A DNA stretch of 64,000 nucleotides, taken from assembly GCA_028023455.1 (NCBI GenBank), contig JAQFVV010000005.1, positions 7,626,001 through 7,690,000 of the forward strand. Direction: 5' to 3'. Below, piece after piece: positions 1 through 64,000 of this stretch. Each line of letters opens with the position of its first letter. The stretch's first letter is position 1. This DNA comes from Epiperipatus broadwayi. Taxonomy: Eukaryota > Animalia > Onychophora. A program made the translations under genes and the position numbers. The notes under the pieces are model-generated. The model saw only the letters and a list, made by a program, of their open reading frames with translations. It made no database searches and was not told the origin of the DNA.

Positions 1-1629
1 TATAATAAAATATATGTCCACTTTTTAAATCAATTGTCTCTTCACCTTTTCTTCTAACTTCACAAAGTCCAATAATATCCCATTTAATATAAGAGAGTTC
101 TTCTTCTAATTCTTGCAATCTTCCTTCACTTGAAAGTGATCTGCAGTTGTAAGTACCTAAATAAAAAGTTGTCATCAAATGGCAGCCTGGGTCCGCAATC
201 AGGAGATTCTTAGCACCCTCCGCCTTCGGCCACCAACCGCTGCCTTGGTTGGTGACTTTACAGCCTCCTGGGAATAAGGGCCATGCTTTATTTTTGTCTG
301 TCATAATTGTATATATGTATTGGAAAAATATTTATCATTTACACAAACATTCATTCTGCCTTATCAGGCACTGAGAAGAAAGACCATGGTGTTTCTCAAT
401 CTTAAACTCAGAGGTAAAAAGCCAAAAAACTCACCACGCTGGCTAATGCGTGTTGGTGAGCAGCCCATCCATGTTCGTATACTATATGAATAAACACATA
501 GTAATAACAACTGCAACGACAAGAACGTATGGAGTGGACATTAGGAATTTGCCCTGCTTGGTTCCTTTAAGGCCTCCAAGAGGAATCAAAGGGTCTCCTT
601 TCAGTTAATAGCAAAAAAAATAATACATTTTAGATTTAATAATAAAGAATAAATATTTAATAAGTTATAATAGAAATTATTATTAATAATAGAATCAAAT
701 AAAATTTCATTTTACCAAAAATTAATTAGACCTGTCTTTAACATCATGGTATCACGTTTATGAAACATGACTATTACAAATGCATATACTTGTTTATTAC
801 TAAGATATTTTTTAATGTCTATATTCTTTTTCATTCTATTTTGTATTTTATAGATAAAATTATATATATAACAAATACATAATTAAAATTAAAAATTGAC
901 TACTAGAAGCACAAATATAGATAACTGAATTAAAATTAATTAATTAATTAATGAATTTTACAAATTATAACAAATATAATATCTAAAACTATCTAAATCA
1001 AAAACAACTTACATAAGGGCTACTTTCATTACAGAATTTTGATTTTATCATAAAAACTTTACATTGCAGTATTTTTTTCAGTATAAAATCACTCATTGCA
1101 ATAATTCTAACAATATTTAAAATAAATGGATGGTTGTTAATAAATACAATATTTAAAATAATGGATGGTTGTTAATAATTAAGTAATAGTTTCTTCTGCT
1201 AACACATGCAAGAATATATTTTTATATATTGTTATGTTGAATTATTTTTCAACTTTAAAAAAAAATCATATTTTCATAGTTTTTTTTATTTATTTAAGCA
1301 ATAGAACAAAGAAAAAAAATTAACTGCTGATAAAACAAAGAAAATTTGTAATTCATAAAAAGTATTTTTCCTTTTTTTTTATATTGCTAAAGTAAATTAT
1401 TTTATTATTCAAATTTACAGAGTATGATGCATTTAGAATATTTTGTGCAAAAGTATATATAATACATTCATTGTATCATAAAAATGCAGCATATGAAAGG
1501 TATTTAGATTTTTATTTAAAGATAGTGTGATAATTTATTGTAATGCTCTCTCTTCTAATTCCATGATAAGGCTCCATACTTTATTGAAGACAACCAAAAT
1601 TTGTGAATAGTAGTGCACTATTTGTAATT

Positions 1630-1775
1630 CACATATCAAACATCACATGATCACCATCTCTATACTAGCACATAGGGATTTTATGCACAAGCCTTCTGGC
1701 ATCCATTGATTACTCTGTTTGGCACAGGGTGGCACTACTGTATGGGGAGTTTTGCCTTTGTAATTCACATACTTG
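1630..1775. repeat. Rearranged fragment of the hammerhead-bearing repeat family (no ribozyme core in this copy)
   Basis: Shares aaacatcacatgatcaccatctc with 25480, 19808 and (as reverse complement) 62085-62105. Its second part, ggattttatgcacaagccttctggcatccattgattactctg, is the reverse complement of 19885-19940. Confidence 0.75.
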
Positions 1776-3239
1776 CATTAAGAGTTTTTTCAACTTGTAT
1801 ATATAGAATGTGTACATCTATCATACAAATGTATTAAAACCACATATCAATAAAAATAACAAAAAATAAACAATAATTTACAATTTAGTTTTGAATCAAT
1901 AATGTAGCTTTTGTTTAAAATGAAATAGAAAAGATAAGTAATTGTATTAATTAGGATAACAAAATAACCTGCTTTCTTGGTAACCATAAATTCCAACTAT
2001 AATATCAAACCTAATAAATGGTAAAATAATGATTCACCACTAGCTACAATTGTTCTATGGATCCATTTCAAAATATTATAATTGCTAAATTTTATTTTGG
2101 ATTAGCTAAAGTGTTTAAATAATAAAAATTCTATTATATTTTATCATATATATGTATGTAAGCTCATTTTGTAAATATATAATCATCTTACATCTCTTTT
2201 TAACGTAAACAAACTTATTTTATAGTGAATTAAAATAAAAGCTTTACTGATAAAATCTGATCAGCTGAAAATAATGCTCAATGGTTATACTATGAACTAA
2301 AGTTAAAATTTAGGAAAGTAATGAGACAAAACTAGATATGAAATATGAGATATAGCAAAACTATTGTATATTTGTATTGCAGCAGTAATCACCCTTTTTA
2401 AGAATGGTAATTGATTAAAATAACAAATAAATGACAATATCTGTCTAGGGGAATTATAAAAATGAAATGGGCGACTGTGTACATAATGAAGTAACTATAT
2501 AAATTTTATTTTTAATTGACTAACTTATAATAGGCATGGATAACAATCAGACTGAAAACACGTTAAATAGTCTTTATGCAGACTCAATCATGTGTCCTGA
2601 CTGTTACCCATTCCACATTAACATTATTAAATAACAAAATAAAATAATCTGCTTGAAATTTGGATGGGAAATAAATAAACAACAAAATTAAAATTGTATT
2701 TATATATTTATATCTAAGATTGTATGAAGAGCATATGAGATAGGAAAAATCATTGTTGATTTATAATTCATATAGAAAATGGTTATATTAAGTTCATTCA
2801 ATTACCTATTGATATCTCCATGAACTCACATTTTACTAGTTTGTGAATGTAGATATATGGTGATCAGAATTATTATTTTAAACCCCTGCAAGCAATATTA
2901 ATATTTTACCTCCTCATGGTTTGTTTCAATGTTAGATTAATCCCATTTACTTTTTTCTGTTATTAAGAGTATCGAAATTATGTAGATTTATAAAATAATT
3001 CATAGAAGAATATTTCCATTTTATAATTAATTAGAGGGCAAGTTTTTCTTATGACAAGTGTTATATATTTTCAGCTTCAGACAGTAATCAATAGACTAAC
3101 ATTCCTTTGCTTACAGTTTCATAATCAGCTAACTAATGGAAAGATCACGTAATACTTTCTGGATTTTTTTACCCTATAAACTGCATTATCAACTTAAGTA
3201 ATCATTATAATTTTTATTGATTTCCCTCTTAGTGCTATA

Positions 3240-3500
3240 AAAGAAGTGATGATTCCCTCCTTTTATGTAAAGTGGATGATCCAAGAGTTTCCAATTGGTT
3301 CTCATGGTAACATTTTAAAATGATTAAATGTATTTTAAAATAAAAAATGTTAATAAAATTTTAATTTTTACAATGATTAGTTTTTATTATTTAGAATTTC
3401 CTCATATTTATTGGCATACATGACTTTTCATATCTTAGAATACGTAATAAAAAAAAGGCATATAAAAGCCATGCATGTAAACTCAGTCATGGAAATTACA
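3240..3500. repeat. Dispersed duplicate of 33950-34220 (decayed coding-like segment and flank)
   Basis: aagaagtgatgattccctccttttatgtaaagtggatgatccaagagtttccaattggttc aligns to aagaagtgatgattgcctccttttgtgaaagtagatgatccaagagatttcaattggttc. The downstream aaaagccatgcatgtaaa is also shared. Confidence 0.8.
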
Positions 3501-5422
3501 TTTGCCCTCCTAAATGATGTACAAGAAGAAAAACAAATTTTCACACAGAAATAACAAATTACTTAAAAACTCTCAATATATCTGTAAATGTTTATGCTGT
3601 GTGTTTGTTCATACATGCACCTACTCATATATATATTCAAATATATAAAACCCGCTTCTCAAAAACAATCTAAACAATTTGAAAGCTAGAGATCATTAAG
3701 ACCATTAGTATAAAGTCATAAAAGTAATTAGTAATGATGAAGTATGAAAATCAAAGCATTATTAAAGAAAGAATATTATAATCTATTAGATATAAATTAA
3801 TGTTAAAAAAATCAATATGCAAACTTAGAAAAATTACTTATAAAATTTGTGTCTACAAACAACTAGTTATATGTGCTTTAAAATTCTAACTTTTAAATAC
3901 ATCTACCAAACCATTCAAAGTATATATTATCCTCTTTTACTAATACAAAGTTGAATAGAGAGAGAAACAAATATTTCCCCCACTCTCTTTCTGAGGTCTT
4001 TGAAAATTGGTCATGTAATGTTTGAACTCAATGTCCTACAGCTTCCTCTTCTATAAAAAATGTGATTATGATTTGAATTTATTTTATGCATACACTATTG
4101 CAATGTAGTTACATGGTTAAATTGAAATGTGTATGATATATATATCACTTCAATATATATGACTCACTATCTATGTTAATATTTTATTTATTTATATACT
4201 TGCCTAAAAAAGCTGCCGGTATATAGTTAAAAGCATTACAAACTGATATTCATAATAAGTTCTTTCATTCACAAATTTTAGTTATTTATAATGTGGATCT
4301 GTTTATATTATATAAATGTATGCATAATATCTAATGCTAAAATCTAAACTAATCAATATAATAAACAAAGTACATCAATTCAAAAATAAATCACTAACTA
4401 ACCAAAATTGGACTATGAATTCTACCCACAATTCCAAGTTATGTTACAATTACCTTTAACATTAACAGAATGTTTAAATAAGTAAATGTCCATAATAATA
4501 ATAATCCAATGATTTATTGCTTAAGAGTTTACTAAAAGTTTGAGCATTGGAAATATTAAAATTGGGCTCCCTGTCACTGCAATAAACAATGTGAAGCAAA
4601 TTGACCAACTTCTTATGCTCCGTGAGCTCTCGTCAGATGACGTGGTTTTTTCTTTACTGACATAAAAAGTATAAGCATGAGGTCAACAAAAATGTGGCCC
4701 TTTGATAGCTCAATAATGTGGCTTTCCAACGATGTCTACCTCAAAAAAATCGGTTGAAATTTGGATTTTTGGCAGCAGTTTTAATCAACCGAGTATTTAA
4801 TTTTTTTTTGTTTTTTAATAATTTTTGTAATTATCATGAAGTGATAAAAGACAGAAATAGTTTACTGGCTGCAAGTCAACATTTTTCACATGTTATTCAC
4901 AAACAAGGCCTACAATAGATCTTCAACGTAATGACTCATAAGCATAAAATTTTAATTTTTTTAATATTTAAATTTTTTTTATAATTTTTTGAAAAAATTC
5001 TTTTTTATTAATTTTAGTTTGTAATTAGTGTGTGTTAGTTTGTACTTATATATTTATTTATGCTCATATAGAATTCATATCTACCATAATTTTCTAAAGT
5101 TCTATTCAACTTATTTTATAAAATAATGATTTTCAAAAAGTTTAATAATTTATTATTTAGTATTTATAATTATGTTTATATAATATGTTTGTGTTTACAA
5201 GTAATGAGTTATAAACTAATAATCAAATGTATAAAAAAATTGCATATGCAGGCATATAATCAAATTCTGATTCTTGTTTATGTTTTTGTTTATTCTTGTT
5301 CATGCTTTGGAGTCACTCTGTTTTTGCTATATGTTTCATAACATTATTTTCAAGTCTATAGCTAACAAATGGACTATATGCAAATAAATTATATCTATGT
5401 GATACAATAAATATAACAAGAT

Positions 5423-5535
5423 AACATCACTTCTGTGCATAAAGAATATAAACATCACTTGTGTTCATAAAGAATATAAACATCACTGGTGTCCATAAAG
5501 AATATAAACATCACTGATGTACACAAAAAAATATA
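5423..5535. repeat. Minisatellite, 4 x 28 bp
   Basis: Units of the form aacatcactNNtgtNcataaagaatata start at 5423, 5451, 5479 and 5507; the last is degenerate. Confidence 0.9.
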
Positions 5536-6286
5536 AAACGAAGAGATGAAACTCATTTTATCAGTGATATAGACAGTAGCCTACAATTTCTAGTTTTAGA
5601 CAGACAAGAAGCCAATTGCTATGATGACTTCTTTTGTATCTTTTATTAGGATGAATCTTTTTCTTTAGAGATGCCTTTGACATTTAGAACATTTGGGGTA
5701 CAAGATAAAAATGAAGTCATATCCGATTTCTTTTGGAGATTGTGAAGCTGTGGATTATCTCAGGTAAGATATGTTATACATGTTTAGAAAGATAATTTTG
5801 TGAGGAATACAAAGAAATTATCACTGAAGATGTAATTTGAATTTTAGTTAATGTTAATTTCCAAATTATGAACAAACAATAAAATAATAATTATTTCAGA
5901 TATGAAAATTTCTTTTTTTCCTTATTTTTTATATAGATATCACTATTTATTTTATGTTTATTGGTTTACTTAGTTTTTCTAATTTCTAGCAATGTAATTG
6001 TTTTTGCTCTAACTTAATTAAAACTGAAGTTATTGTGAAAATTGTGTCTCAGGCCAGTATTTTAAAAAAATCAATATGGCGGCTTAGTCCCAAGCAGATA
6101 AAAAACTGGTCAGCCCCTGCCAAATGGTCCAAATGGTGTAGATTTAGGTTGGGATTCAAACTCTGAAACAAAAACTTAGTAGAAAAATTTATTTATTTTT
6201 ATGTTATAGAATTTTCTATGAATGTAAATATTAGGATTCCTAAAAATATGTTTTTTTAATTTAAGAGCCCTTTAAATAAATAATAT

Positions 6287-8284
6287 TGTAATGATTGAAA
6301 TGAAAGTGAAGATCGAATCTAACTGTAATCTGCACTACATGGGCGCCATCTAGGCATTTGAGCCTAGAAAAATTTATAAAGTAGGCAGATACGCGCTGTT
6401 AAGATTCCACTTTATTTAAATATTCAGATCGTTAGCCCAAGTCACTAGCTCAGTGGAACAGCAGAGATTATAAAATATAACTTTATATCTTAAATATAAA
6501 AAAATAAAAGCCACTGCCATAAATTAACACATAAAAATATTTATTTACGCACATATAAAATCATTTTAATTTGAGGAATAAGTTTAACATTTTAGATTTT
6601 TATATTAATCTTTAATTTTACATTTAAATAAATTTCAATGAGTTTAATATTTTATTTAGATGGTCGAGTATGAATAGACTACATAGATCTGCATTTGAAA
6701 AGAAAATATTCTATCCCTTATTTAACCTTAGGCCAAAAAGTTCGCAGTCAAACTGGCGTCAATCCATCTGATACATTTATGTATTCAATGTAGCATGAAA
6801 ATACGACAACGCAAAATACTGTACTGTTAGGAATGTACGTCTGAACAGTAAGTAGTTAGAGAAGACATTGTCTCTCCACCAACAGGAATGCTACATCTGT
6901 TGGCGAGTAGAACAATAAACATAAAACTCCATAGGAATGGATTGCGGTCCTTTGCCGTCTTACAAACCCATCCATAGGCAAACAGAAGAGGTGTGGTGTA
7001 TATATGCAATCCTGCCCATAGCGGATCTCATACTACATCTACTAATTACACAAATATATCCAATCCATTGAGCCAATTCAACTACGAAACGAATAACCTA
7101 AGATTACCCTCCCTTAATATAACTTTACAAAACTATATAGCCATTCACGCCTGACTTAAATTTAACATTTAAATACGTTCGCACAGATGAATTTTATATA
7201 ATTTGTTTTATAATGTCGAGTATAGATCGGCTGCACAGATTCCACGGTTAAAAACATTTCAAAATAAACACAACTGATCAAAATACAAATCATCGATAAT
7301 GTCAGTTGCATAGGGAATACACAAAACCCAATAGCATTCATCGTAAGATGTTTGCAGTGACATTGTTGACTTATATATTTTAATCGAATGTGAAAACCAC
7401 AACATTATCAACCGCTAATGAATCTATGCAACGTCTATACCCAACCTTAAATTCCCTCATTTAAAATTTAAACAATAAATATTAATACAAATAAAATTAT
7501 AAATGGAAATGATTTTTTTATCAAACGCAAACATATATAAAATTACACATTATCAATTGATTTTAAACTTAAAAGTCAGATAGAAGTTCATAAGCTTGAA
7601 CGAAAGTTCTTAATTATTTTTAAAATTTAGAGTTCATGTCAATATAGCTTACGGTAGAAGAGTCCAGGTTCCTGTTTTTTAATTCCCGCAACGTCTCCTT
7701 TGGAAAAGAATGTTCTGGAGGTGGCATTAGCTGGTTCCATTCTGGTATCACAGTCTTTTCATTTTATTTTTTTTTTTAAATAAGTGAGAGAGAACGACAA
7801 GTGCATCTTGTTGTTCGTCTCCCCAAATCAAGTTGGAAACTCACTGGAACTCAATATTTTTCTTTTTATAGTCCTCCTATGGATTCCATGAACTAAGACG
7901 TCACTGTTCCATTTTTTCGTTATGGTCCGGGCCTTTATTTGCTGCTTCTATATTGGACAAGCTAATTCTTTATTCCTTATCTAATTTTGATCTGACTTTT
8001 TAATTACACAGCTTTTGGATAATTAATAAACAATCATTTCCATCTACAAAAATATTTTATCTTTAAGTCTTGTACTTTTTTTATAAAAAAGTACGTTCAA
8101 ATACTTATTTATTTGTTTTTTAAAAAAAATATTTTTAAAGTTTTGAATCTGTGCGAATATATACATTTAACAAACATTTTAATTTTAGCGTTTAGTTTTT
8201 TTTTTTTAATAGGTTTTATTTTTATTTGCGAACTTTAATATTTTATTTTAAATTAATGTAACGACATATTTATATATCGTTACA
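6287..8284 (-). mobile_element. Solo LTR A (~2.0 kb), Gypsy/errantivirus-like
   Basis: Termini TGTAATGA (6287) and TCGTTACA (8284) form a 7/8 inverted match, flanked by a 4-bp ATAT TSD (6283-6286, 8285-8288). On the minus strand: TATAAAA 7870-7864, GTAAGC donor at 7652, AATAAA 6545-6540. Collinear conserved blocks are shared with 42376-44447. Confidence 0.8.
7856..7875 (-). promoter_or_regulatory. TATA box of LTR A
   Basis: Minus strand aggactataaaaagaaaaat is identical (20 bp) to 43962-43981 in LTR B. CCAAT and TGACGT motifs lie upstream. Confidence 0.65.
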
Positions 8285-9224
8285 ATATATTTACACTGAT
8301 ATATTCACAGTGAGTATTGTTAAAATTTAATTGATTCCAATATTTAATTATTTATACTAATTTATAATAAACTTCATGTGAAGAAAAAATGACAAGCAGA
8401 GTTAAAAATATAATAAAAAATTAATTTACAAATATATAAAATAATATAATTAACAATTAAAAAAAACAACAAAAAACTAATGAAATATAAACAGTTATCA
8501 TCTAATATTACAAAGATATCCATTAACAAAACACATATACACAAATTAATAAACATATGTATAAAACATAAACATTTCAATGTAAAATAAAGAATTAAAT
8601 TTTTATATGTCATTTTTATAACTAGATAAATCAGAGGCAAAAATTAATTGAGAAACAAAAAAAATTTTTTTGTGTGTAACTATTATGTTTATCGTCAAAG
8701 TCATAACAAAAAATTTTGATTCCTATGGAAAACTTTGACAATGTATTATCACCCCAATGCATGGTAATAGTTTGCTATTCAATAGCTATATCACTGTCTG
8801 AAACAAATATCAAGTCCAGAGGTTTTGATTATGTAAAATGAGAATTAACACTATTAATAATATTAATTTATAATCTATACAACTAAATAAAGAACTATTA
8901 ATGTCACCTACTAGATAAATTATACCAATAGACTTCATGTGTTTTTCAATTGCACGTAACAGCATAATGCATTTATACATATTTGTTTGTTTATATTTCT
9001 CAATAAAATATAATATATGCATTTACTAAAAGTTATATACCCAGTGAAAACCAATGAAATGAATAATATATATATATAATGAAATGAATAATATATATAA
9101 TGTAATATTTCATAAAAATGTTTTTATTTAATTTGAGAAGAAATGTACTAATACCACCAAAATACTTTTTTTGTGAACAATTTAAATTCTCAAGATTAAT
9201 TTAAATGCAATGAATATGAGTTGG

Positions 9225-9335
9225 CTCTTTGTGTATAAGAGAGGAATTAAGAAAATTGATCCTGTGTGTCAACTCTGTCTGAGGCAGAAAGAAACTTTTG
9301 ACCACATAATTCATTCTTGTTTAGGCCTATTAACT
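9225..9335 (+). mobile_element. L1-like LINE 3' fragment (RT-associated CCHC zinc knuckle)
   Basis: Translates YKRGIKKIDPVCQLCLRQKETFDHIIHSC, similar to YERGFKNVDPICQLCTKMEETMEHIIFQC at 20996-21337. Confidence 0.7.
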
Positions 9336-9918
9336 ACAGAAGTTTGATATTTATATCCTGGTTTTACTAATTTATTATAATTAACAATGTTGATTTCTCA
9401 AGATCTCTTGTTAATAATGTCAGTTTCCAAATACACTCAAGAGAATATTTATAAAATTGAAAATGTATTCATGTTAATCATTCAAAATTCATTCCTAGAG
9501 CTGTGTGTTATTTTTGCTGAATTATTCCTAAAAACGTTTGCTATTTTAGTGGAATGATTTTGTTAAAAACTTTTGTCTGAATTTAATTAATTATAATCTA
9601 CATTTTTTTATTTTAAATATTTTAATAAAATTACTTTTTGACAATTTACATTTTTAAAATTTCTTCACTATTATGGGAAAAAGCTGCATTATACAATTAT
9701 GATCTTACGTTTATATTTATCTGCATAAGAAAACTATGATAGAAAAGTGTTTTGTGTAATATTTTCCACTCACTCATTAAATATTTGTTAGTAATAAAAT
9801 TATTTATCATTCTATTGATGTATATACCTGAGGAAAATTTAGTTTTATGTTTTGTCCTTCTTCTACAGAAAAATATTTAAGTTGTATTTATTTTTTTTAG
9901 AATGGTTACTTTTATTAT

Positions 9919-12900
9919 TTATAAAATTACTTTTTCAAAAAGTGGACAAATTGATGTTTTTAATATTTGTTTGCTGTAACACAGAAAAACGTCTGTGTTA
10001 GAAACAGAAACATTTATAACATAAGGTTCACTGATCAAAAGATCTTTTGATATCTCAACTACTTTGTCTAAATAAAAAAATTCATTGTGTAAGTTTTCTT
10101 TTGTAATATTTTGCAATAAATTGTGTGCTGGTATGAAGAAATGTGGTAAATTTCCATTACAAAGAGCATTTTTTATTTTTGCGATGCTTTTCTCTAAATA
10201 AACGTTTTTTATATTTTCACAAGTACATGGAGTTTCTTCAAAAGCCCACAAACAACAAGTTTTTATATAGTAGGACTTCAATATTTTACTTTTATATTTT
10301 AATTTTAGGTGGTTATATACTCTTTTCTGATCTTCTGACATGACTTCACATAATATTCTTTACAAGATTTGAATACCACCTGGTAGCCATTTGCAAATAT
10401 CTTTTGAACAATATCATTACTGGGCCAGTACCTTTTCCTTGAGATTCAATTGTTAGCCTCTGATGGCTAACCAGGAAAGCTTAAACAGGGCACTATTTCT
10501 ATTTTATGATTAGCAAGTTTGTCATTATCAACATGATTTTTATAATTAATCAGTAGCATTTGCCTAATTCTAGATAAAATGTCATATCTATTCTCTAAAT
10601 TAAAATCTGTCAGGCTGCAATTACTTTCATTAGCATGGGTGTCTTCATTGATGATGTAATCCACATTATCATCACCACCATTAGTAGGTTCATTTTTATT
10701 GTCATCTTTATTATTATCAGAATCACTATTTTTGTTATTTGTTGAGGATTTAATGGAATTTTGCTTTTGTGTTTCATAACTTATTGTAGTTCTGGTATCT
10801 TGTTGACTGGTATTATGTTTTTTATAGTTTATTATATAAGCTATTATTTTTTTAAACTGTATAATAGTACTTCTCAAATTACTATTGCCATGGATTTTAG
10901 TTCCATCTATTTGTTTCTTAATATTTGCGAATACCTTAGCACGTTTATAATATTTGATTTTAACATTCAAATAACTAAAAGTTCTTAAATTATCTAGTGA
11001 CATATGTAAATGCTTAATCCTTTTCCCTGTCTCATAATCATTACTGACATTTTGATTTCCATTTCCTCTCTTTTTTTCAATTTTAAATTCATCAGTTGAT
11101 TGTCCATATTTTTTATTACAATCGAAGTACAATCCCAGGATTATCACTTTCATGAAATCATTTCTTCTCAGAAAGTTAATGACTGTCTGGAGTTGATTCA
11201 TTTCATTCATTTCCTTTCTAAAAAATATATTTTCATTTGTATCAATTATCGTCTTTTTAAGACTTTTTATTATAAAATTACAAAATATTCTGAAATTAAA
11301 AACAGAGTCATTATGACTTCCATGTTGAGGGTCTACCCATGGCACAGTGAATTTATTTTCATAATTATTTTTTGAAAATGAAAATAATTATTTTCAAAAT
11401 TGAATTCTGAATTATAAAAGTCTTCTATTTCCTCATTCACAAAATTAATTACAGTTATAATTTTTTCATCCAATATTATTTTATTTTTAATAACATCTAC
11501 AATTTGTGGCATCCCACACAGAGCTATACTTGTTATAATACAAAAAAATATTTTGTCTGTTGTCTCTAAAATATGATTATGCATATAAGAATTTACAGTA
11601 TTAGAATTTGGATTCTGTGATGTTATAAATAATAATTTGTTAAGCAACTCTTTTTCACATGTATTCTGCTTTTATTTGTGTTATTGCTAGTTGTTGAATT
11701 TTCTTCTTTGGCTTTAACAATGGAGTCAGTGATAGATTGATTTGGATTAATGATACAACCACTTAATATTCCATTAACCATCTTTAAAAAAGTCTCGTTT
11801 GCAATATTTTGGTGTTTATCTATATTTAAGAACTTTTCAATTTCACTATAAATAGTACATTTTATTTTATGTACATCGTTACATACACAATTAATAATAA
11901 TATTAATATAATTGTTAATATATAATAAACATTATTTTAGTTTGAAGTGAAGTTACAAAACAATCTATCTTCAGTTGTGACTGGATAAACTTTTTATTTT
12001 CTAAACAATACTCAGCAATTACATTTTTGAGATGCGAGTTTATGTTATTTTGTAATCCAGAAATAGCTTCATCTTTTGTGTCCAAAATACTACTTTCATT
12101 TTTACAAATAATTTTGTCAAAACTTTGATCAAATAAATCCATTAAGGTTTTAGTGGCGCCATCAGTTAATATTTTCATTGTGTAGTCTTTAATGATATCA
12201 GAGTTGAATGTGGTCATTATGTGTTTAACAAATAATAAAAGATCATCATCAAAATTATCTGATGTTACAGGGTCTTTTGTTACATTTGAGGAACTGCCCC
12301 TTGGCATTTTTAAATGCTCATCTTGAAATTTTCCACTATTAACTTTACAGTCAGATGTTTTTTTTAATTTTCTACTTATCCTTTTACTGCTTTCTATAAT
12401 TATTTCTTTTATTATTAAATTAAGATTCCATATAGATTCATTGACATTTAGAATAAATTCTTTAATGTTCTGCATAAATTTGTCCAAAATGTTTTTTTTA
12501 GTAAATTTTAGTAAGGATTTTAAATCAGCCTTTTTTCTAAAAATAGTCATATATGCCACTGTACATATTATTGCATTATATTTTATTTCTGCCTTAAATT
12601 TGTTTACTAACTCATTTGAATAACATTCCAATAATCTTCTTTTCTTTTCCTTCCATACTTCTTGAATAATGCCTTTTATTTCATTATTCTTATGCATGTG
12701 TATTTTATTGAATATGGCAGCAGAAATTAAATCAGCATCCAAAGGAAATAATCCTTCAACAGTTATTTGGCTTATAACGTTTAATAGTTCATTAAATATA
12801 TCTACAATCCGTTTTTTAAAATGATTATCTATTTTAAACCCAGTACATTTATTAACATTTTTATTGGACAAACTTTTCTAAGGTCTTCTCACATTACTTT

Positions 12901-13730
12901 ACATAGATTTTCAACATGGCCAAGATTAGAAATATATGACATAGGGCAGTTCTCCAACTTCAATATGGATTGTTCTAATTTAATCAAAAATGTAACCAAT
13001 TCATCTGACATGACAACATAATTTCCAGAGATTTCTTTAAGTAAATGCTTTATTGCAGTCTTAATATCAGAATAAGATTCCAATCTGAGAAAAACATTCA
13101 TTAAATGTTTTAAATATACAGTTTGTGCATAATGAAAGGAGTTGAAGAACTCCACCCTATAACAGGATAGATCATCCATTTCTGCTTTCACCAAAAGATG
13201 TGGTGAGGAAGAAGTTATTTCCTGTTTTATTTTGGTAGTCAATGTTTGTCAAAGTTCTTTAATATCTAATTCAGCTTCTGCTTCATTTGTGTATTTTATA
13301 AAACTGCATGGCTCATTTGGAGTAACTGGTGTTCCTTTAATCTTAACATATGCAGGATGGTCAGGGTTACTCTCAAAACTTTCTACATGAAAAAACTTCT
13401 CTATTTTTTTGTTAAGTGAATGTGAAAAATCTACATCAGATTTGTTCAATCCAAATAAAACAGATCCATCAGCACAACTTCCTTGAAGGTAAAACTTTTT
13501 AGTATTCAACCAATCATGATCAAATTTATCAGGAGAAAACATCTTGCTGTATATCTTTTATATAAAAAGGAAATACTATTATGATAACTTAGATGACTCT
13601 CTTAATCCAAATGATTTTGTACAGACAAATAATGTTACAGTAAAAAATCAGAAATAATATATTACTATTACGAATGATTCATTTTAAAGATTTCCGTGTA
13701 ATTTTACTGCCGACATCTTGTTCAGAAGGC
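9919..13730 (-). pseudogene. Mab-21/cGAS-like (cGLR) nucleotidyltransferase pseudogene M1 with ~900-codon internal insertion
   Basis: NTase motif QGS (13485-13477) and SDVDF (13437-13429), then HPAYVKI and SPHL. After the insert come EIVPCL-F-G(W)P, RKRYWP, GYQVVFK, SYYIKTCCLW and LPHFFIPAHNLL, which are Mab-21 family motifs. It has in-frame stops (CGA>TGA at 13249, TGG>TAG/TGA near 10450-10470), frameshifts, and loss of the FSAAE segment. Confidence 0.85.
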
Positions 13731-14399
13731 ATTAAACAGAGGCAAATCACAATCAGCGAGGATTTCTTGTATTCCTTGTAGTATCCTGTTACGTTTTCCC
13801 CCTCAGAATTAAAAAAACAATTTACAGAGTTTTATAAAAAAAAATATATAATAAAATATTAACTTTCTTCTACATCGCACTTTCTTTAATTCACATAAAC
13901 ATAGATAATCTTGTTATCTAAAAGAGAAAACTTAATTAGATCATTACATATATAAAGTTCATTTATTTTATTTAAGTTTTGTAAAAACTCAAAACTATTT
14001 TAACCAATGTATTTTTTTTGTAACTATTTAAATTCTAATCAAATAAATTATAATTTCAAAAAAAAACAAATTATTATTGTAAAAACAAAAATTTGTTTTA
14101 AGAAAATTAAATAATTATTTAAGTACGTTAAAGAAGTTGGCAAAAATGTAATATACCTATGTAATAGCATGTGATCATCATCAGTAAAGGATTATTTGCC
14201 ATTCTTAAATTCAACTTATTACATTAAATACAATTTAAATTTACATTCAACAACTTTTGTTTTGCTGGGGAGATATAATCTTTCTAACGCTTCCCAGTAA
14301 TGAAAGGTAGACACTTTTTTGTAGGACAGTGACCTCTAGTGTCTATTTACCGATTTATAATAAAATGTAATTGTAGCAATTGATATAAATTAAGTTATC

Positions 14400-14950
14400 C
14401 AAATATTGAGAAAAATTATAAAAAGGATTGATCAATATAAATTATCATTATGCTTTGGATTTTGTAGATTAGAAATGGCATTTGATTCTATAAAGATTTT
14501 CATAGTGATTAGAGGATTGGATCATCAAGATATAGACCCAGAATATTGTCATTATTCTGAAAATTATGCAAGAACAATAATTAGATTACATAGTAAGAGT
14601 AAATAATTTAATATTGAGACTTAATTCATTTGCATATATTAAGTCTAAGGTAAAGAATACCATAGTTTTCAATATGGTTATGATTATGAGGCATGGATCC
14701 TCGAAAGCAGTCAGCCTTAACTGAGTAATTAATATTTTCGTTTTTATAGCTTCTGCAACTTGCGTATTGCATGCGCTTTGTACATTATTGATAAAGATAT
14801 AAATAGGGTAATGCTATATCTCCAAATCATTTTACAGCAATATTATTAATAATATTTTGCGAATTAAAATAGAAATCTAAGATAATAAAAATAAATGGAC
14901 AATTTTTAAGCCATGTAGATTTTTCAGATGAAGTGGTCATTTTTGCAAAT
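14400..14950 (+). mobile_element. RTE-clade LINE reverse transcriptase fragment
   Basis: LEMAFDSIK...IRLH (the EKAFDS motif), followed by GNAISPNHFTA...INGQFLSHVDFSDEVVIFAN (degenerate GD-ISP-LF and LRFADD). Confidence 0.75.
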
Positions 14951-15161
14951 AATGTTTCAGGGAAAGGGAATAAATAAGTGAAAGGAATATTTGCTGATTT
15001 TATTCAGAAAAAAAAGATAAAGATGTATAGTCACGAATTAAAATATTTTAACAATTACAATTATTTTAATCAGATTATTAATACAGATGGAAAAATAATG
15101 CATACAATTAATCATATAATTGATCTTACAGGGCATTCTTTTTGAAAAGAAATTTAATATC

Positions 15162-15901
15162 TGTGGTATTTTGTAAAAAATGCATAAAAGTTTATGCATT
15201 CCAGAAAAACTAGTATTTATTCGAGAGGTTGTTTTTAGTTCGTGCACTGATATCTGAGGAATTTAATTAAGGCATAATAATGGCGAATGATAATTCCAAG
15301 AAATATTTGCTGATTGCAAATATTTCTAGATAAGAGACCTTACCTTATTGGACAACGTAATTAATTGCTGCAGTTATCAGAAAGCTATAAAAGACTGTGC
15401 AACAACTACCGAGGCCAGTTATTTGAGTACAATTCCAGTAGAGATATCGCGCATCAGTGCTTGCGGTTAATGACCAGCGCCCAGTGGAAATGTAGACCAT
15501 GGGTGTAGCTGAAAGAGCCCACAGAGATGGGGAGACCGCAGCGGAGATATGAGAGCATCCGTTGCAAGAAAACAGTGAATTACCATCGTTGAGAAAGAAG
15601 AGATCAACATAGTGAATACAGAGTGTATTCAGTGAATTTGAGCAGAGCATCCATTGCAAGAGAACAGCATGGGAATTGAGAAATACCCTCGTTGAGAAAG
15701 AAGAGTTCAACATCGTGAATACAGAGTGTATTCAGTGAATTCGAGCAGAGCATCCGTTGCAAGAGATCAGTGTGGGAATTGAACATTAGCGAACTGTAGA
15801 GTGTTGCAGACTATTCACTATTCAGACTACGTAAAATATTGTGAGTCTTTCATTGTATATATTTATTTGCTGACTGCACAGTCATACTTGCGGATATAAC
15901 A
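15162..15901 (+). mobile_element. Candidate solo LTR D with internal ~92-103-bp tandem repeat
   Basis: GC-richer block that interrupts the RTE remnant. It runs from TGTGG (15162) to ATAACA (15901) with ATATC on both flanks. TATAAAA at 15386. Repeat units start gagcatcc at 15553, 15645 and 15748. The left boundary is uncertain. Confidence 0.5.
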
Positions 15902-16330
15902 ATATCAAAAAGAAATATGTATATGTGTTTGAAAAGAAAGATTTTAATAAACGTATTTTATCAGTTCTTACTTATTGAACTGAAACTTGGACACTTAACA
16001 GAAGAAAGATATAGAGACTTTAAGAAAGCTCAATAAAATATAAAAAGATTAGATGTTAGAAGCAACAAGATGTAATTAAAAATGAAATAAATGGATGAAG
16101 GAATAACTGATTTAATTGGCATTATTGAAAGAAATAAAATATTGAAATGGGATTGGGTTAAAGTAATCACCACAAGAGATGATAATAGATGGCCCTTTGA
16201 AATTTCAATTTGGATTCCAATAGATTCCTAAAAACTTAGAAAAAGCTATATGTGAGGTAGGTGGATGAAATAAAGATGTTTGCTGGTTTGATGTGGAAAA
16301 ACAGACTATGAGTTAATTAAACTGGATTAA
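15902..16330 (+). mobile_element. RTE-clade LINE 3' fragment
   Basis: ILSVLTY*TETWTL, and WDWVKVITTRDDNRWPFEISIWIP...RWVDEIKMFAGLMW. Similar to 54060-54430. Confidence 0.75.
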
Positions 16331-16519
16331 ACTTTCAAAGATCTTTATTAAGATGTTTGTCATTGAAAATGATAATAATTCTAATATCCTATCATTTTAG
16401 AACTAAACATAATTAAGTTTTTATGTAATATGAATATAAATTTATTAATTCATCAGACTTTTTGCTGTATCATTACAGTGATGGTCATTGAATATTTTCA
16501 TATTTAAAAATTACATTTA

Positions 16520-16810
16520 ATACATTATGGTTTCTCTGTGATTATATTGTATGAAAACTTCCATTACAAATCTTTCCAGACAAAGAACATTATGAGTTTT
16601 ATTATGACAGTTATAATATCTATAAAGCATCTATGAATGATTTTTAAATAAATCCCTTCAAGTTCAATTTGCTGATTTTTATTTCACTTCTCTGCAGAAA
16701 AATAAATACAATAGATTAGCTACATGAGATTTATTCAAAATAAAACTTCATAATCCTTTACTTCAAGACTTTGATTTGCAATTAAACACCTTTGAAATGA
16801 TTTACCTGAA
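16520..16810 (-). pseudogene. Highly diverged Mab-21-like C-terminal remnant M2 (decayed ORF-like sequence may extend to ~19500)
   Basis: Minus-strand reading DYEVLF*...IYFSAEK*...IYLKII...IIKT, collinear with GYQVVFK...FSAAEK...VYNHLK...YIKT of M4. Nucleotide match gtatgaa...ttccattacaaa to 10130-10162. Confidence 0.4.
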
Positions 16811-19799
16811 ATTTTTCCTTTGTTAATATGAACTAAGATTTCTGCTCATTAATTTCTCTGATCTATGATGAAAATTATTTCTACTTCACAAACTTTATGA
16901 TAGCAGTAGAGATAAGAAATGTACATGCATTATGACAGTTGATATTAGATAACAAATAGATTCTACAAATAGATTGATTGTGATGATTCTAATTAGTAGA
17001 TGTTGATAGCTGAGGATGATAGAACAACTTGTTGACAAAGATCTGAATGTGTTTCAAATAAGAAAGCAATTACAGCGTTTAATATTTTATACGTCTTATA
17101 ATTACAATTGTATTTATTTTTAAAACAGACTACTGTTACTAAAATTTAATGAATACTTGAAGTTTCAGTATGGTGAAGTATATTAGCAACTGCTTGATAG
17201 GAGTCAAATATTTGACAGCAGCTTTATTGAAAACAGTTTTATTAATGGATTATTTTAACACAATTATGATACTATTGTCTAAAAGAATTTCAGGAAATAT
17301 TAGTATAGTATGGATAATTTTTATTTGTTTAACTTAGGAGAATTCAAACAAAAATTAATGAATAAATTAATTGATAGTTAAAACATTTTTTATCTCACAA
17401 AATGTTACTGAAATAAAAAACACCTAGAATTGTCAGAATCATGGTATGTTTTGCGTTTATCCACAGACAGTCAAATATATTCCATACGTAGATTATAAAG
17501 AGAGAATTTTCTATTGATCTGTCCTAAAATAGTTCAAAATAACTTCAACTGGTAGCAGATATAAAAACTTAAACTGTAATTTGATTCTTCACCAATCACT
17601 GCTTAGCTTCACATTTTAATTAGGAAGTTTTACAGTAATATCTATAAATATTCTCTGAGTGGTTGTGTTAGTCATAAAAATAGGTTAAGAAAAAGCAAAA
17701 TAGTTTGGGATCAATTCTCACTCATAAAAAATATAACCATAGATAATTTGCGATAAACTTTACACATATTTATGCTCAAATATTAACTGACTTCATGACC
17801 ATGGTATTTCTGGAAATATTAGTGATGGTAAAATGAGAGTTCCTAAATCATTGAATAATAAGAACATTAATGAACACAACAGAGTAATTTTAGTAAACTG
17901 TATTTAATTTTTTCCTTTATAATTTGTTTTCAAGTATCATTATCTTTTTTTTGTATTATTTTCTTTGAGAATGAAAATCTTTGGACAATAAATGAATTAT
18001 TTTGCTTTGTGATTTCTATTCTTGAACTCACTCTAGCAAACTTTTTAACCAAGAATCTCCTATGTTGTGTCTTTCAACATCTGCACAACATTTAGTATGC
18101 TATTTCAAAATTTTAATCCAAATTATTTTCATTTACAGTCTAATAAGGCATATTCCTTTGTTTCCATAATGTTGAAAATAAGTCATTCACCACTATAAAG
18201 ATGTTTAGAGATCAGCCAAACAGAAAATCTTAAACACATCTCAAATTTATTTAAGTGGTTACATGATTTTACTATTTAATCAATGCTATTTAAGAAGCTC
18301 TAGATAGTTTATAACATATATCCATTAGATATATATTTGTGATGTTTAGTAGCAAAGTCTTTATCATCTTTTATTATTATAATCACTTCTAATATTCAGT
18401 GGATTTAATAAATTTTTATTCATATTTCTCATTGATGCTTATAATTTCACTTTTATGTTAACTGATTTCATTAGTTTTACAATTTTCAATATTTTTTTAA
18501 TATTTTCCTTTCTACATATCCTAAATACTTATGACCAAAAGATTTTTAATAAGTAAAAAAGTAAATAGTAATAAGATATTTATACTTATTATTGGAAACT
18601 ATTTTTTGAAAGCCTGTTTATTTGAGATCTCACCTTCAGTGTTTTATTAGTTTGGCAATACTCTTTTTAAATTTTACAGTATCATATTCTCTCATTAAGA
18701 TATCTATTTCATCTAGTTTTTAAATTTATAATACACTATGTAAACTTCTAATTTCTTTCTCATATGTTTCAGTTTTATTCTCTATTTCATTGGTATCATT
18801 GAAATGGGTCTTTTTTATTTTTACATTATTAATATAAATATCCATAATTAATGTTTTTCGTAATTGGTTCTTTAGAATTATATATTTAGTTACATCATTT
18901 AATGTGTTCTCAAATCTTTTCATTATAAAGTTACATAGATTTGAAATTCGAAACAGTATCTTCTCATTCAATTTCAAGGAGATATTTTAAAAATAAAAAT
19001 GACCGTTTTGAAAATTAATTTTTCAAGAAAGTTGAGTTATAAAAATCTTCTATTTCCACATTTGTAAAATGTATTACAACTACTTTCATTATAACTTTTT
19101 TTAACAATGTGTTTGTTTTCTATATTTCACTTAAAGTTTTATTAAATCAAAAATATTTTTGGCAGCTTCTTAAAAACAAACATATAAAATACCTGTTCAA
19201 TTTCAAATAGGAATGATTCTTGATTGTAGATGATATCATACAATTGTTTTTCATGATCAGCTAATTTCCTTTAATTTGTTTTTATTTATTAACTATATTA
19301 CTATTAATCGAGTCTTATTTATGTTAATATTTTTAAAAGAAGTAATTCTGTTTGATATTCAAACTACTTACTGTTCCATTAATTTGCTTTAAACAAATTG
19401 TGTTGTTTATCAAGTTTTAAAATGTTTTTTTGTCTGTTACTCTTTCTCTATTGTTCTGTATGAATTTTCTAATAATTTGTTTGTCTTAAAATATCTATGC
19501 TACTCCAGATCTTATAATAATAAGATGAAATCTTAAAAATGAATTCGAAAATCGATTATTAGCCACAGCAAGACGTTTCAGCTTCTCAATTTTAGCCTAA
19601 ATAATAGCGTGACAGTTTTCACATATCTGTGTTAAAAGCAGGTCATTGAATTGCAAAATGTTTTTGTATTATTTCGTAATTGATATAAATGAAAAAAATT
19701 ATTACTTTGTAAAGCAATGAACATTGTTAAACACATCGTCATGTTCAAGAATCACGTGACTTCATGAATATGTTATAAACAAACAAGTTTGTGACAATA

Positions 19800-20010
19800 A
19801 GCCAATAAACATCACATGACCACCACTTCTTATGATTGTGTATAACTGTTATTAAAACAGGCAAAACTCTCTACATATTGCCACTCAATGCAAGCCAGAG
19901 TAATAAATGGATGTCAGAAGGCTTGTGCATAAAATCCCTATCTAGTGCCTATTCATCCAATATCCCCAGAATAGTTTCTGGCTTGTGGCCTTCATCAGTG
20001 AGGAGGCAAC
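19800..20010 (-). repeat. Hammerhead-bearing repeat copy; hammerhead-like core at 19963-20005
   Basis: Minus strand CTCCTCA-CTGATGA-aGGCcacaaGCCa-GAAA-ctattC-TGGGGA. Stems I and II pair; stem III carries a G>T change relative to the ACTAGT of the other copies. Confidence 0.7.
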
Positions 20011-20049
20011 CAACATATACTCTATTATTTTTATTAGATTTGAATACTA

Positions 20050-20750
20050 TTTGAGGCAATTTTTGAATAATATTATGATTGGACCAATATCTTTCTCATG
20101 AATTTCAATTATTAGCCTCTGGTGGTCAGCCTGAAAAATTTAAGCAGGAAACTATTTCTATTTTATGATTAAATGATTTGATAATTAGTTAATAGTATTA
20201 TTATGCTATATCAATTCTTTGCATTGATATTCATCATGCTAAAATTATTTTCAATGGTAAAGGCAACTCCATTGTTGATGTAATTATCATCATCAGAAGA
20301 CTTTTTTTATTTTCATCACAATTCTTTTATTTCTTGTGGAGAGTTTAATAGAATATTACTTCCATGTTTCATATCTCATTGTATCTTTGGTATCTTGTTG
20401 ACTACTAATATATATTTTATTGTTTTCAATTCTAACATTCAGTTGCTTAATTATTGCACCAGTACTTTTCAAATAATTATTGTCATTAGATACATATTTA
20501 TGAAAAATGTCAAATGCATTACAACATGTTTCCTAAGATTTTCAAAAACGCTCCTTGTAAAAATTTTCTTTATTAGTATTTTCTTGCATTGTCAATATTT
20601 TCATAATGATTTTCTGCATCATTGCTATACCTCATAAATAACCAAATATTCCACACAATTTATTTCCAGATTGATATATTTTGTCCTTTTCTCATAAGTT
20701 TCACTGCTCTTGTCTGCTTTATAAAAATTATTTAACTGTGTTTTGTTTTT
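20050..20750 (-). pseudogene. Mab-21/cGLR pseudogene fragment M3, truncated by an L1 insertion and a repeat insertion
   Basis: NHKIEIVSCLNFSG*PPEANN*NS*ERYWSNHNIIQK, plus DAENHYENI matching DVAGNHYENV of M4. Confidence 0.8.
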
Positions 20751-20789
20751 TAATACTAATGGTTTTTTTTGAGAAGTATAACTTTTATT

Positions 20790-22800
20790 TATTCTAATAG
20801 TTACATATTATTTAAAGATCATTACAACAAGTTTGCATTACAGAAAATCTAATTTTATTGACTTTACCTTTCCTGTTGAGTGAGGCATTATGAATCAACT
20901 GGCATCAGGCAATGTAAATAATGACTGTGTTTCCTCAAACATTGTTGATTGTGCGATTGATTTATCTTTATCTTTAGTTTTTTTAATTATATTTATTAAT
21001 AATTGTGTTGAATTATTAGCTGGCTGGTCAAATAATAATTGCATCTTATTTTCCACATCAAGAAGAATAGGAATGTTGATAACCTAATCAGTCGAAAATA
21101 TCCCTTCTTAATCGCATTTTCAAGAGAAAGAATCTTATGATAGTCTGTCTTCACATAGATATTTATTGTTCTTCTGTGACAGTCCAGTGTCTCACATTGA
21201 AATATGATATGTTCCATGGTTTCTTCCATTTTTGTGCACAGTTGGCAAATGGGATCAACATTTTTGAAACCTCTTTCATATGCTAGAAAAGTATTTGTTG
21301 GCAATGCATGTAGGTTCACTTTCAAGATAAAATCCAATTATTTTGTTTCAAGGTCCCAGTATCTAAATTTAGAGATGATTAGTTTATTTATATGAAGTAC
21401 ACCAGGAGTAACACTGCAATCTACATTGGTAAGTCTGAAGGCTTCCCAATAAAATATTTTATTATCAAAGGTATTTATTGTTATCTTTGTGTATTTTGTT
21501 ACATAATTGCACATTTTAGTAAACCATAAAATCCAGCTGGGTGAAGGATGGTGTGTGAGGTTTACAGGAATTTCACATTCTATATTGGGGAATCTATTAT
21601 TAAGTTTCTGTATGGCATTGAATGATCTTTGAAAGAGAAGTGTCAAAATGTGAGTGCGAAGCCAATCCATTCAGATTTCTAGGTTTTTGCATTTTCCTTA
21701 AGCTGATTGATCGCTACTGTTTTTCTTCTCCACAATAGCTTTGAGCAAAGCGAGTTCATTTTCTGTTCGAATCATTTTATAGGGTTAATCACAGTAATAT
21801 AATAATTAATCCTGGGAAAGATTAACATGTTTAAAAGCAAAACTTTCCCATATAGTGACAAACATAGTCTGGGGAGAGAGACAGTAATCTTTTGTGTTTT
21901 GGCCAATATTGATTCTTCGATTTCCTTTCTCATTTCAGAAGGAGATTTAGCAATTGCAAAACCCAGAAATGTCTGAGGTCCTTCTATGAATCCCAAAGAG
22001 ACCTTCCTGCCAGAGTTTAGTTTCCACACTGCTGATTTACTTATGTTAAAAGTTAAACCAAACTCTTTTGTGTACTTTTTTAGTATCCTCTGTAATTTTG
22101 GGATAAATTTCTGGGAATGCAGAAAAACCACTATGTCATCCATATATGACAAGTGGTTTATTTGTTTGTTTAGTAATGGCAAAAAATACCTGGGAGATTA
22201 CCCTCAATCTCTAACAGTAGTGGATTTATATATGCTATAAACAAAATCACACTTAGTGGTGATCCCTGGGGGATTGATTGGTAGGGCATGATACTCTTCC
22301 ATTTAGAGTCACAAAAATTTCTCTGTTATTTAATAAATTATCAATCATTCTAATGAACACTTCTGGTACAGACTATTCCCATAGGATTTCCAAAAAGATT
22401 TTCAGCCAAACAAAATGGAAAGTGGCCGCAATATCCAATTGGATTGCAATTGGACTCGATTTCCTACCTTCCCTTATAATGTTCTTATTCCTTCTGTTTT
22501 CCCTACAATTCAACAATTAATTGTTCATATTTTTTAATACTATCTAAGCACTGTTTTAGCATTATCAATTGTGTGAAGTCATTTCTTGCCAGAAAGTTTA
22601 TTAATATATGAAATTGGTTCTTTTTTCATTTATTTGCATTTTAAAAAATATATTTCATTCACTTCATTTAATATTTTTTAGTCTCATTCTAAAATTAAAA
22701 ATTGGCTTGTTATGATGTTGAAAGGTTGGCCATGTTAAAATTAATTCATCTTCATAATTATTCAAACTTTAAATTAAATATATATCAATGTATATGCAAA
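20790..22800 (-). mobile_element. L1/Tx1-like LINE remnant (RT plus C-terminal CCHC knuckle)
   Basis: PIAIQLDIAATF, QSPRGSPLSVILF, HLSYMDDIVVF, FGLTFNISKS, GKVLLLNMLIFPRINY and CQLC...MEHIIFQC, spread across frameshifted ORFs. Confidence 0.85.
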
Positions 22801-25646
22801 CAAAGGGAGGAGTAGATTATCCACATTCAGGCTATGACTTGAAAGCACTCTAAATGGTGAACAAAGAATTAGGAATAAAACAAATCACCTATTCTTGGTA
22901 GCTCTGCTGCTTATAACTATATCTTTGACAACATTGTTGATAATTCAGAGTGAAATTAATACATCAACCAGAGGGAATGTGGCATTTAAGAGTTATTCAT
23001 ACTAGGCTGCAGACAGCATCTGACATTAACATCTTGATTTTAGTAATTAAGATATAAACTTTAAATTAAACATAGCTCAATGTATATGTAAACAAAGAGA
23101 GTAAATCTGTAATAAAGTGTGCTTTTTAGTTCTCTCATGCATCTCTCTTTTTTTGTTGTAGCTATCTTAATGAACTTTTATTAATTTTATGATTATTACA
23201 ATTTTTCTTTTAAAAGGTACAGTGAAGTCATTATCTATGCTGTGTCAATATACACTACTTTAGTTATATGCTAGTCAAAAAATATATAAAATACAAAAAG
23301 TAAAAACATTAAAATTTGTAAATTTAATATATTTTATAACATGGCAGTGTCCACTTTCTATGTTGGGGCATTATATTTATGTTTGTTAATAATATTTTGA
23401 GTGTACATTGAAAACATCAGTGCAACTAGAGAAACCATAGTTTACTGATAATGAAACTCTTATTTCATTGGAAAAAAGTTTCTGAAAAAAAAAATCATTA
23501 TGAGTATATTGAATTGTGACCCAAGACTAACATTTGACTATTCATTTTATTTAAAAAATAAAGATACAGTACCACACATTTATTATTATTGTTATTTAAA
23601 TGAACATAAATGTGTGAACACATACAATAAAATTATTTGTAATGATGCTTTTTCAATGCATTATTAATAACTGCATTAGTATTTTTTTTACTTTTATTTA
23701 TACTATAATCTTAATTTATATATGCATACTATACCCATAGATAAGCATCCATGTTGTGTTAAAAAATACTGTACACAATTCAGAAACAACATGTATTCTA
23801 TTGTTATCAAAACTTATGTGATGTACAATGTACATGAGGAGAGGGATTTGAAACAAATATAACAGACATCATGACTCCAATTAATAGATAAATAGCCTAT
23901 AAGAACAAAATTTGAAACAGTTATAAAAATAAATTAATTTAAGGGGAAAATGGGTGTATTCATATATTGGAGAAACCTCTTGTTTGTTGGGTAAAAATGA
24001 AAGGCATAATTTAATACATAATTAAATTAAAACAAAATAATTTGACGTGAAAAATTTTGTTCTTTATTTTATAGTTGTAAAATAATATATACAAATTATT
24101 TTCCATAATAATAAAATATTAAACAAAAATCAGAATTCTAGATTAAGAAATATTCTATGGTTATTGAATCATGTGATCTTGGTGAATTATGTGACCAATG
24201 TTTTACTATTTCTAATAAAATAAAAATTTTGCATTCAATTTCTATATACATAATATGATTTATTTTTATCATATATATATATAATGGCTAAAATAATATT
24301 TAAATTGCTTTCCATAATTGAGTCTCCAGATGGATTAGATGTAGATGATGATTTTTAGACTTGATCCTGGCTTGAATTTAACCCTATACCAAGAATTTGG
24401 CATTGAACACTAGGCCACAATCATTTCCATATATTCTTGTATAGGTTGACTATCATCATACATTTTTAATTAAAAGAGTTCTTTTATCTATACAAAAATA
24501 CAAAGAATTGTTTTGAATTATTAGTTCAATTACTGCTATTCAGTATGCTGATATAGGTATTAAAATATTTTGTATTTTTACAGAGTTATATTATTATTAA
24601 CAAAATCCAGTCAGTTTATAAAAAAATATTTTAATATATACAAACCATAGATAGTAAAATGAATTTTCATATTTTTAATAAAATTAGGATTTGTAATGAA
24701 GAGGAAAAAATTTACTGTTAAAATTCAAAAATTCACAATTAAAAAAAAACAACCTAGAAACCATTTACATTAGTTTACTAAAATAAGAAAAAAGTTATTA
24801 TCTCATTTAATAAATTGTTTTTCTCTTCACCAATAAAAATTGTAATTATAAATATGCAAATTTTTTTTGCATGCGTTAGTAAAGCTATAATTATACTATA
24901 ATGTTTAATATGCCTGTTTAGCACTTTCGAGATTTAGTATTCAAATCTCATACTCATAGCTTTATGAATGAAGACTGTTGTGATTTATTGTACACATATG
25001 CAAATGAACTTGAATTTTTAATTAGTTAGTCCATTGTTTGGAGAGAGCAAAGCATGCCTCTCTTCTATTAATGACACTGAGATCATTTGCTACGTAAAAA
25101 GCTTCTTTGACTTTTCTTTTGGCATCACTCTTCTCTGTGCAAATTATTTGCGCAGAACTGGGTTCGAATACATGGACTGCAACTGCTTGGTGGTCCCAGG
25201 AGATTGATGTTTCTTCATTTTTATTTTAAAACCTGTTATTTCAAATAATAATTTCATTTACATCAATATTAACACTGAACAGATATATATATATATTGTC
25301 AATAATATTATACTTTATACTACATGGCATTGTTTTGAAACAACTGAAGTTTTTCAACTAAAGTTCAAAAATAAATGTTAATGGTTTCTATAAATTAAGA
25401 GTTTTGATCATCTTCATCTTTGTATATGTGCTCCAAACACACAACAGATATTTATTAAGTAATTCAGTTTTACAATCATTAAACATCACATGATCACCAT
25501 CTCATATATGGAGAGTTTCTGTCTGTTTTACAATCATTGTATTGTTCTTTATACATTTTAAAGAAAAAAAATCTAAATCTTTGGTCTACCTTTATTTTTT
25601 ATAAGACTGAAATTTATAGAATAATGCTTTATTATTTTTGAGTTAT

Positions 25647-28600
25647 TTATAATTTTATTTTTTCAAAGATTGGAAAAATTGATTCTTTTAATATTTGCTT
25701 ACTATAATGTAGAAAAATTTTTGTGTAGGAGTTAGAAAAGTCAAAAAAACGTGGTGCCTTTTTCCATAGATATTTTTTGTCTATATCTTCTCTATATATA
25801 TATTTCTTATATATAGTCTCTTTTGCTATATTTTGCAATAAATTTTGTGTTGGTATAAAGAAATGTGGCAAATTTCCACAATAAAAAGCATCTTTTATTT
25901 TTTTGAAGCTTTTTTCTAAATAAACTTCTATATTTTCAAAAATACATGGTGTATCTTCAAAAACCCACAAACAACAAGTTTTTATATAATAGGATCTCAA
26001 TATTTTATCTTTGCAATTAATTTTTAGATGATTATAAACTTTTTTCTGGCATTCAGTCATGGTTTCACTCAATAATTTTTCAGCAGCTGAAAAGAAAGTT
26101 GACCATCATACATCCTATTGGTTTTACAAGATTTGAATACTACCTGATAACCACTTGAAACAATCTTTTGAATAATGTCATGGCTGGGCCAGTACCTCTT
26201 CCTTGATAACCAGTTTTTGGCCTTTATTGGCCAGCCTGAAAAACTTAAACAGGGCACTATTTCTATTTTATGATTAAAAGATTTCTCTTTAGTGATATGA
26301 TCTTCATATTTGACTAATAGTACTTTTATGGCTCTAGATAAGGTATTATACTTATGCTCTGAATTGATATCCATAATGGTGTAATCAATTTCATTGGTAA
26401 GGGCATCTTCATTCATGAAATAATCATCATTGATAGACGCTTTTTTATTTTCATTTTCATTATTTCTATACTCATTTTCTTTATTATTTGTGAAGGGTTT
26501 AATAGAATTTTGCTTCTATATATTACATTTCATAGTATTTCTAGTAGGTTGATTGATTTTGTAGACTTTACAGTTTTTAAAAATAGCTTTCAATTTTTTA
26601 ATGTTTTTTATCAATATGTGCTAAATACCTATAGCCAATAGGTAGACAGTTAACTAGAATATCAAAAGTATTACTGCATCTCTCCAGAAGATTCACAGAA
26701 ACTCCATTTTTTAAAAATTTGTTTTGTATTATTTTACACAATTTAATAACATTTTCATAATGATTTCCTGCAACATCCTTATCTCTCATTAATACCATAA
26801 GATGTTTGAAATGATTTATTAACATTTCAAAATGTTTATTCATTTTCTCATGAGTTTTATTTTTTGTGACAGTTTTATAAAAATTACTCAAGTGTATTTT
26901 TTTTTTTCATGTTTAGGTCCTACAATTGATATTTTTTGTTACAATCTAAGTACAACCTTAATATTATCAGTTTCATGAAATCATTTTGTGTCAGAAAATG
27001 TATTAATATGTGGAATTGCTTTTTTTCATTTATTTCTTTTCTAAAAATATATATTTTCTTTTATATTATTTAACACCTTTTTTAGTCTTTGTCGTATAAT
27101 GTTACAAAGTATTCTGAAATTAAAAAGTGGGTCATTACGGCAGCAATGTTGAAGATCTGGCCATGAAGAAGTCAATTCATCTTTGCAATTATTAATAATC
27201 ATTCGAAAACAATTTTCCAAAAGATATCTTTCAATGTGGAAATCATCATTTTGAAAATTACCTTCAATTGAATGATTTGAATTATAAAGCTGTTCTATCT
27301 CCTCGTTTGTAAAATTAATTACAGCTACATCATTTTTATCATATATTTTGTTTTTAATAATATCTATAATTTCTGGCATTCCATATAGGGTTATGATTGT
27401 TATCAATTCAAAACATTTTATCTGTGGTGTCAAAAATATGTTCATCCAAATAACATCTTATATCATCAGAATTAGATGCCCATAAAAAATTTTCTATTAA
27501 TTTATTATACAGTTTATTTGTCCAATTATATACTTTTCTTTTTTTAATTGTCTTATTATTAGTTACTGAATTTTCTTGTTTGGTCTTAAGCATTGAAGTC
27601 ACTGGGTGACTGATTCGCATTGATAATCAAAATGCTTAATATCTCATCAACTAGCTTTAAAAAGATCTCATTTGTAATATTATTGTTTTCATCTATATTT
27701 AATAACTTTTTAATTCTACTATAAATAACATATTCTAATTTTTTTGTATTATTCCATACATAGTTTATAATAGTATTAATATAATTATTAATATATAATG
27801 AACATATTTTATTTTGAAGTGAAGTTGTAAAACAATCTAGCTTCAGTTGTGACTGGATATGCTTTTTATTTTCTAAACAGTATTCATCAATTACATTTCT
27901 GAGATGTGAGTTTACGATTTTTCGTAATCTAAAAATAGTTTCATCTTTTGCATTCAAAACATTACCTTTGTCTTTAAGAATAATTGCAACAAAACATTGA
28001 TCAAACAAATCCATTAAAGTTTTAGTGGCACCATCAGTTAATATTTTCAATGCATGGGCTCTGATGATATCAGTGCTGACTTAACGTTTTTAATAAATAA
28101 CAAAAAAACATCATCAATATCTGATGTCACATGATCTTCAGTTACAACTAGAGAAGTTCTACGCTTATCTTGAAATTGTCCATTAATTTTGCCCCCAGTT
28201 GTTTTTTTAATTTTCTTTTTATTCTCGTTACTTTTTATAATAATTTCTTTTATTATTAAATTCATGTCTTGTATAGATTCATTGTTATTTTGCATGTATA
28301 CTTGAATACTTTGCATAAATGTTGCAGATATGTTTTTTAGTGTATTTTAATATTGTTTTTATGACACATTTTTTTTTACTATACTTTGTTATGATTAATT
28401 TTGCACTATGCATAATTACTGCCTTGAATTTGTTTATTAACTTAAGATAACTCTGTTCCAAATATATTATTTTATTTTTCTTCCATACTTGTTGAACAAT
28501 GCATTTTAATTCATCATTCTTAAGGATGTGTATTTTATCAAAAATTAAAACAAAAGGCAAACGTGAAACAATACTTTGGCTTATTAATGTTAATAGTTTA

Positions 28601-29453
28601 TTAAATAAACCTACAATTGGTTTTTTTAAATATTTAATTATTTTAAATCCAGTATTTTTATTAACAGTCTTATTCCATGAACTTTTTCTAAAGTCATTCC
28701 AAATTTCTTCACATAACTTTTCAACATGGCCAATGATGAAAGAACGTGATTGAGATCGCTGTGTCATAAAAAATACTGGTGAGACTAGTACTAATTTTTT
28801 TAAAAATATAATTCACATTTTTAAGTGATAATGTAATTTCCAGAGATATCTTTAAGTAGTTGTTTTACTGCAATCATAATATCAGAATAAGTTTTAAATT
28901 TGAGAAAAATATTTATTAAATTTTGTAAGTAAACAATTTGTGCATAATGAATGGAGTTGTAAAACTTTACTGTATAACAAGATAAGCTATCCATTTCTGC
29001 TTTTACAAAAAGATGTGGTGAAGCAAAAGCAATTTGTTGTTTTATTTTGACATTCAATGTTTGTCGAAGTTTCTCTAAGTCTAATTCTGCCTCTTCTTTG
29101 TCTTGACATCTTATGAAACTTCAGGCATCTCTTAGAACAGTTGGTCTTCCTTTAATTTTGACATGGGTGGGGTCATCAGGGTTACTCTGAATCGTTTTTA
29201 TATGAAAAAATGTTTTTATTTTATTATTAATTGAATATAAAAAATCTATATCAGATTTGTTTGGTTCAAATAAAACAGATCCATCAGCACAACTCCCCTG
29301 AAGGTAAAACCCGTTAGCATTCAACCAATCATGATCAACTTCACAAGGAGAAAACATTCCATTAGATATTTTATAAACAATATAATTATGATAAACTATA
29401 TATATCCTTCTTAATCCAAATGATAGTATAAAACAGATTATCTTACCATGCAT
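25647..29453 (-). pseudogene. Mab-21/cGAS-like (cGLR) nucleotidyltransferase pseudogene M4 with ~915-codon internal insertion
   Basis: LQGSCADG...SDIDF (QGS at 29300-29292), SPHLFVK, then the insert, then KIEIVPCLSFSGWP..NWLSRKRYWPSHDIIQKIVSSGYQVVFK, SYYIKTCCLW and LPHFFIPTQNLL. Collinear with M1 along its length, with different stops (TGA at 29121) and frameshifts. Confidence 0.88.
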
Positions 29454-29989
29454 TAACGATTAACAAAATTCTGTGATTTTGAAGAACTCATTAAAGTTAA
29501 TTGTGCAATTGTAGTTGCAATAAATTCTGTTGAAAAATTATTAAGCAGTAAGTATTCACTAATGATGATGATGACTTGTTACTACTTTTCTTATAGTATT
29601 CTGTTGCCATAGCTTTTCCTAGAATTGGACTTATAGTTTAATATATGCAATTCGTCTGAATAATATTTAATATAATAAAACTTTTTAAATAGTTCAAAGA
29701 TTATCAAAAAGTTTTTTAAATTACAGTAAATAAACAATGAGATAATAAAAAATGGATTTTAATAGTTATTTTCTATACCTTCTTATTTAAGAGAGAGAAA
29801 TTAGTTTAAATAATTTCATATAGAAAGTTCATTTGACTTTTATGAAAATTCAAAGTATTTTATCCAAAAGATTTTTTTTTACTTATTTAAAATCTGCATA
29901 AATGAGCGGATTATTGTTATAAATGCAAAATCAAACTTAAAATATTATTTCTTTGTATTATTTATCAACGTTGTGTATGTAAACTAAAT

Positions 29990-30180
29990 AAGTGGAAAAA
30001 TAATGTCATATCTACTTAATAACGTGATTTTAGGGAGAAGATGTAAGTCATTTTCACGCCTCAATTTATTATACTAAAATACAACTTCATAAATCAAACA
30101 TTTGATAACTGTATTAACAATATGAATGCAGATAAGAAAATGGCTGTTGCATGGGTAAGCAGTCTAATATTTTTCAATGA
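29990..30180 (+). mobile_element. RTE-like LINE fragment
   Basis: Degenerate reading resembling the RTE C-terminal segment seen at 15902-16330 (K-KTFDNC-L-Y-C pattern). Confidence 0.4.
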
Positions 30181-30184
30181 TAAT

Positions 30185-32260
30185 GTGATGTGAAATGGTT
30201 ACTCCTTTATCAAAGTCAGGAATCTCTTAACCACTACATCCAGAGATACCTATTAACCACCTTATTTTCTCTTTCCATTCCCCACCCTAAATTTTTCCCA
30301 TATTCTTTTTTATTCTGCTCTACCTCATTTCCAGAACATGTGTCCACTCTATGGCCTTTATACTTAGATTCTTCTTATCTTTTTGCAAATCCAGCATAAA
30401 AAACAAGAATCCACTTTCTGTATAATCATTTTGTATATATTTATTCTCCCACAACTTCATTTGTGGCTTGTAAGCATTTACATTCAATTACAAGATGCGT
30501 AATATTTTTCATGCCTTCCTTACATAACTTGCAGAATAAATTTCTCCATTTATGTGTATATTCTTTTGTTGTTAACAATTCTGTTCAAGCCTTAAACAGT
30601 AAGTGATTTTATTTGCTACTATCATACCCAATATTCTGTTTACATTTTTACTCTTCATATTAGTTCTCCATTTCTCCAGATCCTTATTTTTTTTTTATTA
30701 ATGTATCTATTCTTCTATCCCATTCTTTGCCACTATAATACTCAACAATTCTTTTAACACAATTGTCCCACCTTTTGTACAAGTATACTGGCATAAATTT
30801 TTTATCCAAATCTTACGCATACCATACAATCTTTTTCACCCATCTTGTTGCCTACTCTTTACTCATAATCCAATTAAATACAATTTGTGCTATTCCTTTA
30901 CTATCCATAAATCACAATCTAGTGAACATTTTAATTTTGCTTTTTGCATCTCTCATATAAAAACTTGATCACCCCACTTCTCCTTGAATTTCCTTTTTTA
31001 CCATCCACACACCTGCATCTAATGTATGTTATCCTTCTTCTCTTTATACTTTTTCTAAGTAATATAATACTTATTTACTTACATATAATGCATCATTATC
31101 ATAAATTAACCTTGACACTGGCACTCCTTTCCATACAATTCTTGCTACATCATATTTATTATATGAAAACACTATTAATTTCTTTATCAGCCCCTTTCTT
31201 TTTTTTTTGCTTCATTTACCATTTTTTTCTCCTATTTGTCCAAGCAATTTTTCTGATTACTTAAAATGATTCACAAATAGTTATACCTATTCATTATATT
31301 TAAATTTATATCCTCCAATAAAAATTCTCTTTCCCCAGTATTTATCATCATTACTTTTGATTTTTCTTTATTAAATTTAATCCTCATTTCTTTACCCACC
31401 TTTGTGAAAGTCTTCTGCATAACTTCCACATCCTTCTTACTTTCTGTGCACAAGAACATATTGTCAAGCAAATAAAAAACCTGATAATGTATTCTCTCCT
31501 TTGCCATCTATTAATGGTATCTCTATCAGTCTTCCTAGTCTTTCTATTGTTCTCTCCATTTTTTTCTCAAATGTAACAAACAAAAATAGAGGACATAGGT
31601 CAACCTAGCTCTAGTCCCACCCCATTTTTAACTCTAATGTTCTAATTGATACATATAGTAATTATTTTCATACAATCTCTTAATAAAATCCATTAAAGCT
31701 CTATTCATTCCCAAATTTATTAAACTTATCCATGGTCTGTTTTTATTTACTCTATCATATACCTTTTATAAAAACAATACATAGCTACCTATTTGTATTT
31801 CTATTCATATCTATAAGTTTTATGACTACAAATAAACTATCTCCTATATGCCTATCCATTCTAAAACATTTTTGAATTTTTCTATTTTCTTCCATTCATT
31901 TTGCCACCCATCTAGCCACCATATATGCAAACACTTTATATAAAACTGATGTTATTGATATGGGTCTATAATTGTTTTTTTCTATGGTCCTTACTCTTTC
32001 TTTACATAATAGTCTCACTTTTGTATTATTCCAACTATCTGGAAATTCTGTTTTCTGTGCCATTTTATTAAAACATGATAATAGATTCAATTTTGCCCTA
32101 TTTCCCAAATTCATCACCATCTTCACTGCCCATCCATGTAAACCTCTTGTCTTTCCATTTTTCAATGTTTTCCCTGTCTCATTCGATTCATTTTATATAA
32201 ACTAACATTTCCATCACTAAGTGTTATTATTACTCTGTCCTTCACATCTAACATTATTTC
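30185..32260 (-). mobile_element. CR1/L2-like LINE reverse transcriptase remnant
   Basis: MKNGKTRGLHG, FPDSWNNTKVRLL, NNYRPISITSVLYKVF, LLDNMFLC (degenerate LFADD), IKFNKEKSKVM and NIMNRYNYLG. Same family as 52640-53850. Confidence 0.85.
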
Positions 32261-32739
32261 TATATCCATTACATACTTATTTAAAATTGTCTCTAATTTT
32301 TCATTTAGGAATAAAATAGAGTCAATTTGGCATAAATATCACTAGATTTTATTTCTACTCTAAAAAAATTCTTTTAATTTTAAACTTATGTCATTTAGCC
32401 GCACTTCTTTAAAACAGACAAGTTAGTATGAATATAATAAACAATGCTAATCTTGGTCTAGATAACATTTACTAATCTATTATACTTGGTATACAATTTA
32501 TTGGATTTGATCATCCATTAACCATGTTGAGATGTTATATATAGAGCTCGCAAAATATAACATTTGTAAACACAAGCTTATTAAATTAGGTCGTGTGACA
32601 TCTGACTTGATTTTTTTTGTAACCATGTTGAGATGAACAAAGAAAGCCACTAATAAGTGTACCATGTAACATGAACACCAAGAGAACTATCTCAAGCACC
32701 AATATATCAACCAACCTATATAAAAAATGAACAAAGCTC

Positions 32740-32870
32740 CACTACAAGACTTAGAGGCTAAAATGTAATATAATGTAAAATTTATGCTTGGCTCACTCTT
32801 GAGACTTAGAGGCTGACAAATATAAGATTATGTCTGGTTTACTTTTGAGACTTAGAGGGTGATAACTATA
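32740..32870. repeat. Short degenerate tandem repeat containing gacttagagg x3
   Basis: agacttagaggct near 32746, gagacttagaggct near 32800 and gagacttagagggt near 32848. Confidence 0.6.
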
Positions 32871-34269
32871 AATATACAATGATTGGGGACAGTGCTGAAA
32901 TAAAGACTTTAAAACATGACAACCTCAAAACAATGAAAACCTTTCCATTCATCAATCAATACAGAAAGCTACATGTTCAACCATTAATGACCCAATGAAA
33001 TCAATTTTAATTCAAATTATATAGTGCTTTCTTTTATATGCTTTAGTAAATAATTATATTTAATTCATTTAGCATGACTTCTTTGCCAACTTTTTTTTTA
33101 ACATTTGAGCAGCACAATGCAATTTCAAAATGAGTCATTTTTTTGCTGTTCAGAAGTATCTACTTTTATAATTGGTACTTTAAAATTATTTGTTCATTCT
33201 CCTATAACAAGTATCTATTAACAAGTCCAAAGTCATCAACTTAGAGGTCATCCTTATTCATAGGATTAAACTTTGCCTCTATTTTTTTATTAATATGCAG
33301 ACCCTCACTCGGAATGACCTGAAATATGGTAACTGATTCATCTCTTAAAAAAATTACTTTTCCATTTTTTTCTTTCTAGCTTTATTTTTTACTTTTATTC
33401 TCACATAATGAGTTCTTGAAATTAATTTCTTAGACAATCTATCTAGCTTAATTACATACCTTAACTTTAGGTTTCTCTTCTCTAGTTCTGTAATTTTTAA
33501 TCTTGGTAATTTCCTGATACTTTTTCTTTTATACACCTTACCAAGCAAAATACTATTATATTTAATTTTATTAAACTGATCTTGATTATCTATTTCTATC
33601 ATATTTAAGTAACCTATTTTTTTTTCCCAATTATTCATTTCTTCAAATGTGCTTTTATGTTATTTGTATTTTTAAACACAATATATTATAACATTGCTGT
33701 CAACATCCAAGGCTTTGTGTGTTAACATTAAACTTATTTAGACTATTAATATCATGATCATTTTTAATTCAAGTACTCTGGCATTTATCATTCATTTTAT
33801 CTGTTTCATCTAACTTAGAATTATCTATCTGTGGTGGTTCTAAAATTATATCATGATTAGGTTTATCTATTTGATCAGCTATCACATTTTCTATATTATT
33901 TTAAACCTCAAAATTTATTTCATTAACTTTACTTTGACTCCCCTCTTATTAATGCTACAATGAAGAAGTGATGATTGCCTCCTTTTGTGAAAGTAGATGA
34001 TCCAAGAGATTTCAATTGGTTCCCATAGCAATATTATTTTAAAATGGACAACTTTATTTTAAAATAAAAAATGGTAATAAAATTTTATCTTTTACAATTA
34101 ATACAGTTTTTATTATTATTTAAAATTCCTTCATATTTATTGGTACACATAACTTTTTATATTTTAGAATACATAATAAAAGCCATGCATGTAAATTCAG
34201 TCATAAACATTACATATAAAATTAAAAATATTATTGTGATATATTATATATGTTAATCCTTTGTTTTGA

Positions 34270-34600
34270 GAAAATCTTGTAATCAGCAAAGAAGAATCCT
34301 TTTAAATTCTTTAACAAGGTCTCAATCCATAGAAATTCTCTCCATAAAAGCAATCTGCCAACATTACAATGAAATCTTATTCATCCTTACCAAGGTTATA
34401 GTATCGTGAAGAATATTTGGTCTCAAATAATAATACAACAGAATAACAAGTTTTATGTCCATAGCTGAGAATCTTTTCATTGTTTATCATACTAATGAAT
34501 ATCCAATTTTAAAATGCATAGTTGATCATTTTATTTCTTACTTAACACCATATAATATTATTTGCTAAAAATATGTTCATAATTAAGCCAGAAAATAGAA
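34270..34600 (-). pseudogene. Possible diverged Mab-21 C-terminal remnant M5
   Basis: Minus-strand ILSYGHKTC...LFE...LADCFYGEN parallels ILRSYYIKTCCLWVFE...IKDAFYCGN of M4. Weak match. Confidence 0.3.
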
Positions 34601-35144
34601 ATAATTTATTGTTGGGAGTCAATACATTACAATCTTGATTGTTATGCTGGAACATCTTGAATTCCCTTAAAGATACATGAACTTTAATTTTAATTTGCAA
34701 GGAAACTATTAAAGATATAAAATCATGTTATATATTATTTGATTCTGTTTTAAATTATATAATATGTCTGTCTTTTTTCAATAAGATAAAAATTGTAGAT
34801 TTATGAAAATTTAAATTAATTATTTACTTCAAGATTTTTTTTTTCAATTTTCACAAATAATTTTCAAAAAGAATTTTAAATGCTATTAAATTAATTTAAT
34901 AATGTAAGCATTTTTTAAATTTTATTATCATTATTAAAAAAAAGGTGAAGTATTATTAGTTCAACTTTTAGAATCAATTATTTTCAGTAATATTAATTAG
35001 TTCACACATTCCATTATCTTCAATGAACCTCCTCCTTTTTTGAATACAAAAGCTTCAGTTCAAATCTGCAGGAAAACTATTCAAGATATGTATATTTCTA
35101 TAAGGCAGTTTTCACCACACCACTCTCCTGCAAAAGAGCAATAG

Positions 35145-35580
35145 TAAAAGTGGATGGAAATCAGTCCCTACCTTGCATGAGAATGTTGTAATGAAAATTA
35201 CATTACAGAAATATTATTCATTAAGTGGATAATCTCTAGTCTAATGAATGACTAATTAAGATTATTAATATACTTCCATTAAGCAGTTTGTGTCAAAATT
35301 ATGAGGGTGGTAATTTTGACAATTATTAAATAAACTGTAGTAATTGGCTATCTATATATAGTGAACATTGATGAAAGTGCAAGAGATAATTTGGTTGTGC
35401 ATTTTCGGGATCATACATCTTTTTCCCATGTCTATGATCACACCCCTCCATATGGTGTTAAAAATGGATAGAAACCAGTTCCTATTGTGTGTAAAAGTAA
35501 TGTAGTGAAAATTATACTTCAGAAATATTCATTGATTAGATCTCTAGTCTAATGAGTGGCTAATAAAAATTATTAATATT
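35145..35580. repeat. Diverged ~310-bp tandem duplication
   Basis: gtaatgaaaattacattacagaaatatt...atctctagtctaatgaatgactaa (35188-35256) vs gtagtgaaaattatacttcagaaatatt...atctctagtctaatgagtggctaa (35502-35563). Confidence 0.75.
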
Positions 35581-37120
35581 CAAACTATGTAATTGTGTAA
35601 TAAGTCATTAGAAAATGTAAGAGAATACCTTTCTGATGATATGCAGTTTATGATTGTCTGACAAAAATGGTGGAGATATATTTTTGAAAAAAGTTATTTA
35701 TTGTAAAATTTCAATCTTCTTCATCTCCTCTAAAGACAAAATATATATAATATACTTTTGAAAAAAAAAATTATTGATATAAGTTGTTTTTATAAACATT
35801 AATTATTATATATATAAAATTCACAAAAATATTACATTTCATATAGATATAAAATAAAAAGTGCACGTTTTATTTATAAATATATGTGTACGTATCAAAA
35901 ATGAAAAGATTGAATCCATTACACTGTTTTTTCATATATTTATACAAATCACATAATATGAAACAAAATATCTATATAGCAGCAATAATTGCATATAATA
36001 AAAAAAAATACAAAAAAGCTTTTTTTGACAAATATTTTTTTTTGCCTTATCAGTGTGGTAAAAAGTATTTTAAAGCTACAATTTACATTGCACACATAGT
36101 AACATTCATTTTTTTATATATATAAATTAACTAAAATCAATTATAAATATAATAAATATGTACAAAGAAAAAAAAACTTATATAAATGTATATTATATAT
36201 TTTCCATTCATTTTTAATTACCAATTATTAGTTAAATTGATGCTTTATATATATATTCATACAGTTATATTTGTTGTAATTAACATAATTTGTTTCACAT
36301 AGATTCTTTTAATAATTTTAAAATCTTTTACAAAAACACAATCTACTTTATGTCTAGATTTTAAATAATGAATATACAGTGTAGATTTATCATTTCTTCT
36401 ATTAATTAGATTCTTCTGCTCTTTCATCTAATTGTTTTCTTATATAATCATATTTCAATTTCCACAATTAATTTTAAATTTATGTACATTATACATACAC
36501 ATTCATAAATTAATATTTGTTATTTGAACATTTATACATAAATTTATGTTAAATTACTAATAGGTATAAACAAACATGGGATCATCGCAAGAATGTTTTA
36601 CTATATATACATGTTATTTCATACTTATATATATATGTAATGTTATTCTTATTCGATATCTATATTTCTTCAAAGTTATATATATAATCTTGTAATTAAA
36701 TATTAATAAATACAATAACAAATATATATATAGAAAGTACAACTTTAAAAACTTTTATCCATATATATATAAATTGAAAATTGATGTTCTTTTAAATTTA
36801 ATTATTAATAGATAAAAAATAATTGCCACTATATAAAATCAAATACAAACGTGCCAGCAATCTGATGTATATATAAATGTGCAAATTATATATAATAATT
36901 TTTAATAACTGTAATTTATCAATGTTTATTTTTAATTATGCAATAAAGTCCTCAAAAATATTTTTTTTGGCTTTGTTGTAGAAAACAATAGATTTTACAT
37001 ATATTCAATATATTTTTTTTAACAAAAGAGATTAAAGAATGTGCTATTTTTGGATTAGTGAAGGCATGAAATATAATAATTAAGACTTTTTACTGTTTTT
37101 TTGTTTTTTTAAGTGTCATA

Positions 37121-37203
37121 GCATTGGCCAGGACACGAACCCGCAACCCGGGCAACTGCCTGCAAGAGCAAGGCAGTCGCGCTGATCTCTCGACCACCAA
37201 TGC
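37121..37203 (-). mobile_element. tRNA-Gly-like SINE head or tRNA-derived retrocopy
   Basis: Minus strand GCATTGG...CCAATGC is a perfect 7-bp acceptor stem matching eukaryotic tRNA-Gly(GCC). It has an A-box-like TGGTCGAGAGA and a B-box GGTTCGTGTCC, followed by an A-rich tail and a possible aaagtc TSD. There is no canonical anticodon loop. Confidence 0.65.
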
Positions 37204-37599
37204 AAGACGACTTTATGCATTGTTAAAAGTTTAATTTTAAGATTTATCTATCAAAATTTGAAATTTTAGAAGTAAATATAAAATTAATAACTTTAAAAAT
37301 GTTTAAATTTCAAATAAATTTAAATTTTATTTTATAATAGTAATTACATTTTTCTCAGGTTTATTAAATTCTATGTTTTGTTACCTTTATGGAAGTACAT
37401 ATTATATTCATACAAAAAAATGTAAAAAAATATCCAATATAGTCTTGAGATTTAAAAAAAAGGGTACATTTTTAACTTATTCAGGGAAGAAATTTCAGTG
37501 GTATCTTTTGGATTCTGTGTATAAAATTCAGAGAATTTTTTTTTTTCTTAAATGACAAATGTACCTTTTGTTTTTTAAAAAATTTTAATGAATCATTTA

Positions 37600-38943
37600 T
37601 CAAAAGATTCGAACAAGAATTTCAAGAGTATCGAGATCACTGAAATGACTTGCTTCATGATTTTTCACTATATTTCTTTCAGTATCTTTGTAATCACACA
37701 AACAACACTTAAACTCTTCAGAGTTAAGGTACCAGTCTTTGCTTGTGTATTTCCTGTCTTGTTGAATAAAAACCAATTTCTGAGAAGACAAATTAGGATG
37801 AACATTTTTTATATGCTTTGTTAGATTATGACGAGATGCAGTTTTGTAATCACACAAATTGCACTTGAGAAATTTATTCCATGTATGATTTCTTTCATGT
37901 CTTTTTAAATATTGAATTGTAACAGTCTTATAATCGCAAAAAGAACAATGGAATAGCTTATCATCTGTAAGAATCTTTTTATGTATAAGTAAACAACTTG
38001 TATCAGAAGTCGTGAAATTGCACTGAAAAGATTTTCCATTTATATGTCTTTTTTTGTGTGCTTTTAAGGTACTTTTTGCAGCAGTTTTATATTCACATAA
38101 GCTGCACTCAAAAAACTTTTCTACTGCATGACATCTTTCATGTATTTGTAAACCACTTTTAGTAGTAGACTTATAATTGCAAAAGCTACAATGAAAAGGT
38201 TTTAGTCCTGTATGACTTCTTTCATGTATTATTAAATTGCATTTTTGGGAAGATTTAAAATTGCATAGGTTACACTGGAAAGGCTTTTCTCCTGTATGAC
38301 TTCTTGCATGTATTTTTAAGTAAGATTTCACATTTGTTTTGTAATTACACAAATTACATATAAAAGGTTTCTCTCCTGTGTGCCTTCTTTCATGTATTAT
38401 CAAACTACTTTTCTGGCAAGCTTTAAAATTACACAGGCTACATTGGAAGGGTTTGTCTCCTGTATGAGTTCTTTCATGTGTTCTCAAATCACTTTTAAAA
38501 GCAGTTTTGTAACTACAAAATCTGCAGTGGAAAGGTTTTTCCCCTGTATGAATTCTTCCATGACTTTTTAAGCTAGTTTTTACAGCAGTCTTATAATTAC
38601 ATATGTTGCATTTGTAAGGTTTTTCTCCAGTATGGCATCTCTGATGTATTTTTAAATTGCATTTTCCAACGGTCTTAAAACTGCATAAGTTACAATGAAA
38701 TGGTTTTTCTCCTGTATGAGTTATTTCATGTACTTTTAAACTATGTTTTATAGCTGTCTTATAATTGCACAACTTACATACAAATAGTTTTTCTTCTTTA
38801 TGAGTTTTTTTGTGGACATTTAAAGTATTTTTTATAGAAGCCCTATAATCACATAAGTTGCATTGCAAAGGTTTTTCTCTTGTATGGCATCTTTCATGCA
38901 TTATTGAATGATTTTCTGACAGCTTTGTCATTACAGATAACAC
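37600..38943 (-). CDS. C2H2 zinc-finger array protein ZF1 (about 13 CxxC-Y-type fingers with TGEKP linkers); true start unclear
   Basis: 447-aa open frame with 12 tandem fingers, one degenerate finger and an isolated C-terminal finger. The finger just upstream is frameshifted (GEKPLSSVICNDKAVRKSF), so the gene may be truncated or pseudogenised. The first ATG is at 38931. Confidence 0.85.
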   Translation of the reverse strand: MLSVMTKLSENHSIMHERCHTREKPLQCNLCDYRASIKNTLNVHKKTHKEEKLFVCKLCNYKTAIKHSLKVHEITHTGEKPFHCNLCSFKTVGKCNLKIHQRCHTGEKPYKCNICNYKTAVKTSLKSHGRIHTGEKPFHCRFCSYKTAFKSDLRTHERTHTGDKPFQCSLCNFKACQKSSLIIHERRHTGEKPFICNLCNYKTNVKSYLKIHARSHTGEKPFQCNLCNFKSSQKCNLIIHERSHTGLKPFHCSFCNYKSTTKSGLQIHERCHAVEKFFECSLCEYKTAAKSTLKAHKKRHINGKSFQCNFTTSDTSCLLIHKKILTDDKLFHCSFCDYKTVTIQYLKRHERNHTWNKFLKCNLCDYKTASRHNLTKHIKNVHPNLSSQKLVFIQQDRKYTSKDWYLNSEEFKCCLCDYKDTERNIVKNHEASHFSDLDTLEILVRIF

Positions 38944-40330
38944 TGGAGAGTGGTTTTTCTCCTATTTATCCATTTATTTTTTTACTTCTGAATTTAAGTG
39001 ACATCATGTCATATCTTTTACAATATTATCATATAACATTTCAATGAATCAGCTGGTAAACTATCCCCAGCAAATAATCACTTTTGCTTTTTTACACTTT
39101 AGTTATTAAAAGACTCTAGCCATACATTTATCAGCCCTTTCTTGGAAAGTTATTGAACATAAAATATTTTAGCTCCTGTCATTGTTATCTAAAATTATTC
39201 TAATTTCTGATACTAATGTGATTATCATGTTATATGAAATCACTTAAGATTATTTAAATGGTTAGATATTTCCATTAGCAGTGATGATATTAAATAATTA
39301 ACTTGTATTCCATAACTGTTCAAATAATGGGTTACTGAGGTTTAACAACACACCAATTTGTTTGTCTTCTATCATGATTACAATTACAAAGACCATAAAT
39401 CTCTTCAGTAGTTTTATTTCTGATCTAAAACAAGAGAAAATCAATAATATATTATGACTAATGCTGAATAAATCCATAAAATAAATATTTTAAACAATAG
39501 TTTTCAAATTTTTCTCGGAGTAAGTTACAAAAATAAAATACATTATATTATAAAACTCAAGTAAATTACTTTAGAATAACTTCAAAAGTACTTCACAAGC
39601 TGATTCAGATTTATCAAAGTATATACTGTATTCTAATACTTTACAGATAATATTCATTAGACTATCATAAACAAGTTCTACATTACATTTCATTAAAATT
39701 TATCTGAAAGCATTCAATCTTAATCCATTTAACTTGAAAAGCATTGCTTAATACATACAACAATGGAGAAAATAAGGAAAACTCTTGGCATATTAATATA
39801 TTTTTGATATTTTACTGCCCAGGAGCACAATCCCTGAGATTAGGAATATTGACAGAAAAATGTTCGTTTCATAGTTTGTGAGAATTAATATCAATTTAAA
39901 GAAATCACTTTCTGTCTCATTAGCTAAAACATCAGTAGTCAGAATTATTTTATGTTTCACAATGAATAATCTCAAGATACTGATAACATTCATCAAAAAT
40001 GTGATAACATTTTCTAGAAACTGTCTAGAACCTTATATAGGTATGCATCCAAATCTCAAATAAAAGACTATAAATCTCATTTTCAATTTTAATTTCCAAG
40101 GATTTCAGAATAATTATGATTTTATTAAAGTCTATTTATCATGCATATTCATACTCTATAATTTCATTATCACTATTTTTATAATCAGTTCAAAACATAT
40201 TTTCCTACCCATTTTCATTATATTATTTCTGCTTGCACTGATTCTGATCTCAAATTTCTTTCAAGTTATTTATATTCTTCTTTAGTTTCTTAAAATTCAG
40301 ATAGCCACTTCCTGAGGTCAGCTTAATAAT
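38944..40330 (-). pseudogene. Decayed coding-like region upstream of ZF1 (putative former N-terminal domain)
   Basis: Long Leu/Ile/Phe-rich readings broken by scattered stops (e.g. ORF 39793-39996), contiguous with the frameshifted first finger. No recognisable domain. Confidence 0.4.
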
Positions 40331-42375
40331 ATAACAATTGAAGGGTTTACTGTTTGAAGTTCATAAGAAGTTTGAGCACTAAAATGAAAGAATTGAGCCA
40401 CAACCTCTACACTTTCAGCTCTAGACTCTCTACTATTATATCAAACGAAACAGAGAAAAAAATACCCAACTGGTTAATAGCTTGGAAGTTCATAAAAATT
40501 TCAAAAACCAGAAATGACAGGGCTGAATCATGATCCATGGTTCTTGATTTCCAAAATCTGTCACCTAATCACTACTAATCATATAGGATAGATTAAAAGT
40601 AATAATAGAGACTGCAAGTGTTTTCTTTTTGGAAATATGTCCAACACATCTATCTCTTTGATATTCAAATGTCACATGATGTCATCATTCCATAATTTGT
40701 ATCAAAAATGAAGTTACCAACAATGAAAACTTCAAATAATTATACTATGAAAGTCACCAAAAGTTCTATTTCATTATTAAAATTGAGATAATTTCACCAT
40801 TGTGTTTTCTTTTATTCTATACAAAAGTTCTGCCATAAAAACAATGCAATTATTTTAAAAATAATTGATTTCATTAGCAAAGATATAATAATAAAACATT
40901 TTAATTATTATTTATATAGAGTAAGAAATATATTTTGTGTAGTAAAAAGGGAAACCCAAATTATGTTTTATTTAAGACTGGAGGCAATAAAGACAATTTC
41001 ATTAACAAATAAACAATCTTCAAGAGAAAAAGAATCTGCATTAGGGCTTTGTAAAATTTTTAGTTCAAAAGCACACACAGAATAATTATTTATGAATTTA
41101 CATCTTAGTTTTTTGATGATCTAAAATAATATGATAGTTAAATTAAAAAAATTGAATTCACTTCACAATATATTATGGATATCTATATATAAATAAAAAA
41201 TTGCTTTGACAACAAAATTAAAGATCCTTTATGAAGGTATGGATTGGCTGCTTTGACTCATCGTAAAAAATAGTAATAGCCAATAAGTTAGTGACCAAAT
41301 TCTAAGCTCAAATCAAAAAAAATAAATTTGCAAGGTTTTAAATATTATCACTAAATTATAAATTTTATAAACAAATAACAAATCCATTCATTAATATGTA
41401 ACTGAATATTAAAGGGAATTTTATTGCATCCAGCTATATAGCTAAATGCTTATATATTTTTAAAGTAAAGGTTAAATAATTAATTTACATGAAATAAATA
41501 ATTAGACTAATTCTCAGGAATTTTAATATACATAAAATATGCTAAAATTTATGTGGCCATAAGATTTACTAAATAATATGGTAATATAAATAAATATAAA
41601 AATCAAATTAATTTAAATAAATAAAAATATGCTTTATTTTACAATAAATTAATAACAAAAAAACAACAACTGATAAATAAATAATAGCAATCTTTTCTGA
41701 TACATACTCTAAATATGAAAATAAAACATTAAAACTATGCTTATGTTTATATTTTAAATGTGTATAGATGGTTAAATATGTACGTCGATGCACAATATCA
41801 TTAAAGGTATAAAATAAGCCTAAAATTTAATTAAATAAAAAGTAAAAATAATTATAACTCTTTAATATGCTGTATCTAGTTCTTTAACATCTACAAAATT
41901 GTTATATTACTTTTTAATATTCATTTCTGTAACACTGATATCATATCATTGTAGTAGCTAGTTTATTCACTATATTTTTATTTCATGATATATCTAACAT
42001 AAGTATTTTACATATCAAATTCTATACTATTACTACAAATATGTGGCTTTAAACGATAATGCATTTATATGCAAATATAAGGCATAGCAGTTTTTACTAT
42101 ATAACAATAGAACACCAAATATATAATAAAATTGTATTGCCACAGAAGAGTGGGAAATATTTTAAAAATAAACAAAGCATACTATTATTCAAAAATTTAT
42201 AACCATATTATTAAATAAAATTCTATATAAAATATAAACATAAGTTCTAATTTATAAAGATATGTGATTTCTGAGTTTGTTTCCTTGTAAACACATCTAT
42301 ATGATAACAATAATCTATGAAGATTATATATTTTACTTTTAATGACAAAATAATTCCAAAAAAAAAAAAATGTAT

Positions 42376-44447
42376 TATAACGGTCGGGGAATGATATGGA
42401 ACACTTACCATATCTGCCGTACAGGGCGCCACTAGGCTGTTCGAACCTAGAAAATTTATAGTGTAAGCAGATACTTCTTGTTAAAGATCCAACTTTTATT
42501 TTATTGACCATTAGCTCTTGCCACTAGCTCAAGGAGTAGCAGAGATTTAAAATGTATTTATTAAAATATATTTTTAATAAAGATAAAAAAACTAAACCAC
42601 TGCCAGTACTAATAACACAAAAAGATTTTATTTACATATATATAACAACAAATTTGAAAAATTACTAAAAAAATGCTTTAGGTTTCATTATTTTTTTTTA
42701 ACTTTCATTTTTAATCTTAGAATGTTGAGCATAAATAGGCTACCTAGACTACGCACTTTAAAGATTTTCGAAACATATGATTCCAGGCTAAAAGTTCGTA
42801 GCCAAACCAATGCTTGCTTCCTGATATGCAGACGCAACCAATGCAATATAAAGATGCTAACATAAAACCACACTGACAGAAATGTGTGTCTGCAGCATGA
42901 TATTATTTAAAGGACATGATCCTCGTCCAGTACAGGAATGTGCATCTGTCTGGTGAAGGAATCGTGTATATAAAATAATAGAACAAATGCTACATATGGA
43001 TGGAAGAGCAGTCTATTTAGCCGACTTATAGTCCCTATTCATAAAGCTAAAGGAGGTCAATGTTGTGGGAAGTACTCCACGTTTATTGCAACACAATAAC
43101 TACATCATTGGGGTCATGCATTCAGTTGGGCGCATTGCCCTGTATGCTAACACACTTCACATTACATTGATATAAACATCCATATATCCCTCTACCAGCA
43201 TTGACACAACTACGAAACAAATAGTCTGAAATCAAAACCCCTTTAAACTAATATACACTTAAACGAGTCTAAGCAGCCATCTACACTCAACTTATATTTA
43301 AGTCAATTTAATAATTTAGTTTATTCTTTAAAAAAAATATTTAGTTTAAGGTATTAAACTTATTTCAAAATCAAATAAAGCATTTGACCTATTTTTAAAA
43401 TCCAATAATGCACAAATAATATGTGTTGATTTTATCTTTAAATTTGTTTGCAATCGCAAACTCCTGCCCTATTACCAACAGACCTTATACTAGGCGTAAA
43501 AAATAAATAATACATTTTAAAAAGATTACATTTAACTTCTAGATAAGACTTTAAAAATTGCAAAGTTTATGAAAATAAAGTTCAGATTTGATGAGGAGAG
43601 AAAGTTTATAATTCAGATTTAAAAGAAAATAAAGTTTGGAGATTTTAAATTAAAGAGTTTATAGTTCATTTTCATCATTATTAATTTATACTTTCCTTTC
43701 TCCGGGCTCATTCCTTCATGATGAAGATCTGAGTTTACGCAAGAGCCATTTCTCGTGGACGATGACAATTTATGAAGACGGTTCTGGTGGTTCGGTCCTG
43801 ATATACGCAGAGATGAAAGCTGCCTTCGGCTGGCCGGTCCGAGGGAAGCGTGATTAAACAATTACATTTTGATAACAGTAACAATAACTCAAGTTTCTTT
43901 TCTTTTTCAACAACGACAAACGAATTCAAAAATTCTAATCTTCTAATACTATTTCTTTTGAATTTTTCTTTTTATAGTCCTGAAGGGTCTTATCTAGGAA
44001 TCCTCGGATCCATCTGACATATTTCATATATGTATTTCATTGGTTCTGTGGTTAAGTAGATTTTTCATCTGTGGTCTGTGTGCATATATATATCTTGGGC
44101 AGGAAAAACAAGTCTTTTCTTTCTATCTCTTGACTCTTATCTATTTTGTAATCTTTTTAATGATCACTTTGCCCTAAGGACCTGTTTATAATTTTATTTT
44201 TGTTAAGAAAGAACTCTTCATTATTTTTAAGATTAAAAGGTTTTTATTGTTTTATTTTAAGATTAGAATCTTTGCTTCGATTCTATAAATTCTTTAAGCT
44301 TAATTTATTTTCAATATTTAAATAAAACTTATTAATAAATTAATAATTCATTGTTTGTGCATTTTGAACATCTGTATACTTAACTCATCATTAGGGATCT
44401 ACAAAAAAAATTTAAATGTAACATATATATATATATATCCTGTTACA
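42376..44447 (-). mobile_element. Solo LTR B (~2.07 kb), related to LTR A
   Basis: Termini TATAAC (42376, one change from TGTAAC) and GTTACA (44447), with a GTAT TSD (42372-42375, 44448-44451). TATAAAA at 43976-43970 and AATAAA at 42632-42627. Collinear blocks with LTR A. Confidence 0.78.
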
Positions 44448-45559
44448 GTATAAAATGACAAATTCATTAAAACTTTATAGTTTTGTGTTTACATAATTCT
44501 CTCGATGCTTTTTCCAAATAATTCCAGGATGATGTAATTTTTCAGAGTAAAAATTAATGCAGATATTTAGACAATAAGTAGCTACTTATACATTGTGGGG
44601 TTTGTTCTATTTTATTTTTCTCCTTGTGCAGAATTTATATTAAAGATGATACAAAGTTCAGCAGCACTTTTTTTGTGAACTTTAAAAAAAATTACTTTCT
44701 TAGCATTCTTCATTCCTAAAATTTTTAAAACATTCTTGCTTAAAATGATGTTCCAAGATATAATGTTACTAAAAAGCAATTAATAAAGCTATTTTCTTCT
44801 AAGTACATGTTTTGAATTCTTTTAATCCATTATTATTGCTAATGCAGCTTCATATAATTTTTAAAATAAAGTAAAGGAATATATAAAGAAATGCTTATTT
44901 GAATATGAAGGTTAAGTGTGTATGTAAGTAAAATTGTTATATTTATAACCTTTTATTTATGTCATATTCAAGTCATTATCACCACAATAATGTATGAAAA
45001 TCTCATTTTTCATTCATGTTTTTATCCAATTTGTCCTTGAAATCGAATCCCATTGTTTAAAAGTTGCAAACATAAATTTGTATACAGTTTAATAAAGTTA
45101 AAATATAAAATTATACACAGCAAAAATAAATCACTTTTTCTTTCATTTATTTAGCCATCATAGTAAACAATCTCATTAATAAATAAATATTAAGCAAAAT
45201 TTTATATTAAAGTTTTAAAATAATATTTCTAAAATTTAAAAATAAAAAAGAATAAACATACATAAAAACACATACATTCTAAACAATAATCTAAAATTAT
45301 ATTAATTATTTTAAAATCATTTTTAAAGCATATGATTTAAATATCAATATTAATTTATTATTTGTTATGAAACCATTTACTGACACATAACATATATGTT
45401 TTATAATGTATTAAACTTTATTAACTTCTAGAATGATATATATATTTAAATAAAATATTAACCCTTGATAATTTAATACTAATCTAAAATTTACTACTAG
45501 TAATTTTTCAAAGATACAAAAGATTATTGCACAAATTTTGAAAAAATTGAATTATATAA

Positions 45560-46780
45560 TTATATTATTATTAAATGATGCATGTTTAAAATAATAGTGA
45601 AATAGAATAGCAAACTTTCCATATAGTAATGTCATCAGTGCAAGCCTTAATAATCAATGGATGCAGGTTTGTGCATGAATCCCTATCTAATACCTACTAA
45701 TCCAATATCCCCAGACTAGTTTCTAGTTTGTGGCTTTCAACAGTGAGAAGTATTGGATCTGAAAGCACTACATCTAGATCTTAGGATCTAATACAACTCT
45801 CCAGCAGTGACCTTTAGATAATAATAAAGTTGAGTTCAAGATGAAAACACGTTTTCAATACCTGCTCATTTTCTTATATAGTCCTATAGATCTGAAGCCA
45901 ATTCAGTATCTATACATTTTGATGTCTTTGGTTTTTGGGCAGGATTATTATAAAACCATTAAAATATCACATAATTACCATTTCCTATGCTTATATAAGC
46001 TGTTAATACAGCACTGCATATAGAGCCATTCAGTCTAAGTCTTAGTAATCAATGAATGCAAGGTTTGTATATAAAATTCCTACCTAGTTCTTACTCATCC
46101 AATATCCCCAGACTAGTTTCTAGTTTATGGCTTTCATCAGTGAGGAGCTCTGGATCTAAAAACCACTGCACTTAGATCTTAGAAACTAATGTAACTCTCA
46201 AGCAGCCATCTTTTATCTCTTTAGATAACTATAAAGCTACGAGTCCAATATGAAAACACAATGTTTTCAATCCAAAATCATTTGCTTGTATAATCATGTA
46301 GATCTGAATCCAATTCAGTATCTATATAATTTTGGTGTCTTTGGTTTTTTAAATACAACAATCACCATAATCCTACGGTCAGAATTGATATAAAACTGCT
46401 AAAATATCACATGATCTCCATTTCCTATGCTTATGCATTCTGTTAATATAGTAGCAAACTCTCAATACAGTAATACCATCCAGTTCAAGCCTTAGTAATC
46501 AATGGATGACTGGTTCAAACCTATATGATTATATAAGCAAATGAGCTTGGATTGAAAAAGAGATAAAAGGTGTTTACTGGATGGTTGCACTAGATCCTAA
46601 GATCTAGGTGCAATGCTTTCAGATCCAAGGATTCTCACTGATAAAAGCTACAATCTAGAAACAAGTCTGGAGATCTATTAATTACTAGGGCATGGATTAC
46701 TGTGCAGTGAGTTTGCTACTGTATTAACAGCTTGTGAAAGCATAGTTAATGGTGTCATGTGATGTAATAGAAATAATTAA
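45560..46780. mobile_element. Tandem and inverted array of ~400-bp hammerhead-bearing units (retrozyme or Penelope pseudo-LTR-like)
   Basis: Head-to-tail units with hammerhead-like cores on the minus strand at 45708-45750 and 46105-46147, a partial third unit at 46400-46510, and an inverted degenerate copy on the plus strand at 46545-46780. Confidence 0.7.
46105..46147 (-). ncRNA. Minimal type I hammerhead ribozyme-like motif
   Basis: CTCCTCA-CUGAUGA-aagccataaacta-GAAA-CUAGUC-UGGGGA. The core boxes are intact, stem III is the palindrome ACUAGU with a GUC cleavage triplet, and stem I is UCCUCA/UGGGGA. Stem II is weak (2 bp here, 3 bp in the 19963 copy). Confidence 0.6.
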
Positions 46781-47339
46781 AATGATAGAAATAAATTAAG
46801 TTTGTCATAAATATGTAGAAAAATATATATTAAAATATAAAACAGCTTATGCAAAAGAAATCAATTAAAAATAAGACTAATATTTATAAATTTATTAAAA
46901 ATCTATAAATATACATTATTTTTTAAAAATCCATAATGTAGAATATTGTATTTAATGTTTTTTTTCATACATAAGTATAAATAAGCATTAATTATATGGT
47001 TTTATATATATATTTGAATTGTGTAACCCATGATTACTGCTGGGCAGTTGAAACCGTAAGCATGAAGGTATAAATTTTATTTTATACATTATATTAAAAA
47101 GTGTTCATATTATAAATTTTAAGATCATTTTATAAAGTGTTCACTTTTATTTATATCACATTTCAAATAAGCTCATACATATATTTTAATATAAATACTA
47201 TTAAGCTTAAATCCTTTTTATATATTATAATACTGCATGTATTTTAATTTCAAAGCTGCTTTTCAATAAATGTTATTCGTTGCTACAATGTGCAACATTA
47301 CTACATGTAACTCATATTAAAAGCATATTCGAAGGATAA

Positions 47340-47960
47340 ATGCAAATTCAAAGTGACAATAATCAGCAGAATTGGTATCTTAACTAAATTGTACTTTTAA
47401 CGAATTAAAAAACCGAGGCACAGAAAATCTAAGACAAAATTTATGCAGACATTAAAAGATGAAATAAAAACGTAAACGAACTCTATTGTTAAATATTATA
47501 GTCCGATTTTAATTTTAAAGTACTAATTAGTTATTCCTGCTTCCTCTGCAGAAAAAAGTGCTCAATATAGTTGAGACGGTTAATTATATTTCACAAAGTA
47601 TCACGGATATATACACTGAAAAGTATTTTAAATTGAATAAAACCACAATTTATTGCTATAATATGCAAATCATAATAAAACATATAGAAAAGATAAATAG
47701 AAATTCAGATTGATTATAATGGGCAAATTTGGTAACAAAAGCTTACCTAAATTTTTAAACTCTTAACGAATTAAAAAACCGAGGTTCAGAAATTTTAAGG
47801 GACATAAAATTTAATAAGACGTCACAAGACAAAATAAGGACATACGCGACCTCTATTATTAAATACTATAATCTGAGTTATAAATATTGTAAGATTAATT
47901 TGCTGTTGCTGATTTCTTTGCAGAAAAAATTGCCCGATATAAGTTAAGACTTATGGTTAC
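47340..47960. repeat. Diverged ~366-bp tandem duplication
   Basis: Identical ttaacgaattaaaaaaccgagg at 47397 and 47763; also shared ctctatt-ttaaata-tata and tgcagaaaaaa-tgc. Confidence 0.8.
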
Positions 47961-48149
47961 ACATACTTGATTATAACTATTATTTGTATATCAAATAAGT
48001 TTTGTTATTATTAATATACGTCATATATTAATATAGAACTTAGGCAGTTAGAGTTGCCATATAAAAAAGATGCTAGTATTTGAAATATTCTTATTCTGTA
48101 CTATCATAATTATTTTAGCAATTATTATTTTTTTTTTTTGCAACTTTAG

Positions 48150-48800
48150 AAATATTTAAAGAGCAGCAGAATCCTTTAAGTTAAAAATATTTTCGTAAGC
48201 TACAAATAGTCTAGGCTAGAAAAGTCTAAAATACAATTTGAGAATTTCGAAAATAAATTTTTTGAAAAGCAACCATTGAAATTTTGGATTTTTTAATTTG
48301 AATGCGAAATCCAATATAAAACTAAAATTTAAAAAACTATAAACTACTTTGATGATAATGGTTTTTCTTGTATTTCGATTCACAAAATATATGCTAAAAT
48401 CAAAATAGACATGACGAAACTGAACTTGTGTATCATTAATGGGAATTAATGAAACTAAACATAATGTGCTTATAATCCTTCGTTAAATTAATAAAACAAT
48501 TTTATGCCAAAAAAACAAAACGAATCCTGCTATTTCAATCGTATAAACGTGATTTTTTTTTTTTTGATATTTTAAATTTTGGGGGTAAAAAAATTTGTAA
48601 AAAAAAAACAAATAATAAAAAATTGAAGAAAACGATATCTACTTTCGGTAAATTTACTATAGTTTCATTTCGTTTCGCACGTCTATTTTAGTTATAGCAA
48701 TACAAAAAAAAAAAATGTTTATTTTTGAATTTTCGTTTAAGTAGACTGATTAGTTTTGACATTTTGATTTTTTGAAATACTTTTTAAAAAGTTTCTTTAC
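48150..48800. mobile_element. MITE-like element with imperfect internal inverted repeats
   Basis: gctaaaatcaaaatagacatgacgaaac (~48393-48420) is an imperfect inverse of tttcgcacgtctatttttagttatagc (~48673-48698). Ends not defined. Confidence 0.35.
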
Positions 48801-48889
48801 AATTGTGAAAAGTGGTTGTGATATTAAAATTGTATTAATTTAATATTGTATGAGAATTTTTATTGATAATTCTTATTTTGTGGCAAAAA

Positions 48890-50880
48890 ATTAGATTATC
48901 TGATTTTTCCACCTATAATGAGCAATAAAAAAACAGTAACATAATTTCAATAATATTTGCGAAGAAGAGTTTTTATTCATCATGTATAAAGAAAAGTGCT
49001 TTACAAAAAGAGATAATCTAAACAGACATTTTCCTAATATATAACCAAGATTTGATCGAGATTTTTCTGCGAATTCTATAATAAAATCTGAATTACAAAG
49101 ATTAAAAAGATCTTTAAATTTGCAACAATTTTCGCTCAAAAAAAGTTGTAAATCAACAATGCGGGTGTGTCGAATTTGAGATATTCAAAAAAGCTTTTTT
49201 AGCTGCAGAGATAGCTTATTTCACAATTTTCCAAAATAAAATGGAGATTATTGATGATATCCAAGTTGTATAAACTTTCCAAACAATCTGTAACAAGATG
49301 AGTTGAAACCATGGCGATGGATTTAAGATCAATTTTCCACTTCAATTTGATGAGTCAATTGACAGTTGCAGTATGTCCAGCTTTGTATATTTTATGTTTA
49401 GTACTTCTTGATTTGACTGTAAAGGAAGAATTTCTCAAAATTCTATCTTTAAAAGAGCAACCAGAGGAGAGGACATCTATAATGTTTTTAAAGCTTTCAT
49501 ATTATCCGAAAATTTTCCTCTTAAGAAATTTGTTTCCATCACTACAGATGATGCTCTGTGAAAATGGATTTTTAGCATTTTGTAAGAGAAATATTGATTT
49601 TCCTAATTTTATGTCATACCACTGCATAATTCATCAACAATCATTATACAATAAATTTTTAACCTTGATGATGTTATGAATACAACTATTAAAATAATCA
49701 ATTCGATTCAGATGAAAGTACTGCAAAGAAGATTGTTTCAGTCATTTTTAGATAGCATTGATGCAGATTATGATGATTTAATTCTCCAGTCAGATGGTTA
49801 AGCAAAGCTAATGTTTTAGAAAGATTCCACAAGCTGTTGCCACATATAAAAGATTTTCTGGATGAGAAGGTGTGGCTGCAAAAGCTAGCATTTTAACGGA
49901 GCTTACAATTATATTAAATGAATTAATGTAAATTTACAAAAACAAAACAATAGCCGACATAATTATCTCCATTGATACATTTAAAATGAAACTGGAAATG
50001 TGGATTTCTCAAATTAATAAAAAAGATCTGAAACATTTTACAAATTTAAGAGGAAAAAAATGGGTCAAATATAGAAATGTGATTACTAAGAATTTGGAAA
50101 TATTTTGCAAAACATTCTTTTGCAATTTCAACAATGATTTCAAAACTTTGAAAAGGTTCACCCAATCACTTCATTTTTCACACCACCATTCTCTAAAATA
50201 AATATAGAAAATCAAGCTGTACTAATCGCAGAAGTATTTAATATGGACATAGGTAGCTTGGAAATACAATTAATTGAATTACAAAATGACATTAGATTGA
50301 AATCACATGAGCAATTTGATATATGGAAGTATATTATCATTGAGAATTATCCACTATTGAAAGATGTGTATCTTAGACTTCATTCATGTTTTGCATCTAC
50401 ATATTTATATAAATCATCATTTTCTCATATGAACTATTTACCGAGGCTGTAACCTCGAGAATATGCGTGTAAAAAGCTTGTGGTTAAACACCTGTAGAGG
50501 TCCCTACTATCGCATTTTACACGCATATTCTCAAGGTTACAGCCTCGGTAAATATTACTTACGTAATCAATGTGCGTTTAATAAATTTATCATATGAACT
50601 ATATAAAAATTAAATATTGTACTCGTATGACTGAAAATCATCTTAATGACTGTTTATGCTAAGGTGTTTCTATAATTAGAAACACCAAATTACTCAAAAA
50701 TAGCCAATAATATTCAATGTTAATCATCACATTAAATAAATAAATTTGTTTAAAATTTTAACTATATTTCTTAATTTCATTTATAAATTGATTCATTTTG
50801 CATTTTTTCCCATTTAGTTGATCGCCATTTACTTGGAAAATAAAAAATAACTCTTAGGTTCTAAAAGGTTGGATACATAG
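48890..50880 (+). mobile_element. hAT (Charlie/Spin, GTF2IRD2-like) transposase remnant
   Basis: KRDNLNRHF, QFDESIDS (FDES motif), SYHCIIHQQSL, KMKLEMWISQI, YPLLKDVYLRLHSCFASTYLYKSSFSHMN..KYCTRMTENHLNDCL. The 3' end aaaaggttggatac resembles a hAT TIR. Many stops. Confidence 0.85.
50438..50589. mobile_element. 152-bp hairpin insertion with a 13-bp TSD inside the hAT transposase
   Basis: tcatatgaactat is duplicated at 50425-50437 and 50590-50602. Arms 50435-50474 and 50515-50554 are 39/40 inverted. The transposase reading resumes after the second duplicate. Confidence 0.85.
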
Positions 50881-52639
50881 ACAAATCCTTATATCTAAGA
50901 TTGGGGGTATTCTCCTTGCAGAATAGTAAGTTTTAAAAAAAGCAGCTATGATATTCGCAGATTATATTATAGGGCTTTTAAAAATTATAGTCTGGTAATA
51001 ATAATAAATAACCTGTAGAAAAGGGTTAATTGATCTATCTCACTAGTAATGTGGGCATGATCACTGCTTGTTTGTCATTTCCAGTAGTTGGGCATTGCTT
51101 TTATCAAATTGACTTATAATCATGATTACTTGTGCCTGAAACATCTAATGAACTTTGATAATTTACTTCAACTATTTCTTAATGATTTTAACTTATTTAG
51201 TAATGTAATTAATCTTAAACTGATAATTACATAAAATACAAATTTTAAACTTGGTTTCTAAGAATGGGACTTGATTCAGTCATAATTATGAAATAGTATA
51301 AAACACAGATATGAGAATGCCTACATGTATAGATTGATATGAAAAATGAATAGAAAATGAAGTGTAAAGTCTCTACTTTCAGGTCAAATATTATAGGTTC
51401 TAAGGCTTAATAAAACAATACAAGCAGTGATAGTAGATGTAATTTGTCACTGAGGCAAATATCTCTCATTCTTCTTCCCCTTTGTTGTCTATAACTTCTT
51501 TGGGTTGGCCAATTTTCAAATCCATTGATGAAATTGCAAAAATATGAACAATGTTTAAGGCAAAGACTGGAGAAAATATTGTTTGTTTAGATGCACTATG
51601 TATTTTATATAGTTGTAGATTTATTCTTTAAAAGACCCAAATAATTAGTCTTGCTCTGTGTCGTTAAACGTAGTGGTAGAGTAGCAAACCCTGGCATTAA
51701 CATCCCTGAGTTTATCGCTGTTTGTACTTGAACTGTTCAATCCTGAGTAGTAATTTTTTTTTTTTTTTTTTACAGAAAGTTTAAAGTTAAACTGAATGCT
51801 TTTCTAATTTTGTTTCTAAATAAGATCTTTTGTTAATCCTATTATTGTAAAATAATTGAAAATAGTGTTTTTCCAATTCTCACTATTCAAGATTTAAATT
51901 TTAAATCTTTTACTCTAAATTAAACTAAACTTATTTGATCATAATTGACATTATTGTTAATAAATCTTTTTAAAAGTTATGATTGGCATTATTATTAATA
52001 TGTCTGTCTTAAGTTATAACTGATTTTATTTTATATATCTTTATAATTCTCTTGAACATTATATATTGAAAATGATATTATCCTCCAAACTAAAAAACAT
52101 TTTGATTATTTCTTATTATTATTTAATGATCACTAAGTAAACAAAATATGATGATAAGAAGTAATACAAAAGTTATTCTTTTCAAACTTTTTTTTTTACT
52201 TATATGGTTCAAATATAAGGCAAAGACTGAAGAAATAAATAGTGGATGATTTCAATGGATTCTCCAGCCATACAAGTGATACTTTTAAGTATTTTTTTAA
52301 TATTACATTGAAAAATTCAAAGAATTAGAAGATATCAAATTAGACTTCATACTAAATTTATCGTACAATCTTCTTTCATTTGATGATATCTATTGTTTCA
52401 GAAAAAAAAAATTACTATTTACCTTTTTAATATTTTTTCTGGAAGGTAGAGAAATTTTCTAAGAATAGTTCTATTATTAAATGTTGACAATTCCTTAGCT
52501 ACAAGTGCTGTCTTATATTCAGGTCTTAAAAAATTTACACAAAGTTTACAACTTCTATCTGCTTATTTTTAAAATAAAATTGAAATATTTATTTTTATCC
52601 CCTGTTTTACTACTACTATACTGATATTACATATACATT

Positions 52640-53850
52640 TTAAAACGTGGCTAGAAGGATGGCAAAATGGATGGAGAAAATAATATAGTGGGAGAAATGC
52701 AAGGAGGTTTTGGAATGGATAGGTATATAGGAGATAGTTTATTTGTAGTCACACAACTTAGATATGAATAGAAATACAGGTAGACAGTTATATATGGTCT
52801 TTATAAATATAGGGAAAGCATATGATAGAGTAAATAGAAATAGATTATGGGTAAGTTTAATAAATTTGGGAGTGAATGAAGCTTTAGTGGATCTTATTAA
52901 AAAATTGTATGAAAATACTTATTATATGTAATAATTAGGAAAAATGGAATCAGTTAAAAATGCAGTGGCATGAAAGCAAAGATACCCTGTGTCATCTATT
53001 TTGTTTTTGTTATATTTGAGAGAAATAGAGCAATAGAAAGAACTAGGAAGAGGGGTAGATATACCATTAATAGATAGCAAGGGAGTGTATACATTATCAG
53101 ATCTTTTATTTGTTGATGATATCTTCTTGTACACAGAAAGTAAAGAAGATATGGAATTTATGCTGAAGACTTGTGCTATCATGGATAAAGAGATGAAAAT
53201 TAAAGTTAGTGAAGAAAAATCAAAAGTAATAATAAATGCTGGGGAAAAAGAAGAGAAATAATTTTAATTGGGGGATATAAAGTTAAATGTGATGAATAGG
53301 TATAACTATTTGGGAATCATTTTAAATAATCAGAGAAATTGTTTTGATGAATGGGAGAAAAAATTGATAAATGAAGCACAGAAAAGAAAGGGATTGGTAA
53401 AGAAATTAACAGTGTTTCCATATAAATATGTTATAGCAACAATTTTATGGAAGAAAATGGCAGTAGCAGGATGAACTTATGGTAACCATGTGTTATGTGT
53501 TAGTAAAGTAGTGTTAGATTACTTAAAAGAAATACAAAGAGAAGTAGGAAGACAAGCATTAGATGCAGATGTGTGGATGACGAAGGAAGCCATTCAAGGA
53601 GAAATTGAATGGGCAAGTTTTTTAATGAGAGATACAAAAAGCAAAATGAAAATGTTTGGTACATTGCAATTTATGGATAGTCAGAGAATAGACAAAATAG
53701 TATTTAATTGGATTACGATTAAAGGACAGGCAACAAGATGGGTGAGAAAGGTAATATGGTATGAAGATTTGGATAAGGACTTTATGATTGTGTTAGAAGG
53801 ATTGTTGAGTGTTATAGTGGCAAGGAATGGGATAGACGAATAGATGTATT
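52640..53850 (+). mobile_element. CR1/L2-like LINE RT remnant
   Basis: GEMQGGF, IGKAYDRVNR, RYPVSSILF, DLLFVDDIFL, IKVSEEKSKV and NVMNRYNYLGIIL. Same family as 30185-32260. Confidence 0.85.
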
Positions 53851-54430
53851 AATAAAAATTGGGAGATGGTAAAAAAACTAAATAAAGTAATATTCAATGG
53901 ATTTTGTCAAAAGAAAAAAAAAATTGATAATGTGAAATTAGAAATTTACAATTATGAATACCTTGGTCAGATTATCAATACAGATGGAAACATAATTGAA
54001 TTAATTATAGAATTAAATATGGATGAAGTGTTTTGATATAACTAAGTTAATATTAAAAATAATATGTCTATATGTTTGAAAACAAAGGTTTTTTTTATAA
54101 ATCTGTTTTATCATTTTTTACTTATAGACCTGAGATTTGGACATTTAACACAGGAACAATACAAAGACTTCAAACCAGAGATGTATGTTAGGTATAACAA
54201 GGAGGAATCAAAAATTAAATACATGGGTGAGAAAAAATACAAATTACAATATTATTTAAAGAAATAAGTTATTGATGTGGAGCTGGACTTGACATATTGC
54301 TAGAAGAGATGATAATAGATGGATAGTTGAAATTTAAAATAGGATTCCAAGAGATTTTAAAAGAACTAGAAAGAAACCACTTGCAACATGGGTGGATGAA
54401 ATAAATAAGTTTGCTAGTGTGATATGAAGA
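53850..54430 (+). mobile_element. RTE-clade LINE 3' fragment
   Basis: YEYLGQII, MSICLKTKVF, WSWT*HIARRDDNRWI and ATWVDEI. Similar to 15902-16330. Confidence 0.75.
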
Positions 54431-55581
54431 AGAGAGACTATGAGAAATTAATTAAATTATTGCATAGTAAAGATCTCAAATTCGCTCTGCCCCTTCATCA
54501 GCAAAAAGGGATATATTCACATATTTTATTCTTTAAATAAAGATAGTGAATTTGTATACATGTTGTATAGCCTAATGTGATATATGCATTTAAATAATGT
54601 ATTACTATTGTAATATTTCACTTGTATAAAAATAAGCAAAGAGAAGTTTGTCCACAGTAGATGGTATAACTGATAATATGAATTATTTGTGAATGTTTGT
54701 ATGGTAAATCAGAACATCAATGACTGTTTGCTTATACTGTTTGTTCAGCTATAGTCAGAAATAATTTTGACCGACCCTTGTAAATGTGTATATTCTTAAT
54801 AAATCAGAATCATTTTTCTTTAAACTATTAATAATTTAATTATTATAAAATTGTTAAGATAAAAACTACTAAAGTAAAATTATTTGAAGATGAGAAAAAA
54901 AATCTGTATTTGGTCAAAGGAAATAATCCATTAACATAAATGCTAAATGGAATCAATATAATTTATTCTACAATATTAATTTGTGTAAGAAATCAGATTT
55001 AGATTATCATTTTATTATTTATGATTATCATTCTGTTATTTACATCTATTCAATTTAATTTTGTTAATTTTAATTAATGACTTCAGTACTTCACAATTAA
55101 AAGTCACTGTTTTTGATAGGTAAACAATATTATTAGTTTAAATAACAATACTCATGCTTAACAGGGGCATAGTTGTTAAAGGGTATACATTTAATGGAAA
55201 GATGAATAGGAAGAGTGGTTTATGTTATGGATAGGATAAATAAGCAACCAAAGGTTGGAATTAAATTTTTCATGTTTAAGTGGATAGTAAAAAATAATTG
55301 AAATGAACAATAACTGATATATTTTTAAGATTTTAGCAATGAAGAATATTCCTTCTAAAAATCTGAGATACAAGTTTCTAAATAATAAATACACCTGGGT
55401 ATCCATCAATTAATTAGCATGTATTCATAAAAGTAGAAATATTTTATAGGTATTATAAGATTTATATTATTGTAAACAACTGAATACTGCCAACATAAAT
55501 AATTATTTTCAATCACCTATGGTATAGATTTGAGAGATGTATATATTTTTGACTACCAAAATTAATTAAATTTTAAATTGT

Positions 55582-56600
55582 CTATAAATTGAGAAATTCA
55601 GGAGTATTCAGAACCTTGTAGTGACTAGCTTCATGATCAATACATTTTTCTTTATCTTTAAACTCACAGAAATATCACTTGAACTACTTCCTTGTCTTTC
55701 ATCAAACTTCGGAGAAAATTTCATATGAAAACATTTTTGATAGCTTATCAGATTAATTTACAAGTTGCTTTGTAATGGCACAAGTTGCAATGGATTTTCT
55801 TCTTCATGCATTTTGTTATATATTTTTAATTTGTATTTATCAATTGGTTTAAAATAAATTGGACTGACTAGGTCTTCTATTTTATGTATAAATCTTTAAC
55901 AGCAGTTCAGAACTCACACAAATTGCAATTGAAAAGTTGTTCTCCTGTATGTAATCTTTATATGTTTTAATCTGTATCAGTTATCTTGTAAGCACACTAA
56001 CTTTTCTTTAAACTCCCAACTTTACTATCTTGTCATCCCTACTTCCATCAAAAATTATGAAACTTATTTTTAGAATACTATTTAATGCTCTTATTTTCTT
56101 TATTATAAGATTAATTTATCTCTTTGAATAATAAGTTATATATTTACAATAAAAGAAATCAATGGATTCATTTTCTAAAATCATGTATCAATTACAATGG
56201 CTATTTGCTTATTTCTTCCCTCTCTTTGTTGCAATAATATCCTGGCATATTTTGATTCCAATGCTTTAGTTAAAAAACTAACAGTAATGTGACGATTAAT
56301 TTAGATTTTACTTAACATGTTAATTTATTAAATCTGTCATACTTAGTATAGCTATCAGTGTCATAATCATTCGTTAGATGTTTCTTGAAGTAGCTTCTTG
56401 TTGAATAATATGTAGATATTGCACATGATGGAATATAAAATACATTAAGCACAAAATTGAAATACAATTTGAGATTTTTTTAAATTTTGTTTTCTTTGTA
56501 AATCATTAATTGTATCTGATAAATTTTGGATTGATTCTTGGATAAAATTCATTGTTGTTTTTTATTTTCAGCCTCTGTCATAAACCTTATTGAAAAATAT
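55582..56600 (-). pseudogene. Decayed third C2H2 zinc-finger paralog ZF3
   Basis: Minus strand HTGEQLFNC (~55951-55925), and terminal FK*YFCEFKDKEKCIDHEASHYKVLNTPEFLNL* (55684-55582) matching the C-terminal module of ZF1 and ZF2. The upstream boundary is approximate. Confidence 0.7.
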
Positions 56601-59018
56601 TAAAATGAGTCATATAAAGTTGATGCACTAAATTGCTTTTTTCCAATAAACCTACAATTACATATGGCAGACCATAAAATATAAATTATGCTTAAAAATA
56701 GAAATACATGCTTAAAGTTCATGCAATAGTCTATCAGGTGCTATCAATGTGGAAGAAATGCTGATCCCTTATTTAGAAATATTATTTATAATTAAATGAT
56801 GAGATTTACATTATTGGTGGATGCTATTTAAGAAGTATATTTGACTCTTTTTGATAAATCCTGTCAAACTTCTTATTGATTAAATTTGCATGACTTATCT
56901 ACAAATATCTCAGAGCAGATTAGACAGAATATTTGATATTGTTAACTTCTTGAATAATTAATATAAAGTTTCTTTTCAGGAAGAGGCAAAAAACATTATA
57001 TATTATAACGATGGCCAACTATGCCTGGATTCGCACTTGTCCACGCACCAAATGTAACAGATGGGAAAATAACTTGCAAACTGTAATACTATGCAGATGT
57101 AGCAATCTGGTGTAGGATAAGTTAATATGCCCTAATTTATTGCCCCTAATGACACAATCTGCAGAGACCTACCAGGCTTAGAAGGGGAAAAAGTTGCATC
57201 TAACTACGGTCGGACTTTGGATCTTCTGGTAGAATGCTAATGAGAACCTGATGAAATGCTTAACCAATGATTGCATACATTTTAATTGACTAACTCTATC
57301 CCTATTTAATAATATCAAATGCAATTTAGGTTAGTTCATCCACTTTCCCCCTTTCCAATTCCGTTATGCCCTAATAATATTCAAGCCCAGAGAGAATATT
57401 GCTTTTGACTCCTCTAACAGGTATGAACAGATAAACATAGCAACTCCTGCACCTATATATAGGTTACAACTAGCATTTATTATATTTGTTTTACATTAAA
57501 GTTTTTATATGACAAGAAAAATAGATGTGTGTGCATGCATGATTGTTTATAAACTGTGGAATGTCAGGACAACTCAATAAAACAGAGACTGGAATAATAT
57601 AAACTCTTAAATGTTTATTAACAATAATAAATAACAAAGTATAATAACAATAGTAATGGTAAAAATAATAATAATATGTACATGTGTCACATGTGAACCT
57701 CTACCATTTTATTAACTAGTGGTTCTCCAGATCCAACCCTTATACCCCATGGTAGAAATCCATCTATGTCACTCATTCTTTACAAATCATAATTATATAG
57801 AAAAATAAACTTTAGTAATTTAAGATAATTGAGATGCTGGCTACCTATTTAACTTAAGTTACCCCCAATTTATATATATGATAGAGATAGAAATTAATAC
57901 TAGTTGATTAGTCAATCATACTTGAAAATATATATACAAGATTAATCAACAAAATAAAACATATAATATGTATTCTGTATCAAGTGTTGCAATTTAATCT
58001 ATAAAAATAAATGTAGAGAATCTTACCTTACTATTTATGTGGATAACCTGATGTAAAGCAGGTGGATTAACCTAAATTTTATTTACAATGAAAATAACAA
58101 AAATATCAAAGTGAATAATCCCCCCCTTTTCTTCTTTGCTAATTCTGAAAAATGAGGCTTCAGCACCAGAGTGTGAAAATACAACATAGATAACAAGAAT
58201 AAAAAAAAATAAATAGAAATTTACAATATTGATTTCTTGATTAAAAATTGTAATTGGAACAAAGTTCATAAAAAAATCATGCTAATAGAAGTTGTAGTTA
58301 ATAGTTAGGCATGTTCTCCAAAAGCAGTTTCACTTAGTAAATCATTTTCCTTAGCAAGGATAGATAGGTATAATGGGGTCTCCTGTAGTTGTGTATGGTA
58401 AACACCTTGATCCTTAATTGATTCACCATTAAATATTTCAATACTTGTTTACTTTGTACTGCAGACATCCTCTTGTATGTTTTACAATAAAGTAGAAAAA
58501 TAAATAAATAGAGGTTTAATACAGCTGTTAGGAAATAACATGATGCACAATAGCATGTTTTGCTTTAGCCCATATTCATATTAAAGTACAATTCAATAAT
58601 TATTTATAATCATAAATTTATATTGGATAATATAGAAGCACTTTACATATATATATATTAAGAAAATTATTTTCTTTTTCCAATTTTCAGCAGATTAATT
58701 TTCGTTATTCTTTTTGAAAAGATTTAAAATATTAAAAATTACTCCAACAACTTTTAAAACATGCTTTAATTATTACAAAATTTATCAATTATTCTTATTT
58801 CACTTTCTTCTGAATTTGGCAAAATTTTAGTTATAGCATTTGACTTTTAAAATTTTTTATGATTTAAATAAAAGAAAAAACAAAACTCAATTTTAGCATT
58901 TTAAATTTTAGTTTAAACTGCTTTCTATTGTTATAGCTGCTATATTATGACAAGAAAGAACGATTTGTAAAAAGTTTTTGTTTTTATACAATTTGTGCAT
59001 AGATCTCCTGAAACGCTG

Positions 59019-59084
59019 AGATTTTTAATTGCCTATTGTTTAAATACATTTAGATTTTTAACTGCCTATTGTTTAAATACATTT
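59019..59084. repeat. 2 x 33-bp tandem duplication
   Basis: agatttttaa(t/c)tgcctattgtttaaatacattt occurs twice. Confidence 0.9.
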
Positions 59085-59300
59085 CATTTATTACAGATAA
59101 AAAAAAAAATAATAATAAAATCAGTTTTATTTTCACACACGGCCACCTAACTTAACCTCAGGCTATCCCTAAAAATATATATATACATTACAGTTTATTA
59201 ATCCAATAGTATATATATATATAATATTACTTTTTAAAATATTGATCGTATAAAATTTATAATAAAATAACAATTTATTGTGCATTATATGTATATATGT

Positions 59301-60760
59301 TGTACCATTTGTTTATACGGTACAAATATATTGACATCCGGTAAGATATTTAAAAGCTAAAAAAAAAGAGTAAATTTAGCGATCTTTTAAAAGAAAAACA
59401 TTTTTTCTGATTAGTATAATTTATTTTTTTTAAAAAACGTACAATGAAAGTTAAAATTGTCGTTCGTATTTTTTTTATGTAATTAAAAATAAAAGTTAAA
59501 TTGGAAGAATAAATGACATGCACATTACTGATCCAGATAAATAAAAAGAATTTCAAAAATAAAAAGACTTTAAGTAGAAAAGTAAAAATTCCAAAAGTAA
59601 AAAGATTACAATTAGAAAATCTTTTTAATAATTAAAGATGGCAGAATTATGCTAAAAAAAAATAATAACTTTGTAACTTAAATTTAAGCGAAAGTGTAGA
59701 AGATTATTATCTTATATGCTGATAAAAGAACGAACAAAAGATATGCGCAGAAGTTTCAAAACTGGATCGGGGTATAAAAGGAGGACAACCTCGATCTAGG
59801 TCTTCTCTATACCTTCTAGTTATGTGCCTGAAAGCTGGAGGTTTCCGCGAGCATAACCTGTGGCAGTAATAGACGTCTGCACAGGTATGCCACTTGTAAT
59901 ACCTAGTCGTCAAGCAAGAAATGGAGACAGGCCTTGTGAAAACCGCTTTTTGCAATAAAAGGGTCACGACAACCATGCCTTTTCTCCGGTTATAGAACGG
60001 AACAATAATGGAAGACACCGGCAGGAGAGACCGATGGAAATTTTAAGAGCTCGGGATCCCAAAAGCACACACCAACTTACCGGTAAGTTAAGAGTAACTT
60101 TTCCTAATTGTGACAAAGTTTGCAAACAATTATAAAAAATTGATATCAAAATAATCCCGATCAAGACTTCAAATTTTATTCTTCAAGAGACTCTTGTGTA
60201 CCTAAGAATTATAATCATTGAACTGTTTTTTTATCATTAATTAATTCATATCTAGATTAGTGTGTGTGTGTCATCTTTCCAATTAATTAAATCATAATGT
60301 TTTTGTTTTTTATTATTTATATTTTAATTTGTTAAAATAAAAATCTTTATTTCTAATACCTCTATTCATTGTACGTTATTAATGATTATTAATAAATTTA
60401 TTAAAGTTAATTATGATTTGAAAATATAATTTACCTTGCCAACGCTGTATCGAAACTCAATCCTCCAGAATTTCTAGATAATTTCGTCGTAGCTAAATAA
60501 ATAAAAAAGGGATGTTTGCCAGTGAATTCTAATATAGAATTCTGGAGTCTTTCAAATAAATTAAAAGCTGGCTTACTTTATCCCATTATTTTAGTAGCTA
60601 CATTAGTTAAAAGAGTGTTGTGTGACCAGGAAAAATAATTGTGTCCATTAAATCTTACTGAATTGTATGACAAAACAAATTTAATAGATAGGACGTAATT
60701 TGGTCACCGAGTACGAGTAGTTAACTCATTTAAAACACAAAATAAGTAGCGGACGTTACA
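59301..60760 (+). mobile_element. Solo LTR C (1.46 kb), Gypsy-like
   Basis: TGTACC (59301) to GTTACA (60760), with an ATGT TSD (59297-59300, 60761-60764). TATAAAA at 59773, donor CG|GTAAGT at 60083, AATAAA at 59954 and 60555. Confidence 0.78.
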
Positions 60761-61764
60761 ATGTAATAATAACAAACAAATAATCTTCCCATTATTAATA
60801 CAAATTCCAAATGGATTGGGTTCAATAAGTAGGCTTGATCTTTTTAGGAATATTTGCATTGTAAGCTACCCTTTACAATATGTACAATAAGTTCATGTAC
60901 AATACCACAGACAAATATATCATGTCCAATACCTGAATACGTCTAAGAATAAATATGTTCTAGAATGATTGTAATTTTTAGTCTAAATTATCATTAATTA
61001 AAAAGGCAAATCTCCTTTTGGATAACTCATATCAATTTTAAATTTTTAACTGTGTTTTCTAAGAAAGTAAATGGGAGAAAATGGTCTAATTTGTAATCTC
61101 TATATGCCACGGTAGCCAAATTTCATGCAGCAAGAGCCTTGTGTTAAAATTACAATATACTCAAGAGTAACAATTAAATTTTTGAAGTATTCAGCAGAAG
61201 CAAATATTTGACTTTTTTTTCTATTAATAACATTTATTAATTATATACAAAAAATTAAGAAACAAAATAAATAAGTGCAAACTAAATCAATAAAAAATAT
61301 TTATTATTCATGTAATTGTTTCTGATTAATAAGAACATTCAATATTTTCATAAGGTGTTCATCATTTGTGCTTGATATTTTGATTTTACAAACTTCATTG
61401 TTAAGTATAATAATTCACAAGGATACATTGTACCAAAAATTGACATTAGTTTACAGATAGTTTCTTTTAAATGAGTAAATTAATGGAAAATTTTGATAAT
61501 CAAAGTAGAACACACCTTTGATAACATTTGAATTAAAACTACAGAGAATAATATCATTGGATAAAAACCAAACAAAAACTGAAACAATAAGTTTGAAAAA
61601 TGCATTATATTTCCAGGAAACTATAATAAAAAAATTAGAGAAATTGAATATGTAAACAATCATTATTAAATGGCTAGCACAAAAGTTTAATGCATATATG
61701 GTTTCAAATAAAATATAAACACATTATGCTAATATAAATTATAACGATTATATTTCAAAAGATT

Positions 61765-61830
61765 CTTGAGGGTCGCATTGAACCAACTAAAGAGCTGCAT
61801 ATAGCTTGTGGGTCATAGTTTGGCCAGGGT
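61765..61830 (+). mobile_element. hAT-type non-autonomous element end
   Basis: gggtcgcattgaacc...gagctgcatatagcttgtgggtcatagtttggcc resembles the CpG-decayed GGGCCGCA...GCGGCCCGCGGGCCGTAGTTTG subterminus of hAT MITEs. Confidence 0.45.
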
Positions 61831-61974
61831 ACCTTATGCGTCAATAATTTTTAAAAAAGCATTTACTGGAAAACAAAACACCCATTTAATTCTAGTACAA
61901 ATGTTCAGCTTATAATAAAAAAAATTATATTTTTACCTTAGTAATATCCAAGAGCTAGCTTTATTACAAGATAA

Positions 61975-62110
61975 TTTAAATTAAACAGGCAAAAACTCTC
62001 CATATAGTAGTGCCATCTTGTGCTAATCAGGGTAATCAATGGAGAGTTTTTGCCTGTTTACTAACAGCTATGTGCTAGCATGAGATGGTGATCATGTGAT
62101 GTTTAATGAT
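61975..62110. repeat. Foldback copy of the hammerhead repeat family (no core)
   Basis: Perfect 22-bp inverted repeat at 61982-62003 and 62039-62060, followed by gagatggtgatcatgtgatgttt (reverse complement of the family end). Confidence 0.8.
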
Positions 62111-62369
62111 TTAAATTACCTATGCTATCATGGTGTCTTATTTACAATATATTACAAATTTCTAGTTACTTTTTAAAGAATTGTAGTAAAAATTTATTAG
62201 CATTCTGTAATCACAAAAATTGCAGTCCCTATACAAACTCATTTATTTATTTCAAAATTCATATCTATTCAAATGTTTTTTTTTCAAAAATATAGAAAGA
62301 GATTAGATTTATTTTTCTATTCCTTTAAGACTAATGCATTGATAAATCCTTTACAAAATTTTAATTCAC

Positions 62370-63632
62370 TTATGTAAATTGTATGAGGATCTCAACAACA
62401 TCAAGATCAGTGAAATGACTTGTTTCATGTGCTACTATAATACATTTCTCTGCATCCTTAAAGTCACAGAAATGGCACTTGAACACTTCAGCACTTCCTT
62501 CTTTATTTCCATCAAACTTTTGATAAAATTTCATTTGAGAACATTTTTCATAATTTATCAAAATATTTTGAGTAGTCACTTCGTCATCACATAAGCTATA
62601 ATGCAAAAACAATTTTCCTGTATCTGTTCTCTCTTGTGTTTTTAACTTGTATTTATCAATTGCCTTAAAATCATATAAACTATATTTTACTTGGTTTTTT
62701 AACTGTGCTTCATCAACTGAACTAAAATCACACAAACTACAATGGAAAGATTTAGCTCCATTATGCATTTTTTCATGTAATTTTAACCTTTGCTTATTAG
62801 CAGTTTTGTAACCACATAAACTACAGAGGAATGGTTTTTCTTTTGTATGTATTCTCTCATGTAGTTTTAATTTATGTTTATCTGCACACTTGTAGTCACA
62901 GATATTGCAGTGAAAAGGTTTTTCTTGTGTATGTATTCTTTCGTGTAATTTTAACCTGTGGTTATCTGCAGACTTGTAGTCACAGATCTTGCAATGAAAT
63001 GGTTTATCTCCTGTATGATTGCTTTCATGCACTTTCAAACTCTTTTTGAAAGCAGTTTTAAAATCACAGAAAAGGCAGTGAAAAGGTTTTTCTTCAATAT
63101 GTGTTTTCAAATGTCTTTCTAAATTGGTTTTGACAGCAGTCCTATAAGCACATAAGAGGCACTGGAAAGGCTTACTTCCAGTATGTTTTCTTTCATGCCT
63201 TCTTAAACTATTCTTTAAAGCAGTCTTATAATCACACCAGCTGCAATGAAAAGATTTTTCTCCTGTATGTATTGTTTCGTGAACTCTCAACCTTTGTTTT
63301 TCAGCAGCCTTGTAATCACATGAATTACAATGGAATGGTTTTTCTCCTGTATGGGTTCTTTCATGTCTTCTTAAACTACCTTTTACAGTACATTTATATT
63401 CACATAAGCTGCAATGAAAAGGTTTTTCTCCCGTATGGGTTCTTTCGTGAACTTTTAAACTTCCTTTAATAGCAGACTTATAATTACATGACTTGCAGTC
63501 GAATGGTTTTTCACCACTGTGAAATATTTCATGTACTTTTAAATTCTGTTTGTTAGCAGTCTTATAATCACATAAACTGCAGTGAAATGATTTTTCCATC
63601 ATATATGCTCTTTTGTTTATTTCATTATTCAT
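62370..63632 (-). CDS. C2H2 zinc-finger array protein ZF2 (10 tandem fingers, several degenerate fingers, one C-terminal finger)
   Basis: 420-aa ATG-initiated ORF with TGEKP-type linkers. Decayed fingers with a stop and a frameshift lie upstream (63640-63820), so the original gene was longer. Confidence 0.87.
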   Translation of the reverse strand: MNNEINKRAYMMEKSFHCSLCDYKTANKQNLKVHEIFHSGEKPFDCKSCNYKSAIKGSLKVHERTHTGEKPFHCSLCEYKCTVKGSLRRHERTHTGEKPFHCNSCDYKAAEKQRLRVHETIHTGEKSFHCSWCDYKTALKNSLRRHERKHTGSKPFQCLLCAYRTAVKTNLERHLKTHIEEKPFHCLFCDFKTAFKKSLKVHESNHTGDKPFHCKICDYKSADNHRLKLHERIHTQEKPFHCNICDYKCADKHKLKLHERIHTKEKPFLCSLCGYKTANKQRLKLHEKMHNGAKSFHCSLCDFSSVDEAQLKNQVKYSLYDFKAIDKYKLKTQERTDTGKLFLHYSLCDDEVTTQNILINYEKCSQMKFYQKFDGNKEGSAEVFKCHFCDFKDAEKCIIVAHETSHFTDLDVVEILIQFT

Positions 63633-64000
63633 GGCTGCTGAATGAATTCTTGTTTTAAAATAGTTTAATAGATTTTAATTGCACAAACTGCAATGGAAAG
63701 GTTTATATTCTAAAAGTTTTCTTTCATAAATTTTTAATAACCTTTTATCTTCAATAGTATCACATAAAAGGCAGGGAAGAGTTTTTTCTTTTTATGCATG
63801 CGTTCATTCATATAATAAAAATTTATTTATCAACTGTTTTGAATCATAAAAATTGAATTGTGAAGTTGTTTTTTTAACATAAATTCTTTTACATAATCTC
63901 ATATCATTTGTATAGATCTATAAATTGAAAATGTCCTTTGTTGAAGTCTCCATTCAAAAAAAAAAAAAGCCATTTGTGGACCAACAAATTTATTAATATG

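Follow-up and report, generated by a model that had tools for sequence, protein, structure and literature searches.

Two frame-broken copies and a remnant of a cGAS-like (Mab-21) family whose intact paralogues hold a long insert within the catalytic domain

cGAS-like receptors (cGLRs) are regarded as compact enzymes of 350–500 aa that bind their ligands through a surface on the back of the fold. Ligand binding aligns the catalytic triad in cGAS and OAS, and the point just ahead of the third catalytic residue is normally a tight hairpin in cGAS-type folds. To our knowledge, the extra modules of known cGLRs are attached at the termini. Appended TPR and ankyrin modules and multi-cGLR fusions have been described (Li et al. 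2023, PMC9980059), and we also found Neuralized/SPRY–Mab-21 fusions (P0082, P0115, P0121, P0139). Like the proteins described here, these combine a cGLR core with an extra, presumably protein-interaction, module; however, their module is terminal and the NTase domain is contiguous (Pfam profile 11–36 to 194 in one stretch), whereas here the module lies inside the catalytic domain. The cGLR motif is defined as h[QT]GS, followed after 8–20 residues by [DE]h[DE]h (PMC9980059), with the third acid 50–90 residues further on (PMC9980059, PMC8410604).

The window is the whole stretch of 64,000 nucleotides that was analysed. We read its 9.9–29.4 kb region, with a probability of roughly 0.6, as a decaying cluster, made up of two frame-broken pseudogenes (M1 and M4) and a remnant, of a lineage-expanded, intronless split cGLR (Mab-21) family. 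The features are as follows.

9922–13542, minus strand: M1, pseudogene of the split cGLR-like family, nearly full-length; tblastn and profile mapping follow the protein collinearly from end to end
13138–13542, minus strand: M1, N-terminal half of the NTase core, with LQGS, SDVDF, helix alpha-2, and the SPHL...CY.V.F strands (ORF translations)
10524–13137, minus strand: M1 insert, about 870 codons long and spread over four different frames, with an Asn/Asp-rich linker at its end
9922–10523, minus strand: M1, C-terminal half, with the third-acid strand, the GWP...W.SR.RYWPS motif, and the Mab-21_C domain
25650–29357, minus strand: M4, near full-length pseudogene, mapped collinearly
28947–29357, minus strand: M4, N-terminal half of the NTase core, with LQGS, SDIDF, and the SPHLF strand
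26288–28946, minus strand: M4 insert, split into at least eight frame segments
25650–26287, minus strand: M4, C-terminal half, with the third-acid strand, the second half of the Mab-21 NTase domain, and Mab-21_C
20003–22765, minus strand: remnant of a third copy, two short pieces found by tblastn and profile matches

A six-frame profile scan gave collinear, near full-length spans for M1 (9922–13548) and M4 (25650–29366). The first-pass annotation had placed QGS/SDxD and SPHL about 2.7 kb upstream of EIVPCL in both copies, and the ORF translations confirmed the spacing and the positions. On the minus strand of M1, G21/S22 are at 13477–13482, D36/D38 at 13429–13437, and the SPHL strand at about 13194–13206, and the third-acid Glu codon (EIVPCL) is at 10497–10499. 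On that of M4, GS is at about 29292–29297, DxD at about 29244–29252, and SPHLF at about 29010–29021, with the third-acid Glu codon at 26261–26263. The C-terminal half of M1 corresponds to hmm positions 881–1077 of the profile and matches Pfam PF20266 (Mab-21_C) with E = 1.4e-10 on 9919–10341; M4 matches PF03281 with E = 3.2e-10 on 26069–26416 and PF20266 with E = 2.4e-08 on 25647–26072. The two copies have in common the block MKILTDGATKTLMDLFDQ ... YCLENKK.IQSQLK and, as had been pointed out, an Asn/Asp-rich tail at the end of the insert.

The 5.6-Gb genome has at least 26 matches to the family, mostly single open frames of 665–1639 aa. From elsewhere in the genome, 22 intact paralogue ORFs were retrieved. 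All protein work used these ORFs as the reference instead of repaired M1 and M4; repair or a consensus of M4 and M1 was needless since intact paralogues are 96.9% and 89% identical to them in nucleotide sequence. In the intact paralogues, the cGAS-type NTase fold is made of two distant parts of one polypeptide. The N-terminal part, of about 140 residues, has the GS activation loop, the DxD metal ligands, helix alpha-2, and two strands. The C-terminal part, of about 230 residues, has the strand of the third metal ligand (Glu), the nucleotide-pocket residues, and the Mab-21_C lobe. Between them, just ahead of the third catalytic residue, is an insert of 250–1200 residues.

Membership in the family was defined by PF03281 (Mab-21 NTase) and PF20266 scores above the Pfam cut-off of 24.1 bits. 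Both exceeded it in the window pieces and in all seven intact paralogues scanned. The PF03281 match is limited to profile positions of about 97–197, the second half, and every paralogue tested has this match and Mab-21_C at its C-terminus. Among PDB sequences, the best relatives are MB21D2, coral and oyster cGLR1, MAB21L1, and cGAS. The fold predicted for the proteins is of the cGAS type, with two lobes and a caged NTase core. Pfam domains and PDB relatives thus bear out the proposed membership in the cGAS-like/Mab-21 group. The alignments with MB21D2 are confined to the C-terminal half. The N-terminal half alone gave no significant match to Pfam or to PDB sequences; the best were NTases aligned at the GS/DxD motif, with E values of 0.5–0.7, and URT1 and CdnE were at the top. 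For this half, the assignment is therefore based on the motif and its invariance, together with the predicted structure.

The motif itself is LQGS, followed after 13 residues by D.DF, and is present in M1 and M4 too. Among 21–22 paralogues, G, S, and the second D never vary and the first D hardly varies, and alignment A3, with 21 paralogues, has G, S, S, and D invariant. The active-site residues are thus retained in the split family, with Glu replacing Asp at the third position, in an I-E-I/V (h[DE]h) strand, in 20 of the 22 paralogues and in both window copies, for which Glu had already been noted. The residue is lost in two paralogues, being Lys in L018 and Asn in L010. From DxD to the third acid there are 372–414 residues in the short subfamily and 693–1304 in the long one; in M1 and M4 there are about 1000. 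All of these are far outside the 50–90 of the cGLR definition. The pocket residues of cGAS, K362, R376/S378/S380/E383, K414, and Y436/K439 in human numbering, also have counterparts: the invariant K52, S65-F66-(S67)-A69-E70, K89, and Y100-K103 of alignment A7 match VPK, RLSFSHTE, LMKY, and SYHVK of mouse cGAS.

Do the intact proteins have catalytic activity? Judged from their sequences, they may still be nucleotide-signal synthases, although we rate this well below even odds. Somewhat less probable again is that they are catalytically inactive scaffolds, as has been proposed for MAB21L1, in which the cGAS fold would be a platform and the helical insert would do the work, for example in a coiled-coil structural, cytoskeletal, or adaptor role. 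Such a role fits with the Glu for Asp at the third metal ligand and the absence of an acid there in L018 and L010. It also fits with the N-terminal spine helix, which seems to be missing from the long forms, where only about 20 residues precede the GS motif. However, G, S, DxD, the third acid (in 20 of 22), and the K / RLSFS.E / K / SY.K series are invariant or nearly so in paralogues that are overall just 23–40% identical to each other, and the dN/dS of the core is about 0.3. This pattern speaks against a scaffold, since it is difficult to account for if there is no active site that binds nucleotides.

M1 and M4 had been described as full-length copies, which does not hold in the sense of open genes, as neither has an uninterrupted reading frame. 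The nearest intact paralogue of M1 is L021 (G000:C6269:6656), with 89% nucleotide identity, from which M1 differs by five frameshifting indels and five in-frame stops. A TGA stop is at 13249 in its N-terminal half, and its C-terminal half has a 46-nt deletion and stops at 10359–10467. M4 is 96.9% identical in nucleotide sequence to the intact gene L001 (G000:C6269:91171–94971), and its N-terminal half has 98% amino acid identity to L001 residues 1–178. The locus was duplicated whole, over 7 kb including flanks, at 92–97% identity. Relative to L001, M4 has 13 frameshifting indels and two in-frame stops (TGA at 29121 and TAG at 26516). Thus, M1 and M4 are pseudogenes, and nothing functional is encoded at these two loci. 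Homopolymer errors do occur in long-read assemblies of AT-rich DNA, but it is very improbable that M1 and M4 are really intact genes misread in this way: there are indels of 2, 7, 10, 34, and 46 nt, stop codons were made by substitution, and 22 paralogues are perfectly open in the same assembly.

The two pieces of the remnant, 20003–20179 and 22488–22765, are neighbouring parts of the protein, and between them is reverse-transcriptase debris at 20996–22182 (Pfam RVT_1 at 21772–22182 and zf-RVT at 20996–21337). A retroelement broke this third copy. The window copies, set beside the intact genes, give a picture of gene birth and death that is typical of immune gene families.

The insert had been called coding from the conservation between M1 and M4, and the 22 intact paralogues now support this far more strongly. 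Their inserts are open for 253–1198 codons, compared with about 47 (maximum about 100) in shuffled insert DNA. The insert of M1 is homologous along its length to those of the intact paralogues (alignment A5) and is helical and Lys/Ile/Asn-rich. The helical character suggested earlier agrees with an AlphaFold model of the intact paralogue L007 (pLDDT 71, pTM 0.64), which has confident helices (pLDDT 70–88) packed on the core. In this model, the base of the insert is predicted to sit on the core, a very long central helix bundle to project away from it, and a disordered Asn/Asp-rich linker to lead back to the core. A model of the insert alone has a pLDDT of 57 and is confident only in the central helices, at insert residues of about 80–450.

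None of 16 inserts matched a Pfam family, those of transposases, reverse transcriptases, and integrases included, and the insert had no sequence or fold match in the PDB. An exhaustive profile search of 1.84 billion protein representatives had 3442 hits; among the matches listed, none was in the insert, and all were in the C-terminal half or, weakly, in the N-terminal half. When all 1267 aa of L001 were used in a word-index protein search, nothing was found at E ≤ 0.001; hhalign gave no similarity between short and long inserts, and a search of the inserts for internal repeats was negative. One foreign homologue, P0065 (1127 aa), has an apparent gap of about 670 aa.

We give almost no weight to the insert being an intron or intronic element, the removal of which would produce a cGLR of the ordinary kind with about 370 aa, given that it is stop-free in frame in 22 paralogues even though the DNA is about 25% GC, keeps frame across both of its junctions, has dN/dS < 1 in older pairs, and is modelled as helices packed on the core. 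Equally negligible is the chance that a mobile element carries the family or gave rise to the insert, with the copies being transpositions: there are many intronless copies in a retroelement-rich genome, and one has reverse-transcriptase debris within it, but the transposon-protein match that was sought in the 16 inserts did not appear, flanks are shared by recent tandem or segmental duplicates and never by divergent loci on different contigs, and the reverse-transcriptase fragment interrupts a dead copy and does not accompany the intact ones.

How does the split family compare with its relatives? In MB21D2 (PDB 7LT1), coral Sp-cGLR1 (8GJY), and oyster Cv-cGLR1 (8GJW), the third acid is roughly 90–150 residues past DxD, in contrast to 372–1304 here. 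It is Asp in that clade and Glu here, and the long forms here are without an obvious N-terminal spine helix. MB21D2 is reported to contain 61 unresolved residues (PMC8410604). Compared with cGAS (PDB 5XZB, 4K9B, 7FTN), this family has no Zn-ribbon and has a helical module of 250–1200 aa in the hairpin preceding the third-acid strand. Uncharacterised coral proteins, for example Porites lutea XP_073227771.1 (P0159) and Oculina patagonica KAL9965290.1 (P0013), are split in the same way. Near the N-terminus, they have YGS...GDxD and an SPAVT-type strand, then about 230–300 extra residues, and then GxD.VPAL..GWP, so that the spacing from DxD to the third acid is 355–401. However, their inserts are partly low-complexity and have no detectable similarity to the short or long inserts here (hhalign probability about 0.1), their third acid is Asp, and they form a separate clade in a tree of the C-terminal half. 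Thus, of the proposal that the architecture is distinct, the placement of the insert within the catalytic domain stands, while the insertion site is not unique to this family.

In the same tree, the copies of this genome form one group, in which the short-insert forms are basal and the long-insert forms are one clade. The genome has only two canonical contiguous Mab-21 genes, and the split family outnumbers canonical cGLRs by about 10:1. In older pairs, dN/dS is 0.24–0.36 for the core and 0.54–0.60 for the insert; in the young C6269 cluster it is about 0.9–1.2. The insert evolves faster than the core (dN/dS of about 0.55 to 1, compared with about 0.3). The insert values near 1 in young duplicates fit relaxed constraint as well as diversifying selection.

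We suggest that the insert may be a fast-evolving recognition or oligomerisation module. Its movement could set the position of the third-acid strand and so gate catalysis, by analogy with cGAS and OAS, where the ligand brings the catalytic triad into line. The idea put forward in the first-pass annotation, that the insert serves the active site as a built-in ligand sensor or regulator, would be a conjecture of the same kind. If true, a helical module with as many as 1,200 residues within the catalytic sheet would couple recognition to catalysis in a new way. More broadly, the >20 genes of this one lineage might represent a new class of cGAS-like pattern-recognition enzymes, in which a recognition or regulatory module inside the catalytic domain mechanically gates the triad, and the hairpin, as the coral inserts would suggest, might be a general plug-in site for cGLR sensor modules. 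We regard this wider proposal as rather unlikely.

Surveys of cGLR repertoires have required 50–90 residues ahead of the third acid (PMC9980059, PMC8410604), and one study also had a length limit of 700 aa. Because of the spacing requirement, published cGLR censuses exclude both the split family and the coral proteins, so that the cGLR counts for some animals may be underestimates.

Some further observations were made in this genome. Exon matches to the ligand-binding domain of STING (STING_LBD, PF15009) above the cut-off are present on contig C39 (best E = 1.9e-7) and cover profile positions 2–160 piecewise. The identity of the Mab-21 orthologue is 85% with insect proteins and 81–83% with those of spiders and horseshoe crabs; taken by themselves, these values would point to an arthropod, probably a hexapod. 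The COX1 copies in the genome are numts, read with TGA as Trp; they have Ile where Met is conserved and Arg where Ser is conserved, which suggests the invertebrate mitochondrial code.

Composition and an ORF scan gave a GC content of ~25% for the region and no long ORF. ORF translation on the minus strand revealed two collinear series of short ORFs, together spelling a ~1,250-aa protein, and bore out the motif positions that the first-pass annotation had assigned to the two frame-broken copies, M1 and M4. All window coordinates are window positions.

Features of the split cGAS-like copies in the window (motifs from ORF translation, remnant from a six-frame family-profile scan)
13429-13482, minus strand, LQGS and SDVDF of M1
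near 13200, minus strand, SPHL strand of M1
10497-10499, minus strand, third-acid Glu of M1, in HKIEIVPCL
about 29244-29297, minus strand, GS/DxD motifs of M4
about 29015, minus strand, SPHL strand of M4
26261-26263, minus strand, third-acid Glu of M4
20003-20179 and 22488-22765, minus strand, pieces of a remnant copy

In the six-frame scan, each copy covers profile positions 3-1077 across 8-10 frame segments. Pfam places Mab-21_C in the final ORF of each; around the EIVPCL strand it recognizes the Mab-21 nucleotidyltransferase (NTase) domain, second half only. M1 and M4 are pseudogenes. M4 is 96.9% identical in DNA to L001, an intact paralogue on another contig, relative to which it has 2 in-frame stops and 13 frameshifting indels, each 1-34 nt long, and M1 is 89% identical to the intact paralogue L021, with 5 frameshifts (10- and 46-nt deletions among them) and 5 stops. 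Assembly error could also break frames, but the indel sizes speak against it. The full 7-kb L001 locus with its flanks matches window 24493-31396 at 92-97% identity; since the match extends through the flanks, M4 is best read as a recent segmental duplication, although it may instead be an unusually divergent structural haplotype. The remnant pieces are taken as a single dead copy that a retroelement has interrupted, because reverse-transcriptase debris sits between them: by Pfam, a decayed non-LTR-type element (RVT_1, zf-RVT; 20996-22182, minus strand) is inserted within this cGLR-like copy.

A search of the 5.6-Gb assembly containing the window with the EIVPCL-region peptide gave 26 genomic matches, most within single stop-free open frames of 665-1639 aa. 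The 22 that were fetched as the paralogue set are all intact intronless ORFs of 656-1636 aa, with the GS/DxD half first and the EIVP/Mab-21_C half last, so that the proposed look for intact copies in the genome was successful. Two of them, L012 and L018, lie on the contig that contains the window. The earlier claim that the insert is coding also held. The insert is open for 253-1198 codons, compared with a mean of ~47 (maximum ~100) in shuffled insert DNA. In paralogue pairs, dN/dS is 0.24-0.36 for the core halves, and for the insert 0.54-0.60 in older pairs and 0.9-1.2 in the recently duplicated cluster on contig C6269. The open frames and these values show that the insert is translated and constrained, evolving at about double the rate of the core. 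Only recent duplicates resemble each other in their flanking DNA, and a Pfam search found no TE domain in any insert; thus, the copies come from host gene duplication rather than transposition. The family from which the two pseudogenes derive is therefore real, expanded, and intronless, with birth-and-death dynamics. In one paralogue, L003 (G000:C13273:108000-115500), the insert of the 1443-aa open frame contains a run of N, possibly an assembly gap, flanked on both sides by a short duplicated motif, and its true length is uncertain.

The intact paralogue L007 (1118 aa) was modeled with AlphaFold2 from an input alignment of 16 paralogues (mean pLDDT 71, pTM 0.64). The model shows the N-half and C-half forming a single predicted cGAS fold.

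Features of the L007 model
residues about 20-139, strands and one helix
residues 140-890, all-helical stretch, helices up to 65 residues
residues 812-874, disordered stretch
residues 896-1110, C-lobe

Normally, the strands on either side of the insert are joined in a tight hairpin, in line with the first-pass annotation, and the canonical 50-90-residue spacing from DxD to the third acid matches the N-half elements ahead of the insert. The N-half profile has no significant match in the PDB; the best, nonsignificant matches, to the NTases URT1 and CdnE, align precisely on GS...DxD. In the alignment, the paralogues with long inserts have only ~20 residues before GS, compared with 40-65 in those with short inserts and in coral proteins. 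The long forms thus seem to lack the canonical N-terminal spine helix, unless it is supplied by an upstream exon or an insert helix.

What is the insert? It is novel, fast-evolving, and helical. Pfam assigns Mab-21/Mab-21_C to the C-half of the core and no family to the insert. The insert has no PDB sequence match and no usable ESM Atlas match, and when 1.84 billion representatives were searched exhaustively with a profile, none of the matches listed lay in the insert, all falling in the core. No internal repeats were found in the inserts. Ile, Lys, Asn, and Leu each make up about 10-13%, and length differences among the long forms lie mostly in the distal, low-complexity part. When the insert is modeled alone, confidence is kept only in the central part (insert residues about 80-450) and lost in the first ~70 and last ~250 residues. 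Because these end regions are confident in the full-length model, the modeling suggests packing of the insert base onto the core.

Alignments of paralogues only 23-40% identical overall show a conserved predicted active site. The invariant or near-invariant columns are G and S and S-D-x-D in the N-half; Glu-Val-Pro of the third strand and GWP...W..R.R.WP; and, further in the C-half, K (in VVFK), (R)LSFS.AE, K, and SY.IKT. These last four align by HMMER to VPK, RLSFSHTE, LMKY, and SYHVK of mouse cGAS, the residues that contact the nucleotide in cGAS. Of the 22 paralogues, 20 carry Glu as the third acid, whereas L018 has Lys and L010 Asn; M1 and M4 agree with the earlier reading of Glu rather than Asp. 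We infer that the intact proteins are putative nucleotide-signal synthases. The insert, which would be attached directly to the strand carrying the third metal ligand, may be a recognition or oligomerization module gating catalysis. The main rival reading is that the intact proteins may be inactive scaffolds. STING ligand-binding-domain exons occur in at least two places within 90 kb on contig C39 (G000:C39:7821566-7910303; L026, L027), possibly representing more than one STING gene. The split family is the dominant cGLR-like repertoire of the genome, since only two canonical contiguous Mab-21 genes are present: the Mab-21 orthologue, 85% identical to its insect and 81-83% to its spider and horseshoe-crab counterparts, and a 425-aa cGLR-like ORF (L029:790-2067, G000:C45:188289-189566) with a contiguous PF03281 match at profile positions 2-195.

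Among the closest foreign relatives of the C-half are named coral (Porites, Oculina), tubeworm (Lamellibrachia), and crinoid (Anneissia) proteins. The spacing from GS/DxD to the third acid, mapped in search matches, is 112-152 residues in canonical proteins, 355-401 in the coral group, and in the E. broadwayi genome 372-414 in 5 short and 693-1304 in 17 long genes. An alignment locates the coral insert at this site too, flanked by an SPAVT-type strand and GxD.VPAL. Profile-profile comparison found the coral, short, and long inserts to have no similarity to one another. In a tree built from the C-half only, the 22 genes fall into a single group (SH-aLRT 94) with the short forms basal. All long forms belong to one clade (93), in which the 693-spacing gene branches first, and the coral split proteins sit apart in a clade of their own. 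Given this branching order, the simplest reading is that the insert lengthened progressively within this genome's lineage. In Neuralized/SPRY-Mab-21 proteins, by contrast, the fusion is N-terminal and the Mab-21 domain contiguous. A foreign Mab-21 protein from an ENA metagenome assembly, P0065 (1127 aa), has a weak N-half match at 39-85 and a C-half match at 757-940, so that an insert of about 650 aa may also exist in a different organism.

In their cGLR census, Li et al. required the pattern h[QT]GS-X8-20-[DE]h[DE]h-X50-90-h[DE]h (PMC9980059). The X50-90 spacing was also a criterion for Slavik et al., who in Diptera left out proteins of >700 residues (PMC8410604). Both filters exclude the split family of E. 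broadwayi and the coral proteins. These papers report terminal TPR, ankyrin, and multi-cGLR fusions and describe no insertion within the core. The first-pass claim of a distinct cGLR architecture stands insofar as a full-text literature search found no description of an insertion inside the cGLR core; it does not stand as a feature of this family alone, because the coral proteins share the site.

The window also contains intact minus-strand ORFs of 447 aa (37600-38943) and 420 aa (62370-63632), which encode arrays of at least nine C2H2 zinc fingers (Pfam zf-H2C2_2, E = 1e-68 and 4e-72, respectively); the zinc-finger repeat accounts for an 84-nt tandem periodicity at 38099-38902. Strong opposite GC skews in 2-kb windows (-0.45/-0.23 at 30001-34000 and +0.38 at 52001-54000) are not accounted for by any high-scoring tandem repeat in a tandem-repeat scan. 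Mitochondrial COX1 has at least 97 nuclear copies (numts) across the genome, e.g., L023:1501-2838 (C2:8155834-8157171). The best preserved are broken only by TGA, and Ile at conserved Met and Arg at conserved Ser positions indicate the invertebrate mitochondrial code.
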